A stretch of DNA of 64,000 nt, taken from the NCBI GenBank assembly GCA_039195135.1, contig JBCCVP010000001.1:33839-97838 (forward strand), read 5' to 3'. The position numbers and the translations under genes are program-made. The DNA comes from Pseudomonadota bacterium (GTDB lineage Bacteria; Pseudomonadota; Gammaproteobacteria; Xanthomonadales; SZUA-38). The notes below the pieces were generated by a model. That model was not told the origin of the DNA. It saw only the letters and a list, made by a program, of their open reading frames with translations, and searched no databases. Positions 1-64,000 of this stretch are shown piece after piece (within the stretch, counting starts at the first letter, position 1; the number at the start of each line of letters is the position of its first letter).

Positions 1-1135
1 CACCGGAGTAGACCACCAGCGGACCGCTGTCGGCCTGGATGGTTGTGGCGCATTCGTGCTTGAAGCGCCCCATGGCGGTGCGCTTTTTAGGCGTCGACCG
101 CGGGTTGTAGGGGTCGACCTCGACAATCCAGCCAAACCGGAAAGCCTCGTTCGGCTCCTGGGCTACGTCGAAACGCCGCTCGACAAATTCCCAGCCACGC
201 CGGCTGGCACCGCCGGGCAGGGGAACGCGGCGGTGAAATTCGACCACTTGCGGATCAGCATCGGGACCGCTGGCGTAGGCGTCGAAATTGCCAAAGTACT
301 GATCAAAGTTTTCCTCAGCGGTCAGGTAAGTGCCCCAGGGAGTTCGGCCGCCGGCACAGTTGTTCAGCGTGCCAAACACGCGCGTGCCGCTGGGATCGTC
401 GGAGGTTTGCAATAGATCGTGACCCGCGGCCGGGCCGGTGATGTCGATGGGGCTAAACCCACTGATACGGCGGTTGTACTGGGATTCACGAACAAACTCC
501 CATTGTCCAGCAACTCGCTGTATTTCAACCACTGATACGCCATGGGCCGCGATGGCCAGACGAACCCCCTCCGGGGCTGCCTGGGCAAACTCCTGGGAGT
601 TTTCCGCTGTCAGGGCGGACGGAAACATCAGCGATTCGATGGTGTATTCGTGGTTGACGCAGAGCAAACCGTGAGACGAACCGGACAAGGAAAAGTACTC
701 CACGGCGTCGCAGTTATAGCCAAACTGGCTGGCCTGAGCTTCCGCGGCTCCCGGCTGCTCCAGGGCGCCGAGGGAGATGGCGTCCCAATCCATATCTGGG
801 ACGTTGGGATCAAGCGATTCACCCCAGCGGATGACCACCTGGTCGGTGTAGCCCGGCGGAACGTGGATACGATCGTCGGCGACGCCATCGATGGGGTCAA
901 AGGTGAGGGAATCAGAAACCCGCCCGTTGCGGCCTGCCAGGACGGCAAGGTTCACCGCGGAGGCCGAGCTTGAGGCCACGGCCCCGCCTACAGCGGCAGC
1001 ACCCTTGATCAGATTACGGCGTTTGAGCCGGGCGCCCAGCACACGCCCGAAGGGTGTTCCGGCCTCGGGCCGCTCGTCGAGATCTACGTCAACCAGAGAT
1101 TCGTCGAGCGGTGAGTCGACCTTTTTGTGAGTCAT
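1..1135 (-). CDS. phoX: PhoX-family (DUF839) Tat-exported alkaline phosphatase; C-terminus lies beyond the window start
   Basis: My own minus-strand translation from the ATG at 1135 gives MTHKKVDSPLDESLVDVDLDERPEAGTPFGRVLGARLKRRNLIKGAAAVGGAVASSSASA. It has a twin-arginine motif (RRNLIKG). It then shows FDPIDGVADDRIHVPPGYTDQVVIRWGE, LLCVNHEYT and NCAGGRTPWGTYLTAEENFD blocks typical of PhoX. The frame stays open to base 1, so the gene is absent from the ORF track because it runs off the edge. Confidence 0.8.
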   Translation of the reverse strand, partial: MTHKKVDSPLDESLVDVDLDERPEAGTPFGRVLGARLKRRNLIKGAAAVGGAVASSSASAVNLAVLAGRNGRVSDSLTFDPIDGVADDRIHVPPGYTDQVVIRWGESLDPNVPDMDWDAISLGALEQPGAAEAQASQFGYNCDAVEYFSLSGSSHGLLCVNHEYTIESLMFPSALTAENSQEFAQAAPEGVRLAIAAHGVSVVEIQRVAGQWEFVRESQYNRRISGFSPIDITGPAAGHDLLQTSDDPSGTRVFGTLNNCAGGRTPWGTYLTAEENFDQYFGNFDAYASGPDADPQVVEFHRRVPLPGGASRRGWEFVERRFDVAQEPNEAFRFGWIVEVDPYNPRSTPKKRTAMGRFKHECATTIQADSGPLVVYSG

Positions 1136-1416
1136 GATATCCCCTTGGATTTGAGATGGTGACGAGACCGTAAAAAGGGGACATGACGGGATCGTGACGC
1201 CCATATGAACGTTTATTGGGATCAGCGTCGTCAGTCGAGGAGCGCGGCATACCCCTCTGATTTCTTTCAAAATTGCACTCTGCCGTCAGAAGCGCCAGAC
1301 AGCTCGATCGGCCGTGTTGTCATATCCTGGTCATCGCCGGCGCACCTCCCGGCTGCTTGCATGACGATCTGCGGCGACGTCATCGGGGCAAACACGGCTG
1401 CCTCGCGTCGAATTCG

Positions 1417-1449
1417 TTGTAGACGCAAATGAGAACAAATATAATTTAG
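1417..1449 (+). promoter_or_regulatory. Candidate sigma70 promoter (TTGTAG-17 bp-TATAAT) overlapped by a Fur-box-like element, upstream of the ECF sigma gene
   Basis: TTGTAG lies at 1417-1422 and a perfect TATAAT at 1440-1445, with a 17-bp spacer, about 32 nt before the GTG at 1478. GCAAATGAGAACAAATATA (1425-1443) matches the Fur consensus GATAATGATAATCATTATC at 12 of 19 positions by hand alignment. Confidence 0.45.
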
Positions 1450-1477
1450 ATTCCTCTCATAATCGGAGCCGCCCCGG

Positions 1478-1975
1478 GTGGACGACTCTATTAGTGAGCC
1501 GCTCCAGCTGCTCGCGGATCGATCGATCCGCGGCTATGTTCGACGACTCGTAGGCTTTTCCGACCGCGCTGACGATGTGCTGCAAACGGTTGCAGAGAAA
1601 CTCCTGACTCGCCGCGGCCAAATCCGCGACCCGCATCACTTTTTGATTCAGGCCGCTCGCAACACGGTTATTGACGAATTTCGCGCCCGCGAGCGTCGCG
1701 ACTCGCGAGAGCAAAGCTATGCGGACGCTACGGCAGCGGCAAACAGCGAAGAACCGGAAGCGGCCTGTGAGCTTGAGCAGTTTTTGGATTCCCTGGGAGT
1801 CGCGCTGGGCGAGCTGCCTTTGCTAAGCCAAAGCCTTTTCTGGGAACACTATGTCCAGGGACACACGCAGTCGGACCTCGCCAAATTGCATTGCCTGCAC
1901 ATTTCGACGGTAGAAAAACACCTCCGGAGAGCAAGAAGGCATTGCTTCCAGCGACTGTCGGCGCAGCGCAGCTGA
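1478..1975 (+). CDS. ECF (sigma-70 family, FecI-like) RNA polymerase sigma factor
   Basis: 165 aa with a GTG start. Region-2-like segment HHFLIQAARNTVIDEFRARERRD. Region-4 HTH segment QSDLAKLHCLHISTVEKHLRRARRHCFQRL. It sits immediately upstream of a FecR-like gene and an STN-domain TonB receptor. Confidence 0.85.
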   Translation: MDDSISEPLQLLADRSIRGYVRRLVGFSDRADDVLQTVAEKLLTRRGQIRDPHHFLIQAARNTVIDEFRARERRDSREQSYADATAAANSEEPEAACELEQFLDSLGVALGELPLLSQSLFWEHYVQGHTQSDLAKLHCLHISTVEKHLRRARRHCFQRLSAQRS

Positions 1976-2046
1976 CCAGGCCCGCTCGGTGGCATCGGCC
2001 CCTGTGTCCCGTGTACGGTAGCAAGTCCCACCGCTTGAGCGACCGA

Positions 2047-3060
2047 ATGGACGCGAAGCAGAAAACTGAGGAGGAAGCGCTCGCGCTGGTCGAAAGCGCT
2101 GCCCGTCTGTCCGATGAAGAACGCGCACCGTTGTTCGCAGCTTTTGCGGCGCGCTCCGGTGCTCACGAAGAGGCGCTGCAGTGGGCTCAGCGTTATCTGC
2201 GCTTGCTCTCGCAGGCTGGCAAGCCACGGTTCAGTGAGCACGATATGCGTCGGATTCGTCGCCAGGCGAACATCGCGCGACTCGCCGAGCCCAGCCGCTG
2301 GGTGCCGGTTGTCGCTGCCCTGGCGTTGCTCGCCACCTTTCTGGTCACACGATCCCTTCCGCGAGCACCGACCGCCCCGCAACCGCTGGCCGGCGCGACG
2401 GAAAAGCTTGAGATTGCCTACGAAACCGGCCGGGCTCACCGTCAGGTCTCTCTCGAAGATGGTTCAACGCTGTGGCTGGATTGGCACAGTCGGGTTGTTG
2501 TCGGCCTGGACGACGATGCGCGGCGGATTTCGCTGTCTCGGGGACGGGCTGCGTTCTCGGTTGCAGCCGACGCTCAGCGCCCTTTCATCGTGACCGCGGG
2601 TGGCCTGACCACGCGGGTCACGGGAACCCAGTTTGAGGTTGACCTGCGCGGCCAGAACGGACCGGCCGTCGGCGTGGTGGAAGGTTCGGTAAAGGTATCC
2701 TTTGAATCTCAAGCCGTGACGCTTGGCGCCAGGGGTCAGGTTCACCTGCGCCAGCGTGTGCTGGAGCGCTCCCAGGATCCGTTTGGCGATCAGGTCGCCA
2801 GCTGGCGCGACGGGCGCCTGGTGCTGCGCGAAGTCAGCCTGAGTGAGGCGATCGCTGCGCTGCAGCCGTATAGCCGCTTCACTGTCGATATGTCGCGGAT
2901 TGAGCATATCTCAGCTCGGGTGTCAGGCACGTATTTTGCGGATCGTGCCGATGACGGACTGCTGGGGTTGGCGCAAACCCATCGCCTGGTGGTTGAGCAG
3001 CGCGGCCAGACGCTGGTGCTGAAGCCGGGCCGCCCCACGAGAGCATCGCTCACTCGCTAG
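2047..3060 (+). CDS. FecR-family transmembrane anti-sigma factor / sensor
   Basis: I prefer the in-frame ATG at 2047 (MDAKQKTEEEALALV...) because the 1891 start would overlap the sigma gene. There is a central hydrophobic helix (WVPVVAALALLATFLV). The FecR-type periplasmic domain reads LEDGSTLWLDWHSRVVV...RGRAAFSVAADAQRPFIVTAGGLTTRVTGTQFEVDL. Confidence 0.8.
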   Translation: MDAKQKTEEEALALVESAARLSDEERAPLFAAFAARSGAHEEALQWAQRYLRLLSQAGKPRFSEHDMRRIRRQANIARLAEPSRWVPVVAALALLATFLVTRSLPRAPTAPQPLAGATEKLEIAYETGRAHRQVSLEDGSTLWLDWHSRVVVGLDDDARRISLSRGRAAFSVAADAQRPFIVTAGGLTTRVTGTQFEVDLRGQNGPAVGVVEGSVKVSFESQAVTLGARGQVHLRQRVLERSQDPFGDQVASWRDGRLVLREVSLSEAIAALQPYSRFTVDMSRIEHISARVSGTYFADRADDGLLGLAQTHRLVVEQRGQTLVLKPGRPTRASLTR

Positions 3061-3086
3061 CAAGACCAAGGGCCGGGACGGCGGGC

Positions 3087-3110
3087 CCACCTCACATCGG
3101 TGGTTTTTTT
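3087..3110 (+). terminator. Weak hairpin plus T7 tract between fecR-like gene and receptor gene (possible attenuator/terminator)
   Basis: CCACC (3087-3091) and GGTGG (3099-3103) form a 5-bp stem around a 7-nt loop, followed by TTTTTTT (3104-3110). The stem is short, so this is a weak call. Confidence 0.3.
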
Positions 3111-3202
3111 GTCCTGCAGCGTCCGGGTTTTTGCCGACCGTGCCGTCTGTCCCTGAGGCGGGCAGGTTTTTCGCCCCGCGATCCCTATAAGACGGAGTTG
3201 AT

Positions 3203-5683
3203 ATGAAAACCACGCACCGGATATCCCGGGCCTTCGGCATGGCATTGATCATCGTGAGCGCCGGACTGGCAAGTATCGCCCAGGGCGCCGACGACGCACC
3301 CTTGCGGTTTGAGATTGAACCCCAGTCGCTGGAACAGGCGCTGGAGCGCTTTGCCGAGCTGACGCGACGTCAGGTCACCGTCGATCCGGCCGCTATCCGA
3401 GGCCTGAGAAGCCCGCGCATCTCTGGAAACATGACGGCGGAAGCCGCGCTGACGGAGCTGCTCGCGGGAACAGGACTTGAGGTCGTCCAGATTAACGGAA
3501 CCGATTTTGCGGTGAGGGCGGCGGAAGGCCAGCCCGACCGCGATCCGCGCCCGGACACCATGGAGCTCGAAGAGGTTCGTGTTGTCGGTCACTACCGGGA
3601 CTACGACGCGACGCGGGGCGACAGCTTTCAGCTTGGGCTGGATCTATTGCGTACGCCCGCGGCGGTCAGCGTGATCAGTCAGGACCTGCTGCAGGATCTT
3701 CAGGTCAACAACGTGGACGAGGCGCTGCGTAACGTGGCCGGCCTGACCCGCTTTAAGACCGGCAACGGCGGCGAAGAGCGATTAACTATCCGGGGTTTCG
3801 GCGCGTCGCTGTTTAAGGACGGCATGCGAAGCAACAACGGTACGAATCAAGCCAACGTGCCGTCCACCGAGCCCGGAAATCTTGAGCGAATCGAGGTGCT
3901 CAAGGGGCCGTCGGCGCTGCTGTACGGGCGTGGTGGCCCCGGCGGCGTGGTCAACTACAGCACCAAGCGCCCGGAATTTGAGCGTTCGTCCACCCTGGAA
4001 CTGCTCGCCGGCAGCTATGATTTCTACAAGGCCGAGTTCGACACCACGGGCGCTTTTTCCGAAGGCAGTCCCTGGGCGTACCGGTTGGTGGCCATCTATG
4101 AAAACTCCGAGAGCTTTCGCGATGAGCTGTCGCGAGAGCGTTTGCTTCTTAACCCGAGCATCTCCTGGACCGGGGACCGGGGAAGCCTGGTCGCCGGCAT
4201 CGAGTACATCGATGATGACTACACCCAGGACCGTGGCCAGGTGCTGGATGGCGAACTTTTCGGCGGGTATTTTTACAGCGAACGCCAGGCTTTTGATCAG
4301 TTCTACGGCATACCCGGCTTTAACGATCAGTCGGTCTCCGAGGCCACCCGGGGCTACCTGATGGCGGACTGGGAGTTTTCCGACGCCTGGCGCATCGAGG
4401 CCACGGCTGCCCGTATCGAAAACGACAAAGAGCTTTTCGACACCAATGCGGGGATCGCCACCCCAACGTTTGGATTTATCGGAACGGAAACGGCGGGGCT
4501 GAACAACGTCGCCTTGATCACCGCCAACCGGACGGAAGCGACGGGCGAAACCACCCAGCTGTCGCTCAGGAACTTTATCAACCTTCAGGGCCCCGGCGGC
4601 GTGGAACATCAGATTCTGGCGTCGCTGACCTACGAGGGCTACGAACAGGATGGGCGAGGTTTTGGCAGCACCGACACGGTGTTTTTCAACGTGGTGGATC
4701 GCACCTATGCGGTGAACAATCCGTTTGCGCCGGTGGACAATCCGGCAGACTTTCTAACGTTTGTTGAAACAGGCTTCGGCGTCGCGTCGGACTTCAGCGA
4801 GCTGGGTATCAACGTGCTCGACTACATCACCCTGAACGAAAACTGGGCAATTCTCGCCGGCTTTCGCTACTCGGACTTTACCGATGACCTCCAGAACTTC
4901 GAGGATGATGACCTGAGCTTCCGCGGTGGCGTTGTATATACCTTCAACGACACGCTTTCGACCTATCTGAGTTATGCCGAGGGCTACACCTCTTCCGGCG
5001 GTCGACTGGATCTGAACGAAGAAGTGATCGACCCAACCACCTCCACGTCCTGGGAACTCGGCCTGAAGTGGCAGCCGAACGGTGATGAGCTGCTGGTTAC
5101 CGGCACGCTGTTCAGCGTTACCGAAGAAGGTGTCGCGTTCCTCGCTAACCCGCTGGCACCCCCGGCACAACAGCGTTTCGGCAACATCGGCGAGTATGAA
5201 ACCCGGGGTCTGGAGCTGGAGGTTGTTGGACGCATCAACGATCGCTGGCGGGTCCAGGCCGGCTATGCCTATCTCGACAACGAGATTATCGACGGCGGCA
5301 CCACGCTGGTATTCGGCCCCCTGCAGTTTGGCTTCGATGAGGGCAACCGTTTTGGCGGTATCGCCGACCACAACCTCAACCTGGCGTCGTTCTACGAGCT
5401 GTCGGTTGCGGGCGGTCTGCTTGGCTTTGGCGGCAGCGCTTACTACCAGGATGATGTCTTCATCAGTGCCGAGAACTCAGCGGTCTACGACAGCTGGGTT
5501 GAAGTGGGTCTGATGAGCTACTTCCGCAAAGGAAAGTGGAAAGTCCAGCTGAACGTCAACAACGTGTTCGACGAGGAGTACAACCTCACCCAAAACGGCG
5601 CCACGCCCGACGCATTTGCCGCCTTTAGAGTAGGCACGTCCATACCCCGAACCGTCATCGCCTCCTTTGCCTATGAGTTCTAG
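3203..5683 (+). CDS. TonB-dependent transducer (siderophore-type receptor with N-terminal STN signalling domain, FecA/FpvA-like)
   Basis: 826 aa with a signal peptide (ALIIVSAGLASIAQGA). The STN-like domain reads LRFEIEPQSLEQALERFAELTRRQVTVDPAAIRGL...AEAALTELLAGTGLEVVQINGTDFAVR. The plug segment reads AAVSVISQDLLQDLQVNNVDEALRNVAGL...IRGF. The C-terminus ends ...ASFAYEF with a terminal aromatic residue. Confidence 0.9.
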   Translation: MKTTHRISRAFGMALIIVSAGLASIAQGADDAPLRFEIEPQSLEQALERFAELTRRQVTVDPAAIRGLRSPRISGNMTAEAALTELLAGTGLEVVQINGTDFAVRAAEGQPDRDPRPDTMELEEVRVVGHYRDYDATRGDSFQLGLDLLRTPAAVSVISQDLLQDLQVNNVDEALRNVAGLTRFKTGNGGEERLTIRGFGASLFKDGMRSNNGTNQANVPSTEPGNLERIEVLKGPSALLYGRGGPGGVVNYSTKRPEFERSSTLELLAGSYDFYKAEFDTTGAFSEGSPWAYRLVAIYENSESFRDELSRERLLLNPSISWTGDRGSLVAGIEYIDDDYTQDRGQVLDGELFGGYFYSERQAFDQFYGIPGFNDQSVSEATRGYLMADWEFSDAWRIEATAARIENDKELFDTNAGIATPTFGFIGTETAGLNNVALITANRTEATGETTQLSLRNFINLQGPGGVEHQILASLTYEGYEQDGRGFGSTDTVFFNVVDRTYAVNNPFAPVDNPADFLTFVETGFGVASDFSELGINVLDYITLNENWAILAGFRYSDFTDDLQNFEDDDLSFRGGVVYTFNDTLSTYLSYAEGYTSSGGRLDLNEEVIDPTTSTSWELGLKWQPNGDELLVTGTLFSVTEEGVAFLANPLAPPAQQRFGNIGEYETRGLELEVVGRINDRWRVQAGYAYLDNEIIDGGTTLVFGPLQFGFDEGNRFGGIADHNLNLASFYELSVAGGLLGFGGSAYYQDDVFISAENSAVYDSWVEVGLMSYFRKGKWKVQLNVNNVFDEEYNLTQNGATPDAFAAFRVGTSIPRTVIASFAYEF

Positions 5684-5775
5684 CTGGGCGGCCCACGCCT
5701 GCTAAGGAACCGCGCGGGTTTTCTCGTCGGGCGGCGTCTGCTGCGCCGCAACCGATTCTTGCCGCCAGGCCGAGA

Positions 5776-6993
5776 TCAGTTTGCCCCGTATTCGGTTTCG
5801 ATCAGAATCTCGTTGTGCAGCGTTTTGTGCACCGGGCAGCGGTCGGCAATTTCCAACAGTCGGGCTCGCTGCGCCTCGGTCAGATCACCTTCGATATGCA
5901 CCACTTTCCGGATGCGGTCCACATAGCCGTCGCTTGATTCGCAGGCCTGGCAGTCCTCCGCGTGGACACGGTCATGCACAAGATCAACGTCGATGCTGTC
6001 CAGCTTGAGCTTCTTGTGGTTGGCGTACATGCGCATCGTCATCGACGTGCAGGTACCCAGAGCCGCCAGCAGATACTCATACGGGTTGGGACCGCGGTTG
6101 TGCCCGCCCACCTGCTCCGGCTCATCGGCAAGCAGCCGGTGAGCCGGCGTTTCCACGACGCGCGTAAACGCCTTGTTGGCCTCGGTGATCCGCACGTGGC
6201 CCGGCGCGACGGCAGCCGGTTCCGCATCGGTGACGGGCTGCGCCAGGTAGCGTCCGGCCCAGGCGGCGATAACCTCCGCGGCGTACTTGGCGTCTTCCCG
6301 GCGGCTCAGCAGATGGTCCGCCCGGTCCAGCGACACAAAACTCTTGGAGTGTCGCGCGGCCGTGTAGATGCGTGATGCTTCGTCGATAGGCACGATGCCG
6401 TCCAGCGGAGAATGCAGCACCAGCAGCGCCTTTTTGAGTTTTGCGATGTGGCTCGTGTCGTTATGCCGGTCGAGATCCTCCAGGAACTGGCGCTGGATCG
6501 TAAACTTCCGGCCGGCCAGTTCCACCTCGACCGCGTCCGCCTCGCGGATCTCCTGCTCTTTTTCGCTCATCAGGTGTTTGACGTGCTCCGCCGTTGCCGG
6601 CGCACCGATCGTGGCCACCGCCCGGACCTTGGGCAAAGCATGGGCCGCCGCAAGCACCGCGGCTCCTCCGAGACTGTGGCCGATCAGCAGCTTCGGCGCC
6701 TGGTACTCCGCGGCCAGAAATTTCGCCGCAGCAAGCAGGTCCTGGACGTTGCCGGAAAAATTGGTGTTGGCAAAGTCGCCGTCGCTGCCGCCAAGGCCGG
6801 TGAAGTCGAAGCGCAGAGTGGCGATGCCTGCCTCCGCCAGGGTGCGCGTAATGCGCGATGCCGCGGTCAGGTCCTTGCCGCAGGTAAAGCAGTGGGCAAA
6901 GAGCGCATACGCCCGCGGCTGGTCGGGCGACTCCAGAAGTCCGGCAAGCTGCTCCCCCTGGCTGTTGGCAAACTCAATTTTCTGTCGCTGCAA
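5776..6993 (-). CDS. Bifunctional alpha/beta-hydrolase / OsmC-family protein
   Basis: The N-terminal hydrolase fold has the nucleophile elbow GHSLGG. The C-terminal OsmC-like domain reads GPNPYEYLLAALGTCTSMTMRMYA...LLEIADRCPVH. Both candidate starts are TTG. I prefer 6993 (LQRQKIEF...) because AGGAGA lies about 6 nt upstream; the ORF-track start is 7020. Confidence 0.8.
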   Translation of the reverse strand: MQRQKIEFANSQGEQLAGLLESPDQPRAYALFAHCFTCGKDLTAASRITRTLAEAGIATLRFDFTGLGGSDGDFANTNFSGNVQDLLAAAKFLAAEYQAPKLLIGHSLGGAAVLAAAHALPKVRAVATIGAPATAEHVKHLMSEKEQEIREADAVEVELAGRKFTIQRQFLEDLDRHNDTSHIAKLKKALLVLHSPLDGIVPIDEASRIYTAARHSKSFVSLDRADHLLSRREDAKYAAEVIAAWAGRYLAQPVTDAEPAAVAPGHVRITEANKAFTRVVETPAHRLLADEPEQVGGHNRGPNPYEYLLAALGTCTSMTMRMYANHKKLKLDSIDVDLVHDRVHAEDCQACESSDGYVDRIRKVVHIEGDLTEAQRARLLEIADRCPVHKTLHNEILIETEYGAN

Positions 6994-7085
6994 GGTCTTT
7001 CTCCTCGATCGGGGCCGCAAAGGCGTCGCGATTGGTGCAAAAAAATCGCACTAGGTAGAAGCACCATGCTAACGGATCGACCGAA

Positions 7086-9515
7086 ATGAAATCCGCACTC
7101 CTGAGCCTGCTGGGCGTTGTTCTTCTCCTTGAAACCGGCGCCGCCGCGGTGCTGGAGGTCACCCGGTCCACCACGCTGGGCGGCAGCGGCAACGACAGCG
7201 TTGCCGGGATGGCGGTGGGGCCCGACGGATCGGTGTATCTCACCGGGACTACCTTGTCCGCAGACTTTGCCGGCAACCTGAGCGCCGTAGGCGAAGATGT
7301 TTTTGTGCTGCGAATGAACCCGGACTCGACCCTGGCCTACGTGCGCCTTCTGAGCGGCAACGGCACCGACAATGCCCTGGCCATTACGGTGGACGGCGCC
7401 GGCAATGCCTACGTACTGGCCCAGACCGACTCGACGGATCTGCCTGCTCCAAATGGATTTCTGACCACACCGCAGGGGGAAACGGATGCGTATGTAGCCC
7501 GTTTCGACGCCAGCGGCAATCAGGTTTACGGCTCCTACTATGGCGGCCCGGATTTTGACGGCCAGTTTGACGGGGGCATTACCTGGGACTCGGACGGACA
7601 GGTCTACATCACCAGCCGCACCGAAGACCCGGCCAGCGGCCTGCCTACCCTCAATGCCTACGAAACGAGCTGTGCGGTGCCGCCCTGTATCCTCCTGGCC
7701 GGCTTTGACACCAATCAAATCGGCGCCGCGTCGCTGATCTACGGCGGCTATGCCGGTGGCAGCGGTGGCGAGGCCGGCTTTGAGATCGACACCGACGCAG
7801 CCGGCAACGTGTACGTGTTTGGCTTCACCGAATCAGCCAGCGACCTGGTCACCGCCGGTCAGGGTTTTCAGGACACGATCGGCAGCATCAATGAGCGGGA
7901 CCACTTCCTGCTGAAGCTGGACCCGGCAGCGAACGGTGCCGCCCAGCTTGTCTACTCCACTTTTATCGGCGGCGATGGCGATGAGGAGGAGGTGGGCGGC
8001 TTTCACGTGGCGGCCAACGGTTCCGTCTGGGTGACCGGCAATACCACCTCGACCAACCTGGCGACGCCGGGCGCGTACCAGACCACCCTGGGTGGCGCCA
8101 CCGACGCCTATCTGATTGCCATCGATACCACCGTTAGCGGGGCCGCCTCCAGGTTGTGGACCACTTATCTCGGCGGCACCGAAGACGAAACCGGCTGGAA
8201 CGTCGCCCGAGCCAACGATGGAACGCTGTGGGTCGGCCTGGTGTCCGCCTCGCCAGGCTTGAGCGAGGTCAGTCCGCTGCCGGCGTTTTTTGACGTGGGC
8301 CCGCCGGCCGGCTTTGACGATGTTGGCTTGCTGGCAAGCTTTTCGCCGGATGGAACCACACTTCAACAGTTAACCCGCTTTGCCCGGGCGGTGCGCTTCC
8401 TGCCGGTGCCCACCCAGTGGGTTTCAGACCAGCTGTTTGTATCGGCGAGCGTGTCCGGCAGCGCCTTTCTAGGCAACGCCGGCCCTGCACAACCGGCGGG
8501 GGCCCGGGACCTGTATACCGGCCGCTTTTCGGTAAGCACCGACCGGGGTCTGACCCTGGACGTGGAGGCAGGATTCGACCAGATACCGGCCGCCGGCAGC
8601 ACCGTGGTCAGCTATGTGATCAGCAACCGCAGCCTCCTCGATCGAACTAATGTGATGCTTAGCGCCGACTTTCCGGCGGGCGCCGCCCCGGACCGGGTGC
8701 CAACCAACTGCAGCTTTCCCAATACGCAGTTCACCTGCACCATCGGGGTACTGCGGGCCGGTGAGCAGCAGGTGATCGATATTCAGGCGACGCAGGTCAG
8801 CGGCGCCGCGCTGACCTTCAGCGCAACCGTTTCGGCAAGCGAAACCGATCCGACGCCACCGGACAATGCCGACAGCGCAACGATCACCATCCAGCCGGGC
8901 CCACCCCTGCCCCAGGCCGAGTTCCGCCTGGCCGGCTTCGACGCGGGGGTAGCCAGCGCGGATACGGGCGAACTGCTGGCCGACAGCCGGTTCGGCATCA
9001 TCGCCGGATCTCAGGGGGTCGATGCGTCAGCGTTGAACCTGCTTCGCCTGGGTGGCGGCAGCGCGCTGCCCGTCCGGAACATCAGCAACGGCGGCCAGGT
9101 GGCTTTTGGCGTGCTGGACGCAGGTCAATGGACCCCCGCCGCCAGCGACACGCTGGATCTAACGCAAACCCTCAACCCGGCCCACCGGGTATTTCTGACG
9201 TTTCGGTTTCCCAGCCAGGTGACGCTGTGGTCGGCAGCTCCATTCACGGCGCCGGTGCAGGTTGAACAAGCCCTTTACGACGCCCTGTCCGGGGAGCCGG
9301 TATTTTTCTCCGTCGATACCGTTGGCAATTCAGCCACGCTGCGGCAGGGCAGCAGAACGCTGATTAGCGCCAACCCCTTTGTTCCGGGCGCCGCGGCGGC
9401 CTCCATGCTGGGCCAGGATCAGGTTGTGAGCAGCGGTTTCGGGTCTGATTTCCTGGGCCGGGCTGTCCTCGGTCCCAGCGAGGCCAGCACCATTTTCGTC
9501 AACGGTTTCGAGTAG
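7086..9515 (+). CDS. Secreted SBBP-type beta-propeller repeat protein with a DUF11/CARDB-like Ig domain and an uncharacterised C-terminal region
   Basis: 809 aa with a signal peptide (LLSLLGVVLLLETGAAA). It has repeated units of the form GG.G.D.A..I.VD..GN.YV.G.T.S.D (for example GGSGNDSVAGMAVGPDGSVYLTGTTLSADF and GNGTDNALAITVDGAGNAYVLAQTDSTDL). The Ig-like segment reads VVSYVISNRS...FTCTIGVLRAGEQQVIDIQA. The protein ends ...STIFVNGFE. Confidence 0.7.
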   Translation: MKSALLSLLGVVLLLETGAAAVLEVTRSTTLGGSGNDSVAGMAVGPDGSVYLTGTTLSADFAGNLSAVGEDVFVLRMNPDSTLAYVRLLSGNGTDNALAITVDGAGNAYVLAQTDSTDLPAPNGFLTTPQGETDAYVARFDASGNQVYGSYYGGPDFDGQFDGGITWDSDGQVYITSRTEDPASGLPTLNAYETSCAVPPCILLAGFDTNQIGAASLIYGGYAGGSGGEAGFEIDTDAAGNVYVFGFTESASDLVTAGQGFQDTIGSINERDHFLLKLDPAANGAAQLVYSTFIGGDGDEEEVGGFHVAANGSVWVTGNTTSTNLATPGAYQTTLGGATDAYLIAIDTTVSGAASRLWTTYLGGTEDETGWNVARANDGTLWVGLVSASPGLSEVSPLPAFFDVGPPAGFDDVGLLASFSPDGTTLQQLTRFARAVRFLPVPTQWVSDQLFVSASVSGSAFLGNAGPAQPAGARDLYTGRFSVSTDRGLTLDVEAGFDQIPAAGSTVVSYVISNRSLLDRTNVMLSADFPAGAAPDRVPTNCSFPNTQFTCTIGVLRAGEQQVIDIQATQVSGAALTFSATVSASETDPTPPDNADSATITIQPGPPLPQAEFRLAGFDAGVASADTGELLADSRFGIIAGSQGVDASALNLLRLGGGSALPVRNISNGGQVAFGVLDAGQWTPAASDTLDLTQTLNPAHRVFLTFRFPSQVTLWSAAPFTAPVQVEQALYDALSGEPVFFSVDTVGNSATLRQGSRTLISANPFVPGAAAASMLGQDQVVSSGFGSDFLGRAVLGPSEASTIFVNGFE

Positions 9516-9574
9516 CAGAGGAACATCGCCGCTGCCAAAACGGTTATTCTGCGCCGTGCGTACTGGGAGGTTGC

Positions 9575-11071
9575 ATGCGGCTTGTAGGGTACTTTGGCAC
9601 TGCGTGCCTGGCTCTGGCCATGGTTAGCAGTTCCTTAGCGGCCGACACAGAAAAGGGTCTGCCCGGCGTTGCTGTGGTGATTGAGGGCATACCTGCCAGC
9701 GCGGCGGACGAGCAGGCCACGGTGGCCGTTGGCATCACCAATCTCGGCCAGGAAACGGGTAACTTCACGCTTTTAAGCACCCTCACGTCAAGCAGTATCG
9801 CCAGCGGCTCGATCCCGACCAGCGTGGCTCTGGAGAGTCGTCAGACGCAGCAGTACTTTCTGGATATCACAGTCCTGGAATCCGGCGAAACCGCTGCCAT
9901 CGAGGTGGGTGCGGAGGACATGGCAGACCCCGCGAACGCTGATCTAACGGCGTTTTTGTTGCTCGACGATGAGCTGTTCAGCTCAGGTTTTGAACCCGGC
10001 GAGATGGCAGATCCGGGCACCCCGCCGGAGCCAATCTTCGTCACCCGAGCCGGCGACCGAGGGGGAGATGTGGTCAGCGACCCGGTGGGCATTTCCTGCG
10101 GCGCCAACTGTGCGGAATTTGTGGGCTCCGGGACGACGGTGATGCTATCCGCGGAAGCCTTCGATGAATCGAAATTCACGGGCTGGGACGGCGCTTGCAC
10201 CGGTTCCGCCGACTGCATCGTGATCGTGGAGGGACCCACGGAGGTCATCGCAAATTTTGAACCGGACCCAAACGTCGCCATAACGCTGATCGTTAACCCG
10301 GCGGTGGTTGCTCCGGAAGACGCCGTGGCCGTCAGCTGGTCTCTCGAAAATTACGTGGACGGCGAGACGAGCTGCACGACCGAGGGCCCCCTCTTCTGGG
10401 GATTGGACTTTAACCAGAGCCCCAGCGGCGGAGCCGGAAGCTATCCTATTGAGGAGACAACTACCTTCGTCATCGACTGCGGCGAGGTGGTGGCCTCAGC
10501 GACGGTAACCGTCGACCCCGGCCTACTGGACCGTTTCCCTCCGCCACCAGAATTCTGCGGGCCCCGGCCTGCAGGTCAGGCCATACCGTTTGCGTTCCGT
10601 TTTCCGCTTGAGCTGGAAGACAGGTCGGGCGGGAACTACGAAGACGTGTGGGGTGTATGGCCAAGCCCCCTGACCAATGAAGCCCTGATCACCATTCCCC
10701 GGGGGGAGTACATCGCCTTGCCGTTTTACGCCGATCTTGAGCTTGGCCGCTTCTGGCAACTCCGCTGGCTCGGCGGTCCCCGGGGCGCGAACCAAACGCA
10801 GGTGAGTATCAGCCGTTGCCCGGGCGACTTTACCGGCCTCGGCGGCATCGGCTACTCCGATCCGCTGTGCAACCGGATATCGGGCAGTGAGGGCGGAACC
10901 ATCCTGGCCCTGACGGATGAAAACGGGGATGGCGGCAACCTGGCCTGCCCCATCCTGCCCGGGGGCAACGAGATCTATTACCTGAACGTTCGTCACACCA
11001 ATGCCGTCGGCGCCAACGAGTGTGCCCGGGCCGAATGTGTTTTCCTGGCCGATCCTCGGCTGCTCAACTAG
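9575..11071 (+). CDS. Secreted multidomain protein of unknown function, tandem paralogue A (CARDB-like Ig domain, LFSSGFEP linker, InlB-B-repeat-like Cys domain, Ig-like domain, Cys-containing C-terminal domain)
   Basis: 498 aa with GGGAGG 6 nt before the ATG and a signal peptide (ACLALAMVSSSLAA). The CARDB-like segment is ATVAVGITNLGQETGNF. The InlB-B-repeat-like pattern is GDVVSDPVGISCGANCAEF...FTGWDGACTGSADCIVIVEGPTEVIANFE. The C-terminal block is RFWQLRWLGGPRG...SRCPGDF...GYSDPLCN...YYLNVRHTNAVGANECARAECVFLADPRLLN. No enzymatic motif was recognised. Confidence 0.7.
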   Translation: MRLVGYFGTACLALAMVSSSLAADTEKGLPGVAVVIEGIPASAADEQATVAVGITNLGQETGNFTLLSTLTSSSIASGSIPTSVALESRQTQQYFLDITVLESGETAAIEVGAEDMADPANADLTAFLLLDDELFSSGFEPGEMADPGTPPEPIFVTRAGDRGGDVVSDPVGISCGANCAEFVGSGTTVMLSAEAFDESKFTGWDGACTGSADCIVIVEGPTEVIANFEPDPNVAITLIVNPAVVAPEDAVAVSWSLENYVDGETSCTTEGPLFWGLDFNQSPSGGAGSYPIEETTTFVIDCGEVVASATVTVDPGLLDRFPPPPEFCGPRPAGQAIPFAFRFPLELEDRSGGNYEDVWGVWPSPLTNEALITIPRGEYIALPFYADLELGRFWQLRWLGGPRGANQTQVSISRCPGDFTGLGGIGYSDPLCNRISGSEGGTILALTDENGDGGNLACPILPGGNEIYYLNVRHTNAVGANECARAECVFLADPRLLN

Positions 11072-11075
11072 GACC

Positions 11076-11189
11076 GGTCTATTTCCCGGTGCCGAAGAGA
11101 CTTATTATGTAAACGTTCGGCACGCCAACGCCGACGACGCTAACGAGTGTGCCCGGGGCAGCTGTGTCTTCTTTGTTGAACTTCGGTTG
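11076..11189 (+). pseudogene. Relic of the last ~37 codons of a third paralogue copy, lying between paralogues A and B
   Basis: This stretch translates as GLFPGAEETYYVNVRHANADDANECARGSCVFFVELRL. The C-terminus of paralogue A is ILPGGNEIYYLNVRHTNAVGANECARAECVFLADPRL, identical at about 22 of 37 positions by hand alignment. DNA similarity is also visible. There is no upstream coding body, and the relic is in a different frame from gene A. Confidence 0.6.
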
Positions 11190-11228
11190 CCTGACCAGGA
11201 TCAGAAGGTTTGCTACCCAGGAGATTGC

Positions 11229-12713
11229 ATGCGGTTTGCAGTAAACATTGGCATTGTGTGGCTGACGCTGGCCAGCATCGGCGATTCCTTCGCGGCCGAT
11301 ACAGCAAAAGGCTCAGGCCAAACCGGTGTCGCTGTCGTCATTGAAGGCATCCCGGCCGTGGCTACCGGCGAAGCGGCCACGATTGCCGTCGGCGTCACTA
11401 ATTTCGGGCCGGACTCTCGCGATATCGCGCTTTCCGGCACCCTCGTATCGAGCAGCATCGCCAGCGGCTCGCTACCGGCCAGTGTCCTTCTGGAAGCGGG
11501 ACAAACCGAGCAGTATTTCCTCGATATTACGGTCCTGGCGTCGGATGACATCCCCACGGTTGAGGTTCGCGCGGAAGATATGGCGAACACCGCAATCTTT
11601 GATCTTGCCGAATACAGCTTACTGACGAATGAGCTGTTCAACTCAGGTTTTGAGCCGAGCGAGGCGGCCGCTCCACCACAGGTGATCTTCGTTACCCGAA
11701 GCGGTAACCGCCGGGGCACGGTCAGCAGCGATCCAGCGGGCATTTCCTGCGGCGCCAACTGCGCAGAATTTGTCGATCCGGGCTCAATGATCCAGCTATC
11801 CGCCGAACCGTTTCTCGGTGCGCAGTTTGCTGGTTGGAGTGGCCCCTGCTCCGGGCTCGACGACTGCTCGTTTGTCGTCGAGGAGCCCACGGAGATTTTT
11901 GCGGAGTTTGAAGTTGTTCCGCCCATCGAGGTAACGCTGAGCGCCAGCCCCATAATGATTGCTCCGGGGCGGCCCACGGAGATCAGCTGGACCGTCGAAA
12001 ACTATGTGGTGGGTGAGGACTCCTGCACGACCCGGGGCCCCAGCTCCTTTGGAGAGGAGTTTCAGCAGAACATTGCGGCAGGATCCGTAATCTATCGACT
12101 GCTTGACCCATTCACCTTCTCCCTCGACTGCGGGGAGGATGCCGCGTCGGTCACGGTCACCGTGACCCCGGATGGATTCCCGGCGCCGCCGGCTTTTTGC
12201 GAACCGGAACCGGCCGGACGTTTGCTGCCTTTTGAGTTCACCTATCCGCTTGAGTTTACGCCGCGGACAGCGTTCAACTACGCGGAGATATGGGGGCCCT
12301 GGCCAGAACCCCAGGCCAACGAAGCCATTATCCGGGTTCCCCGTCTGAACTATATTTCCATGCCGTTTTACGCCAATGCCGAAAACGGCCGGTTCTGGCA
12401 GATCCGCTGGCTCGGCGGCCCCCGAAGCGCCGATTCCACCCAGGTGACCGTCAGCCGCTGCCCGGGCGACTTTGACGGCAACGACGGCATGGGCTACTCC
12501 GACCCGTTGTGCAACCAGGTCTCCGGCAGCGAGGGCGGCGTCATCCTGGTGGTGACCGACGAGAATGAGGATGGTGGCGACCTGGCCTGTCCGGTCCTGC
12601 CCGGCGCCGACGAGCTTTACTACCTGAACGTGCGCCATACCGACGCCGAGGGCGAGAACCAGTGCAACGAATTCCGATGTAATTTCTTCGCTGACCCCCG
12701 GCTGCTCAACTAG
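11229..12713 (+). CDS. Secreted multidomain protein of unknown function, tandem paralogue B
   Basis: I chose the ATG at 11229 (MRFAVNIGIVWLTLASIGDSFAADTAKG...). It has AGGAGA upstream, and its start context GGAGATTGCATGCGG mirrors GGAGGTTGCATGCGG of paralogue A. The protein is collinear with paralogue A over the whole length (for example GISCGANCAEF, RFWQIRWLGGPRS, SRCPGDFDG, YYLNVRHTDAEGENQCNEFRCNFFADPRLLN). I estimate roughly half or more of the residues are identical by eye. Confidence 0.7.
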   Translation: MRFAVNIGIVWLTLASIGDSFAADTAKGSGQTGVAVVIEGIPAVATGEAATIAVGVTNFGPDSRDIALSGTLVSSSIASGSLPASVLLEAGQTEQYFLDITVLASDDIPTVEVRAEDMANTAIFDLAEYSLLTNELFNSGFEPSEAAAPPQVIFVTRSGNRRGTVSSDPAGISCGANCAEFVDPGSMIQLSAEPFLGAQFAGWSGPCSGLDDCSFVVEEPTEIFAEFEVVPPIEVTLSASPIMIAPGRPTEISWTVENYVVGEDSCTTRGPSSFGEEFQQNIAAGSVIYRLLDPFTFSLDCGEDAASVTVTVTPDGFPAPPAFCEPEPAGRLLPFEFTYPLEFTPRTAFNYAEIWGPWPEPQANEAIIRVPRLNYISMPFYANAENGRFWQIRWLGGPRSADSTQVTVSRCPGDFDGNDGMGYSDPLCNQVSGSEGGVILVVTDENEDGGDLACPVLPGADELYYLNVRHTDAEGENQCNEFRCNFFADPRLLN

Positions 12714-12730
12714 GGCACAACGAGGCTCGC

Positions 12731-13957
12731 TCAGCCGATCCCGTCCCGCTCGACGGGACAGCTCATGCACCGCGGACCTCCCCGGCCCCGGCCCAGTTCC
12801 TCGCCGGCGATGGTGATGACTTCAATACCGGCTTCGCGCATCGCCGCAATCGTCTCCCCGTTGCGCTCGTAGCCGATCACGGTGCCGGGCTTCAGCGTGA
12901 GCACGTTGTTGGCGTCATTCCACTGTTCGCGCTCCGCGGCATACTTGTCCCCGCCGGTGGGGATAATGCGCAGCTTAGATTGACCGCAGGCGCTCGCCAG
13001 CGACGCAAAAAAATCAGATCGCTGCGTAACCACCAGCCCGCCGCCGGTGCCGGGCGTGATATCCCAGGAGGGTGTGTCCTTATTGATGATGCGCGGGTAA
13101 ACGCTGAAGCAGTCCACATCCATCTGGGTCATCACCGTGTCCAGGTGCATGCAGCTGCGGTGTTTTGGCAGGTCCACAGCAACAACCCGGTCCGCGACGC
13201 CGCCGGCAAACAGCCGTTCGGCCAGCATCTCCACCGCCTGCGGCGTGGTGCGCTCGCTGATTCCGGCAAGCACCGTGCCGTTACCCAGCACCAGCACATC
13301 GCCCCCCTCCAGCGAAGCGTCGGTGCGCCCCATTTCCACGCCGTCGAACCAGACGCCCCAGCGGGAGGTGCGGAAGATCGGATGGTGCCGGTAGACAGCT
13401 TTCAGGTGCACCGTTTCCCGCAGCCGGGCCGCCTTCGCCATGGGATTCAGCGACACGCCGCTGTAGATCCAGCATGACGTGTCGCGGGTAAACAGGTGGT
13501 TCGGCAGCGGCGGCAGAATGAAGTCTGTATCGCCGACGATCAGCTCCGCGGTGAGACTCTGCGGCGGGTCAACGAGGTCGTCCTGCGTAAGACCGCCGAT
13601 CAGGGCCGAAGCCATGGCTTCTCCATCCATCGCTTCCAGGTAGTCGCGCACCGAACGCGCCAGGCCCGGCCCCAGGGATGTTTCCGGCACCTGATGGTCG
13701 AGCACCCAGCGCCGCGCCTCTTCCACCTCCAGCGTTTCTGCCAGCAGCTGGTGCAGCAGCAGCACCTCCACGCCGTTGTCCTCAAGGGCTTTTACAAAAA
13801 GATCGTGCTCGCTGCCGGCGCGTTTAACCCGCACCACGTCGTCAAACAGCAGATCCTCGAAGTTGCGCGGCGTAAGCCGCGTCAGGCTGAACTCCGGCCG
13901 GTGCAGCAGCACCCGCCGAAGCGTTCCAACTTCCGATCCCACGTAAACTCTGGCCAT
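12731..13957 (-). CDS. arcA: Arginine deiminase
   Basis: Start taken at the ATG at 13957 (MARVYVGSEVGTLRRVLLHRPEFSLTRLTP...), with GAAAGGG upstream. Typical ADI blocks are present throughout. The C-terminal catalytic-Cys region is GRGRGGPRCMSCPVERD. Confidence 0.85.
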   Translation of the reverse strand: MARVYVGSEVGTLRRVLLHRPEFSLTRLTPRNFEDLLFDDVVRVKRAGSEHDLFVKALEDNGVEVLLLHQLLAETLEVEEARRWVLDHQVPETSLGPGLARSVRDYLEAMDGEAMASALIGGLTQDDLVDPPQSLTAELIVGDTDFILPPLPNHLFTRDTSCWIYSGVSLNPMAKAARLRETVHLKAVYRHHPIFRTSRWGVWFDGVEMGRTDASLEGGDVLVLGNGTVLAGISERTTPQAVEMLAERLFAGGVADRVVAVDLPKHRSCMHLDTVMTQMDVDCFSVYPRIINKDTPSWDITPGTGGGLVVTQRSDFFASLASACGQSKLRIIPTGGDKYAAEREQWNDANNVLTLKPGTVIGYERNGETIAAMREAGIEVITIAGEELGRGRGGPRCMSCPVERDGIG

Positions 13958-14054
13958 CACCCTTTCCCAGTGGTCGTGCCCGGCTGATCCGGGAGGGTGC
14001 ACACGATACCCACTGCGGTGACGTGAAGCGAGGGGTGGAAACGGATTTTAACGG

Positions 14055-15173
14055 CTAGCCGTTGCGGATAATGACCTTACCCAGGTGAGATGAGCGCTCC
14101 AGATACTCAAAAGCGCTGACAGCGTCCTCGAAGGCAAACTCTCTCGCCACCGCTCCTTCGATATTGCCAGCGTCCAGCGCCCGGAGCAGCTCCTCCATCA
14201 TCACCCGGCTGCCATTGCTGATCGCCTTCATGGTGATGTTCTTGATGTAGAAGTTGGGCATGGAAAGGATCTTGCTGGGCCTCGGCCCGGTGCCGATCAT
14301 GACGACCATCGCGTTGACGGCGGCCGCCTCCAGCGATTGATCCAGCGTCGGCCAGCCAACGTTCTCCAGCACAATGTTGGCGCCCTCCCCGCCGGTGAGT
14401 TCGCTCACCGCTTTGCCCCATTCCGGCGTATTGCGGTAGTTCACCGTCAGGTCGACGCCAAACTCGCTTTTCATTCGGGCCAGCTTGTCATCACTGGAGG
14501 AGGTGACCACCACCCGGGCGCCGGCCGCCTTGGCAAGCTTGACACCCCAGCTGGAAACGCCGCCGGTGCCGAGGGAGAGCACGGTATCGCCCGCCTTCAC
14601 GCTGGCGACGTGATAAAGCGCCTGCCAGGCCGTCAGCGCAGACCCGGAAAGCGTGGCCGCTGTTGCGTCGCTGATGCCGTCCGGCACCTTAACCAGTCCG
14701 CTTTGCGGTAGCGTAGCGACTTCCGTGAGCCAGCCGTCGATGGTGTTGCCCACGTCGGCAACGTAGTGGGCGGGGGTCCAGGGCCCGGAGGTCCAGCGCG
14801 GAAAATGAATGCTGGTCACCCGGTCTCCCGGCGCCACGCGCTCAACGCCTTCCCCCACGGCCATCACCGTGCCCACGCCTTCGCTCAGCGGAACGCGCTC
14901 CGGCAGCTTGTCCTCAAGAAACCAGCCGCGGGCAATCGCCCGGTCGCGACCCGCGAGGCCGCTGGCGTGGACCTTGATCTGCACTTCGCCGGGCTGCGGC
15001 GCGGTGCGCGGCCGGGTAGCCAGCCGCATCGTGTCGAACGGGCCCTTCGGCCCCACTTCCCAGGCCCGATAGGACCCGACGGCCAGCGCCTCCGGGTCCT
15101 GTGCGCTGGCCTGCCCCGCTGCAGCAAGCCCGGCCATGGCGGCCGAGCTGCTGATGAAGTGTCGCCGTTTCAT
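14055..15173 (-). CDS. MDR-superfamily (quinone oxidoreductase / zinc-type alcohol dehydrogenase-like) protein with a twin-arginine signal peptide
   Basis: The N-terminus is MKRRHFISSSAAMAGLAAAGQASAQ (RRxF Tat motif plus A-x-A site). The GroES-like N-domain contains GEVQIKVHASGL. The Rossmann motif is GDTVLSLGTGGVSSWGVKLAKAAGARVVVTSSS. The gene lies 18 bp downstream of the TonB receptor gene on the same strand. Confidence 0.75.
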   Translation of the reverse strand: MKRRHFISSSAAMAGLAAAGQASAQDPEALAVGSYRAWEVGPKGPFDTMRLATRPRTAPQPGEVQIKVHASGLAGRDRAIARGWFLEDKLPERVPLSEGVGTVMAVGEGVERVAPGDRVTSIHFPRWTSGPWTPAHYVADVGNTIDGWLTEVATLPQSGLVKVPDGISDATAATLSGSALTAWQALYHVASVKAGDTVLSLGTGGVSSWGVKLAKAAGARVVVTSSSDDKLARMKSEFGVDLTVNYRNTPEWGKAVSELTGGEGANIVLENVGWPTLDQSLEAAAVNAMVVMIGTGPRPSKILSMPNFYIKNITMKAISNGSRVMMEELLRALDAGNIEGAVAREFAFEDAVSAFEYLERSSHLGKVIIRNG

Positions 15174-15191
15174 CGATCCAGCCAGGCCGGA

Positions 15192-17552
15192 TCAGAAGCG
15201 GTAGGTGGCCGTCAGGCCGTAGGTGCGCAGTTCCCCCAGGGCCGCCACGTAGGCGTTGGAGAACCCGAGGAACAGCGAGTTGGACACGTAGCGCTCATTG
15301 CTGAGGTTGCGGGCCCAGAGGGACACGTCCCAGTTGTCGCTGGTCACCCCAAGGCGGGTGTTCAGGAGCTGCCGCGAGGGTACCCAACCGGCGTTGAGCA
15401 GACTTAGGAACTGGCGCGACTGATAGGTCAGATCCGCGCGTGCATAGTAGTCCCAGCCGGTGTTGGTTAGCGGTGCGGTCCACTGGGCTCCCAGGGTGCT
15501 CTGCAACTTGGGTGTGCGGCTCACGGCATTGCCGCCGATATCACCGTTTGCGTTGCAGACTACGTCATCACACCAGCCGTCGTTGGCTGCTTCGATAAAG
15601 ATCGTGCCGCCGTCGAACTTGGGATCGTTGTAGGAAAAGCCGTAGTTCAGCGTCAAATTCTCCGTCGCCTGATAGATCCCGTCGATCTCGATACCCCAGG
15701 TGCTGGCACCCCCGACGTTGTCGATAACCACAGGGTCATTGGCGGCGCCGCCGATAGCCGAGGTGTTGATCTGCAGATCAGACCAGTCGATATAGAACAG
15801 CGCTACGTTGGTCACCAGGCTGCCGTCCAGGAATCGGTTTTTGGTGCCCACCTCAAAGGTCCAGTTGCTCTCCTCATCGTAGGTGGCCTGGGAAGCATCA
15901 ATCGGGTTGCCGGAACCGCCCAGAATTGGGCTGTTAAATCCGCCCGCCTTCGTGCCCTGGGCAATCGACAGGTAAAGCAGGTTTTCATCCGTAAGGGCAT
16001 AGTCCAGGGTGACCCGGGGCGTGAAAATGTTAAAGGTGTCCGACGCAGCGGTGTTGGGCACGCCAATCGTTTCCACGGCTTTGTCTTCCTGCGAGTAGCG
16101 GGCCTCGGCGCTCAGCTTCAGGCGCCCGTCCATCAGGTTGAAGCCAACCCGGCCAAACACGGCGGTGGTTTCATCGGCGAAGAAATCCGGGTTTTCGTCC
16201 ACGTTCGGGAGGGACGGCAGCGAATCGGTACCCAGGGGGAACAAGAAGTAACCGATGGCCTCGTAAAGATCTTCCGAGTCGTAATAGAACAGTCCGAAGT
16301 TGGCCTCGATCAGGCCGCCGGAATCATAGTCGAAGCGCACCTCGTGGGAATCCGACTCCAGACCGCCGTTCGGCTGCGAATCAAAAATCACAAAACCCGG
16401 AAAGAAGTTGAGCAGCGAGTTGGGATTGCCCGACCCGTTGATAGCGTCGGGGATCGCCTGTCCACCGGACCGCAGCCGCGAGTCAGCGTTGCCGTAAAGG
16501 TAGGTGAGGTTCCAATCGTCGTTGATTGCCCACTCCACGCGGAACGTGGTGACCTCGTTGCGGCCGCTCTGGCCGAAGGAGCGCGGGTCGAGAATCAGCG
16601 AGTCGCCGTCCGCCGATGCCGTCGCCGGCAGCTCCGTGGAAAACTCGCCGCAGAGCAGTGCGTTGTTCGCCCCGAGGAATGGCAGACCAGGCTGGAAGGT
16701 CGGGGAGCAGTTCAGCGAGTTTTCTGCTGCGAAGCCAAAAAACGACACACCGTCCCGGCCCATGCGCGTGAAAATCGGCTGCGCTTCCTGCTCGATATTG
16801 GTGCGGTAGTAGCCCAGCTCTACCTTGATGTCTTCGGTGGGCAACCACGTGAGGTTGGCCGCGATGGTATCGTTGTCAAATCCGCCGAGGTTACCGTCGC
16901 TGCCCGGGCTAATGCCCTGGTTGGCCAGCGGGTGGGCATTTTGCCAGGTGCCGTCGTATTCCTGCTGGCCGTAGGTAATGCGGCCCAGGAGTTTGTCTTC
17001 GATGATGGGACCGGAGATGGTGGCGCGGCCGGTGAAGAAATCTTCCGAGCCAGCACCGATTTCGATGTTGCCTTCAAATTCTTCCGTGGGCTTTTGCGTC
17101 ACGTAGTTGATGGCGCCGGCGAAGGAGTTCTGACCGTAGAGCGCCGACTGGGGGCCTTTCACCACCTCGATGCGATCCAGGGCAACCATACCCGTATCGA
17201 TCATGTAGCTGCGTTGCAGGTAGACCCCATCGAGGAACGTGGCAACGTTCTGCACCGGGTTGCTCAGGCGAACCTGAGTCTGGCCGCGAATCACCGGCGC
17301 CTCGAGGGCTCCGGAGAACTCTTCAAAAGCGAGCCCGGGCGTGTAGGCAGCCACATCTTCAAGATTCTGGATGCCGCGCCGCGCCAGATCAGAGGCGCTG
17401 AAGGCGGTGACCGAAATGGGAACGTCCTGCAGGTTTTCTTCAACCCGGCGAGCCGTCACGGTGATTTCTTCCAGCTGTGCCAACACCGGTTCGACGGTGA
17501 AGCAAAATGCTAAAGCGGCAACAGCAAGCGGCTTTTTCCTCAGTAATGTCAT
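15192..17552 (-). CDS. TonB-dependent outer-membrane receptor
   Basis: 786 aa with AAGGAG upstream. Signal peptide and plug read AQLEEITVTARRVEENLQDVPISVTAFS...IEVVKGPQSALYGQNSFAGAINYVT. The C-terminus is ...YGLTATYRF. Confidence 0.9.
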   Translation of the reverse strand: MTLLRKKPLAVAALAFCFTVEPVLAQLEEITVTARRVEENLQDVPISVTAFSASDLARRGIQNLEDVAAYTPGLAFEEFSGALEAPVIRGQTQVRLSNPVQNVATFLDGVYLQRSYMIDTGMVALDRIEVVKGPQSALYGQNSFAGAINYVTQKPTEEFEGNIEIGAGSEDFFTGRATISGPIIEDKLLGRITYGQQEYDGTWQNAHPLANQGISPGSDGNLGGFDNDTIAANLTWLPTEDIKVELGYYRTNIEQEAQPIFTRMGRDGVSFFGFAAENSLNCSPTFQPGLPFLGANNALLCGEFSTELPATASADGDSLILDPRSFGQSGRNEVTTFRVEWAINDDWNLTYLYGNADSRLRSGGQAIPDAINGSGNPNSLLNFFPGFVIFDSQPNGGLESDSHEVRFDYDSGGLIEANFGLFYYDSEDLYEAIGYFLFPLGTDSLPSLPNVDENPDFFADETTAVFGRVGFNLMDGRLKLSAEARYSQEDKAVETIGVPNTAASDTFNIFTPRVTLDYALTDENLLYLSIAQGTKAGGFNSPILGGSGNPIDASQATYDEESNWTFEVGTKNRFLDGSLVTNVALFYIDWSDLQINTSAIGGAANDPVVIDNVGGASTWGIEIDGIYQATENLTLNYGFSYNDPKFDGGTIFIEAANDGWCDDVVCNANGDIGGNAVSRTPKLQSTLGAQWTAPLTNTGWDYYARADLTYQSRQFLSLLNAGWVPSRQLLNTRLGVTSDNWDVSLWARNLSNERYVSNSLFLGFSNAYVAALGELRTYGLTATYRF

Positions 17553-17915
17553 CGGTCAGACTCCTTGGTTATGGCGGCGATGGAATAGCTCGCCCCCTAT
17601 CGAGCCCGAAAGTTAGACAATCAGCAACATCTTTTTCATATACCAGCTATCCACGTTTTTGCTTGGTCCAAACGGTCCGCCAAATTTGATGAAATTTTCA
17701 CATAATCTGCCGGATCTTGGGCCCGCTGCCGTGCGTCAATCCGGCGCTGCTGGAAACCCGGAAATAGTGACCGCAGGTTGCCCGGCTTAGTACGCTCCAA
17801 ACACGCCGAATCGCTGACGAACCAAGGCGTCGAACAACCCACCGGCCTGGTCGCTGCCAATCGGGCCGGGTAGAAAACCAGGCTCACAGGCTTTTTTTCC
17901 CTTTGAGTTCCGTTT

Positions 17916-18464
17916 ATGTTTGCGCCCATGCATATCATCGTCGCTGTCCTGACCAGTCTTGTGACAGCTCTTTGGATTCTGCACCGCCTGGCCGAGATGG
18001 GAGTAGATCTGGGGGGCCTTAATCCCTGGCTTTGGCGTCGCCGTCGCCGGTGGAAGCAGAAATACGAGGCGAATCCTGTTTTTGCCCTCGAGCGCCCGAT
18101 GGAGGCTTCGGCTCTGCTGATTACCGCAGTGGCAAAGAGCGAAGGCGATATGACATCGGACGAGCGGCAGCTGGTTCTCAAGCTGTTCGAGGACGAGTTC
18201 CATCTCTCCGATCGGGATGCCGCCGGGCTACTCTCCTCCAGCGTTTTTCTGCTGCGGGACGGTACCGACGTGCGCGCCAATCTGGAAGCGGTGCTGGAAC
18301 CCAGCATCGACCGCTTCACCGCCGACCAGGCTTCCTCCGCGGTCACGCTAATGAAGCGGGTAGCGTCAGCCTCCGGCGAAGCCGGGCCACATCAGACGGA
18401 CCTGGTGCAAAGCGTTGAGGCCCTTTTTGACAGGAAATTCCGACCAAGAGGCAAGTGGGAATAA
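17916..18464 (+). CDS. Membrane-anchored TerB-like (DjlA N-terminal-like) domain protein
   Basis: 182 aa with an N-terminal TM helix (HIIVAVLTSLVTALWIL). The TerB-like pattern is ALLITAVAKSEGDMTSDERQLVLKLFEDEFHLSDRDAAGLL. The family call comes from motif memory only. Confidence 0.45.
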   Translation: MFAPMHIIVAVLTSLVTALWILHRLAEMGVDLGGLNPWLWRRRRRWKQKYEANPVFALERPMEASALLITAVAKSEGDMTSDERQLVLKLFEDEFHLSDRDAAGLLSSSVFLLRDGTDVRANLEAVLEPSIDRFTADQASSAVTLMKRVASASGEAGPHQTDLVQSVEALFDRKFRPRGKWE

Positions 18465-19054
18465 CCGACCCAGCGTAGCCTGGCGAACCGTCTGCGCTCC
18501 GAGCCGATCGGCCCGCGCTTCAGAAAGCGAACGGTTGCCGCAACCAGGTTTTGGACGCTCGCCGACGAATCCAGCTCAATGACAGGACAGGTCATCCTAA
18601 GCAACCATTGCCGGTGAAGGTGCAGGCTGCGCAGCGGGGCCCGACCTTTCTCGTACAGTTTGGCCCAGCGCATAAAGTCCAGGTGCTGCCGACGCATGTC
18701 ACCGCCGGGCTGAATTCGGTCGCCGTAGCGCTGCTGTTCCCGATCCCGCAGCCGACGCAGGCGCTGCGTCCCATCCAACCGCAGGAATACCAGATGGGTG
18801 AATTGATCAAGCAGCGGGTCACCCCAACTGCAAAGCGATCCCGACAGCACCCAGCTTTCCAGGCCGTGGGTTTTGGCCTGGATCGCCCGCACGCGCTCGG
18901 CGGGCTCGACCTTGTCAGTAAATGGCGGGTCGGTGTGGACCCAGTAGAAATGATCCGTATCGAGATGCGGACACCGGAGTTCCGCGGCCAGCGCCGCCCC
19001 CAGGGTCGTTACGCCGGAGCCGGAGGCGCCGAAGACGTGAATCCGGGCCTGCAT
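18392..19054 (-). CDS. P-loop NTPase, adenylate-kinase/FlaR-like small kinase
   Basis: The Walker A motif is IHVFGASGSGVTTLGAALA, followed by HLDTDHFYW. The last ~40 residues are Arg-rich and low-complexity, and they overlap the convergent gene by 73 nt. Confidence 0.6.
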   Translation of the reverse strand: MQARIHVFGASGSGVTTLGAALAAELRCPHLDTDHFYWVHTDPPFTDKVEPAERVRAIQAKTHGLESWVLSGSLCSWGDPLLDQFTHLVFLRLDGTQRLRRLRDREQQRYGDRIQPGGDMRRQHLDFMRWAKLYEKGRAPLRSLHLHRQWLLRMTCPVIELDSSASVQNLVAATVRFLKRGPIGSERRRFARLRWVGYSHLPLGRNFLSKRASTLCTRSV

Positions 19055-19077
19055 CCTGTTCAGTCCCGGATCGCAGC

Positions 19078-19527
19078 CTACTTAACGGCGGTGCATTCCA
19101 CTTCGACCCTCGCGCCGATCGCCAGCCCGCTGGCGCCAAAGGCGCTGCGGGCGGGGTAGTGCTCATCGAAGTAGGTGGCGTAAACCTCGTTGAAGGTACC
19201 CCATTCAGAAATGTCGGCCAGCATCACCAGGCATTTGACCAGGTCGTTCATGGTGTAGCCGTGGGCTTCGAGGATGGTCTTGATGTTATCCATGGTCTGG
19301 CGCGTTTCCGCCTCGATGCCGCCGGGGGCCAGCTTCATCTCACCGGGCACAATGCCGACCTGGCCGGAAAGATAAAGCGTGTTGCCAACCCGCACCGCCT
19401 CGGAAAGCGGAATATCAGGCGGCAGCACTTTTCCCGAGTTCAGGTACTCCGGCGCAGCGGCGGCGGAAAACGTCATCAGCGCAAGGCATGCGCCCAGCAG
19501 TCGGGTTAGAACTTGCGGTTTCATCAT
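19078..19527 (-). CDS. RidA/YjgF/L-PSP family protein with an N-terminal signal peptide
   Basis: Signal-like N-terminus MMKPQVLTRLLGACLALMTFSAAAAP. RidA blocks VRVGNTLYLSGQVG...ETRQTMDNIKTILEAHG...PARSAFGASGLAIGARVEVECTA. Confidence 0.8.
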   Translation of the reverse strand: MMKPQVLTRLLGACLALMTFSAAAAPEYLNSGKVLPPDIPLSEAVRVGNTLYLSGQVGIVPGEMKLAPGGIEAETRQTMDNIKTILEAHGYTMNDLVKCLVMLADISEWGTFNEVYATYFDEHYPARSAFGASGLAIGARVEVECTAVK

Positions 19528-19614
19528 TAGCTCCCCTCCGAGCAGAGTGGCGATGCCGATGGTAGCACCAGAAGCGGTGCGCAGTTATTCCCCGAGTGCG
19601 ACGGCTGCACCCGG

Positions 19615-19866
19615 CTAGTGAAGACTCAGCAGAATCTGGATCTGTCGCCGGCCCAGACCGCGGGTGAGGTCTTTTTCCTCGACCGTTAGATTGCCATCCG
19701 CAGACAGGTATTGCTCAATTTTTGCGGCGATCTCCACGGTAGGCAGGTAGTAAAAGGAAGGATGCTGCCGCGCCAGCTTGGCCACAACCTTTTCGAGTAG
19801 CTGGCGCTGTTTTTCAGCCTTCAGGTCTTTGCGCTTGTCTTCCATCGTTCGCTCGGGCCGCAGCAT
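19615..19866 (-). CDS. Small hypothetical protein (76-83 aa)
   Basis: An ORF with a charged, coiled N-terminus (MEDKRKDLKAEKQRQLLEKVVAKLARQH). It is co-directional with the flanking genes. I recognised no family. Confidence 0.35.
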   Translation of the reverse strand: MLRPERTMEDKRKDLKAEKQRQLLEKVVAKLARQHPSFYYLPTVEIAAKIEQYLSADGNLTVEEKDLTRGLGRRQIQILLSLH

Positions 19867-19940
19867 GGAAGCGTTCAGTCTGACGCAAATCTGACGTGAT
19901 AGGAAAACCTCGGCGAGGGTTTGACGCCGCCAGTGGGTCG

Positions 19941-21149
19941 CTAGGCGGCCGGCAACGCGTGCCTAAGCCGCTTGAGATCGCCGTGGCGACTTGGAATATC
20001 GTCCCGGGGCGCCGCGCAGCGCAGGTCCCGCAGCTTTTCCAGACCCCGTAGCAGCACCGGCAGCGGCGGACCGCTGGCGGTCAGGCCCTGGTGGTTCTCT
20101 TCCGGCAGTCGTGCCGCCGGCTGGTCAATAAACCGGCTCACCAGCTGATCGTGATGCTGCACCGCCGTTTCGCCGTGGGCTTTGCACACGTCAAGGAATG
20201 CCCGCCCGTTGGTCTGAAACCAGGGTTCCCGGTTGTGGTCATCAAGCTGACCCAGAAAGTCATCCAGGAGGCTGGTCTGGCGCATGCAGTTGCGCAGGCG
20301 CTTCTGATCCTCCGGCATCATGTAGAGAAATTTGTCGACGAGCTGCTGGGAATAGGACGGATCGTTGGCCTGGCAAAGGCCCAGCAGCAGATCAATCTCA
20401 TTGATCCCGGCAAAATCGCCGGCGTTGGCGCCGCGGTACACGTGCAGGCCAACGCGAAACGGCTTGTAGTAGGGCCGAACCGCGTAAAAAAACTGGTCCA
20501 CATCGAGCTTTTCGAACAGCAGCTGGTTGGATCGGGCCACGGCCTTCAGCGCAATCTCCGCCGCCTCCAGCAGGTCCAGCGCCAGCGGATGGGAGATGCC
20601 CATAGGCAGGATCTTTACCAGCGCGTCGGCGGCCCGCTGGTAAGAAAACACGGCGCGGGTGTTGTACTCGAGAAAAACGAACTCATCGTCGAGGGCGGTA
20701 AAACTCTTGTAGCGCCCGTTGATGGCCCGGTTATGAGTCGCAAGATGGCTCGTGGCGTAGCGCGGCGTCACACCGAGGGACGCGCCCAGATGCATGGCCA
20801 GAGCGGACGCCTCGGTCAGCGGTGACACCCGTTCGCGGTCCGGATCAGTCATGCCGTGGCGCCGGCAGGCCGCCATGTAAAACCCGACGTTGCCCAGCAG
20901 ATCAAAAGCACACTCAAAGCCGCCGTCCGTGTTGCCCTCATTCAGCAGCGGAATGATCAGCGCCCGGCCTTCTTCCAGCAGGGCTTTTTTCTGCGCCTCC
21001 CCGATGCCGGATACGTCGGCCCGATTTTCCCGCGTGGCGTAAAGGCCCTCAAGCTCGGTATTGAGTTCCACAAAGCGGCCTCGAATCCAGCGGTCGAAGG
21101 CTTTGGTATTGGGCGTGGTGCGGGTTTCTCGCAGGGCGTTCGGCTGCAT
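19941..21149 (-). CDS. PrnB/DUF1864-family protein (IDO/TDO-superfamily heme enzyme-like)
   Basis: 402 aa. Segments LLGNVGFYMAACRRHG and VDQFFYAVRPYYKPFRVGLHVYRGANAGDFAGINEIDLLLG resemble, from my memory of Pseudomonas PrnB, MRDIGFFLGSLKRHG and [42 protein letters not shown]. The match was not verified by alignment software. Confidence 0.55.
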   Translation of the reverse strand: MQPNALRETRTTPNTKAFDRWIRGRFVELNTELEGLYATRENRADVSGIGEAQKKALLEEGRALIIPLLNEGNTDGGFECAFDLLGNVGFYMAACRRHGMTDPDRERVSPLTEASALAMHLGASLGVTPRYATSHLATHNRAINGRYKSFTALDDEFVFLEYNTRAVFSYQRAADALVKILPMGISHPLALDLLEAAEIALKAVARSNQLLFEKLDVDQFFYAVRPYYKPFRVGLHVYRGANAGDFAGINEIDLLLGLCQANDPSYSQQLVDKFLYMMPEDQKRLRNCMRQTSLLDDFLGQLDDHNREPWFQTNGRAFLDVCKAHGETAVQHHDQLVSRFIDQPAARLPEENHQGLTASGPPLPVLLRGLEKLRDLRCAAPRDDIPSRHGDLKRLRHALPAA

Positions 21150-21286
21150 GGCGGGCGCTAATCATTCAGAGACTGGGATAATGGTATCGCTACCGGGAGA
21201 GGCAATACCTGCTGTATTTTTCCGCTAGGCTCCATATTTTTAGCCAAATACTCTACAATTACCTTTCAGAATAGTGATTTATACTC

Positions 21287-21736
21287 ATGGATAGAATAGA
21301 CCAGCAGATTCTCGAGCAATTGCGGCGCGACGCTCGGATCAGCAACGTGCAGCTCGCGGAGCGCGTGAATCTGTCGCCAACCCCCTGCCTTCGCCGGGTA
21401 AAGAAACTGGAAACCCAGGGCGTGATCAAAGGCTACCGGGCTGAGCTGGACACCCAGGCCCTGGGTTATGAGGTGTCGGCCATCGCGTTTATCAAACTCA
21501 CCCGAAAAAGTGAGGGCAACGCCGAAGCGTTTGAGGAGGCCGTGGGTCAGCTCGATGCGGTCACCGAGTGCTGTGTCGTAGCCGGGTCCTACGATTACCT
21601 GCTGCGGATTGTCGCCCGCAGCCTGAGCGACTACGAGCTGTTCCTGAAGAAAAACCTGGCCGGCATCGAGGCGATTGCCGACATTGAATCCACCATTATT
21701 CTGAAACAGGTGGAATGCTCCGCGCTGCTGTCCTGA
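21287..21736 (+). CDS. Lrp/AsnC-family transcriptional regulator
   Basis: MDRIDQQILEQLRRDARISNVQLAERVNLSPTPCLRRVKKLETQGVIKGY is followed by an AsnC ligand-binding (RAM) domain. The gene is divergent from the PrnB-like gene across an AT-rich 137-bp spacer. Confidence 0.9.
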   Translation: MDRIDQQILEQLRRDARISNVQLAERVNLSPTPCLRRVKKLETQGVIKGYRAELDTQALGYEVSAIAFIKLTRKSEGNAEAFEEAVGQLDAVTECCVVAGSYDYLLRIVARSLSDYELFLKKNLAGIEAIADIESTIILKQVECSALLS

Positions 21737-21737
21737 G

Positions 21738-23345
21738 CTAGCCCCCGGTTTGACGAAGCGCCAGGGAGGCACCTCGCTGGGCGATCATCATCGTCGGTGC
21801 ATTGGTGTTGCCGGCAACCACCTCCGGCATCACCGATGCGTCGATCACCCGGATATTCGAGGCCCCGACCAGCTTTAGATCCGGCGTCACTACCGTTTCC
21901 GGATGGCCGGCTGCTCCCATGCGGCAGGTGCCCACCGGGTGATAGGCCGTGCCCAGCCGCTGGTGCATGTAGTGCTCCAGCTGCTCCCGGGAGCTGATAC
22001 CGGGCCCCGGCGCAAGCTCCTCACTCCGCGACGGGTCGAAGGCGCCGGCGGCGAGAATGCGGCGCAGCAGCTCAAGGCCGTTGAGCAGGGTTTCGTTGTC
22101 GCGCTCGTCCGCGAGCAGATTCAGGTCAATGTCCAGCTTCCCATCGGGGCCAGCCAGCCGCAGTGATCCCCGGGAGTGGGGTTTGAGCAGACACACGTCG
22201 CAGTAATAGCCCCGACCCCAGACAATCATGCGGTCCTCGTGTCCCAGCCGCGCCGGAATAAAGTGGAACTGCACGTCCGGTTCGCAGAGCGCCGGCTGGG
22301 TGCGGGCAAAGCCACCCCCTTCCACCTGGTTGGAGGCCAGCAGTCCGCTGCGGGCAAACAGGTAGCGGAACGGCGCCAGCGCCAGCGTTGGCAGCGAGGT
22401 CAGGCTCAGCCCGTAGCCGGCCGGCCCGCCACCGTGGAATACCGCGGTCGCCGGATGATCATGAAGGTTCTGCCCCACCCCCGGTAGATTATGCTTCACC
22501 GAAAGACCCAGACTCTGAAGGTGCTCACCGGGACCAATCCCGGACTTCAGCAGCAGTGCCGGCGATCCGATCGCCCCCGCCGCGAGCACCAGTTCGTGTC
22601 CCACCGCGATCCGGCGGAACCGGGCTCCCTCGGCAAGCTCCACTGCCGTCGCCCGGCCGTTGTCAAACTCGATCCGGCTCGCCTCACTGTTGGTGATCAC
22701 GGTGAGGTTAGGGCGGCGCAGCGCCGGGCGCAGGAACGCGTCGGCCGCACTCCAGCGGCGACCGTTGCGCATCGTGGTCTGGTAGGCGCCCAGCCCTTCC
22801 TGCTGTTCGCCGTTAAAGTCCACGGAGCCAGGAATACCCACGGACGCCCCCGCCGCCTGCCAAACTTTAAGGAGCGGATGCACCGTGGGCAGGTCCTGTA
22901 CGTGAAGCGGCCCGGCATCGCCGTGACGCGGGTCCGACCCGAGCCGCGCGTTGCGCTCCTGATCAACAAACACCGGCAGCACGTCTTCCCAGGCCCAGCC
23001 CACAGCACCCAGCTCTGCCCAGCGGTCGTAGTCCGAGGGGCGGCCCCGGATATAAACCATGGAGTTAATCGAGCCGGAGCCTCCGAGGCCCCGCCCGCGA
23101 GGGATCGGAACCTCGTGGCCGCCGAGATGCGCGTGGGGTGCCGAGCGAAAACGCCAGTCAAACCGGGGGTTTTTCATCAGCCCGATGAGGCCAAAGGGGA
23201 TCTTGATACGCAGGTCCCGATCGACATTGCCGGCCTCCAGCAGGCAAACCGCATGCCGGCCCGAAGCAGACAGGCGATCGGCCAGCACGCAGCCGGCGGA
23301 GCCGCCGCCCACGATCACATAGTCGAACTCAACGACATCATTCAC
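21738..23345 (-). CDS. GMC-family FAD oxidoreductase (choline/alcohol dehydrogenase-like)
   Basis: FDYVIVGGGSAGCVLADRLS, GRGLGGSGSINSMVY, and the C-terminal region TAYHPVGTCRMG...IRVIDASVMPEVVAGNTNAPTMMIAQR. Confidence 0.85.
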   Translation of the reverse strand: MNDVVEFDYVIVGGGSAGCVLADRLSASGRHAVCLLEAGNVDRDLRIKIPFGLIGLMKNPRFDWRFRSAPHAHLGGHEVPIPRGRGLGGSGSINSMVYIRGRPSDYDRWAELGAVGWAWEDVLPVFVDQERNARLGSDPRHGDAGPLHVQDLPTVHPLLKVWQAAGASVGIPGSVDFNGEQQEGLGAYQTTMRNGRRWSAADAFLRPALRRPNLTVITNSEASRIEFDNGRATAVELAEGARFRRIAVGHELVLAAGAIGSPALLLKSGIGPGEHLQSLGLSVKHNLPGVGQNLHDHPATAVFHGGGPAGYGLSLTSLPTLALAPFRYLFARSGLLASNQVEGGGFARTQPALCEPDVQFHFIPARLGHEDRMIVWGRGYYCDVCLLKPHSRGSLRLAGPDGKLDIDLNLLADERDNETLLNGLELLRRILAAGAFDPSRSEELAPGPGISSREQLEHYMHQRLGTAYHPVGTCRMGAAGHPETVVTPDLKLVGASNIRVIDASVMPEVVAGNTNAPTMMIAQRGASLALRQTGG

Positions 23346-23470
23346 GGCTAATCGGCTCGGCCAAACGCAGGGTCAGCGTCGCATCTTAGCGGTCTTCCGA
23401 CGCCCCCACCAGCGTTCCGCGGCGCAAACCTGCTATCACCTAACCCACTGTTTTTAATGTTTTTTATATC

Positions 23471-23509
23471 TGGTCACCAAATGGTCAGGACATGGTCGCG
23501 GGCGGGTCA
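23471..23509 (+). promoter_or_regulatory. Four direct hexamer repeats (TGGTCA-like) phased at exactly 11 bp, upstream of the methyltransferase gene
   Basis: TGGTCA at 23471-76, TGGTCA at 23482-87, TGGTCG at 23493-98 and GGGTCA at 23504-09. GGTCAGGAC also occurs twice (23483-91 and 23505-13). The array ends 64 nt before the ATG at 23573. Confidence 0.4.
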
Positions 23510-23572
23510 GGACCTGCCGGGGGTGATCCGGGAGACTCCTCGGCAACTTAAATCCCACCGAGGAGAAACACC

Positions 23573-24337
23573 ATGAAACGCACATCGATTCTGATCTACG
23601 GTGTCGTGAGCTACCTGATTTTTTTCGCGTCCTTCCTGTACGCCATCGGCTTCATCGGCAATTTTGGCGTTCCGGTCACCATCGACGCGGACCCCAGCCG
23701 GCCCATGGTCGAAGCGCTGATGATCGATCTGGGCCTGCTGGCCCTGTTTGCCCTGCAGCACAGCGGCATGGCCCGGCGCGGCTTTAAGGAGCAGTGGACC
23801 AAGATTGTGCCGCCGGCCGCCGAGCGCAGCACCTACGTGCTGTTTTCCTCGATTGCGCTCATCGCCATCATGGCGCTGTGGCAGCCCATCGGCGGCCTGT
23901 GCTGGGACGTCCAGAACGAGATAGGCCGCATCGCGCTGCTTTCGCTGTATCTGTTCGGCTGGGCGCTGGTGCTCGTTTCCACGTTCCTGATCAACCACTT
24001 TGATCTATTCGGCCTGGCGCAGGTATGGGCCTTCTTTCAAGGTCGCGAATACGTACATCCCAAGTTCCGCACGCCGAGCCTTTACCGCATCGTGCGCCAC
24101 CCGCTTTACGTGGGCTGGATCATCGTGATGTGGGCTGCCCCCACCATGACGCTGGCCCACGCGGTGTTTGCTCTGGTGTGCACGGTCTACATCGTGGCTG
24201 CCATCCAGTTCGAGGAAAAGGATCTGGTGCACTACCACGGCGATCAGTATCGCCAGTACCAGAAAGAAGTTCCCATGCTGATTCCGCGCACGCCGCGATC
24301 CCGGGATGCCGTCAACCCGCCGCTGGATCTGGCCTGA
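23573..24337 (+). CDS. Polytopic membrane methyltransferase of the ICMT/PEMT superfamily, MddA-like (candidate methanethiol S-methyltransferase)
   Basis: 254 aa with GAGGAG upstream. The N-terminus ILIYGVVSYLIFFASFLYAIGFIGNFGVPVTIDA and the block YRIVRHPLYVGWIIVMWAAPTMT fit the family as I remember it. The substrate is not determinable from sequence. Confidence 0.55.
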   Translation: MKRTSILIYGVVSYLIFFASFLYAIGFIGNFGVPVTIDADPSRPMVEALMIDLGLLALFALQHSGMARRGFKEQWTKIVPPAAERSTYVLFSSIALIAIMALWQPIGGLCWDVQNEIGRIALLSLYLFGWALVLVSTFLINHFDLFGLAQVWAFFQGREYVHPKFRTPSLYRIVRHPLYVGWIIVMWAAPTMTLAHAVFALVCTVYIVAAIQFEEKDLVHYHGDQYRQYQKEVPMLIPRTPRSRDAVNPPLDLA

Positions 24338-24363
24338 GCGCCGGACCTTTAAGGAGAATTCCA

Positions 24364-27300
24364 ATGATTGCTCGACCCTTTTACGCAAGTCCGGTCGCGT
24401 TCTTTCGCACCGGACTACTTGGCGCCACGCTCACGGCCGGCCTCACCTTTGGCGGTAATGTCCACGCGCTGATTACCGTGGGCAGCGATGCCGCCTGCGA
24501 CTTCAACAATCTCCAGGCCGCCGTCGATTCAATCCCGCGAGGAGAATCTGACGTCATTCGCCTGGCCAACAATCTGAATGCCGAACCCGTGCAGGTGGTC
24601 GGCGTGAGCATCGACGTCATCGGCGGCTACACCAGCTGTACGGACAGCACGTCGAACGCCAACGACCGTTCGATCATCCGCGGCTTTGGCGGCGTCCAGC
24701 CGGTGGTATTCGCCTCCGGCTTTACCAACGCCGAGCCGCAGTACCTGCGTCTGACCTCGGTCATCGTTGAAGACGGCAGCGCGGAGTTTGGTTCCGGCAT
24801 CCGGGTGGGTGCCCGCTACGCTGCCAACCTGTCAAACGTGATCGTGCGGGATAACGTCAGCCAGGACAGCGGCGGCGGCATCTATCTGGACGGGAGCAAC
24901 GGCGCCACACTCAGGTTGGAGTACGGTACCCGGGTGGAAGACAACCACGCCGGCAAATACGGCGGTGGGATCTTCTGCCGCAACGGCCAGATCGACTTCC
25001 GCGATGGCGCCATCGACAGCAACCTGGCCGGCGCCCACGGCGGCGGAGTCCACCTCGATAACTGCGAGCTGACCGGCTCCTTTTCCGGGGCCCGGTCGAT
25101 CAGTCACAATCGCGTCGATTACCACACCGCGGGGCTGGATGGAGACGATCTGCTCGGCGGCCTGCTTCTCGCGGCCGGCGGCGGACTCTTTGTGATCAAC
25201 AGCAGCACGGTGGTGCTGGGGAGCGAAAGCTCCAGCACGGTCATCGAGCACAACCAGGTGCGCGATGGGTACTACGACGGCGGCGGGTTCGCCAACTACA
25301 ATATCTACGGGTATGGCGGCGGCCTGGCGGCCCGGGGTGGCGCTACGGCCATCAGCCTGACCAACACCCACGTCGGCCACAACACCGGCATGCACGGGGG
25401 CGGCGCCTACCTGTTCGACGGTGCTCATCTCAGCGTTCAGCGGGACCCGGAAGGCTGCCAGACAGTGGCGGGGTATGTCGGCTGTGCGAGCTTCGACGAC
25501 AATCTGGCCGAGGGCTACTCCCAGGGGTTTACCGGCTGTGTAGCCACCGCGGCCACTTTTGCCGGCCAGGGTGGCGCTCTGGCCGCCCTGTCCGGGGCGA
25601 GCGCCCGATTTGACGGCGTGACCATCCGGGATAACACCGTGACCCGCTACAAGTCGTGCGTCTTCGTGAACGACAAGTACCGGCCGGAAGGGGCTGCCAT
25701 TTACCAGTCTTCCTCCCACGTGGAGTTGCTTAACAGCCTGGTGCATCGAAACGTTGGTGCCGGCGAAGACGCGCCGGACGATATCATTCATCTGGCGGGC
25801 AGCAGCCCTTCGCTCAAGGTTGTGCACAGCCACATCGTTGGCAACGACAGTGACGTGGAAGCCACGATACGAACCTCCGCGGCGAGCCCCCGGTTCCAGA
25901 TCTTTTCTTCCATCATTCTCACCACCGGCAGCCGCGGTTTTGGTACCGCTTCGGCGAGCGACGTAGAGGTCACCGTCGATTGCCTATACGCCAGCAACAC
26001 GGCACCTTTTTCCGATCAGCCGGGCCTTGCCTTCAACCTGATGGACGGCAGCAATCCCGGTTTTGTGAACGGTTCGGCCGGCGATTTTCGCCTTGCGGCC
26101 GGTTCTGACGCGGTGGATTTCTGCGATGCCGGCGCCATTGCTGCCGCGGGCCTGAGCAGCGGCATCCAGAAAGATCTGGACGGCAACGATCGACCGATTC
26201 TGGTCACCCAGCCCGCAACGGCTTACGACCTGGGCGCCTTTGAGTACCAGAGTGGTATTGCCGCCCAGGTGGTGGATCTTGGCGTTACCATCGATGATGG
26301 CGGCCTGAATTACGCCCCGAACAGCACCATGGGCTACACCGTCACGCTCCGCAATGAGGGACCGGAGGCAATTTCCGACGCCGCCTTCCGGCTCGAACTG
26401 GACAACGTTATCGGCAACCGGTCAGTGATTCCGTTCAGCGGCGACTGGTCCTGCTTGGAAAACGGCCAACTGTTGACCTGCAGCTATGAGGCAAACTTGA
26501 TTGCCGGGCAAACCGCCCCAGCCGTTGCGGTTCAGTTTGCCGCGCCGGACTACCCGGCCCAGCTGCGCAGCACGGTGAAAACGGTTGCTTCCAATACCGT
26601 TGTGGATCCGGTGGACAGCAACAACGAGGCGACCGAAGTCACCTCCATCAGCCAGGAGGCCGATCTGGCGGTGAGCGTAATCGCCGCGCCGGAGGTGGTC
26701 ACGCCGGGAACCCGGCCCGTGTATCGATTCGGGCTTGAGAACCTGGGTCCGGATACGGCCAGCCAGCCGCGTATCACCTTTACCTTTCCTGGGGTTGCTA
26801 TTGAGCCCCGGGTGGACGTGGCTCCAACGGGCTTTACCTGCGGCGAGGTGGTGGAACTGCCGAACGAAACCCTGACCGTGAGCTGCGAGCGTACGACCCT
26901 GGCGGTGGTCCAGCAGGAGTTTGACGTGTCGGCACGCCTGCCTACGGATTATTCGGACTTAAGCTGGGATATCAGCGCGCGCGCCCAGTCAGCCTCCGGC
27001 GATGCGGACACTGCAAACGATGAAGCCCTGGCAAGTTCTGAACTGGGTTTTCTGGGCGCCGACCTGAGTCTCAGCGGCGTCGCTCCGGAATATCTTCAGC
27101 CCACCACGATCAATCAGTTTGCCATCACCCTGGAAAACCTCGGGCCCGGCCTCGCCCAGGCCCCGGTCATCACCGGCGCGTTTTCCGGCGGCGCGGCGGA
27201 CCCGCTGATCGTCTCCGGCGCCGGCTTTATCTGCGTACCCGTCGGGGCCGAACCCTACGAGGGGTTTGAGTGCCTGGCCAATGCTGATCTTCCCGTCTCG

Positions 27301-27528
27301 GAGCCGGCGGATCTTACCGTCGCGCTCATTCCGGTCGACGTCGCTGCGAGCCTCACGGTGGAGGTCACCGTCGTGAGCGGCACGGAGGACCCGGAGATTG
27401 GCGCCGGGAGCAACAACGAACTGCTCCTGATTGCGCCGCTGGGCAGCGGGCCGATTGCGGGCGGTGACGTGCTGTTCAGCGACTCCTTCGAGGAGCCGCC
27501 GGCACCCGGCGCTGCCGCGAGTCCGTAA
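24364..27528 (+). CDS. Large secreted right-handed beta-helix (Pmp-like GGxI repeats) protein with C-terminal DUF11/CARDB-like Ig repeats
   Basis: I chose the ATG at 24364 (AGGAGA upstream). The signal peptide is MIARPFYASPVAFFRTGLLGATLTAGLTFGGNVHA. Repeated motifs include GGGIYLDG, GGGIFCRNG, GGGVHLDN, GGGLFVINS and GGGAYLFDG. There are then three units of the form ADL.V...YT/F.L.N.GP (for example YTVTLRNEGPEAISDA, YRFGLENLGPDTASQP, FAITLENLGPGLAQAP). The protein ends ...VLFSDSFEEPPAPGAAASP. Confidence 0.75.
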   Translation: MIARPFYASPVAFFRTGLLGATLTAGLTFGGNVHALITVGSDAACDFNNLQAAVDSIPRGESDVIRLANNLNAEPVQVVGVSIDVIGGYTSCTDSTSNANDRSIIRGFGGVQPVVFASGFTNAEPQYLRLTSVIVEDGSAEFGSGIRVGARYAANLSNVIVRDNVSQDSGGGIYLDGSNGATLRLEYGTRVEDNHAGKYGGGIFCRNGQIDFRDGAIDSNLAGAHGGGVHLDNCELTGSFSGARSISHNRVDYHTAGLDGDDLLGGLLLAAGGGLFVINSSTVVLGSESSSTVIEHNQVRDGYYDGGGFANYNIYGYGGGLAARGGATAISLTNTHVGHNTGMHGGGAYLFDGAHLSVQRDPEGCQTVAGYVGCASFDDNLAEGYSQGFTGCVATAATFAGQGGALAALSGASARFDGVTIRDNTVTRYKSCVFVNDKYRPEGAAIYQSSSHVELLNSLVHRNVGAGEDAPDDIIHLAGSSPSLKVVHSHIVGNDSDVEATIRTSAASPRFQIFSSIILTTGSRGFGTASASDVEVTVDCLYASNTAPFSDQPGLAFNLMDGSNPGFVNGSAGDFRLAAGSDAVDFCDAGAIAAAGLSSGIQKDLDGNDRPILVTQPATAYDLGAFEYQSGIAAQVVDLGVTIDDGGLNYAPNSTMGYTVTLRNEGPEAISDAAFRLELDNVIGNRSVIPFSGDWSCLENGQLLTCSYEANLIAGQTAPAVAVQFAAPDYPAQLRSTVKTVASNTVVDPVDSNNEATEVTSISQEADLAVSVIAAPEVVTPGTRPVYRFGLENLGPDTASQPRITFTFPGVAIEPRVDVAPTGFTCGEVVELPNETLTVSCERTTLAVVQQEFDVSARLPTDYSDLSWDISARAQSASGDADTANDEALASSELGFLGADLSLSGVAPEYLQPTTINQFAITLENLGPGLAQAPVITGAFSGGAADPLIVSGAGFICVPVGAEPYEGFECLANADLPVSEPADLTVALIPVDVAASLTVEVTVVSGTEDPEIGAGSNNELLLIAPLGSGPIAGGDVLFSDSFEEPPAPGAAASP

Positions 27529-27563
27529 GCGCAAGGCGTCGGTAGGCAACGCCGGCTCGCCAA

Positions 27564-27588
27564 TCCCGGACCCTCCGTGGGTCCGGGA
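27564..27588. terminator. 10-bp perfect hairpin between convergent genes (candidate bidirectional terminator, no U-tract)
   Basis: TCCCGGACCC (27564-73), loop TCCGT, GGGTCCGGGA (27579-88). It lies between the stop at 27528 (+) and the stop at 27618 (-). Confidence 0.4.
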
Positions 27589-27617
27589 CTGGCTAAACTC
27601 GCACCGCCATCGGTCGG

Positions 27618-28610
27618 TCAGTCGCCGCCTGAAAACACCTTGTGCGCGCCCAGCTCATGTCCCTTAAGGCCGTGATGAATGATCTGCTGATAATGTTCCC
27701 GCAGCGTGTCCTCACCGGTCTCGGGCGTCGCATCTGCGCTGTACTGCTGGGTGGTTTTGTCCCAGACCAGCATGGACTCGGTGGCGTAGTAGTGACCAAT
27801 TCTTGCGAGCTCAGCTTTGGCCGCCATGCGCGGCAGCAGTTTGCCCAGCACGTTTAAGACGGCTCCGGCCACCTTGAAAAGGCCGACCGGAACGCTGCGA
27901 AACCGCGGTGGCCGGTCCAGCAGCTCAAACAACAAATGGCCCTGATCCCGAGGCGTCAGCGCCGGGCCCGGCCCGCCAATCGGTAGCACCCGGTCCGTCA
28001 GATCCCGCCGTTCCAGGCAGTCAACGAGGTAATTGGCCAGGTCTCTCTCGCTGATCGGCTTGCAGGCGGTCTCGGTACCGCCGCCGAAAACCAGAAACGG
28101 TTTGCCATCACGAACCCGGCCGAGCTGCCCAGACAGCGACTTAAAGAAGGCGGTAGGACGAACAACGGAGTAGGAGATGCCCGACTCCATCAGCAGGTGC
28201 TCAAATGCCAGCTTGGCCTCCTGAAACGCAAGCCGGGGTTTTTGCACACACAGAGCCGACAGAAGCACAAAGCGGCTGGCCTCCGCATGCTGTGCCTGCG
28301 CAAGCAGATGCACGTTGGCCTGATAGTCCACCCGCCAAGCATCCTCCGCCACGCCGCTGCGCGACGCCAGGCAGGAAATGAAGGCGCCGCCGGTCAGGCC
28401 GCGAAGGACGCCGGACAGCGCCGCGGCATCGGTAACCTCAACTTCCCGCAGTTCGCAGCCCGCGAGCTCATCAATCCCGGCGGCCTCCGAGTGGCAGCGC
28501 ACCAGCGCCAGCACGGGGTAGCCCCGGGCCGTCAGGGTCCGCGCAACCGCGCGCCCGATATAGCCCGTGGCTCCGGCCAGCACCACCGGGTTGGGAATGC
28601 TCTGCGTCAC
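27618..28610 (-). CDS. NAD(P)H-binding extended-SDR/NmrA-like protein of the DVR/BciA (divinyl chlorophyllide 8-vinyl reductase) family
   Basis: GTG start. Motifs are VVLAGATGYIGRAV, YSVVRPTAFFKSLSGQLGRVRDGKPFLVFGGGTETACKPISERDLANYLVDC, LPIGGPGPALTPRDQG, IGHYYATESMLVWD...YSADATPETGEDTLREHY and GLKGHELG. These closely follow the plant/bacterial DVR pattern as I remember it (YSIVRPTAFFKSLGGQVE..GKPYVMFGDG...[40 protein letters not shown]). Confidence 0.6.
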   Translation of the reverse strand: MTQSIPNPVVLAGATGYIGRAVARTLTARGYPVLALVRCHSEAAGIDELAGCELREVEVTDAAALSGVLRGLTGGAFISCLASRSGVAEDAWRVDYQANVHLLAQAQHAEASRFVLLSALCVQKPRLAFQEAKLAFEHLLMESGISYSVVRPTAFFKSLSGQLGRVRDGKPFLVFGGGTETACKPISERDLANYLVDCLERRDLTDRVLPIGGPGPALTPRDQGHLLFELLDRPPRFRSVPVGLFKVAGAVLNVLGKLLPRMAAKAELARIGHYYATESMLVWDKTTQQYSADATPETGEDTLREHYQQIIHHGLKGHELGAHKVFSGGD

Positions 28611-28781
28611 GGGCTCACCTTAATCTGCTCGGGCAAACGCGTCTGCCTGCTCACCTTTAGGATCAAAATTGTGAAATGGCACCTTGTGCTGATGCAAGCG
28701 CGGGTACCATCCCGGGGCGCCCATAGCGGCACGCAGCAAAAGCCGTTAGCATCCTCGCGACTCTGACTTCCCCTCACCCAC

Positions 28782-31014
<2,233 letters not shown>

Positions 31015-31087
31015 ATCAGCTCCTTCCGACTAGGTCCTGGAGTGTAGGACATCCGGCGGCAGATTTTGAGCCAGATTTGATCTGGCG

Positions 31088-31858
31088 CTATTGCCGAGGC
31101 GGTGCAGCGAGCGTGATTGGTCCAAATACGCCGGCGTCGATGTAGGCCCGATTTCGATCACCATTCACCGGTTCGATGGCGAGATCGGTCAGGAAGTTAT
31201 CGCGTTTGCCCGGTTCGTCGGCATCGCAGTAGGCCGCCATAAACCCTAACGTTTCGCCGGCCTTCAGGAGCCGCGGTGTGGAAGGGGGATTGGCGGACTC
31301 GGAATAGTCGTCGCCGTAAACGGCCAGGGAGACTTCCCATACGACGGTGTAAGGCGCTTCGCTCCGGCGCCGCCAGCGGGACGTTAGGTGATCGGGAAAC
31401 GTAAGCACTCGCGGCGACCCTTCAAACCCTTCAAGGTGCGGCGCGATATCCACCACCTGATTGTCCAGCGCGATGTGGTAAGCAAAAGCGTTGTAGCTGT
31501 AATGATGGTTGCCACCGCTGCGGTTTTCGTCAATCAGAAGTTCCAGCGCGTCGTCATTCCAGTACGACACGCGCGGATTGGGTTCCGCGTCCAGCAGCAC
31601 GTCATCAATAATCTCTGCGAGCAGGTACAGGCGCTCTTCGGTCCACACCAGCTTGTAGCGGCCGCTGAAGTCGGCGGGTTCCGGCGGCTCCCCGAGGATG
31701 ACCTGATCGATGGGCCGCCAGGATGCTTCGGCCCAGGCGGCATCGTCGTCCCGGCCATCAATCTGCGGTGGCGTGGCGGCGTAGGTAACCTCCCAGGCCC
31801 AGATTGGCGCGGCGGGCCACAGGAGCAGAAGAGTTGCGATCAGGGGCTTTCCAGTCAT
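31088..31858 (-). CDS. Exported CBM9-like (carbohydrate-binding family 9 / DOMON-like) protein
   Basis: The signal peptide is LIATLLLLWPAAPIWA. The block PPQIDGRDDDAAWAEASWRPID...YLLAEIIDDVLLD...WNDDALELLIDEN is typical of the CBM9_1-like fold. Its ATG overlaps the gluconokinase stop (ATGA at 31855-31858). Confidence 0.6.
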   Translation of the reverse strand: MTGKPLIATLLLLWPAAPIWAWEVTYAATPPQIDGRDDDAAWAEASWRPIDQVILGEPPEPADFSGRYKLVWTEERLYLLAEIIDDVLLDAEPNPRVSYWNDDALELLIDENRSGGNHHYSYNAFAYHIALDNQVVDIAPHLEGFEGSPRVLTFPDHLTSRWRRRSEAPYTVVWEVSLAVYGDDYSESANPPSTPRLLKAGETLGFMAAYCDADEPGKRDNFLTDLAIEPVNGDRNRAYIDAGVFGPITLAAPPRQ

Positions 31859-32373
31859 GTCAGCTCCAACTGTTGCATGAGCGCTTCGGCGCGGCGCGCC
31901 AGCGATTTGGGAGAGAGGGCGGCGTCCAGGCTGACAACGTCCGGTTCGCCGGCCGGGGACTGCAGGTCCAGGTACTGGGAGGTGAGCAGTTCGGCACCGG
32001 CAAAATGGCGTTTACGACGCGCCAGTCGCCGACCGATCAGCGCGGGTGTGGCCGTCAGGTGGATAAACATGGCGCGAAGACCGCAGCCGCGCAGCCGGTC
32101 CCGGGCGGATCTGCGCAAAGCGCTGTGGGCCAGCACGACGTTATGCTGCCGCCTGCGATGGTCTCGCAGCTCGTCGCACACGACATCCATCCACGGCTGA
32201 CGCTCTGTGTCGGTCAAGCCCACGCCGGCCGCCATTCGGGCCTGATTCGCGGCACTGTGAAAGTGATCGGCCTCGACCATCTCCCAGCCCCAGCGATCCG
32301 CCAGGATTTGCGCCAGCGTCGATTTCCCGCAGCCGGCCACGCCCATGCAGACCACCAGACGGGGCGGACTCAT
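31855..32373 (-). CDS. gntK: Gluconokinase (GntK/IdnK family)
   Basis: The P-loop is LVVCMGVAGCGKSTLAQILADRWGW. It is followed by ADHFHSAANQARMAAGVGLTDTERQPWMDVV. Size is 172 aa. Confidence 0.85.
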   Translation of the reverse strand: MSPPRLVVCMGVAGCGKSTLAQILADRWGWEMVEADHFHSAANQARMAAGVGLTDTERQPWMDVVCDELRDHRRRQHNVVLAHSALRRSARDRLRGCGLRAMFIHLTATPALIGRRLARRKRHFAGAELLTSQYLDLQSPAGEPDVVSLDAALSPKSLARRAEALMQQLELT

Positions 32374-34751
32374 GTCGGTTCCGCACCCAGCAGCACGTTC
32401 ACCCGATAGGTGCGCCCGGCTTCAACCGGCAGCACATCCCCCGCCAACGGCTGGCCGTCCACGAACATGCGGGTTGCCGGACCTGGACCTTCACGACGAT
32501 AGACCACCTGATATTCGGCGCCGCGAAATCGGCGCGTCACCTGAGCCCGGGGCCAGCGCTCCGGAAGCTGGGGACGAAGCCGGAGGCCGTCCCGGCAACC
32601 CTTTAATCCAAACAACTCTTCGATCACGATGCGGTAAAACCAGCTTGCCGCGCCGGTGTGAAACAGCTGACTGGAGCGCCCGGCCGCGTCGGGGAGCTGG
32701 TGTACCGCGCCACGATAGTAGTTGGGGACAAACACCGGCAGCTGCCCCCGACGCAGCAGATCCTCCGGATCGGGACCCGGCAGCGCTGCGAGCAGCTGCT
32801 GGTAGGCCGCCTCAGATTCGTTCAACCGATACAGCGCGTACACATAAAACATGGCGGCGTGATTGTAGATGGCGCCGTTCTCGGCGCTGCCCGGGTACTT
32901 TTGTGTCACCCGGCCGATATCTTCCCGCATCCGGGTGTAGGCCGGTGCCAGGATCATGGCCCCGAAATCGGTTTCCAGCTGTTCGCGAACTGCCTTCAGC
33001 AAACGCTCGGATTGATCGTCGGTGGCGATACCGGCCAGGACGGCCCAACTTTGCGGGTTGAGGAATATGCGACCCTCCGGATCCGCCTGCACGCCAAACG
33101 TTTTGTCGTCATCGGTAATGCCGCGGGCAAACCAATCCCCGTCCCAGAGATACTGTTGAATGGCCTGCTCCAGCAACCGGGCGCGACCCGCCATTTCCTC
33201 TGCGACGGCGTTTCTGCCGGCCTGCCTTGCGACCCCTTCCCAGACGTTGAGTGCGTAGACGGTGGCCATGGACAACCAGCCGGAAACTCCTCGGCCGGCG
33301 GGCCCTACCATGTTCATCGGATCACACCAGTCACCCTGATTGATCAGGCTCAGGCCGCGGTGGTCGCAGTTGTTGATCAGCCAACGCATAGCCCGGGTTA
33401 CCCGGTCAAAAAGTGACCGCTGCTGCTGGTCCGCCTCACCCTGCACCGGCCGATCCAGCAGCGCCCAATCTCCGGTTTCGTCCAGAATGATCTGCAGGCA
33501 GATCGGCAGCCAGACGCAGTGGTCGGTGTGGGGAATCTGGTTGATATATTTGAGCTCTGCGCCCGCTTCCAAGATGATGCCCTCGGGCATGCCGCCGTCG
33601 GGAAGCTGCTGGGCCAGCGCCTGCACCAATCGATTCCCGACCACCTCCGGCTCGATGTACACCTGACCCATGGTGTCCTGGAGAAAATTGCGCGTCTGGG
33701 GGTCCGTGGTCAACCGATTGGCCTGTCCGTGGTAGTGCACCTGCCGGTTGAGCCAGTGATTCACAAAGCTGTCGAAACTGTGGTCCGGCGTTTGAATCTG
33801 GATCGCGCCCTGGCCCTTCTCAACAAACTGCGCCATCTGCCGGGTGGCGCCTTCGAATCCCCTCGGACCCAGGTATCGCTCTCGCATCTGCGCAATTTCC
33901 GCGTCGCTGCCGGCCGGACCGAACACAAAAGACAGGGACCGGGTTTCTGACGGTTCCAGCGCCAGCCGGTACTGGTAAACCGCCACCGGCGAGTCGTAGC
34001 CGGCGTCGCCGTTGCCCAGCTCGGCGCGGGCCACCCCGCCCGGCCGGGTCAGCCCGCCCTCCCCTTCAAAAACCTGGCTTGAGGTCTCCCAGGCGGAGGG
34101 CGGCGTTCCGTGAAGCAGGTAGGTACAGTCTTTCAGCCGACGCACCCGGGGATATTCTTCAAGTTTCTGATAGGGCGTCACGGAGCAGGCCACCAGGGCG
34201 CCGAGGGCTGGGTCGTAGCGCGCTGACTGGTTCATCCAGCTCATGTAGCCGATGGAGAAGTAGGGATATACGCTGACCTGCCGGCGCTCCCGGGATCGGT
34301 TGCGGACGGAAATAGTCCAAAGCTCCGCGACATCGTCCAGCGGCAGCGATACTTCCATCTCGATCTCGATACCACCCCGGGACACCGCCCAGCGAAGGTC
34401 TGCCGGCCCAACGGAGAACAGAAACCGGTCCGGTGTCTGCCGCATGGGCTCGTGGGGCGCTGAGAACTGGTCCCCCGTTATCTCGTCTTTGACGAACACA
34501 AACCGTCCGGGGTGATGCGCGTAGTACGGCATCTCCGGCTGCATGAAGGTCTTGGCCTCCAGCACCGGACCGTGGGAATACTTGCTGGGTTCCGGCTGCA
34601 TATGCTGAGCCACCGCGTAGCCGCGGCAGTTGAACTGCACCAGCATGCGCGGATTCCACAGAAATGCCCCGGCTTTAGGTAGCGTCAGCGGGCAGTGCAG
34701 TTCCACCCGACTACCCGAACCATTGCGCGTCAGCAAAGCGCTAGTGTCCAT
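32370..34751 (-). CDS. GH94 glycoside phosphorylase; the linked gluconokinase suggests cellobionic acid phosphorylase, with cellobiose phosphorylase as the alternative
   Basis: I chose the ATG at 34751 (MDTSALLTRNG...), giving about 794 aa. GH94-like blocks are GLSLINQGDWCDPMN (compare the RADWND motif), IPHTDHCVWLP and PGSAENGAIYNHAAMFYVYAL. The gene is translationally coupled to the upstream symporter and the downstream gntK. Confidence 0.75.
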   Translation of the reverse strand: MDTSALLTRNGSGSRVELHCPLTLPKAGAFLWNPRMLVQFNCRGYAVAQHMQPEPSKYSHGPVLEAKTFMQPEMPYYAHHPGRFVFVKDEITGDQFSAPHEPMRQTPDRFLFSVGPADLRWAVSRGGIEIEMEVSLPLDDVAELWTISVRNRSRERRQVSVYPYFSIGYMSWMNQSARYDPALGALVACSVTPYQKLEEYPRVRRLKDCTYLLHGTPPSAWETSSQVFEGEGGLTRPGGVARAELGNGDAGYDSPVAVYQYRLALEPSETRSLSFVFGPAGSDAEIAQMRERYLGPRGFEGATRQMAQFVEKGQGAIQIQTPDHSFDSFVNHWLNRQVHYHGQANRLTTDPQTRNFLQDTMGQVYIEPEVVGNRLVQALAQQLPDGGMPEGIILEAGAELKYINQIPHTDHCVWLPICLQIILDETGDWALLDRPVQGEADQQQRSLFDRVTRAMRWLINNCDHRGLSLINQGDWCDPMNMVGPAGRGVSGWLSMATVYALNVWEGVARQAGRNAVAEEMAGRARLLEQAIQQYLWDGDWFARGITDDDKTFGVQADPEGRIFLNPQSWAVLAGIATDDQSERLLKAVREQLETDFGAMILAPAYTRMREDIGRVTQKYPGSAENGAIYNHAAMFYVYALYRLNESEAAYQQLLAALPGPDPEDLLRRGQLPVFVPNYYRGAVHQLPDAAGRSSQLFHTGAASWFYRIVIEELFGLKGCRDGLRLRPQLPERWPRAQVTRRFRGAEYQVVYRREGPGPATRMFVDGQPLAGDVLPVEAGRTYRVNVLLGAEPT

Positions 34752-36093
34752 CTCGTTCCCCCAGGTCCCGCTGGATCCCCGCCAGAGTGGGGCCAGATAA
34801 GGTGTAGCGAGTCGCCACCAGCATCGCGAGCAGCGCAAATCCTCCCGGCACCGCCGTCTGCAGCAGCGCTATGCCGGTAGCCGATGCGTCCGTTTGCGCC
34901 TGGTTGGCGGCGTAGCCAATCGCTGCAAGCACCCACAGCATGCCGGCCGAACCCAGAGATCCGCCCAGCTTTTGCGAAAACGTGGCGGCGGCGAAGGTCA
35001 TGGCGGTGGCCCGTCGGCCGTTTTTCCATTCGCCAAAATCGGCCGTGTCTGCGTACATGGACCAGGTCAGCGGCGATTTGGGTCCGAGCGCGAGGCTGAT
35101 CAGAATGTTCAACCCGAAAATGGCCCAGAGCATGTCCTTCGGCACAAAGTAAAACACCACCGACAGGCACCCCACGATCGCCATGAGAATCACCAGCAGC
35201 CGGGCCTTGTCCACATAGCGGGTCAGTACCGGAGCCAGCAGGGCGCCGGCGGCGTAGGCGATCATCTGGCACAGCAGATAATCCGGCAGCAGGTCCGGCC
35301 GCTCCAGGTAATAGTTGAAGTAGTAGTAGGCAGAACCGCCGCGCAGGGTGATCGTCATCATGATGATCAGGGCCAGCGCGAACAGCACCAGCCAGGGCCC
35401 ATTGCCGATCAGGTCCTTAAGATCCTGCCCCGGGCTGGTGACCTGGGCCGGGGGCGGCTGAATCCGCTCCCGGGTGGTGAGAAACGTGGTGACAAACAGC
35501 GCGATGGCAACCAGGCCGTAAACACCCATAGTGACCTGCCAGCCCCGCTCGGCGTCGCCGGCGCCAAAGTACTCCACCAGCGGCAGCGTGTATTTGTTGA
35601 CCAGCGCACCGCCGGTGAAGGCAAACAGAAAACGTACGCTGATCAACGTGGTCCGTTCCTGGCTGCGGGCCGTGAGTACACCGGAGAGCGCCGAGTACGG
35701 GGTGCTCAGCACGGTGTACAGCAGCATCAGCAGGGTGTAGGTGCCATAGGCCCAAAGGAGTTTGCCTGTCTCATCGAGGTCCGGCGTGGTGAAGGTCAAA
35801 ACGCCCGCCGCCGCCAGCGGGACCGCGGCAAACAGCAGGTAGGGCCGAAATTTGCCAAAGCGCGTTTGGGTTCGGTCCGCAACGGCCCCCATCACCGGGT
35901 CGGTAAATGCATCGACGATGCGGGTGACCAGCAGCATGGTGCCGGCGGCGGCGGCGGAGATGCCAAAGACGTCGGTGTAGAACGCGGCAAGAAACGACGC
36001 CATGGTGGTCCAGTACAAGTTGAAGCCCAGGTCGCCCACGCCGTAGCCGAGCTTTTCGCCCCACTTCAGCTGAATCTGCCGGGACGTCGTCAT
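34741..36093 (-). CDS. MFS/GPH-family glycoside-cation symporter (MelB/XylP-like)
   Basis: 450 aa and polytopic. The N-terminal GPH signature is KLGYGVGDLGFNLYWTTMASFLAAFYTDVFGI...VTRIVDAFTDPVMGAVADRT. Confidence 0.85.
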   Translation of the reverse strand: MTTSRQIQLKWGEKLGYGVGDLGFNLYWTTMASFLAAFYTDVFGISAAAAGTMLLVTRIVDAFTDPVMGAVADRTQTRFGKFRPYLLFAAVPLAAAGVLTFTTPDLDETGKLLWAYGTYTLLMLLYTVLSTPYSALSGVLTARSQERTTLISVRFLFAFTGGALVNKYTLPLVEYFGAGDAERGWQVTMGVYGLVAIALFVTTFLTTRERIQPPPAQVTSPGQDLKDLIGNGPWLVLFALALIIMMTITLRGGSAYYYFNYYLERPDLLPDYLLCQMIAYAAGALLAPVLTRYVDKARLLVILMAIVGCLSVVFYFVPKDMLWAIFGLNILISLALGPKSPLTWSMYADTADFGEWKNGRRATAMTFAAATFSQKLGGSLGSAGMLWVLAAIGYAANQAQTDASATGIALLQTAVPGGFALLAMLVATRYTLSGPTLAGIQRDLGERDGH

Positions 36094-37595
36094 AGAGCTT
36101 CCGCCTTGCAGTGCTGCTGGATAAAGTCCTCCTGCCGGGGCATTTGCGCGGCGCAGGCGGCGATGATGTCGCGCATCTGATCGAGCCGGGCAATCACCTC
36201 CGCGCTTCCCAGCGCCGCTACCACCGGATGATGACCTGCCGGCCGCAGGCCCTGGCCGTGCATCACGGCCAGCCAGCTGGTCTCGGTAAACAACTCCTCC
36301 TTGTCTCGGATGATGCGACCGTTGGCCTCATAAAGCGCGTACTTTCGGGCCAGATGATCCGTTAGGGGAAGATCCCGGCAATGCCGCCAGAACGGCGTAT
36401 CGTCGCGCTCGGTCTGGCGGTAGTGGAGCACGAGGAAATCCCGCACAAATTCGTACTCGACGCGGGTGGCGCGGTTGTACTCGTCGATATCCGCCGGGTC
36501 AAAATTCCCGGTAGGAAACAGGGTCATCAGGCGGGCGATACCGGTCTGAATCAGGTGGATGCTGGTGGACTCCAGCGGCTCCATAAACCCTGCCGCCAGC
36601 CCCAGGGCCACCACGTTCCGGTTCCAGATCTTTTGCCGAATGCCGGTGGTGAACCGCAGGTGGATCGGATCGCGAAGTGCCGGCCCTTCCAGATTGTCCA
36701 GCAGCAGCTGGGTGGCCTCATCCTGCGTCGTGAATTCATCACAATAGACGTGACCGTTGCCGACCCGGTGCTGCAGCGGAATGCGCCACTGCCATCCGGC
36801 GCCGTGGGCGGTAGAGCGGGTATATGGCGATGGAGGGCCAACCTGCTCGCACGGCACGGCAACCGCCCGATTGCAGGGCAGCCAGGCACTCCAGTCGTCG
36901 TAGCCGCTTCCCAGCGCTTCCTCAATCAGGAGGCCGCGGAATCCACTGCAGTCGATGAAGAGATCACCCTCGATCGCCGGCCCGTTTTCCAGCTGCACCG
37001 AATCGACAAATCCGTCGTCGCGCAGCACCACGTCGACCACCCGGCCCTCGATGCGGCGCACCCCCAGGTTTTCCGCGTAGCTGCGCAGGTAGCTGGCATA
37101 CAGCCCGGCATCGAACTGAAAGGCATAGGCGATAAACGCCAGCGGCGAATTGCGCTGAGACGTATCGGGGCGCATGAAGCGCCGCTGCCGTGCCGCAACG
37201 TCCTGCAGGCAGAACTCCGCCAGCGCATGGGGATATCCGTTCTGCTGACCGTGGAGCCAGAAGTGGTGAAACGGCACGCCCTCCATATCCGCCCCGAAAC
37301 TGCCAAACGGATGGAAGTAGCGGTGCCCCCGGCGGGTCCAGTTGACGAACTCAATGCCGAGTTTGAAGGTCGCCTGCGTACGGCGGACAAAATCGTCTTC
37401 GTCCAGCTCCAGCAGTCGATTAAACAGCGTGATCTGGGGGATCGTTGCCTCGCCCACCCCAACGGTACCGATGGCTTCGGATTCGACCAGCCGGATCTCA
37501 AGATGCTCGCCGAGCAGCCGGCTCAGGGCGGCCGCGGCCATCCAGCCGGCGGTGCCGCCGCCGACGATTACCACCCGTTTGACCTGGGCCATCAC
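36090..37595 (-). CDS. Tryptophan-halogenase-like FAD-dependent protein, paralogue 1
   Basis: Motifs VVIVGGGTAGWMAAAALS, GVGEATIP, GAGWQWRIPLQHRVGNGHVY (WxWxIP) and GFMEPLESTSIHLI. No Lys occurs in the segment after GEATIP (PQITLFNRLLEL). Confidence 0.8.
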   Translation of the reverse strand: MMAQVKRVVIVGGGTAGWMAAAALSRLLGEHLEIRLVESEAIGTVGVGEATIPQITLFNRLLELDEDDFVRRTQATFKLGIEFVNWTRRGHRYFHPFGSFGADMEGVPFHHFWLHGQQNGYPHALAEFCLQDVAARQRRFMRPDTSQRNSPLAFIAYAFQFDAGLYASYLRSYAENLGVRRIEGRVVDVVLRDDGFVDSVQLENGPAIEGDLFIDCSGFRGLLIEEALGSGYDDWSAWLPCNRAVAVPCEQVGPPSPYTRSTAHGAGWQWRIPLQHRVGNGHVYCDEFTTQDEATQLLLDNLEGPALRDPIHLRFTTGIRQKIWNRNVVALGLAAGFMEPLESTSIHLIQTGIARLMTLFPTGNFDPADIDEYNRATRVEYEFVRDFLVLHYRQTERDDTPFWRHCRDLPLTDHLARKYALYEANGRIIRDKEELFTETSWLAVMHGQGLRPAGHHPVVAALGSAEVIARLDQMRDIIAACAAQMPRQEDFIQQHCKAEAL

Positions 37596-39136
37596 GAAGC
37601 GGCCCTCGCGTAATCATCCGCCGCGCAAAAGCGCTCGATAAACGCGCCGTGCGGCGGCATCCGCTGGGCCGCCTCCTGGTAGACCCGACGCATGTCGTCC
37701 AGCGCCTGCTGCACTTCCTCCGCAGGGGCCGCCAGCGCCAGCGGGTCGCAGGCCTCCGGCAATACATTCTGCCCCAGCAGCACCGCCACCCAGCTAGTCA
37801 TGGAAAACAGGTCCGCCCGGTGGGAGAAAAACCGGCCGCGAGCGCGGAACAGATTCAGGTTTTCAAGCAGGGAATCGGGAATCGGCATGGTGCGCACCTG
37901 ATTCCAGAAATCGGTGTCGGTGCGCTGGGTGGCGTGGTAGTGCAGGACGATGAAGTCCCGGATGTAGTCGTACAGATTGCCCAGCAGCTGGTTGTAGCTG
38001 TCCCGCTCGCTTGCTGCAAAATTCTGATCGGGAAACAGCGCAATCAGTTTGCCCACCCCTTCCTGGATCAGATGGATGCTGGTAGATTCCAGCGGCTCCA
38101 GAAAGCCGGCCGACAGACCGACAGCCACGCAGTTGTGGCTGAAGAACCGGCGCCGGCGACCGGCGCGGAAGCGCAGAAAGTTGGGTTCCGCCAGCGCTTC
38201 CCCGTCCAGCGCCGCCTGAAGACGTTCGAGCGCCTGATCATCCGACAGGAAGTTTGAACAGTACACCTGACCGTTCCCAGTGCGATGCTGCAGCGGAATG
38301 CGCCAGCCCCAGCCGGCGTCGCCGGCGGTGGCGCGGGTGTAGGGACCAAACTGGGCGTTCGCGGCGGACGGTAGGGCCACCGCCCGGTCGCAGGGTAACC
38401 AGTGGCTCCAGTCCTCAAACGGAACGCCCAGCGTTTCCCCCAGGAGTAGGGAGCGGAAGCCGGTGCAGTCCACAAACAGCTGTCCCGCCACGCGCCGGTC
38501 ATCATCCAGCTTAAGGTGGGTGAGAAATCCGGACTCACCGTCGCGACCCACTTCGACAATGCGCCCCTCGATACGCTGCACGCCGCGGGCCTCGGCGTAG
38601 CGCCGCAGCAGAGCGGCGTAGCGGCCCGCGTCGATGTGGTAAGCATGACGCAGCTGCGACAGGGGAGAAAGGGGGTCCTGGGTATTGGGCCGGATAAATT
38701 TTTCTCCGCGCGCGGCGTGCCAGCCCAGCGTGTATTCGTCCAATGGCGCGGCGGTACCGGCCCGGTGCTGGCGCAGCCAGAACTGGTGAAACGGGATGTG
38801 GTTGATGTCGTAGCCGAAGGCGCTGAACGGGTGGAAGTAGCGCTCGCCCGGTTGGCCCCAGGAATGAAAATCGATCCCAAGCTTGAAGGATCCACCGGTT
38901 TCCCGAAGAAACTCATCCTCCTCGATGCCCAGCATGTGATTGAAGTCTGCGAGCGGAGGAATGGTGGCCTCGCCCACGCCGACGGTACCGATGGCGGCAG
39001 ACTCCACCAGGGAGATTTGGATCCCGGTCCCGGTGAGGAACCGGGACAGGGCCGCCGCCACCATCCAGCCCGCCGTGCCACCGCCGGCAATCACAATGGG
39101 CTGCACCGGGCCGGGCTGATCGCCAGGGGTGTTCAT
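37592..39136 (-). CDS. Tryptophan-halogenase-like FAD-dependent protein, paralogue 2
   Basis: I chose the ATG at 39136 (MNTPGDQPGPVQPIVIAGGGTAGWMVAAALS), which gives an ATGA overlap with the upstream stop. Motifs are GVGEATIPPLADFNHMLGI, DAGWGWRIPLQHRTGNGQVY and GFLEPLESTSIHLI. Confidence 0.8.
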   Translation of the reverse strand: MNTPGDQPGPVQPIVIAGGGTAGWMVAAALSRFLTGTGIQISLVESAAIGTVGVGEATIPPLADFNHMLGIEEDEFLRETGGSFKLGIDFHSWGQPGERYFHPFSAFGYDINHIPFHQFWLRQHRAGTAAPLDEYTLGWHAARGEKFIRPNTQDPLSPLSQLRHAYHIDAGRYAALLRRYAEARGVQRIEGRIVEVGRDGESGFLTHLKLDDDRRVAGQLFVDCTGFRSLLLGETLGVPFEDWSHWLPCDRAVALPSAANAQFGPYTRATAGDAGWGWRIPLQHRTGNGQVYCSNFLSDDQALERLQAALDGEALAEPNFLRFRAGRRRRFFSHNCVAVGLSAGFLEPLESTSIHLIQEGVGKLIALFPDQNFAASERDSYNQLLGNLYDYIRDFIVLHYHATQRTDTDFWNQVRTMPIPDSLLENLNLFRARGRFFSHRADLFSMTSWVAVLLGQNVLPEACDPLALAAPAEEVQQALDDMRRVYQEAAQRMPPHGAFIERFCAADDYARAAS

Positions 39137-40548
39137 CCGCCGGCCACCTCCCGTGGTTCGGCGGACAGCGCCGCGGCTAAATATTGATCCAGCGCAGGGA
39201 ATTCTGCCAAAACCTGATTGATACGCTGCCGCAGCTGCGCCAGCCGCGCCTCCCGCTCCCCGTCGGTCAGGCGACCCGCCAGGGGCGCAGGCTGCGCGGG
39301 CACCACGCCGCAGGCCATCAGACTGGCCGTCCAATCATCGTCCGTAACCAGCGTTCCGTCCTCAGGCATTACCCAGCCCCGCTTGGCAAAAAGGGCGACG
39401 CGGCGGGCCAACTCCGTATCCTCCATCCCGTCCGCGGACAGGCGGCCATGCCGCCGCCGAAGCTCGTAGAGCGACATCAGCCGCTGGCAGTCTCCGGCAT
39501 CCCGATGGAACAGCTGGTTGAACTCCCACGTCTCAGGCGCCGCGCAGCGGGCACCGGGAAGCAGGTCGACCAAGCGCCGAAGCGACTGATGCAGCAGCGA
39601 GGTGGGATGCGGCAGCAGCGGCGGCGCCAGGCAGGCCGCTTGACCAACGCTCACGCAGTTGCCATACCAGGGCTGGGCGGCATGGCCGGGCAGGAATCCG
39701 GTGGACGACTCGTCCACTTCAACACGCAGGCGGGCGGTTCGGGTCCGCAGCGGATATTTCACTGTCCAGCCGCGATCGTCCGGCAGGAAGCTATAGCAGG
39801 GTTCCCCGACTTGCCGGGCTTCGATAACCGGCTCGGCCAGCGACCAGCGGCAGGACCCGGGCGCCGGCTGCCAGCTTAGGTGGTCCTGACCGAGAACTCG
39901 GGCCATACCGCTGGCGTCGATATACAGGTCGGCGGTCATCTCATGCCCGTGCGCGTCCCGCAGCCCCTCGATGGCACCATCGCTGCCGCGCGTTACCCCG
40001 TGCAACGGAGCGTCGGCTTCGGCCGCGCCCAGGACAAGGGCCCGGGATTTCAGAGCCCCGGTCAGGGAAACAGGGTCAACCAGCCTGGCCATCTCATGCT
40101 GCAACGATTCGATCGCGTTGCGGTCCACCGGCGGCGCAAACACGCCGGCATGAATGGCACCGGCGGCGGGACTGAAGGCAAAAAAGTCGTCCGTGCCCCG
40201 GTCTTTTCGCGCTGCCACCCAGTGATGACAAAAGCCTGCTCCAGCCAGCGACAGGCCAACGGGACCAAAAGGCAGAATCTGATCGCCGTAGCGAGCCCCC
40301 AGCGCAAACGACCCGTCGTGCTCCTTGAGCAGCTGTAGGTCTGAAATCTTGAGAGACCTTAAGCAGTCGGTCGGATTGCTCGGCGCCAGTGCATACCAGT
40401 AGTCAAACGCCGGCGCCGGAGCTGCGCTGGGCCACACCGTCAATCGCTCCAGGCCGGGCGCCAGCTCCCGCGCCAGCACCGCGGCGGCGAGCCAGGCTTC
40501 GAAACCACTGCCGACAATGGCAACCTGACGAATGTCCCCAGTGCGCAT
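39133..40548 (-). CDS. Divergent, motif-degenerate member of the halogenase-like family, paralogue 3
   Basis: It has a Rossmann-like N-terminus (VAIVGSGFEAWLAAAVLA). GEATIP is absent. WxWxIP is replaced by GWTVKYPL, and EPLEST by CLAPPLLPHPTSL. It is still collinear in length with its neighbours and lies in the same overlapping gene chain. Confidence 0.6.
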   Translation of the reverse strand: MRTGDIRQVAIVGSGFEAWLAAAVLARELAPGLERLTVWPSAAPAPAFDYWYALAPSNPTDCLRSLKISDLQLLKEHDGSFALGARYGDQILPFGPVGLSLAGAGFCHHWVAARKDRGTDDFFAFSPAAGAIHAGVFAPPVDRNAIESLQHEMARLVDPVSLTGALKSRALVLGAAEADAPLHGVTRGSDGAIEGLRDAHGHEMTADLYIDASGMARVLGQDHLSWQPAPGSCRWSLAEPVIEARQVGEPCYSFLPDDRGWTVKYPLRTRTARLRVEVDESSTGFLPGHAAQPWYGNCVSVGQAACLAPPLLPHPTSLLHQSLRRLVDLLPGARCAAPETWEFNQLFHRDAGDCQRLMSLYELRRRHGRLSADGMEDTELARRVALFAKRGWVMPEDGTLVTDDDWTASLMACGVVPAQPAPLAGRLTDGEREARLAQLRQRINQVLAEFPALDQYLAAALSAEPREVAGG

Positions 40549-42053
40549 CAGGCGGCCGCCGGGCAGTAGTGACGCAGGAACTCGGCGTGATCTGGCATGC
40601 TGGCGGCGCTGGCGGCGATGCGCCGGCGCAGCTGCCGTAGCCGTTCGCGCAGCTGCTGTTCCGGCACGTCGTTCACCCGCTGATCATAGCCGGCGGGCAC
40701 AATTCGCTGGCCCAGCAGCACGGCGAGCCAGCTTGGCTCAAGAAACAGGCCCTGCTGATAGCTGGCGACCCGTCCCCGAGCGCGAAACAGCTCGAGTTTC
40801 TCCGCCAGCGAATCGGGTATCGATATCTTTCGGACCGCACGCCAGAACGCTGAATCGGTTCGCTCGCTGGCGTGATAGTGGAGAATCAGAAAATCGCGGA
40901 TGCGGACGAACTCCCGGTCCATGATGCGATTGTATTCTTCCCGTTCCAGTGCGCAGTCCCCGCTCAGGGGAAACAGATCAACCAGGTGAGTTATAGCCGC
41001 CTGGATCAGATAGATGCTGGTGCTTTCCAGGGGTTCAAGAAATCCACCGGCAAGCCCAACCGCTACGCAGTTGTGGTGCCACATCAGACGTCGCTTGCCG
41101 GTGACAAAACGAAGCGGCTTGGGGGCGGTGATCGCGGGGCCTTCCAGAGATTCCAGCAGATCGGCTGAGGCCTGATCCTCGCTGAGGTGCTCACTGCAGT
41201 AGACATAGCCGTTGCCCACGCGATGCTGCAGCGGGATGCGCCAGCGCCATCCCCCCGCCGATGCCGTCGCCCGGGTGTAGGGCTTTGGTGGTCCAGCAGC
41301 CTCGCACTGCAACGCCACCGCGCGGTCGCAGGGCAGCCAGTGCTGCCAGTTTTCGTAGCCGGCTTTAAGCGTTTGCTCGATCAGCAATCCTCGAAAGCCG
41401 GAGCAGTCCACAAACAGATCGCCGGCAATTTCCCGACCGTCCTCCAGCACCACCCTTTCGATATTGCCGTCGTCACCGCGGCACACAACGTTGACCACCC
41501 GCCCTTCGATTCGCTGCGCTCCAAGGGTCTCGGCATGGGCCCGGAGAAAAGGCGCGTAGCGGGTCGAATCGAACTGGTAGGCATAGCCGTAGGTAGACTT
41601 TGGACTGGCGGGATCCTCGTCCGGAAGATCAAAACGACCCTGGTAGGCCGCCACAATAGGGAGGGAATACTCGCTGATGGATCCGATTTCGTCCTCGCCG
41701 GCGAGCCGGCGCCAGTAGTGGTGAAAACCAACCCCGCCCGCGCTGACGCCGTAGGCACCGAACGGATGGATATAGGCGTCGCCCGGGCGCGCCCAGTCGA
41801 CAAATTCAATGCCCAGCTTGAAGGTGGCCTGGGTCGCCGACATAAACGCCGCTTCATTGACGCCGATGTTTTCATTGAAGCGGCGCAGATGCGGCAACGT
41901 GGCCTCCCCAACGCCGATAATGCCAATCGCCTCCGATTCCACCAGCGTCACCGCCACGCGCTCCGCGGGCAGCGCGGCAACAATGGCTGCCGCTGTCATC
42001 CAGCCGGCGGTGCCGCCGCCGACAACAACGACCTGGGTTTTCTTTTGCGACAT
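40548..42053 (-). CDS. Tryptophan-halogenase-like FAD-dependent protein, paralogue 4 (first gene of the operon)
   Basis: I chose the ATG at 42053 (MSQKKTQVVVVGGGTAGWMTAAAI). Motifs are GVGEATLPHLRRFNENIGV, AGGWRWRIPLQHRVGNGYVY and GFLEPLESTSIYLI. Confidence 0.8.
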   Translation of the reverse strand: MSQKKTQVVVVGGGTAGWMTAAAIVAALPAERVAVTLVESEAIGIIGVGEATLPHLRRFNENIGVNEAAFMSATQATFKLGIEFVDWARPGDAYIHPFGAYGVSAGGVGFHHYWRRLAGEDEIGSISEYSLPIVAAYQGRFDLPDEDPASPKSTYGYAYQFDSTRYAPFLRAHAETLGAQRIEGRVVNVVCRGDDGNIERVVLEDGREIAGDLFVDCSGFRGLLIEQTLKAGYENWQHWLPCDRAVALQCEAAGPPKPYTRATASAGGWRWRIPLQHRVGNGYVYCSEHLSEDQASADLLESLEGPAITAPKPLRFVTGKRRLMWHHNCVAVGLAGGFLEPLESTSIYLIQAAITHLVDLFPLSGDCALEREEYNRIMDREFVRIRDFLILHYHASERTDSAFWRAVRKISIPDSLAEKLELFRARGRVASYQQGLFLEPSWLAVLLGQRIVPAGYDQRVNDVPEQQLRERLRQLRRRIAASAASMPDHAEFLRHYCPAAA

Positions 42054-42214
42054 TGGATTTTTGGGAATTATTTTGACGTCGGCGATTTTTCGGTTATTCT
42101 TTGCGCAAATGCAAAATGACAACGCAAGCCATTTTGCCACACTTTACGACGAAAATGACAAGTTTCCAACACGCGTTGAAACATTTTGACGCCGCCCACC
42201 AGGGGATCTGACCG
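42054..42214. promoter_or_regulatory. Divergent control region between the halogenase-like operon and the TonB receptor gene, with palindromes that are candidate operators
   Basis: A relatively AT-rich 161 bp. TTGACG (42073-78), a 16-bp spacer and TATTCT (42095-42100) could be a + strand promoter. A perfect 10-bp palindrome TTTGCGCAAA lies at 42100-42109. A nested imperfect inverted repeat GTTTCCAAC-ACGC-GTTGAAAC lies at 42162-42182, with a central ACGCGT. AGGGGA occurs 9 nt before the ATG at 42215. Confidence 0.35.
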
Positions 42215-45200
42215 ATGGAAAGAAAGACGCACCGCCAATTTCGCTTGGACAAACTGGCCTACCACCTGAAGCTGGCCCTGCTGGGCATCAGCGCGTCGGC
42301 CCTGCCGGCCGCCGTGCTGGCGCAGGCCCCCGAGGAGGTGCGGGACGATGAAGACGCCGAGTCGATTGAAGAAGTGGTTGTGCGCGGTGTGCGCGGTAGT
42401 CTCCGGTCGTCCCAGGCGCTGAAGCGGGACTCGGACGTTTTTGTCGACGCAGTTACTGCTTCCGACATAGGCGCCCTGCCCGACCGTTCCATTACCGAGG
42501 TGCTGTCGCGGGTTCCCGGCGTCTCGATCTCCCGCTTCGCCGGCGCCAACGATCCGGACCACTTCTCGGTAGAGGGCTCCGGCACCGTGATTCGCGGGCT
42601 GGGATTTGTCCGCAGCGAACTCAACGGGCGCGACGTTTTCACCGCCGACGCGGGCCAGGCACTGGGTTTCGCCAACGTGCCGCCGGAGCTGATGCAGTCG
42701 GTGCAGGTGTTCAAAAACCAGTCGGCGGACATGATCGAGGGGGGCATCGGCGGCAGCGTCAACCTCGTGACCCGACGGCCTTTCGACAATCCCGCCGACA
42801 CGCTCCAGTTTTCCCTCGAGTCGAACTACTCCGACTTTCGGGAGAAGTGGTCTCCCACCGGCTCGGTGCTCTGGTCAGACCGGTGGGTGCAGGACGGCGG
42901 CAGCGAATTTGGCGCACTGCTTTCCGTGGCCTACTCGGAGCTGTTTTCCCGCGCCGACGGCACGCTCGTAGCGGATTGGCTTGATCGGGACAGCTCGGGC
43001 CAGTTTGTTCCCACCGGTGCCGGCGTGCGCACGCAGAATTTTGATCGCGAGCGCCTCGGCGTCGCGGGCGCCCTGCAGTGGGCCAACGCCGATCGCACGG
43101 TGGAGGCCACGGCCCAGTTTTTCCATTCGGCCTATGAAAACGCCTGGAATGAGCGGGCGATTGAGCCCAGCATTGACGACAGCCCGGCCATTTCCGCCCG
43201 GCCCGGCAGCTCTTTTTCCTTTGGCAGCAACGGCTTGTTTGAAAGCGGCATCATCTCCCAGAACGTCGGCTGGCGCTCCAACGATCCGGCCCTGCCCCTG
43301 AACGGCGTGCGAAACCTCGCGCTGGCCCGGCAGCGGGTCGAAGAGCCGGAGACCGACGAGCTGAGTTTCAACGTGAAATGGGCCGTTTCGGACCGGCTTC
43401 GCACGCAGTTTGATGTGCAGCACATCCGGTCGGACGTGAATGTGGCCGACTACACCGTCCACAACGCATTTTTTGCCGACTCCCAGATAGATCTCAACGG
43501 TGACGTCCCGCAGGTGGAATTGCTGGCACCGGTGGAAACGGATCCGGGCTATCTGGCCAGCCAGGACGCGTTCTACACCCGCTCCATCATGGATCATCTG
43601 CAGGACAACGAGGGGGACGAGACCGCCCTTCGCGCCGACGTCGAGTTCGATTTCTCCGGCGACAGCTGGGCCGAGTCGATCCGCTTTGGCGCTCGCTATG
43701 CCCAGCGCGAGCAGACTGTGCGCTACTCCACCTTCAACTGGGGCAACATGAGCGCTACCTGGAACGATCCGCTGCTCCTGAGCGAGGCGAACGCGCCGGC
43801 GGGGCTATACGAGGCCCAAACCTTCAGCGACTTTCAGCGCGGCAACGCGCCGGAGGTGAACGGGCTGCTGTTCTACTCCGGCGAGTTCAATCCCCAGGCG
43901 CTGCGCGCCCTGGCGGCCCTCTCTCCGGTTGCCAGCTGGGTGCCGCTGGAAGATCGCGGCGGCGTGATTCCGGGCACCGCATTTCTTCCCGGGGAGGTCA
44001 ATGAAGCCTCGCAGGACACCAGCGCCCTGTATTTCCGGTTTGATTTTGGGCGCGAGTTTTCCAACGGGATGAGCCTGAACGGCAACGTGGGCGTGCGCTA
44101 CGTGGACACGGACCAGTCCGCCGTCGGCGGGATCACATTCCCGGACATCAACCAGTTTCTCGATGCCGACGCCGACCTGGTGGCCCGCTGCACGCCCGAC
44201 GCCCCGGACGCGGATGTGTCCGGCTTCTGCCTTGAGGACGCCGCCACCCAGGCCGCCTTCGTAAACTGGGCCAACGGCACCAACATCATCATTGATGACG
44301 ACTACTCCTACGACAATTTCCTCCCCAGCCTGAACCTGAAATGGGGCCTGAACGAGGAAATGCTGGTGCGCTTCGGCGCGTCCCGGGCCATCAGCCGGCC
44401 GGACTTTGGACTTTTGAAGAGCTTTTTCTCGATCAACTTCGGTGGCGACGACCCGGTGACCGGACGCTGGCTTGGCCCCTCCGCCTCCACCGCAGAGGTT
44501 CGGCTGGATCCGATCGAATCCGATTCGTTTGACCTGTCTTTTGAATGGTATTTCGACGACGTGGGTTCGGTCACGCTGACGGCGTTTTACAAGGACCTGG
44601 ACAACTACATCGTTCCGTCCACCACCGTGCGCGAGTTCACCAACAACGGTGAGACGTTCCCGGTAACGGTAACCGGCGTAGGCAATTCTGATGAGTCCGG
44701 CACCATCCAAGGCTACGAACTCACGTATCAGCAGACCTACGACATGCTGCCCGGCTTCTGGTCAAATCTGGGACTGCAGTTCAACTACACCTACATCGAC
44801 TCGAGCGGCGTGCCCAACATCGGCGCCAATAACACCAGCGCCAACGGCACCTCCAGCGCACCCAATTTCGACGTATCCGATCTTGGACTGCCCGGCCTGT
44901 CGGAGGACACGCTCAACTTAACGGCCTTCTGGGAGAACGAAAAAGTCAGCGCCCGGTTGGCCTATAACTATCGCTCCGAGTTCACCCTCACAGTGCGTGA
45001 CGTCATTTTCCCCTTCACACCCATCGTGCATAACGACACCGGCACCCTCGACGGGTCGTTTTTCTATCGCTTCGGGGAAAACTTCGAGATTGGACTGCAG
45101 GCGGTCAACCTGACCGACGAAGTCACGGAAACCCTTGCTGTGTATAACGCCAATCTGGATCAGGCCCCCCGGTCCTTCTTCCGTAACGACCGACGGTTTG

Positions 45201-45226
45201 CCCTGATTTTCCGCGCTGCGTTTTAG
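42215..45226 (+). CDS. TonB-dependent receptor of the ~1000-aa carbohydrate-scavenging type
   Basis: 1003 aa. The signal peptide is LALLGISASALPAAVLAQA. The plug reads IEEVVVRGVRGSLRSSQALKRDSDVFVDAVTASDIGALPDRSITEVLSRVPGVSISRF. The C-terminus is ...FALIFRAAF. Confidence 0.9.
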   Translation: MERKTHRQFRLDKLAYHLKLALLGISASALPAAVLAQAPEEVRDDEDAESIEEVVVRGVRGSLRSSQALKRDSDVFVDAVTASDIGALPDRSITEVLSRVPGVSISRFAGANDPDHFSVEGSGTVIRGLGFVRSELNGRDVFTADAGQALGFANVPPELMQSVQVFKNQSADMIEGGIGGSVNLVTRRPFDNPADTLQFSLESNYSDFREKWSPTGSVLWSDRWVQDGGSEFGALLSVAYSELFSRADGTLVADWLDRDSSGQFVPTGAGVRTQNFDRERLGVAGALQWANADRTVEATAQFFHSAYENAWNERAIEPSIDDSPAISARPGSSFSFGSNGLFESGIISQNVGWRSNDPALPLNGVRNLALARQRVEEPETDELSFNVKWAVSDRLRTQFDVQHIRSDVNVADYTVHNAFFADSQIDLNGDVPQVELLAPVETDPGYLASQDAFYTRSIMDHLQDNEGDETALRADVEFDFSGDSWAESIRFGARYAQREQTVRYSTFNWGNMSATWNDPLLLSEANAPAGLYEAQTFSDFQRGNAPEVNGLLFYSGEFNPQALRALAALSPVASWVPLEDRGGVIPGTAFLPGEVNEASQDTSALYFRFDFGREFSNGMSLNGNVGVRYVDTDQSAVGGITFPDINQFLDADADLVARCTPDAPDADVSGFCLEDAATQAAFVNWANGTNIIIDDDYSYDNFLPSLNLKWGLNEEMLVRFGASRAISRPDFGLLKSFFSINFGGDDPVTGRWLGPSASTAEVRLDPIESDSFDLSFEWYFDDVGSVTLTAFYKDLDNYIVPSTTVREFTNNGETFPVTVTGVGNSDESGTIQGYELTYQQTYDMLPGFWSNLGLQFNYTYIDSSGVPNIGANNTSANGTSSAPNFDVSDLGLPGLSEDTLNLTAFWENEKVSARLAYNYRSEFTLTVRDVIFPFTPIVHNDTGTLDGSFFYRFGENFEIGLQAVNLTDEVTETLAVYNANLDQAPRSFFRNDRRFALIFRAAF

Positions 45227-45310
45227 TGGGACCCCGGTGGATCCCAGGGTCCTACCCAGGGGTCCACTAAAATAGTCCGCCGCGGCCGGCGGCTGACAAT
45301 TCCACGCCGG

Positions 45311-45337
45311 GCCGGGTCTGTGACCCGGCTTTTTTTT
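45311..45337 (+). terminator. Rho-independent terminator after the TonB receptor gene
   Basis: GCCGGGTC (45311-18), loop TGT, GACCCGGC (45322-29), then TTTTTTTT (45330-37). It is preceded by a further long imperfect hairpin, TAGTGGGACCCC...GGGGTCCACTA (45224-45269). Confidence 0.8.
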
Positions 45338-45371
45338 GCAGCTATTTTTTTGCAACTAATGGAATACTGAC

Positions 45372-47924
45372 GTGACAGGTCGAATCACAATACTTTTGTT
45401 CTGCCTTGCCTCTCTGTTGGCCTGTGCGCCGGACCCGGAGTCGGCCGACGTGGATTCGGGCGACACCGCCCCGGCGCCGGCGCCAACGGAGCCGGTCCAG
45501 GACAACGCGAGCGCCCTGGTGCAGGCCGAGAACTGGCCGCGCCAGGCTCCGGTGTTTACCCGCAGCCCCGAGCAGGAGGCTTTCATCGCCAACCTGCTGG
45601 CCCGCATGACCCTTGAGGAAAAGGTCGGTCAGGTGATTCAGGCGGACATTGCCTCAGTCACGCCAGATGAGGTGCGCGAGTACAACCTCGGGTCGGTGCT
45701 CAACGGCGGCAGCTCCGCTCCGGGCGGCGACAACCGAACCACTCCGGATCAATGGCTGGCGCTGGCGGACGCTTTCTGGGCCGCCTCCACTGACACCTCC
45801 GACGGCGGCGTGGGCATTCCTGCCATCTGGGGCACCGATGCGGTGCACGGCCACAGCAACATTCTGGGCGCCACCCTGTTCCCTCACAACATCGGCCTGG
45901 GCATGGCTGATGATCCGGACCTGATCCGGCGGATCGGCGAGATCACGGCGCTGGAGATGCGCGTTACCGGTCTGGACTGGACCTTTGCCCCAACGGTGGC
46001 GGTGGCGCGCAATGATCGCTGGGGACGCACCTATGAGAGCTACTCCGAGGACCCCGCTCTCGTCGCGCGCTACGCGCCGGCCATCGTTGAGGGTCTGCAG
46101 GGCAAGCTCGGCAGCGATGAGTTTCTCCGCGGTCCGCACCTCAGTGCAACGGTGAAACACTACGTTGGTGACGGGGGAACGCAGGAGGGAATCGATCAGG
46201 GCAACGTGATGGTATCCGAAGCCCAGCTGCGCGATATTCATGCCGCCGGCTATCCCCCCGCGATTCGCGCCGGCGTGCAGACCGTGATGGCCAGCTTTAA
46301 CGCCTTCCACGGCCGCAAGCTGCATGGCCACCGGGAACTTCTGAACGACGTGCTCATCGATCGCATGGGTTTCGACGGCATGGTGGTCGGTGACTGGAAC
46401 GGCCACGGCCAGGTGGCCGACTGTGAGCCGGAGCGCTGTGTCCAGGCGATGATTGCAGGGCTGGACCTCTACATGGCACCGGACAGCTGGCGGGAGCTGT
46501 ATCAGAATCTGCTGGTCGACGTTCAGCAGGGTAACGTCGCCGAGGAACGCCTGGACGAGGCGGTGGCGCGTATTTTGAGAGTGAAACTACGCGCCGGCAC
46601 TTTTGACACGGTTGCGCCCTCCCAGCGCCGCTACGCTGGCCAGTACGATCTGCTCGGGGCCCCAGCCCACCGGGCGGTCGCCCGGGAAGCGGTGCGCAAA
46701 TCGCTGGTCCTGCTGAAAAACAACAACCAGCTCCTGCCGCTAGCCCCCGACGCGCACATTCTGCTGGCCGGAGACGGTGCGCATCGGATTGGCAAGCAGG
46801 CGGGCGGCTGGACCCTGAACTGGCAGGGTGATGGCAACGAGAACGCCCATTTCCCCAACGGAGACTCCATCTACGACGGCTTCGCCGCCGCGGTAGCCGA
46901 AGCCGGAGGCCGGGTGACCCTGAGCGACAACGTGAGCTTCTCCGAGAAGCCGGACGTTGCCTTGGTGGTTTTCGGAGAGGAACCCTACGCCGAATTTCAG
47001 GGGGACCGGGCCCACGTTGACTATGCCGACGACGACGGTCTGAAGCTGCTGCGTAGCTTCCGCAGCGCCGACATTCCCACCGTCGCCGTGTTTCTTTCCG
47101 GCCGCCCGCTCTGGGTCAACCCGGAGCTCAATCAGGCGGACGCGTTTGTGGCGGCGTGGCTCCCGGGCAGCGAAGGCGCCGGGGTTGCCGACGTGCTGAT
47201 CGCGCGAGTCGACGGAGCCCCGCGCCACGACTTTACCGGCCGACTTGCCTTCTCCTGGCCGCAGCGGCCGGATCAGGCCGAAGTGAATGTCGGCGACGCG
47301 GACTACGACCCGCTGTTTGCCTTCGGCTACGGCCTGACCTACAGCGACCAAGGCAATCTGGAACCGCTGCCGGAAGACGCTGCGCTCAGCCAGGCCGGCA
47401 GCGCGTCGGGCAATGATTGGGTGCGCTACGGCGACCCCGTTGCGCCCTGGCAGCTGGTGCTTAAGGACCTAGCCGGCGAGTCGCTGGTGACCAGTTCCCA
47501 GGGAATGTCTCCGGGAGGCCGACTGCAGGCCCGGCCGGCAGATGACCAGGTTCAGGAAGACACGCTGCGATTGATCTTCAGCGACCAGGCCAGCCTGCTC
47601 CTGCGGGGCCCTGAAACCAGCCTGGCCCGCCAGGTGAATGGTCAGATGGCGGTGGCCATCCAGTACCGCGTCAACCGCTTCAGCGGCACGGCGTCGGTCA
47701 CGGTGGGAGGCGGCGCGCCGGTACCCGTGACGCGCCGGTTCGCAGCCGATGCTAACGAACCCTGGCAGGACCTGCGGATTCCGCTGAGCTGTTTCACCAG
47801 CGACCACACGGACCTCGATTCGGTCCAGGAGCCATGGCAGCTGGAGGTGACGGGACAGCTGGAACTTCGGCTTCGTTCGATTCGGCTGGCCGCGGATGCG
47901 CAGGGCGGCAGCTGCACGCCCTGA
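45372..47924 (+). CDS. GH3 beta-glucosidase / glucan 1,4-beta-glucosidase, predicted lipoprotein
   Basis: GTG start with lipobox LLFCLASLLAC. GH3 blocks are GSVLNGGSSAPGG, WGTDAVHGHSNILGATLFPHNIGLGMADDP, TFAPTVAVARNDRWGRTYESYSEDP and FDGMVVGDWNGHG. Confidence 0.9.
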   Translation: MTGRITILLFCLASLLACAPDPESADVDSGDTAPAPAPTEPVQDNASALVQAENWPRQAPVFTRSPEQEAFIANLLARMTLEEKVGQVIQADIASVTPDEVREYNLGSVLNGGSSAPGGDNRTTPDQWLALADAFWAASTDTSDGGVGIPAIWGTDAVHGHSNILGATLFPHNIGLGMADDPDLIRRIGEITALEMRVTGLDWTFAPTVAVARNDRWGRTYESYSEDPALVARYAPAIVEGLQGKLGSDEFLRGPHLSATVKHYVGDGGTQEGIDQGNVMVSEAQLRDIHAAGYPPAIRAGVQTVMASFNAFHGRKLHGHRELLNDVLIDRMGFDGMVVGDWNGHGQVADCEPERCVQAMIAGLDLYMAPDSWRELYQNLLVDVQQGNVAEERLDEAVARILRVKLRAGTFDTVAPSQRRYAGQYDLLGAPAHRAVAREAVRKSLVLLKNNNQLLPLAPDAHILLAGDGAHRIGKQAGGWTLNWQGDGNENAHFPNGDSIYDGFAAAVAEAGGRVTLSDNVSFSEKPDVALVVFGEEPYAEFQGDRAHVDYADDDGLKLLRSFRSADIPTVAVFLSGRPLWVNPELNQADAFVAAWLPGSEGAGVADVLIARVDGAPRHDFTGRLAFSWPQRPDQAEVNVGDADYDPLFAFGYGLTYSDQGNLEPLPEDAALSQAGSASGNDWVRYGDPVAPWQLVLKDLAGESLVTSSQGMSPGGRLQARPADDQVQEDTLRLIFSDQASLLLRGPETSLARQVNGQMAVAIQYRVNRFSGTASVTVGGGAPVPVTRRFAADANEPWQDLRIPLSCFTSDHTDLDSVQEPWQLEVTGQLELRLRSIRLAADAQGGSCTP

Positions 47925-47939
47925 AACCCGACGGCCAGC

Positions 47940-48953
47940 CTAGGGCTGGCTCGGGGGCAACGGTTTCTGATGCCAGTTGCGAACGGTTTGCCGAAACAGG
48001 CGGCCGGATTCCGTCAGGTGGCTATCGTCCCAGCTTCCATCGGGCGCCGCATCCCGGGTCAGCATGGACGCGCCCTCCGCTTTGCTGTGCAGCGACCAGC
48101 CAAGGTGAGTGAGCTGCTGCTCGCGCATCCAATCTAGCCAGCGTCGAGTTTCCTCAAGCGCCACTGCGCCGTCGCCGGTGGCGTCCACCGAACCCCACTC
48201 GGTAACGACGACCGGCAGCCCCGCGGCAATCGCCCGCGTTGCCCGATCGCGCAGCGATGAGCCATGGGTGCCGGCGTAGAAGTGCAGGCTGTAGGCGATG
48301 TTCAGCCAACCGGTGATCGGGTCCGCCAGCGGCTTTTCCAGATCCTGGGACCAGGAGGGGGAACCCACGACAATCAGGTTGTCGGCGTCCAGCGCGCGGA
48401 TCGCGCGAATCACCGGCAGAGCGTAGGGGACAATATCAGTGCGCCAGTCGGTGTCCGGCAGCGGTTCGTTGTAGATCTCATAAATCAAGTTTGGCGTAGC
48501 CCCGTAGCGCTCGGCAACGCGGGTGAAGAAGGCTACCGCTGCCTCCGGGTGATTTTCGGCATGATGGCTATGCCAGTCGACGATGAAATAGAGGCCAAGG
48601 TCCACCGCGGCGTCGGCCACGGCCACCAGTTTTGCCCAGCGACCTTCGGGATCCTCGAGATAACCGCCTTTCGTTTCCACCCCCATGGCAATGCGGATAA
48701 TGGTGGCGTTCCAGTCCCGCTTAACCTGCGCCACAACCTCGCGGTTGTAGTACGCGGAGGGCTCCACGGGGGCGCGCGAACCCCAGCCGCGATTGATCCA
48801 GAACAGGCTCGGTCCGGCGAGGGAAAGGGGCGCAAAATGCTGATCTACCACCCGGCCGTCAACGACGGCGAGGGACCCGTGCGCCTCTACCGCTGAGCCG
48901 CAGAACGCTGCGCCGGACCAGGCCAGCGCAAGCACCAGGCCCAGCCGAATCAA
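47940..48953 (-). CDS. GH5 endo-beta-1,4-glucanase (cellulase), exported
   Basis: The TTG start overlaps the LacI-gene stop. The signal peptide is LGLVLALAWSGAAFCGSAVEA. The acid/base block is LIYEIYNEPL and the nucleophile block is LPVVVTEWGS. Confidence 0.85.
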   Translation of the reverse strand: MIRLGLVLALAWSGAAFCGSAVEAHGSLAVVDGRVVDQHFAPLSLAGPSLFWINRGWGSRAPVEPSAYYNREVVAQVKRDWNATIIRIAMGVETKGGYLEDPEGRWAKLVAVADAAVDLGLYFIVDWHSHHAENHPEAAVAFFTRVAERYGATPNLIYEIYNEPLPDTDWRTDIVPYALPVIRAIRALDADNLIVVGSPSWSQDLEKPLADPITGWLNIAYSLHFYAGTHGSSLRDRATRAIAAGLPVVVTEWGSVDATGDGAVALEETRRWLDWMREQQLTHLGWSLHSKAEGASMLTRDAAPDGSWDDSHLTESGRLFRQTVRNWHQKPLPPSQP

Positions 48954-50005
48954 CCCCGGTCCGCCTCGGTGCGGGGCGCCGGGCCGGTGGAGTCGCGAGC
49001 CACAATGGTGGCTTCCACCACCGGATTGAGCTGCGGGACGGATTGTCCCTGCAGCGCGTCGATCAACAGCCGCGCCGCGGCGGAAGCCATCTCGTCCAGC
49101 GGCTGACGCACCGTGGTGAGGGCTGGCCAGATCTGGGATGCCATGGGAATATCATCAAAGCCGGCGATGGAAAGATCCGACGGTATCTTCAGGCCGGTTT
49201 CGTGGGCCACCTTGATGACCCCCGCAGCCATATGGTCATTCGCGCAGAAAATGGCAGTGGGCCGCTGCGCCAGGCGCAGCAACCGCACGGCGCAGTCGAT
49301 CCCCGATTCGTAGGTGTTGCCGCCCTGGATCACGTGCGACTTGCGCACCTTGAGGCCCGCGTCCGCCATCCCTTCCAGATAACCCCGGTGCCGGTTGGCC
49401 ATCGCCCGGTGATCGGGATGGCCGGATACAAAGGCAATCTTCTGATGACCGAGACGCACCAGGTGTCGAACCATCTCTCGACAGACCTGGCGATCGTTGG
49501 TCCCCACGGTCCAGTCGCCCGGCTCCTGGGGTTCGCTGGACATGGCCACGCTTGGAATGTTCAGTTGTCGAACGGTTTGTCGCACCGCCGTCAGGTCCGC
49601 GATCGGCGGTATCAGCAGCAGCCCGTCTACCCGCGGCGCGGTCACCAGCTCGGTGATCTGCTCCAGCAAAGTCGGATCGGTGTAGGTGCAGGGGTGGATG
49701 AGCAGATCGTAGTGCTCCTGCCGGCAGGTCTTGAGAACCCCATTCTGAATGCTGGCGCTGTAGCTGGAATTTGCGTTGTAAATCAGCCCAAGCAGATACG
49801 TCCGGCTGCCGGCCAGCATCCGGCCCGGCGAGTTTGGGCGATAGTTCAGCCGCTTCATCGCCTCCTCCACGCGCTCTCGCGTGGAGTCGCGGACCTTTGG
49901 CTCCCGATTGAGTACCCGGGAAACCGTCTTGATCGACACGCCGGCCTGCTCCGCCACGTCGTTGATCGTGGCTTTTTTTGTCGTCAGCTGCTGTGGCTGG
50001 CCCAT
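48950..50005 (-). CDS. LacI-family transcriptional regulator
   Basis: The HTH is ATINDVAEQAGVSIKTVSRVLNREPKVRDSTRERVEEAMKRLNYRPNSPGRMLAG, followed by a periplasmic-binding-protein-like sugar-binding domain. Confidence 0.9.
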   Translation of the reverse strand: MGQPQQLTTKKATINDVAEQAGVSIKTVSRVLNREPKVRDSTRERVEEAMKRLNYRPNSPGRMLAGSRTYLLGLIYNANSSYSASIQNGVLKTCRQEHYDLLIHPCTYTDPTLLEQITELVTAPRVDGLLLIPPIADLTAVRQTVRQLNIPSVAMSSEPQEPGDWTVGTNDRQVCREMVRHLVRLGHQKIAFVSGHPDHRAMANRHRGYLEGMADAGLKVRKSHVIQGGNTYESGIDCAVRLLRLAQRPTAIFCANDHMAAGVIKVAHETGLKIPSDLSIAGFDDIPMASQIWPALTTVRQPLDEMASAAARLLIDALQGQSVPQLNPVVEATIVARDSTGPAPRTEADRG

Positions 50006-50099
50006 CCCTTCGTTCCTGAACTGCTTTGGTTTACTATAATGTCTTCCGCTGTCATTATCCTAGCGCAGTCGTTTCAGAGCGTCGAATTTACCCGCGGAC

Positions 50100-50681
50100 A
50101 TGAAATCCCCCAGTACGACACGGAACCTCAAACGACGGCGCCTGCTGGCGGCACTGGCCGTCGCCGGCGGGGGCGGTCTGGCGGCCTCGGTGGCGGCGCA
50201 GGAAAAGGTGCTCAGCGCGGCACTGGCATTTACGCCGGCCACCGGCGGGCCGGGGCTTGTGTTGTCCCAAGGGGAGCTTGCCACGGTCCGGGCGGTGGGC
50301 GCCCAGGTGATCCCCACTACAGAAACGCCGGGCGCCGTAGACGTTGATGCCCACGGTTTTGTGGACCATCAGCTGGCCCACTGCCGTAGCGCTGACGAGC
50401 TGAAGCAGGTGCGCGCGGTGTTGGCGCGTCTTGCAGCGCGGGCCCAAGCGGCGGCGCAGACCGACTTTCCCTCGCTTGACCACGCTTCCCAGCGGGAGCT
50501 GCTGGAGCAACTGGAGGCGTCCGACCAGCGGGACCCGTTCAAACTGCTCAAAAGCCTGCTTGTGCTGGGCTATTGCACGTCGGAGGCGGGCGCGACCCAG
50601 CTCCTCCGATATCTTCCCTGGCCGGGACATTATGAAGGTTCGGTGCCCTACGCCTCGATCGGCCGCGCCTGGTTCAAATGA
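50100..50681 (+). CDS. Tat-signal small subunit of the gluconate 2-dehydrogenase subunit-3 family (partner of a GMC dehydrogenase)
   Basis: MKSPSTTRNLKRRRLLAALAVAGGGGLAASVAAQ carries a twin-arginine motif. Size is 193 aa. Its stop overlaps the ATG of the GMC gene (ATGA at 50678-81). Confidence 0.65.
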   Translation: MKSPSTTRNLKRRRLLAALAVAGGGGLAASVAAQEKVLSAALAFTPATGGPGLVLSQGELATVRAVGAQVIPTTETPGAVDVDAHGFVDHQLAHCRSADELKQVRAVLARLAARAQAAAQTDFPSLDHASQRELLEQLEASDQRDPFKLLKSLLVLGYCTSEAGATQLLRYLPWPGHYEGSVPYASIGRAWFK

Positions 50682-52408
50682 GTCTCAAAGCCCATATCGC
50701 CAAACCCTCGGGCAAACCCTATGACGCCATTGTCATCGGCTCGGGCATCACCGGCGGCTGGGCGGTGAAGGAGCTTTGCGAGGCCGGCCTTGAGACCCTG
50801 ATGATTGAACGGGGCCCGCTACTGGAGCACCGGAAGGACTACACCTCGGAATCCGTCGCGCCCTGGGACCAGCCCTACCGCAACGAGGTGCCACGGGACG
50901 AGGTGGCGCGGGATCAGCCGGTGCAGAAACGCTGCTACGCGTTCAACGACGCCACCCGAAAGTTTTTTGGCAACGACCGGGAGCTGCCGTACCAGACCGA
51001 TAGAGACAACGGCTTCGTCTGGATCCGCGGCAACCAGCTGGGCGGCCGGTCGCTGGTGTGGGCCCGGCAGTGCTATCGCTGGTCTCCGTATGACTTTGCC
51101 GCCAACAAGAGGGATGGCCACGGGCAGGACTGGCCCCTGCGCTACCGCGACCTCGAATCGTGGTACTCCTACGTGGAGCGCTTCGCCGGCATCAGTGGAA
51201 CGATGGACGGGCTTCCACAGCTGCCCGACAGCGTGTGCCAGCCTCCGTTTTCCATGACCCGGCCGGAGCTGGATTTCAAAGCGGCGGTGGAAGCAGGCTT
51301 TCCGGGGCGCCGCGTGCTTATGGGTCGCGTCGCCAACCTCACGCAGCCCACGGAGGAACAAAAGGCCCTGGGTAGGGCCCGCTGCCAGGCGCGGGATGCG
51401 TGTTTTCGCGGCTGCTCCCTCGGCGCCTATTTCTCAACCCAAAGCGCCACCCTGCCCGCCGCCCTGAAGACCAATCGGCTGCACCTTGCACCCCGCAGCA
51501 TCGTTCACAGCCTGATCTACGACGAGGCCCGGGGCCGGGTGCGCGGGGTCAGGATTATTGACAGCGAAACCCTCGCGACCCGCGAGTATTTTGCCCGCGT
51601 CATATTTCTCTGCGCCTCGACCCTGGCCTCGACCCAGATTCTGCTGAACTCCGGCAACCGGCGTTTCCCGAACGGCCTGGCCAATCGGTCCGGCGTACTC
51701 GGACGCTACCTGATGGACCATAACTACAACGCGGCGGTAAGCTCACGGATTCCGGGCTATGAAGAGGAGTACTACTACGGCCGCCGTCCCACCCACCTAT
51801 ATCTGCCCAACGTCCACTATGAACCGAAGCGTTATGCCAAGGGCTTTCGCCGCGGTTACGCGGTCGCCGGTTTCTCCTACCGGGACAGCTGGCAGACTTC
51901 GGGTACCGCCGACGGGTTTGGCGCCGACTTCAAGGCCCGGCTGGGACAGGCCGGCAGCTGGCGCTTTGTGTTGTTCTCCATGGGCGAGATGTTGCCCAAT
52001 GCCGAGAATCAGGTCGCGCTACATCCCACGCTAAAGGACCGCTGGGGCATGCCTCAGCTTGAGATTGAGTGCCGCTGGTCCGCCAACGAACGGGTGATGG
52101 CAGAGGCCTCCGCGGAAGCCTGTTCAGAAATGCTCAAAGCCGCCGGTCATGAGGACCTGCACGTGAGCCTGCACCACAACCCGCCGGGGCTCGGCATCCA
52201 CGAGATGGGCACCGCCCGCATGGGGGCCGATCCGAAACAGTCCGTGTTCAACGGGTGGAACCAGGCTCACGACATTCCCAATCTGTTTTGCACCGACGGT
52301 GCCGTCATGTGCTCCACAGCAACCCAGAATCCCTCTCTGACCTATATGGCGCTGACCGCCCGGGCAGTCGACTACGCGGTGAACGAGCTAAAGAACCAGC
52401 GGTTGTAG
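50678..52408 (+). CDS. GMC-family FAD-dependent dehydrogenase with no signal peptide of its own (likely Tat hitch-hiker with the small subunit)
   Basis: [32 protein letters not shown], then the C-terminal region [16 protein letters not shown]...[10 protein letters not shown]. Confidence 0.8.
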
Positions 52409-52424
52409 AGCAAGCAGCACGCCG

Positions 52425-53591
52425 CTAGACGGCGGCGGTAGCGGGATCGTAGCGCGTGATACCGAGGCTGTCTTCCGTGCGCGGCGGATGATTCTTGAGC
52501 TTGTCGCTGTTGGGGTCGACCAGGCGCTCGCCGCCCAGCAGGGACTCCCGGTGAATCTCCGTGACCCGATCCCGGCGCGCCGCCTGATAACGCTGCAGCG
52601 CTTCGGCCGGCGCGGCCGCCTCCACGAAGGCCCGCGCCAGCACCACGCCGTCTTCGATGGCACTGGCGGCACCCTGGCCAAACCAGGGCAGCATCGGGTG
52701 CGCGGCGTCACCCAGAACCGCAATCCGCTCCGTCGCCCAGTGGGGAATCGGGTCCCGGGCAAACAAACCCCAGGTGTGGCAGCGCCCGCCGGGCAGCGCA
52801 TCGATCAGGGCGAGCACGTCCGATTGAAACTCCGCAAACAGCGTGCGCAGGTCGTCGGTGCTGGCGGTCTGCGACCAGCTTTCGGTCTCCCACTGGTCCG
52901 TTTTGGCAAAAGCCACGATGTTTTCCAGCGCGCCGTGGCGGACCGGGTAGCGCACAAACACCCGCGCCGGCCCCACCCAGACGCAGGAGCCCGGCGCCAG
53001 CTTGAGGTGCTCGATGTCACCCCGGGGGATCAAACCGCGCCAGGCGACAAATCCCGAGAAGTCCGGCGCATCTTCGCCGAAGACCCGCTGCCGGATCGCC
53101 GACTTAAGGCCGTCGGCAGCGATCAGCACGTCTGCTTTCGTGCTGGTACCGTCAGCAAACTCAATCTCGACGCCGTCTGACTGTTCCACGGCATTGACCG
53201 CCGCTTTGCCCAGGGTCACCGCGCCCGGGGCGTTCTCGGCCAGCGCGGCCACCAGGGTCGAGTGCAGGTCCGCCCGGTGCATCTGCAGATACGGCGCGCC
53301 GTACTGCTCTCGCGTGGCGCTGCGATCGATGTGCACCAGCACTTCGCCGTCGAAATGACGGCGGGTGATCTGCTGCGGGGGTTCATTCGCGGCCGCCTCA
53401 ATCGCCGGCTCCAGCCCCAGGTAGCGCAGTCCCTTCATGGCATTCGGCGAGAGGGAAATGCCCGCGCCGACGTCCCCGAGCGCCAGCGCCTGCTCAAACA
53501 CCTGCACCTGGTGACCGGCCCGGGCCAGCCCCAGCGCTGCGCTGAGGCCGCCGATGCCGGCGCCGACGATAGCGATGTGCGACTCATTCAA
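52425..53591 (-). CDS. FAD-dependent aromatic-ring monooxygenase (salicylate / 3-hydroxybenzoate hydroxylase-like)
   Basis: HIAIVGAGIGGLSAALGLARAGHQVQVFEQ, ADVLIAADGLKSAIR and IAVLGDAAHPMLPWFGQGAASAIEDG. Confidence 0.8.
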   Translation of the reverse strand: MNESHIAIVGAGIGGLSAALGLARAGHQVQVFEQALALGDVGAGISLSPNAMKGLRYLGLEPAIEAAANEPPQQITRRHFDGEVLVHIDRSATREQYGAPYLQMHRADLHSTLVAALAENAPGAVTLGKAAVNAVEQSDGVEIEFADGTSTKADVLIAADGLKSAIRQRVFGEDAPDFSGFVAWRGLIPRGDIEHLKLAPGSCVWVGPARVFVRYPVRHGALENIVAFAKTDQWETESWSQTASTDDLRTLFAEFQSDVLALIDALPGGRCHTWGLFARDPIPHWATERIAVLGDAAHPMLPWFGQGAASAIEDGVVLARAFVEAAAPAEALQRYQAARRDRVTEIHRESLLGGERLVDPNSDKLKNHPPRTEDSLGITRYDPATAAV

Positions 53592-55176
53592 GGCCGAGGG
53601 CTCCGGGATTGATCAGACCTCTCGGGTCAAGCTGATTTTTGAGCTGACGCAGCAGGTTGAGGGCCCCGGCGTCCCGCTCCTGGGTGTAGGGGTAGCAGCG
53701 GCCGATCTGCAGGTGCACACCGCCGTGCCGGTACATCACGTCCACCAGGCTGTGCTTCAGTTCATCCACACGCTGCTGCACGTCAGGCTGAGGCGGCTGC
53801 TCCTGCATGTGTTCCAGGAAAGCCGCGGGCATGGTTTCACGATGCAGTTCCAGCCACTCATCCGGCCAGTAGATCACCAGCTCATAGAGAAAGCCGGAGC
53901 GGCCCGTGGTGGCATAAACGAGATAAACCTCAATGCCGAGGGACTCAAACTCCTGCCGATGGGCTTCGAGCAGGTCGTTCATTTCCGTATGCAGGCCCTC
54001 CGCCGCCGAGTAGGGGACGATGGTATTCAGCGGCAGCAGCCGCAGCCCGCCTGGCCCCAGCACCGCCGGTGGTGGAAAAGGCGTGGCCCGCGTGACGGTG
54101 GCCATGGTGTTGGCAATCTCATACCCCGTAGAGCCGGCCGCCGCCCGGATACGCTTGAGGTTCTGGCGCAGCTCAGCGGCCGAGAAACCCTCGGTGAGGA
54201 AGCTCACGCTGTACTGAGAGCGGTCCAGAAACCGGCGACCGTTCGCGGCAATGGAGAGCATGCGCCCGATGCCGGTGATGGGGTTGCCCGCCGCCCGGCC
54301 TACCGACAGCAGCGTCTTCAGGTCACCCTTGAAGGTCGACGCGTCCGCCACCTTGCGCGCCAGCGCCGACTCGGCGCCAAACACTTCCGTGGCCGCGCCG
54401 GAGCGGGCGACCCGCCGTACACCGGCGACCAGGTCCCGGTAGGTGTCGAAGCCGAAGGTCAGCCCCGAGCTGTGGCCAGGACGCGGCTCAAGCTGCAGCG
54501 TCACCGCCGTCTTCACCCCGAGCGCGCCCGCATCACCGGTGAACAGCCCGGTGAGATCCGGGCCGTAATGGCGGAAAAACGGCGTGTGGTGCGGCTGCGC
54601 ATCACTGCCGGTTTTGATAACCGTGCCGTCCGCCGCGACAATCTCAAAACCGAGTGCGGCGGCCGCTGATACGCCGTTGCGCCCGGAGCCGAAGGTGGCG
54701 GCGCCCTGCGACATGGCGCCCCCGACCGTCGACAGACTGCCGGACATGGGGCCCCAGAAGATCGGTCGCACCCCGTGCGGCACCAGCGCCTCGTCGAGCT
54801 GCTCCCAGGTGCAGCCCGCTTCCACCGTCACGTAGAGATCGTCCGCTTCGATCCGGCGGATTGCGTTCAGGCCGCTCAAATCCAGAATGATGGAGGCTTC
54901 CCGATCGGGCAGAAACGCGTCGGTATAGGACATGCCGCCGCCGCGCACAAAAACCGCGCAGCCGGCCTCCGTGGCCGCCGCCAGCACCTTGGACACTTCC
55001 TCGGTGCTGCGCGGGCTCACCACCGCGAGCGGCAGCTCGCCGCGGCGATAGACGTCCTGAGCGAAAAGCTGCCGCACGGACGTCTCATCCCGGATCCGGT
55101 CCGCCGGGAGCAGCTTGCTCAGCGCGGTCGGGAGCGCCAACCCGTCTGCCGCAGGTATTCGGCCGGGCGCGCCCAC
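53584..55176 (-). CDS. FAD-linked oxidase (PCMH/FAD_binding_4 fold, GlcD-like)
   Basis: The GTG start lies 2 nt after the methyltransferase stop. The N-terminal FAD-binding domain reads PLAVVSPRSTEEVSKVLAAATEAGCAVFVRGGGMSYTD. The protein is about 530 aa. Confidence 0.75.
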   Translation of the reverse strand: MGAPGRIPAADGLALPTALSKLLPADRIRDETSVRQLFAQDVYRRGELPLAVVSPRSTEEVSKVLAAATEAGCAVFVRGGGMSYTDAFLPDREASIILDLSGLNAIRRIEADDLYVTVEAGCTWEQLDEALVPHGVRPIFWGPMSGSLSTVGGAMSQGAATFGSGRNGVSAAAALGFEIVAADGTVIKTGSDAQPHHTPFFRHYGPDLTGLFTGDAGALGVKTAVTLQLEPRPGHSSGLTFGFDTYRDLVAGVRRVARSGAATEVFGAESALARKVADASTFKGDLKTLLSVGRAAGNPITGIGRMLSIAANGRRFLDRSQYSVSFLTEGFSAAELRQNLKRIRAAAGSTGYEIANTMATVTRATPFPPPAVLGPGGLRLLPLNTIVPYSAAEGLHTEMNDLLEAHRQEFESLGIEVYLVYATTGRSGFLYELVIYWPDEWLELHRETMPAAFLEHMQEQPPQPDVQQRVDELKHSLVDVMYRHGGVHLQIGRCYPYTQERDAGALNLLRQLKNQLDPRGLINPGALGLE

Positions 55177-55178
55177 GG

Positions 55179-56264
55179 TCAGGCGGACTTCACCGCGGTG
55201 GTGCCGGACAGAAACGTCGGCGTGGGAAACTGGTTGATGTCGCTGAAGCCAGCGGTACCGAGCATGCCCGGCAGGTTGCTGGCGACAAACGCCGGCGCGT
55301 AGGGTTCGCAGTTGAAGCGCGCGTCAAACTCCTGCCACAGGCGATTGGGGGCCGGCAGCTGCGTGTTGTTCGGCGCGTCCACCACGGTGAAGGTGCCACC
55401 AGGCCGCAGCACGCGATGGATCTCGTTGATGATAGGCTGAAACAGCCGCTCCGGGACCTCGTGGAACAGAATGTAGGCAAGCACGCAGTCAAATTCGCCG
55501 TCGGCAAACGGCAGCGCCTCCGCCAGCCCCAGCTTAAAGTGCACGTCCACATCCAGCTCCACCGCCCGCTTGTGACCGTAGCGCAGCAGCGGCAGCCCGA
55601 CGTCGAGGCCCCAGATCTCTGCGTCCGGATGAGCCTGTTTCAGCAAGGTGGTGCACTGGCCGATGGAACAGCCCACGTCCAGCACCTTGGCGATTTTGCC
55701 GTCAGCGGGAGCCGCCAGCGTGTCCACCACCTGCTGGTGCAGTTCGTCCTGGTCATTGTCCCCCTGGTAAAACACCCGGGTACCGTGATGAAACACGTAG
55801 CCTGCCAGCGAATCGCCGACGTAGCCGCCGGGCTGCAGGTGGATCGGATAGGTGGCGTATTCCGGCACCTCAAAATCAGCGTCGTAGTGCAGCCGGTCCG
55901 GCCGCTGCGTCTCCGCATGCTCAAGCTCCGCCTCAAACTGAGCTCGATGAGCGCCATGGGTAGCCTGAATCTTTTCCCAGGTGAGCGCCTGCTGCGAACG
56001 CATCACTCGTTTCCACGTGCCGCTGAGCGGAAGCTCCGCCGCCGCGTCCAGTACCTCGTCCATCGGCGCTTCCTGCCCGGCATTGTCGTAGCCGCGGCGG
56101 GCGGTTGCCTGCACCAGCTGACCCGCCAGCCGCGGAAACATTCGCCGGATGGCCAGATTGCGCACCTCCTGCAGGTATTCCAGGTAGCTTTCATCCTCCA
56201 GCGTCGCGGTGCGGGGCGTGACCCCCGTAAGGCCACGATGGGGCAAGGTTGTGGGTGCGGACAT
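55179..56264 (-). CDS. Class I SAM-dependent methyltransferase with a ~170-aa uncharacterised N-terminal extension
   Basis: Motif I is KVLDVGCSIGQCTTLL. The post-I/II region is AEIWGLDVG...FDCVLAYILFHEVP...LRPGGTFTVVD. Confidence 0.75.
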   Translation of the reverse strand: MSAPTTLPHRGLTGVTPRTATLEDESYLEYLQEVRNLAIRRMFPRLAGQLVQATARRGYDNAGQEAPMDEVLDAAAELPLSGTWKRVMRSQQALTWEKIQATHGAHRAQFEAELEHAETQRPDRLHYDADFEVPEYATYPIHLQPGGYVGDSLAGYVFHHGTRVFYQGDNDQDELHQQVVDTLAAPADGKIAKVLDVGCSIGQCTTLLKQAHPDAEIWGLDVGLPLLRYGHKRAVELDVDVHFKLGLAEALPFADGEFDCVLAYILFHEVPERLFQPIINEIHRVLRPGGTFTVVDAPNNTQLPAPNRLWQEFDARFNCEPYAPAFVASNLPGMLGTAGFSDINQFPTPTFLSGTTAVKSA

Positions 56265-56460
56265 GGCATCCTCCTAACGTAAGCCGTCTAGCCTACGGCG
56301 GTGCTGGGAAACGGTCCAATAGCCTGTCTGTATAGCGGTATCAGCGGCAGGTTTCACCCCGAGCTGGGGCGCGTTGCGCAGCACTCCCAGCGTACCTGGA
56401 CCGGCCATCAGCATGTCCCGGCAATTCATGCTATCTATAGAGAAACAAAAAGGGACCCCA

Positions 56461-57564
56461 ATGAAAATAGCCGCCCTGCGCGTTTACCAGGTGGACCTGC
56501 CGCTGGTTGAAGGCCGCTATTCCTGGTCCGAGGGCAAGTACGTCGAGGTGTTCGACAGCACCATCGTCGAACTTGTCACCGACGACGGCTTAACCGGGCA
56601 CGGCGAAGTCTGTCCGCTGGGGCCGTTTTATCTGCCGGCGTTCGGAGAGGGGGCGAGAGCCGGCATCAAAGAGCTCTCAAAATCCATTGTCGGCGAAGAC
56701 CCGACCGCCCTGGGCCCGATGAACCAGCTCATGGACCGCGCGCTGCTGGGCCACCCCTACGTGAAGTCTGCGATCGATATGGCCTGCTGGGACCTGCTCG
56801 GTAAAGTCTGCAACAAACCCGTGTGCGACCTGCTGGGCGGCCGGTTCGGCGAGCGCATCGACCTGTACCGCGCCATCAGCCAGCGCCCCGCTGATGAAAT
56901 GGCGGAGAACGTTGCCGGCCACCGCGCCGACGGCTACACCAAGTTTCAGCTGAAGGTGGGCGGCAATCCGGCCGACGACATCGCCCGCATCCATGCCGCT
57001 GCCGATATCCTCACCGAAGGCGAAGTGCTTGTCGCCGACGCCAACACCGGTTGGCGCGTCGACGACGCCATCCGCGTTGCCAATGCCGTCAAAGACCGCG
57101 ACGTGTACATCGAGCAGCCCTGCCGCTCCTACGAACACTGCGTAACCGTGAGAAAAAAAACCTCCCTGCCGTTCATCCTTGATGAGAACATCACGGACAT
57201 TCATGCACTGATGCGAGGCCATCACGATGGCGCCATGGACGTCATCAATCTGAAGATTTCCAAGGTGGGTGGCCTGACCAAGGCACGGCAGATACGTGAC
57301 CTCTGCATCACGCTGAACCTGCCCATGACGATCGAAGACAGCTGGGGCGGCGACGTCATCACGGCAGCCATTGCCCACCTTGCTCATTCAACGCCCGAGC
57401 ACCTGCGGTTCTCGGCCACCGACTTCAACAGCTACGTCACCGTGCAAAACGCCAGCGGCGCACCTCAGCGCGTCAACGGAAAGATGCAGGCTTCCGCCGA
57501 GCCCGGTCTTGGCATCGAACCGAACGCAGATGTGCTCGGCAATCCCGTCGCGGAGTACAGCTAG
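56461..57564 (+). CDS. Enolase-superfamily enzyme, muconate-lactonizing-enzyme subgroup (amino-acid/betaine racemase, epimerase or dehydratase-like)
   Basis: I chose the ATG at 56461 (MKIAALRVYQVDLPL...). The motifs are KxK (KFQLKVG), metal ligands VADANTGW, YIEQP and ILDEN, and a second Lys in NLKISKVGG. Confidence 0.8.
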   Translation: MKIAALRVYQVDLPLVEGRYSWSEGKYVEVFDSTIVELVTDDGLTGHGEVCPLGPFYLPAFGEGARAGIKELSKSIVGEDPTALGPMNQLMDRALLGHPYVKSAIDMACWDLLGKVCNKPVCDLLGGRFGERIDLYRAISQRPADEMAENVAGHRADGYTKFQLKVGGNPADDIARIHAAADILTEGEVLVADANTGWRVDDAIRVANAVKDRDVYIEQPCRSYEHCVTVRKKTSLPFILDENITDIHALMRGHHDGAMDVINLKISKVGGLTKARQIRDLCITLNLPMTIEDSWGGDVITAAIAHLAHSTPEHLRFSATDFNSYVTVQNASGAPQRVNGKMQASAEPGLGIEPNADVLGNPVAEYS

Positions 57565-57702
57565 CAGCCAGGGATTAGCGGCCGCCACGGCCGGATACCG
57601 TTCGTGAAATAATCGCACCGCTGGTTAAACGACCCCGCTTACCGGCCGGGAGGGTCCGGTACCTTCAGGTTTTTGAGTATTTGGCACCCACGAGGTTTTG
57701 CG

Positions 57703-60096
57703 ATGCTCCGAGCCAGACGGCCTTCACTCTTCCCATTGCCAAACATCCTGCTGCTGCTTGCGTCAGCCACAGCTGTCGCCGACACCGGCTCGATATCTGT
57801 TGAGGTGATCGACGCTGTCACGCGTCGGCCCGTCGATTCCGTCACCGTATCCGCCGAATCGCGAGATGGGTCCGTTCATTCGGAGACAACAGAAAACGGC
57901 ACCGCGATCATCGACGAATTGCCGATCGGATTCTTCGCGCTGCGTGCCGAAGCTTCGGGCTACCTGACAGCCGTTGAACGGACGGTACGGGTGTTGGAAC
58001 GACGCACCGGCCGAATCCGCTTCGAGCTTCAGCCGGTTACCGAAACCGTGGAGGAAATTGTCGTTATCGACCGTGCCCGCAAAGCCGACCCGTTCGGCGC
58101 GGCGAGCAGCTTTCGCAACCGCGAGGAGCTGCGCAGCGCAGCCGGCAGCGGCAGCGACGTCATGCGTGCCCTTAGCGGTCTACCGGGCCTGGCGTCGAGG
58201 GGCGCGTTTGCGAGCTTTTCCGTGCGCGGCCACGGCCCCAAAAACAACCTGATCTTTGTCGACGGCTTTCCCTTCCAGCAGGTTGTCCATTTCGAGCAGA
58301 CCCTCGGCGAGGAGGAGGACATCGTTAATGGCGGCCGCTACTCGATTTTCGCCCCGAATGCCGTGGCCGGCGCGGAATTTTCGCCGGGCGGCTGGAGCGC
58401 CGAGTTCGGCGGTCGGAAGGCATCGCTGCTGCAGCTGGATCTCATCGACGGCGCACCCAGCCCGGTCGCCAGCGTGCGCGTTGACCTCGCCGGGCTCGAG
58501 TTCCTATATGAGGGTCCGAGTGGTTTTCATGACAACACCACCATGTTCGTGCAGGCCCGCCAATTCGACTTTGGGCGGCTGTTCGAGACCATTGGCGAGA
58601 ACGATTTCGGCTCGCCGGTCATGACCGATGGGATCGTAAAGACGAGCACCCAGTTCGATGCGAACAACGAATTTGAGTTTCTTGCCATCTACGCGCCCGA
58701 GGAATACACGCGAGATATCGAGAACGTACTTGCCGGCGAGGAAGAAGAAGAAGGCATTGAGGACGTGGCCCTCCTGAACGTCGATCAGGACCTCACCCTG
58801 TTTGGCGGCACGTGGCATCGATTGTTTGGCAACGACGGTCGGTGGACAAACCGTCTGTATGTTCGCGAGAGTGACAAGGTTTCGTCGGAGGGCGAGTCTT
58901 TTCCGGACCTGGTGCCGCCGGGCACAGCGGCCGATCAGGTCCCGGTTCGTGAAAATCTCCTGACGATACAAGAGATCGAATCGGAAATCGGCTGGCGCAG
59001 CGACGTGTCGATGGGCAACCGGTTCGGCCTGTTTACCGCCGGCCTGCTGCTGACAAGCACCGATATCGACTACTCAACCGTGCTGCGCGAAGACTGGATT
59101 CGGTATGTGTTCGAATCCGACGATCCGCGCCCGCCCGGGGCAAACTTCATCGTGTTGCAGCCGGATGACATCAACTCGGCCTACAGTGCCAGTGAAACCA
59201 ACTACGCGCTGTACACAGAACAGGTATTCGACTTCGGCGCCGCCAGCCTGCGCACCGGGCTTCGCTACGATCGAAACGGGTTCAGCGACGAAAATCTGGT
59301 CTCACCGCGTGTCGCCCTTAACTACTCGGTATCTCCACGCCTGAGCCTGTCGGCATCCACCGGCATTTTCTACGAGGCCCCGAGCAACCTGGTCCGGGCA
59401 GCGGACCCGGAGAATTTCAACCTTGAGAGTGAGGAGCTCGTTCACTTTGGACTTGGGCTTAACTTTCAGTGGAATGACAACCTGAGCCTGCTGGTGGAAG
59501 GCTACTATCAGCAGCTCGACAACCTGCTGGTACCCGACAGCCGCACCAACGCCCGGATCTCAAATGCCGGAGAAGGCACCAATACCGGCGTTGATGTTGT
59601 GCTGACGCGTCGCTTCGATCGAGGCTGGTCGGCCGACTTTGCCTATTCGTGGAACAATTTCAGCGTTGATGACAACGACGGTCTCGGCGAATACGACGCC
59701 GACTTCAGCCGCGAACATTTCGTATCCATTGGCGGTCGCTGGGAGATCACCAACCGCTGGCAACTGGCGGGGCGCTGGCGCTACGGCACCGGTCAACCGA
59801 CCGATCGTTACATTACTTACGAAGACGTACTGGCCCCCAACCTGCCCGTTCGCTTCTCCCGGGAGATCACCGAAACCAATGTCGACCGCGGAGACGCATT
59901 CCACTCCCTGGACGTGCGCGTCGATTACCGACGCCCCATGGGCCCGGTTGATTTTGTGCTGTTCCTCGATGTTTTGAATATCTACGGCGGGCCCTCGGGA
60001 GAGCCGCCGGAGCTCAATATTCTGCGGGGCAACGAGATCAGCGACGATGAAGACGCGCTGCCGCTTCTCGGCCTGATTTTCGAGTACGCTTGGTAA
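57703..60096 (+). CDS. TonB-dependent receptor with an N-terminal carboxypeptidase-regulatory-like (CarboxypepD_reg) domain
   Basis: ATG at 57703 (MLRARRPSLFPLPNILLLLASATAVA); a TTG at 57673 is the alternative. The Ig-like segment is GSISVEVIDAVTRRPVDSVTVSAESRDGSVHSETTENGTAIIDELPIGFFALRAEASGY. Plug and barrel follow, and the protein ends ...GLIFEYAW. Confidence 0.8.
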   Translation: MLRARRPSLFPLPNILLLLASATAVADTGSISVEVIDAVTRRPVDSVTVSAESRDGSVHSETTENGTAIIDELPIGFFALRAEASGYLTAVERTVRVLERRTGRIRFELQPVTETVEEIVVIDRARKADPFGAASSFRNREELRSAAGSGSDVMRALSGLPGLASRGAFASFSVRGHGPKNNLIFVDGFPFQQVVHFEQTLGEEEDIVNGGRYSIFAPNAVAGAEFSPGGWSAEFGGRKASLLQLDLIDGAPSPVASVRVDLAGLEFLYEGPSGFHDNTTMFVQARQFDFGRLFETIGENDFGSPVMTDGIVKTSTQFDANNEFEFLAIYAPEEYTRDIENVLAGEEEEEGIEDVALLNVDQDLTLFGGTWHRLFGNDGRWTNRLYVRESDKVSSEGESFPDLVPPGTAADQVPVRENLLTIQEIESEIGWRSDVSMGNRFGLFTAGLLLTSTDIDYSTVLREDWIRYVFESDDPRPPGANFIVLQPDDINSAYSASETNYALYTEQVFDFGAASLRTGLRYDRNGFSDENLVSPRVALNYSVSPRLSLSASTGIFYEAPSNLVRAADPENFNLESEELVHFGLGLNFQWNDNLSLLVEGYYQQLDNLLVPDSRTNARISNAGEGTNTGVDVVLTRRFDRGWSADFAYSWNNFSVDDNDGLGEYDADFSREHFVSIGGRWEITNRWQLAGRWRYGTGQPTDRYITYEDVLAPNLPVRFSREITETNVDRGDAFHSLDVRVDYRRPMGPVDFVLFLDVLNIYGGPSGEPPELNILRGNEISDDEDALPLLGLIFEYAW

Positions 60097-60124
60097 CTGA
60101 AACCGGCCTAGGCAGGGAACCCCA

Positions 60125-61066
60125 GTGAATCAACCGGTGGACGTTAGCAACGGTACGGTGTTTGGTCTCTGGCCCTTGGGCCGGTCGATTGTCATCGTGG
60201 GAGCAACGCTGGTCGCCATCTTCGTGCTTATGGAGCCGGAGGCAAGCCAGGGCCTTGGGTTTTTTGACCGGATCCTGTTCTGGACCACCAATGTGGGCCT
60301 CGCGCTTGCCGCGCTGTATGCCGCGAGCTGGTTCCTGCTCCCCAGGATCATTCATTATTTGCCGCCCTGGCTCGCCCTGGCGATCGCAGGGGTTGCCGGT
60401 GCAGCGCTAATGGCTCCCTTCGGTTACCTGATCGAGCGCATTCAGCCGGAGTGGTGGGTGTCTAACGACGAGGACTGGCTGGACGTCTTCGAAAGTCAGG
60501 GTATCTGGCAGGGTCTCCTCGCCGAGTTTCTGGAGGACGGACCTCAGGTGCTGCTGGTATGGATGGCGATCAACCTGCCGTTTTTTTCAGCCAAACCGAT
60601 CCATAACGGACCGCCGGGGCCCGACGGCGACGGCAGTGGTCGCGAGGAGGTGGATGTAGAAAGAGACGAGTCAGGACGCTACGCGGAGGAAGTCCGCAAC
60701 AAATTCCTGAGCGACATCCCCGAGTCTCTCGGCACCAACGTTCTGGCCATTTCATCGGATCTGCACTATCTGCATATCCACACGGACCTGGGCAAATGTA
60801 TGGTCCTGGGGTCACTGCAGCGGGCTGCCGATGCGCTGGGCGACGACGGCATGCGCGTACATCGGGCCCACTGGGTTTCGCGCCACGCCATCATGAAGAT
60901 CGTCAAGGACGGGCAACAGTGGTATTGCCTGCTGACCAACGATCTCAAGATCCCGATCAGTCGACGCAAGAAGTCGACCGTGGCGGGTTGGTTTGGGCAC
61001 TCGACAAAAATTGTGCCCATCGCGAGCGCCAAGCGGAGCGCGGTCGGCTCCAGTGAGCGCAACTAG
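60125..61066 (+). CDS. Membrane-anchored LytTR-domain DNA-binding protein (one-component regulator)
   Basis: GTG start 28 nt after the receptor stop. There are about four N-terminal hydrophobic helices (for example IVIVGATLVAIFVLM, VGLALAALYAASWFLL, LALAIAGVAGAALMAPF, VLLVWMAINLPFF) and an acidic linker. The LytTR block is ISSDLHYLHIHTDLGKCMVLGSLQRAADAL...MRVHRAHWVSRHAI...LLTNDLKIPISRRK. Confidence 0.7.
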   Translation: MNQPVDVSNGTVFGLWPLGRSIVIVGATLVAIFVLMEPEASQGLGFFDRILFWTTNVGLALAALYAASWFLLPRIIHYLPPWLALAIAGVAGAALMAPFGYLIERIQPEWWVSNDEDWLDVFESQGIWQGLLAEFLEDGPQVLLVWMAINLPFFSAKPIHNGPPGPDGDGSGREEVDVERDESGRYAEEVRNKFLSDIPESLGTNVLAISSDLHYLHIHTDLGKCMVLGSLQRAADALGDDGMRVHRAHWVSRHAIMKIVKDGQQWYCLLTNDLKIPISRRKKSTVAGWFGHSTKIVPIASAKRSAVGSSERN

Positions 61067-61383
61067 GACTCGCCCGGGCACCGATATTCGAACCAAGTTC
61101 TCCAACGGAAAACCTCCCAAGGCATGTTCCGGCGTTGCAGATTTTTGCCTTGGGGCGCGTACGCATCCGTCTTAGGGCTCTCCGCAAAAAACACCCCATC
61201 AGCAGGATCTGCAACCTCGTTTTCGACGACTCAATAAGTGCGCAGAAATTGTCACCCCCATGTTATCCCCAGAATCTGGGCCGGGCACAAACCCCTGTTT
61301 TGTATAAGTTAATTTGACCACCAGCAACAAATCCGCAAACCGCCAGGTGGCGATTATGCTCATTTCTGTCGCGCCAAATCGCA

Positions 61384-61415
61384 TCGCAAGGCGGACTGCC
61401 ATTGCGACACTTTTT
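61384..61415 (+). terminator. Terminator-like hairpin plus T5 inside the leader of the downstream TonB receptor gene (candidate attenuator or expression platform)
   Basis: TCGCAAGGC (61384-92), loop GGACT, GCC-A-TTGCGA (61398-61407), then CAC and TTTTT (61411-15). It lies about 120 nt upstream of the ATG at 61535. Confidence 0.4.
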
Positions 61416-61534
61416 GCTCCTAATCCATGATTTTTTGGTCGTCTGCGATACGCATTCACCGCTCACTGAGCCTTTGACCAGCCGTGGTGCGGCGGACGCT
61501 GACTTTGAGCAACTGCTGAGCGATGGAGGCACCC

Positions 61535-64000
61535 ATGAAGCGAGTTTTGACAAGAGCGCCACTGGCGTTCGCCGTCGGTCTGAGTTTGAGTTTACCCGCC
61601 CTGGGCCAGGACAATCAGGACAGTACCACCAACAATGACACCGCCGAGCTGGGAGCGGTCACGGTAACAGGCTCGCGTATTGCGCGCACCGATATCGAAG
61701 CGGCGCAGCCCGTAATCTCCATCACCGCTGAAGATATCGAACGGGAAGGGTTTACCACGGTGTTTGAGGCGCTTTCGTCCCAAACGGTGTTTACCGGCAC
61801 CATCCAGGACGACCAGTTTGCCGGCGGATTTACCCAGGCCGCCAACACCCTGGACCTGCGATCACTGGGCCCAGGCAGGACTTTGATTCTGCTGAACGGC
61901 CGTCGGGCTACCGACTACCCCCTTGCGTTTAACGGCCAGAGCAACGTGGTCAATCTGGCCACCATTCCGGTGGCGATGGTGCAGCGAATTGAGATTCTTT
62001 CCAGCGGTGCATCGGCTATCTACGGATCGGACGCGGTTGCCGGCGTGGTCAACGTGATCCTCAAAGATCGCGTGGAAGAGATCTCAACCAACCTGCGTAT
62101 CGGTGATACGGATGACGGTGGCGGCGAGTCCATTCGGTTTGGTGCTGTGGGGGGGTTCAATCCGGGCGACCTGTCGGTGACGTGGGGCTTCGAGTATTTT
62201 GATCGCGATCCGATCTGGGGCTTTGAACGCGACTTTCAGGACTCGCGCAACGATGATCCCACCACGTCCGGATTGCCCCTGATTCAAGATGGGGTGAACG
62301 GCGTCACCAACGCCCGCATGTTTCTGTCGCTGGACCCGTTTGATCAAAACGGCGACGGCTTAACCTACATTGACCCGGGCGCGGCTGCCTGCAGCCCGCT
62401 GTCCAACCTTGAACGTGGATCGATTGAATATTCATTCCGAGGCGGAAGAGGGTTCTACTGCGGGTCCGCCGCTGACGTGGCGTCCCAAACCATTCGAAAT
62501 GACCGGGAGAGCTATTCCCTCTACACCAATCTGAATTACGAGCTGGACAATGGCATCGGCCTGTTTGGCACTCTGATTGCCACCACGTCGGAAACCAAAT
62601 TCAACGTTGGGAGTCTGTTTTGGCAGTACGATCCCAACGGCCCGTTGGGAGGCGGATTTTTCGTCAACTCGGCCGAACCGGACGTGTTTGGGATCGGCGG
62701 CCGGGTCGACCTGTGGCAGCGGATCTTCTCCCAGGAAGAGGCGGGTAGCAGCAACATCGACAACCTCGGTGGCGGCACCAACCACTTCGACGAAGACCTA
62801 TTCGACATCACCTTGGGGGCTCGCGGAACGCTGGGTGGACGTTACGACTGGGAGGTGAGCTACAGCCGCAGCGAATACGACCTGGACCGGCAACGGCGAT
62901 TGCTGTTGGCCGACGTGGGTGACGCGTTTTTCCTAGGGCAAGCCGAAGGCACCATCGATCTGTTCGGCGACGGGAATCCGTTTGAGATCTTCGACGCACC
63001 GCTGGATCGCTTGTACCGGCCGCTGACGGTGGCGGAGTTCAATTCCATTTCCGGCATCGACACCACCACCGCCGATACGGCCAACGAAACCCTTCAAGCT
63101 GTTTTCTCCGGAGACCTGGGGGAAACCTGGGCGGGGCCGATTTCCTTTGCCGCCGTGGCCGAATGGGGTTCCCAGGACTACGACATCAACATCGACCCGG
63201 GCCTGGTGAACGGTCGCTTCCTCTTTTTCACCGGCACCGGCGGTGAGGGTGATCGTGACCGACTTGCGTTGGGTGGCGAATTTCGGATCCCGCTGCACGA
63301 CACGCTGGAGGCCAGCGTCGCAGCTCGCTACGACAAATATGACGACATCACTGACGTCGACGACGCGTTCACCTACAACGTGGGGCTGGAGTATCGCCCG
63401 GTAGATAACCTGCTCGTTCGAGGTAGCTTCGCCACAAGCTTCCGGGCTCCGGACATGCACTTTGTGTTCGCGGATGCCTCAGGGTTTTTCTCGTCCCCCC
63501 AGGACGACTACCTCACTCGCAGGTGTCAGGGGGAAATACCCACGGCGGCCCCCCTCGCCGGTGAGGATCCCAGCGATCCCGACGGCCCGGCCATCGATCC
63601 CAATAATCCGGCTCCCACCAATTGCCTGGAGGTCTACACGGTCTCCGGGTCGCGCAGCGGCAACCCCAATCTGCGCGAGGAAGAAGGCGAGTCGTTTACC
63701 CTCGGCGTGGTTTGGGAACCCTGGGACGGGTTCAGCATGACGCTGGATTACTACAACATCGAACTCGATGACGTGGTCAGCGACCGCAGCACCACCAATC
63801 TCCTGGAACTGGAGGCCGACTGCCGTTTTGGCACCGGCGAAGATCCCAACTCCCAGCGCTGCCAGGATGTGTTCAGCCGCATTACCCGTTTTGCTGCGGA
63901 CAGCCCGGACCAAACCAATCGGGCCCGTGTTGATACGGTGGCTACCGGCCCAATCAACCAGTCGTTCTTGGAAACCAACGGCATCGATGCCTCTTTGGAC
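61535..64000 (+). CDS. TonB-dependent receptor, 3'-truncated by the window end
   Basis: My own translation from the ATG at 61535 (GGAGG upstream) gives MKRVLTRAPLAFAVGLSLSLPALGQDNQDSTTNNDTAELGAVTVTGSRIARTDIEAAQPVISITAEDIEREGFTTVFEALS...LDLRSLGPGRTLILLNGRR...VQRIEILSSGASAIYGSDAVAGVVNVILK. The frame stays open to base 64000, so it is absent from the ORF track. Confidence 0.85.
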   Translation, partial: MKRVLTRAPLAFAVGLSLSLPALGQDNQDSTTNNDTAELGAVTVTGSRIARTDIEAAQPVISITAEDIEREGFTTVFEALSSQTVFTGTIQDDQFAGGFTQAANTLDLRSLGPGRTLILLNGRRATDYPLAFNGQSNVVNLATIPVAMVQRIEILSSGASAIYGSDAVAGVVNVILKDRVEEISTNLRIGDTDDGGGESIRFGAVGGFNPGDLSVTWGFEYFDRDPIWGFERDFQDSRNDDPTTSGLPLIQDGVNGVTNARMFLSLDPFDQNGDGLTYIDPGAAACSPLSNLERGSIEYSFRGGRGFYCGSAADVASQTIRNDRESYSLYTNLNYELDNGIGLFGTLIATTSETKFNVGSLFWQYDPNGPLGGGFFVNSAEPDVFGIGGRVDLWQRIFSQEEAGSSNIDNLGGGTNHFDEDLFDITLGARGTLGGRYDWEVSYSRSEYDLDRQRRLLLADVGDAFFLGQAEGTIDLFGDGNPFEIFDAPLDRLYRPLTVAEFNSISGIDTTTADTANETLQAVFSGDLGETWAGPISFAAVAEWGSQDYDINIDPGLVNGRFLFFTGTGGEGDRDRLALGGEFRIPLHDTLEASVAARYDKYDDITDVDDAFTYNVGLEYRPVDNLLVRGSFATSFRAPDMHFVFADASGFFSSPQDDYLTRRCQGEIPTAAPLAGEDPSDPDGPAIDPNNPAPTNCLEVYTVSGSRSGNPNLREEEGESFTLGVVWEPWDGFSMTLDYYNIELDDVVSDRSTTNLLELEADCRFGTGEDPNSQRCQDVFSRITRFAADSPDQTNRARVDTVATGPINQSFLETNGIDASLD

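Follow-up and report, generated by a model that had tools for sequence, protein, structure and literature searches.

A tandem pair of putatively exported modular proteins with a previously uncatalogued, cysteine-rich C-terminal domain

Two neighbouring genes of similar length and identical domain order raise the question of what kind of protein they encode and which role their common C-terminal domain plays. Both lie in the window, the whole stretch of 64,000 nucleotides that was analysed here.

Results and Discussion

Organization and origin of the gene pair

The pair consists of two open reading frames on the forward strand, gene 1 at positions 9575–11071 (protein p1, 498 aa plus stop) and gene 2 at 11229–12713 (p2, 494 aa plus stop). 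Gene 1 is also present in a 99.83%-identical contig, and gene 2 corresponds to the near-identical public protein P0004. Both proteins are collinear and share 57% identity over the full length (BLASTP E = 0), a resemblance that, judged from the alignment, is far beyond chance and confirms the original prediction of two paralogues of about 495 aa. The mechanical open reading frame of gene 2 spans 11001–12713 and includes the ATG at 11229, which is almost certainly the real start because a duplicated start context sits there (GGAGGTTGCATGCGG at 9566 and GGAGATTGCATGCGG at 11220). This context comprises the Shine-Dalgarno-like motifs GGAGG (9566–9570, forward strand), located 4 nt 5' of the gene 1 ATG, and GGAGA (11220–11224, forward strand) upstream of gene 2. 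Both motifs belong to the direct repeat D3 (9566–9657 and 11220–11311), which with a length of 92 nt and 75% identity bears out the earlier claim of a duplicated ribosome-binding context. The same gene 2 start is called on the 99.8%-identical contig of P0004.

The 157-nt spacer between the genes preserves the remnant of a third copy, covering its final ~37 codons. This relic (LFPGAEETYYVNVRHANADDANECARGSCVFFVELRLPDQ, 11079–11200, forward strand), overlooked in the original prediction, was recognized by tblastn, by the DNA repeat D2 (73% and 71% identical) and by translation, and is 59% identical to residues 460–496 of p1 (tblastn E = 4e-10). The relic has lost its stop codon and shares the reading frame of gene 2, which explains why the mechanical open reading frame already begins at 11001. 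As part of the explanation favoured below, and with the same moderate confidence, the pair would have arisen by an old tandem duplication that gave rise to at least three copies, one of which decayed.

Domain layout

Each protein starts with a Sec-type signal peptide, read from the sequence (p1, residues 1–22, positions 9575–9640; p2, 11229–11294; all features on the forward strand). A basic n-region, a hydrophobic core and a small-x-small site with cleavage at SLA↓AD in p1 and SFA↓AD in p2 suggest that both proteins are exported via Sec. The subsequent N-terminal head (p1, residues 23–132, 9641–9970; p2, 11295–11630) yielded neither a Pfam match at E ≤ 1 nor an NCBIfam match, and its alignment with the DUF11 domain of the neighbouring gene product was not significant (hhalign E = 0.065). 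Moreover, the AlphaFold2 model reaches a pLDDT of only ~30 over residues 1–149, and no test supported the CARDB-like nature that had been ascribed to the head. A linker follows, ELFSSGFEP in p1 (residues 133–141, 9971–9997) and ELFNSGFEP in p2 (11631–11657); the LFxxGFE motif also precedes the same downstream cassette in P0069, P0114 and L013.

The cassette opens with a four-Cys module resembling the InlB B-repeat (p1, residues 152–230, 10028–10264, PF18998 E = 7.7e-5; p2, 11679–11915). With 23.0 and 21.7 bits, p1 and p2 score just below the gathering score of 23.6, whereas the homologue P0069 clears it at 40.2 bits, which upholds the earlier assignment. In an exhaustive library search p1 matched more than 16,000 proteins, nearly all via residues ~154–230, and AlphaFold2 models strands in this region with a pLDDT of ~53–84. 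Next comes a two-Cys Ig-like domain (p1, residues 235–313, 10277–10513; p2, 11925–12161), modeled as β-strands with a pLDDT of ~75–90, which in gammaproteobacterial relatives is always located N-terminal of the C-terminal domain. The latter, a predicted six-Cys β-sandwich (p1, residues 319–498, 10529–11068; p2, 12171–12710), completes the chain with the pattern SRCPGDF ... YYLNVRH ... C-x4-C. Each mature protein contains 12 Cys (four in the B-repeat, two in the Ig-like domain and six in the C-terminal domain), every one of which is conserved between the copies; their even number, like the signal peptides, fits exported proteins. Thus, the shared layout that had been proposed holds for the signal peptide, the LFxSGFEP linker, the four-Cys module, the Ig-like domain and the C-terminal domain, but not for a CARDB-like head.

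The C-terminal domain

The motifs RFWQ(L/I)RWLGGPR, SRCPGDF, GYSDPLCN, TDEN.DGG.LACP, YYLNVRH and ADPRLLN, quoted in the original prediction, are found in both copies. Across the family the signature is [ST][RQ]CPGDFD ... YY[FL]N ... C-x4-7-C. In the family alignment A3 invariance or near-invariance is confined to the six Cys, to PGDF and YYxN and to a small number of aromatic or Gly positions; none of the invariant positions carries His, Ser, Glu or Lys. None of 20 members has a Pfam match in this domain, and searches of NCBIfam and of PDB sequences returned no match and no significant match, respectively. The AlphaFold2 model of the domain (180 aa) is all-β, with a pLDDT of 85 and a pTM of 0.85. 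Its best Foldseek matches are carbohydrate-binding modules (CBM61, CBM4, CBM6 and a xanthanase CBM), phage tail-fibre-like proteins and the receptor-binding domains of the toxins C-CPE, iota Ib and CDTb, and the full model matches the PKD+CBM44 entry 2c26 with E = 1.6e-5. However, TM-scores do not exceed 0.46 throughout and 0.40 against the PDB, so that these matches are weak and generic and the fold class specifies no ligand. Since neither HMM nor structure searches pointed to a known family, the domain stands as unassigned, and on sequence grounds it is a previously uncatalogued family, real but sparse. The suggestion of a binding protein or adhesin agrees with the sole fold resemblance, to CBM-like and receptor-binding β-sandwiches, albeit at weak scores.

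Selection and strain variation

Both genes are under purifying selection and the Ig-like domain alone is relaxed: dN/dS between p1 and p2 is 0.33 over the whole length, with values of 0.16 for the head, 0.28 for the C-terminal domain and, as the maximum, 0.81 for the Ig-like domain. The 99.83%-identical strain retains both genes as well as the relic. Among the 19 SNP sites that separate the two strains, 11 fall into the pair (binomial p = 0.004), and non-synonymous changes account for 9 of these 11 compared with 2 of 7 in neighbouring genes (Fisher p = 0.049, based on the same 19 sites). Four SNPs cluster at residues 67–82 of the gene 1 head, which holds five of the seven non-synonymous differences of p1 (L67S, S73G, S74R, T82A and D131N). 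The proposed diversification of the pair is partly borne out: between strains the genes are rich in mostly non-synonymous SNPs, and between the paralogues selection is purifying overall.

Distribution of the family

About 60 relatives were found in Lysobacterales and other gammaproteobacterial MAGs and in JGI/ENA metagenome contigs, including lipoprotein forms from ENA/JGI/NCBI assemblies. Profile searches returned homologues of ~200–320 aa as well as 13 genome loci, one of them in a Kofleriaceae MAG, and 33 metagenome loci; viral contigs lacked the domain. The typical member, referred to as the archetype, has ~350 aa and consists of the Ig-like and the C-terminal domain. The complete head-to-tail architecture of the pair was seen in this species only, as expected from the predicted lineage specificity, but the cassette of B-repeat, Ig-like and C-terminal domain occurs under other heads in Lysobacterales MAGs, and the C-terminal domain alone reaches other Gammaproteobacteria, the Kofleriaceae MAG and lipoproteins. 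The head of P0114/L007 contains the zincin motif HEIGHALGFD (Pfam Peptidase_M10 E = 0.091) and a VWA-like region; that of P0069/L008, placed on the same cassette as in the pair, can be read as VWA-like. The MAGs encoding these proteins also encode the short archetype, and L008 and the archetype from the same MAG are sisters (64% identity).

In relatives, the archetype gene is embedded in a locus with the order GspH..M, XpsN, GspD, a 131-aa lipoprotein, a secreted protein of ~540 aa (termed Y), archetype, PPIase, Wzm, Wzt, GT2 and methyltransferase. This order is kept in 9 of the 13 genome loci, and adjacent genes of the same locus were seen in at least 19 of the 33 metagenome loci. Y is acidic, has a nearly invariant N-terminus and matches no family or structure. 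Within the locus the archetype has diverged most, as expected for an exposed protein, and GspD and the XpsN-like protein are better conserved. Lipoprotein versions occur in contexts without T2SS genes, so that a link between domain and T2SS does not hold everywhere. The window contains no T2SS genes, and the pair is situated outside the conserved locus of its relatives. This T2SS/polysaccharide link in relatives had escaped the original prediction.

Proposed function and alternatives

With moderate confidence, we regard p1 and p2 as exported, probably T2SS-secreted modular proteins that carry a fast-changing head on a conserved C-terminal cassette for binding or anchoring. Following export through the Sec pathway, to which the N-terminal signal points, six disulfides would form in the periplasm, as the 12 conserved Cys suggest. 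The T2SS might then release the protein across the outer membrane, a step suggested solely by relatives, in which a T2SS locus harbours the gene of the typical family member. The Ig-like domain and the β-sandwich would form a module that binds or anchors without catalysing a reaction and that positions the variable head, and the head presumably provides the specific function. Several features suggest such a role: the fold class resembles that of CBMs, none of the invariant residues is of a catalytic type, the module occupies the C-terminus beneath heads unrelated to one another, and genes of the family are linked to the Wzm/Wzt polysaccharide genes. The ligand would most probably be a glycan, either a surface polysaccharide of the cell itself or an environmental polymer.

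The genes surrounding the pair allow another reading, unlikely but by a narrow margin the most probable of the alternatives. As predicted, the pair is preceded by a gene for a secreted β-propeller protein (7086–9515, forward strand, 809 aa), with a signal peptide, an SBBP β-propeller (Pfam E = 2.9e-9; partial LipL53-type SBBP match in NCBIfam), DUF11 (Pfam E = 3e-9) and an unassigned C-terminal region ending ...IFVNGFE. A gap of 59 nt separates it from the pair, with which it may share a transcript. Elsewhere in the window there are genes for an MFS sugar transporter, for GH94 and GH3 and for several TonB-dependent receptors. Together with the fold class, this context would fit free secreted or periplasmic proteins that bind an environmental polysaccharide or other polymer unrelated to the cell's own surface and capture substrate for the genome's numerous TonB-dependent receptors and glycoside hydrolases. 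However, the transcription unit includes neither a glycoside hydrolase nor a TonB-dependent receptor, the sequence of the domain matches none of the CBM families, and the SBBP gene, which is not homologous to the pair, is not conserved beside the pair's relatives.

The locus of the relatives invites a second, likewise doubtful alternative, in which the cassette anchors proteins to the cell surface as part of a dedicated surface-layer system made up of T2SS and polysaccharide. By binding the cell's own ABC-transporter-exported O-polysaccharide or Y, it would tether the archetype and its head-bearing paralogues, including the pair, as a functional analogue of SLH domains or of the way in which the Aeromonas A-layer is tethered through the O-antigen. 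The gene order conserved in many loci, the CBM-like fold, the acidic, secreted Y with its almost invariant N-terminus and the occurrence of the cassette under unrelated heads in genomes that also carry the archetype are consistent with this, as is a comparable cluster in Aeromonas salmonicida (PMC4483657). On the other hand, Y, the putative layer protein, matches no family or structure, the locus is known from relatives rather than from the window genome itself, lipoprotein homologues would find such an anchor superfluous, and the adjacency to wzm/wzt could reflect inherited gene order without functional coupling.

Alternatively, the cassette might act as a recognition domain of a specialised T2SS, a shared folded module that selects the archetype and its head-bearing paralogues for outer-membrane translocation. 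The placement of the archetype gene directly after gspD, seen in more than 25 independent loci, the PPIase chaperone gene next in the locus and the fusion of the cassette C-terminal to at least three unrelated heads would agree with targeting. We nevertheless consider it improbable, since some lipoproteins carry the domain with no T2SS encoded next to them and the archetype diverges fastest, contrary to a conserved docking interface; T2SS substrates are not known to share a common targeting domain.

A toxin-like effector, as originally suggested, or an inhibitor is highly improbable. In this reading the C-terminal β-sandwich would either bind a receptor on another organism, in the style of C-CPE and iota Ib, or inhibit a periplasmic enzyme, in the style of PliG. 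Non-synonymous strain differences and low-scoring Foldseek hits (TM-scores 0.27–0.40, E-values >1e-3) to PliG, C-CPE, Cry protoxin domains and the receptor-binding domains of iota Ib/CDTb are outweighed by the lack of any pore-forming, enzymatic or toxin domain in the pair, of invariant catalytic-type residues, of an immunity gene, secretion partner or dedicated delivery system nearby, and of the domain in viral contigs.

Comparison with known systems

As regards the favoured binding or anchoring cassette, residues 152–230 of both proteins align to the divergent InlB B-repeat model PF18998 (Flg_new_2), as they do to thousands of repeat proteins bearing this module. The pair, scoring just below the Pfam threshold, differs in having one copy per protein compared with 6–38 matched stretches in the top repeat-protein matches, and the B-repeat is distinct from the C-terminal domain in question. 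With the pre-peptidase C-terminal domain PF04151 and the T9SS Por_Secre_tail, that domain shares the form of a β-sandwich at the extreme C-terminus under unrelated N-terminal parts. It is, however, about twice as large and Cys-rich and has no HMM match to either in Pfam or NCBIfam, and unlike Por_Secre_tail proteins its carriers here are Gammaproteobacteria linked to the T2SS rather than the T9SS.

In Aeromonas salmonicida, the A-layer cluster comprises a dedicated Sps T2SS, hypothetical genes and vapA, inserted into an O-antigen cluster of the ABC-2 type between its wzm and wzt genes (PMC4483657). Similarly, the relatives encode the domain protein between a T2SS operon and wzm/wzt, along with another secreted protein of ~50–60 kDa. 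The systems are likened here by gene arrangement alone, no surface layer having been observed in any carrier; in the relatives, wzm and wzt are adjacent and both downstream and a PPIase gene is present, and the pair in the window lies outside any such locus.

The best structural matches are CBM-type sandwiches following PKD or Ig domains, such as PKD-CBM44 of Clostridium thermocellum Cel9D-Cel44A (2c26), besides CBM4, CBM6 and CBM61. In contrast to these, the domain of the pair is larger (~180 aa), matches no CBM Pfam model, reaches TM-scores of 0.3–0.4 and has six conserved Cys, which probably form three disulfides, and an RCPGDF/YYxN signature, neither of which is known from those CBM families. 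Common to both are the all-β sandwich behind an Ig-like domain within a secreted modular protein, and the conservation of aromatic and Asp/Asn positions instead of catalytic residues.

Two tandem genes and the relic of a third

Gene 1 (positions 9575–11071, + strand, an ORF of 498 codons) and gene 2 (11229–12713, + strand, 494 codons) encode the proteins p1 and p2, which can be aligned over their full length with 57% collinear identity and three short gaps (BLASTP E = 0). Nei-Gojobori analysis of p1 against p2 gives a dS of about 1 and a dN/dS of 0.33 over the whole, with regional values of 0.16 for the head, 0.26 for the B-repeat, 0.81 for the Ig domain and 0.28 for the C-terminal domain. Therefore, both genes are old and functional, and the tandem paralogue pair of the original prediction is real and was mostly described rightly.

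The start context of gene 1, GGAGGTTGCATGCGG at 9566, and that of gene 2, GGAGATTGCATGCGG at 11220, are both part of a 92-nt direct repeat with 75% identity. Mechanical ORF calling extends gene 2 to 11001–12713. A start at 11001, giving 570 amino acids, was rejected, since it lies within gene 1 in another frame and leaves the signal peptide 76 residues deep; in addition, the extension represents the relic described below and the start context is duplicated at 11220–11231. A 494-residue product is also called for gene 2 on a public contig of 99.83% identity. A scan for promoters and terminators yielded nothing useful on the + strand.

Situated in the 157-nt spacer between the two genes is the relic of the last approximately 37 codons of a third paralogue (11079–11200, + strand), encoding LFPGAEETYYVNVRHANADDANECARGSCVFFVELRLPDQ. 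By tblastn it aligns with the C-terminal 37 residues of the gene 1 product at 59% identity (E = 4e-10), and at the DNA level it belongs to a 116-nt repeat present in three copies (73% and 71% identity). The relic has lost its stop codon and is in frame with gene 2, which is why the mechanical ORF is inflated to 570 residues. The simplest history would comprise at least three tandem copies, the middle one of which was lost to deletion except for its 3' end. The original prediction overlooked this relic; otherwise its description is correct, apart from the label of the head domain.

Both proteins start with Sec-type signals, which read MRLVGYFGTACLALAMVSSSLA and MRFAVNIGIVWLTLASIGDSFA, each followed by AD, and display a basic n-region, a hydrophobic core and an A-x-A-like site with cleavage at SLA/AD and SFA/AD, respectively. 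Judged from these features, p1 and p2 appear to carry the N-terminal Sec (or Tat) signal of a type II secretion substrate. The mature proteins contain an even number of cysteines, exactly 12 each, all at aligned positions.

Comparison with a contig of a close strain (L017, Logan SRR22824306), which is 99.83% identical to window positions 9590–20726 (about 11 kb), revealed that both genes and the relic are kept. The pair makes up 27% of the aligned length and harbors 11 of the 19 differences (binomial p = 0.004). Non-synonymous changes account for nine of the 11, compared to two of seven in the remaining genes (Fisher p = 0.049), and four of them (L67S, S73G, S74R and T82A) fall within 16 residues (67–82) of the gene 1 head, at window positions 9774–9818. 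Small in number, these 19 differences from one strain are consistent with a conserved cassette carrying a head that is exposed and changes fast.

Modular architecture of the encoded proteins

In an AlphaFold2 model of full-length p1, residues 150–498 fold confidently into β-structure, comprising a B-repeat (152–230), an Ig domain (235–313) and the C-terminal domain (320–498), and residues 1–149 have a pLDDT of about 30. At residues ~180–231, p1 and p2 score 23.0 and 21.7 bits, respectively, against PF18998 (Flg_new_2, a divergent InlB B-repeat), for which the gathering threshold is 23.6. In the homologue P0069 the corresponding module reaches 40.2 bits, and exhaustive phmmer with p1 matched 16,863 proteins, nearly all of them giant repeat proteins, via residues 154–230. 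Although p1 and p2 themselves stay just below the threshold and are thus borderline members, these matches make InlB B-repeat appear a sound sequence-based label for residues ~152–230. Beyond this module, searches of Pfam and NCBIfam returned no match in either protein.

The head had been described as CARDB-like, an assignment that finds no backing: no Pfam family matches at E ≤ 1, CARDB (PF07705) and DUF11 (PF01345) included, the similarity to the DUF11 domain of the upstream protein is weak (BLASTP E = 0.07; hhalign E = 0.065), and the model is unconfident in this region.

The LFxxGFE motif, which forms the linkers at 9971–9997 and 11631–11657, recurs in front of the cassette in P0069 and P0114, directly after the signal peptide in L013, and at the end of the upstream SBBP protein (...IFVNGFE, 9495–9512).

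The C-terminal domain

The C-terminal 180 residues of p1 define a genuine domain family that has a clear signature and lies outside Pfam-A, NCBIfam and the sequences of the PDB. None of the Pfam families matches this part of p1, and across 20 members of the domain family solely two single-member matches were obtained in Pfam (E = 0.27 and 0.39). NCBIfam gave no match for the domain; among PDB sequences, a search with the domain alone returned nothing significant, and the best match of a 20-sequence profile was NPC2 over 24 residues (E = 0.026). The possibility of a divergent pre-peptidase C-terminal domain was dropped, as no HMM bears it out: neither PF04151 nor Por_Secre_tail is matched by p1, p2 or the 20 members in Pfam or NCBIfam.

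A word-index search with the last 185 residues of p1 found no homologue, not even the paralogue p2. In the exhaustive search with p1 at full length, matches to the B-repeat predominated, and only three among the 150 matches listed cover the C-terminus: P0004 (near-identical to p2), P0069 (645 residues) and P0114 (747 residues). A four-sequence profile (A1) gave merely two weak matches; the first query to open the family was the six-sequence profile A2, which retrieved 17 distant homologues of about 160–320 residues. Among them are lipoproteins, in which a lipobox precedes a long acidic linker, proteins composed of signal peptide, Ig domain and C-terminal domain, and proteins in which a proline-rich linker connects the signal peptide to the domain.

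The resulting alignment contains 20 sequences, 19–30% identical to p1. Invariant or nearly so are six cysteines, the sequence P-G-D-F after the second cysteine, Y-Y-x-N and a few prolines, glycines and aromatic residues. Across the alignment there is no invariant histidine, serine, glutamate or lysine, which speaks against catalysis and in favor of a domain with a structural or binding role. Three disulfides are predicted for the domain; C328 and C415 (p1 numbering) are missing together in P0168, which suggests that these two may form one of them.

AlphaFold2 with the family alignment predicts an all-β domain (pLDDT 85, pTM 0.85). A Foldseek search of the PDB with the domain alone returned nothing at E ≤ 1e-3. 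The best of the weaker matches (TM 0.27–0.40) comprise CBM-like folds, namely a xanthanase CBM, CBM61, CBM4, CBM6 and Cry protoxin domains. The others are GOLD, PliG and three receptor-binding domains, those of C-CPE, iota Ib and CDTb. For the CBMs, superposition of the domain alone gives Foldseek probabilities of 0.9–1.0 at TM-scores of 0.3–0.4 and E > 1e-3. In BFVD, the domain resembles phage tail-fibre-like proteins (TM ≤ 0.46). The top match of the full-length model is the PKD+CBM44 tandem 2c26 (E = 1.6e-5), which has in common with p1 the layout of an Ig domain followed by a sandwich. From these matches to CBM-like and other β-sandwich folds, weak as they are, the fold class looks familiar; the family is not. 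According to the model, this appears to be a new family within a known kind of domain, namely the β-sandwich modules of secreted modular proteins.

Distribution and domain architectures

When one genome of each GTDB species was scanned, 13 loci were identified, distributed over MAGs of Lysobacterales and of unclassified Gammaproteobacteria, one MAG each of Xanthomonadaceae and Kofleriaceae, and the cultivable Marinicella marina S1101 (locus L011). No locus is more than 49% identical, from which it can be concluded that the window's own genome is absent from the scanned collection. Metagenome contigs from JGI and ENA added 33 further loci with 26–34% identity. Neither p1 nor p2 was retrieved by an exact-sequence look-up. 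The domain was not found in a scan of viral contigs and the DNA of the pair gave no match in a plasmid search, so that a phage or plasmid origin was dismissed.

The commonest family member is a short form of about 300–400 residues: behind the signal peptide, a short N-terminal segment leads into one or two two-Cys Ig domains, and the C-terminal domain comes last. P0114 (locus L007), P0069 (locus L008), p1 and p2 share an LFxDG(F/L)E linker and, behind it, the cassette of B-repeat, Ig domain and C-terminal domain, topped by differing heads. We read the head of P0069 as VWA-like from its sequence; that of P0114 contains a zincin motif, HEIGHALGFD (Pfam Peptidase_M10 at merely E = 0.091), and a region likewise read as VWA-like. 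The MAGs that encode these two proteins also contain short-form members. A neighbor-joining tree built on the Ig and C-terminal region places both within the short forms; the L008 protein groups as sister with the short form that its own MAG encodes (64% identity), and p1 and p2 form the sister clade. The common cassette, the differing heads and the tree therefore identify the cassette as the constant and the head as the variable part of these proteins.

The distant members P0151–P0161 (e.g. L015, 8001–8813) are lipoproteins with no T2SS genes around them. Here a lipobox is followed by a 60–100-residue acidic linker rich in Asp, Glu, Pro and Gly, which sometimes contains (EPDTG)n repeats, and then by the domain.

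The locus of the short form

In nine of the 13 genome loci, the short form is encoded in one conserved same-strand locus, which in L001 (239–19368) runs from T2SS genes through Wzm/Wzt to sugar genes. It starts with pseudopilins (N_methyl, GspJ, GspK), a GspL/PilN-like protein, GspM, an XpsN/GspC-like protein and the secretin GspD. These are followed by a 131-residue lipoprotein in a pilotin-like position, the secreted protein Y, the short form (Z) and a 523-residue PPIase. The last part consists of Wzm and Wzt, which form an ABC-2 polysaccharide exporter, a GT2 enzyme, a methyltransferase, further glycosyltransferases and an epimerase. With tblastn, neighboring genes from this locus were detected at no fewer than 19 of the 33 metagenome loci. 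The entire run from GspL to GT2 is present in L030 and L047; L032 and L040 extend from GspL to contig ends at Wzt and Wzm, respectively.

Y (L001, 7666–9282, + strand; L011, 7578–8993; L012, 7536–9344) is an acidic secreted protein of about 540 residues (~470–600) with four cysteines, for which no match was found in Pfam, NCBIfam, the PDB or by structure; the conserved neighbors X, Y and Z are without Pfam or NCBIfam matches altogether. The signal peptide and N-terminus of Y are almost invariant (MKRNTLT.AVLAG...ANA, then VNLNPDGLGEVLIYPYYTV), and elsewhere the relatives are 31–47% identical.

Genomic surroundings of the pair

Directly upstream of the pair lies the gene of a secreted SBBP β-propeller and DUF11 protein (7086–9515, + strand), preceded by genes for FecR (+), an STN-type TonB-dependent receptor (+) and an abhydrolase-OsmC fusion (−). 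From the other side, an arginine deiminase gene is convergent on the pair. A conserved SBBP-p1-p2 operon was considered as a feature of the family and discarded, because the window neighbors (the SBBP protein, arginine deiminase and TonB-dependent receptors) show no synteny with the relatives' loci. Neither T2SS genes nor tRNA genes are found within the 64-kb window.

Farther off are genes for TonB-dependent receptors, GH94, GH3 and an MFS sugar transporter together with tryptophan-halogenase-like and PrnB-like genes, and the host looks, from this gene content, like a glycan-using gammaproteobacterium. A glycan-utilisation-type set at 32370–36093 (−) and 42215–47924 (+) comprises a GH94 phosphorylase-like protein, an MFS_2 sugar transporter, a 1003-residue TonB-dependent receptor and a GH3 enzyme whose C-terminal domain is galactose-binding-like. 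Another large DUF11 protein, of 1167 residues (24025–27528, + strand), may belong to the same secreted multidomain class as the SBBP/DUF11 gene product. Two further genes, 16 kb apart (19941–21149 and 37592–39334, both on the − strand), are a full-length PrnB-like gene of the monodechloroaminopyrrolnitrin synthase family (E = 3e-177) and a gene of the tryptophan-halogenase family (E = 3e-182); they are not arranged in a pyrrolnitrin-type operon.

Functional implications

Taken as a general reading, secretion by a T2SS combined with a non-catalytic binding or anchoring cassette, which is probably directed at glycans, has about an even chance of being correct. As to the ligand, an environmental polymer and the cell's own surface polysaccharide or layer are candidates that are each unlikely, to about the same degree. 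A function of the cassette in recognition by the T2SS seems distinctly improbable. A toxin or inhibitor, to which the weak fold echoes are the sole pointer, is very improbable.

The genomic association of the cassette with T2SS and Wzm-Wzt genes in the relatives is interesting and testable. It concerns Lysobacterales-related Gammaproteobacteria, which are known mostly as MAGs and metagenome contigs. In these organisms the cassette could, as a doubtful proposal, be the dedicated handle of a specialised T2SS/surface-polysaccharide system, either as a folded cargo signal or as a tether to O-polysaccharide or a surface layer. If so, whatever carries it, be it the pair or the P0069 and P0114 heads, would be routed to the cell surface and displayed there.

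Substrate recognition by the T2SS and surface retention of secreted proteins are little understood, and a cassette acting as cargo handle or surface anchor would provide a tractable, sequence-recognisable module for both questions. If the cassette is merely glycan-binding, it would represent a new CBM-like family and improve the annotation of several dozen hypothetical proteins. The pair alone would be two more secreted proteins; its added value lies in the new family, the cassette under unrelated heads and the conserved T2SS/chaperone/Wzm-Wzt locus.

A literature search yielded nothing specific on the domain or the relatives' locus, the sole lead being an analogy with Aeromonas. An S-layer-type arrangement of T2SS genes, one or more secreted genes and wzm/wzt is found in L001–L006, L009, L011, L012, L030, L032, L040 and L047, and is not found around the window's own pair. 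Should the cassette act as a handle, Proteobacteria would possess in it an equivalent to SLH domains or to the T9SS C-terminal domain. In Aeromonas salmonicida, the A-layer gene vapA lies, together with hypothetical genes and a dedicated T2SS, between wzm and wzt of an ABC-2 O-antigen cluster (PMC4483657). The relatives' combination of T2SS, secreted genes and wzm/wzt resembles this A-layer/O-antigen cluster in gene arrangement.
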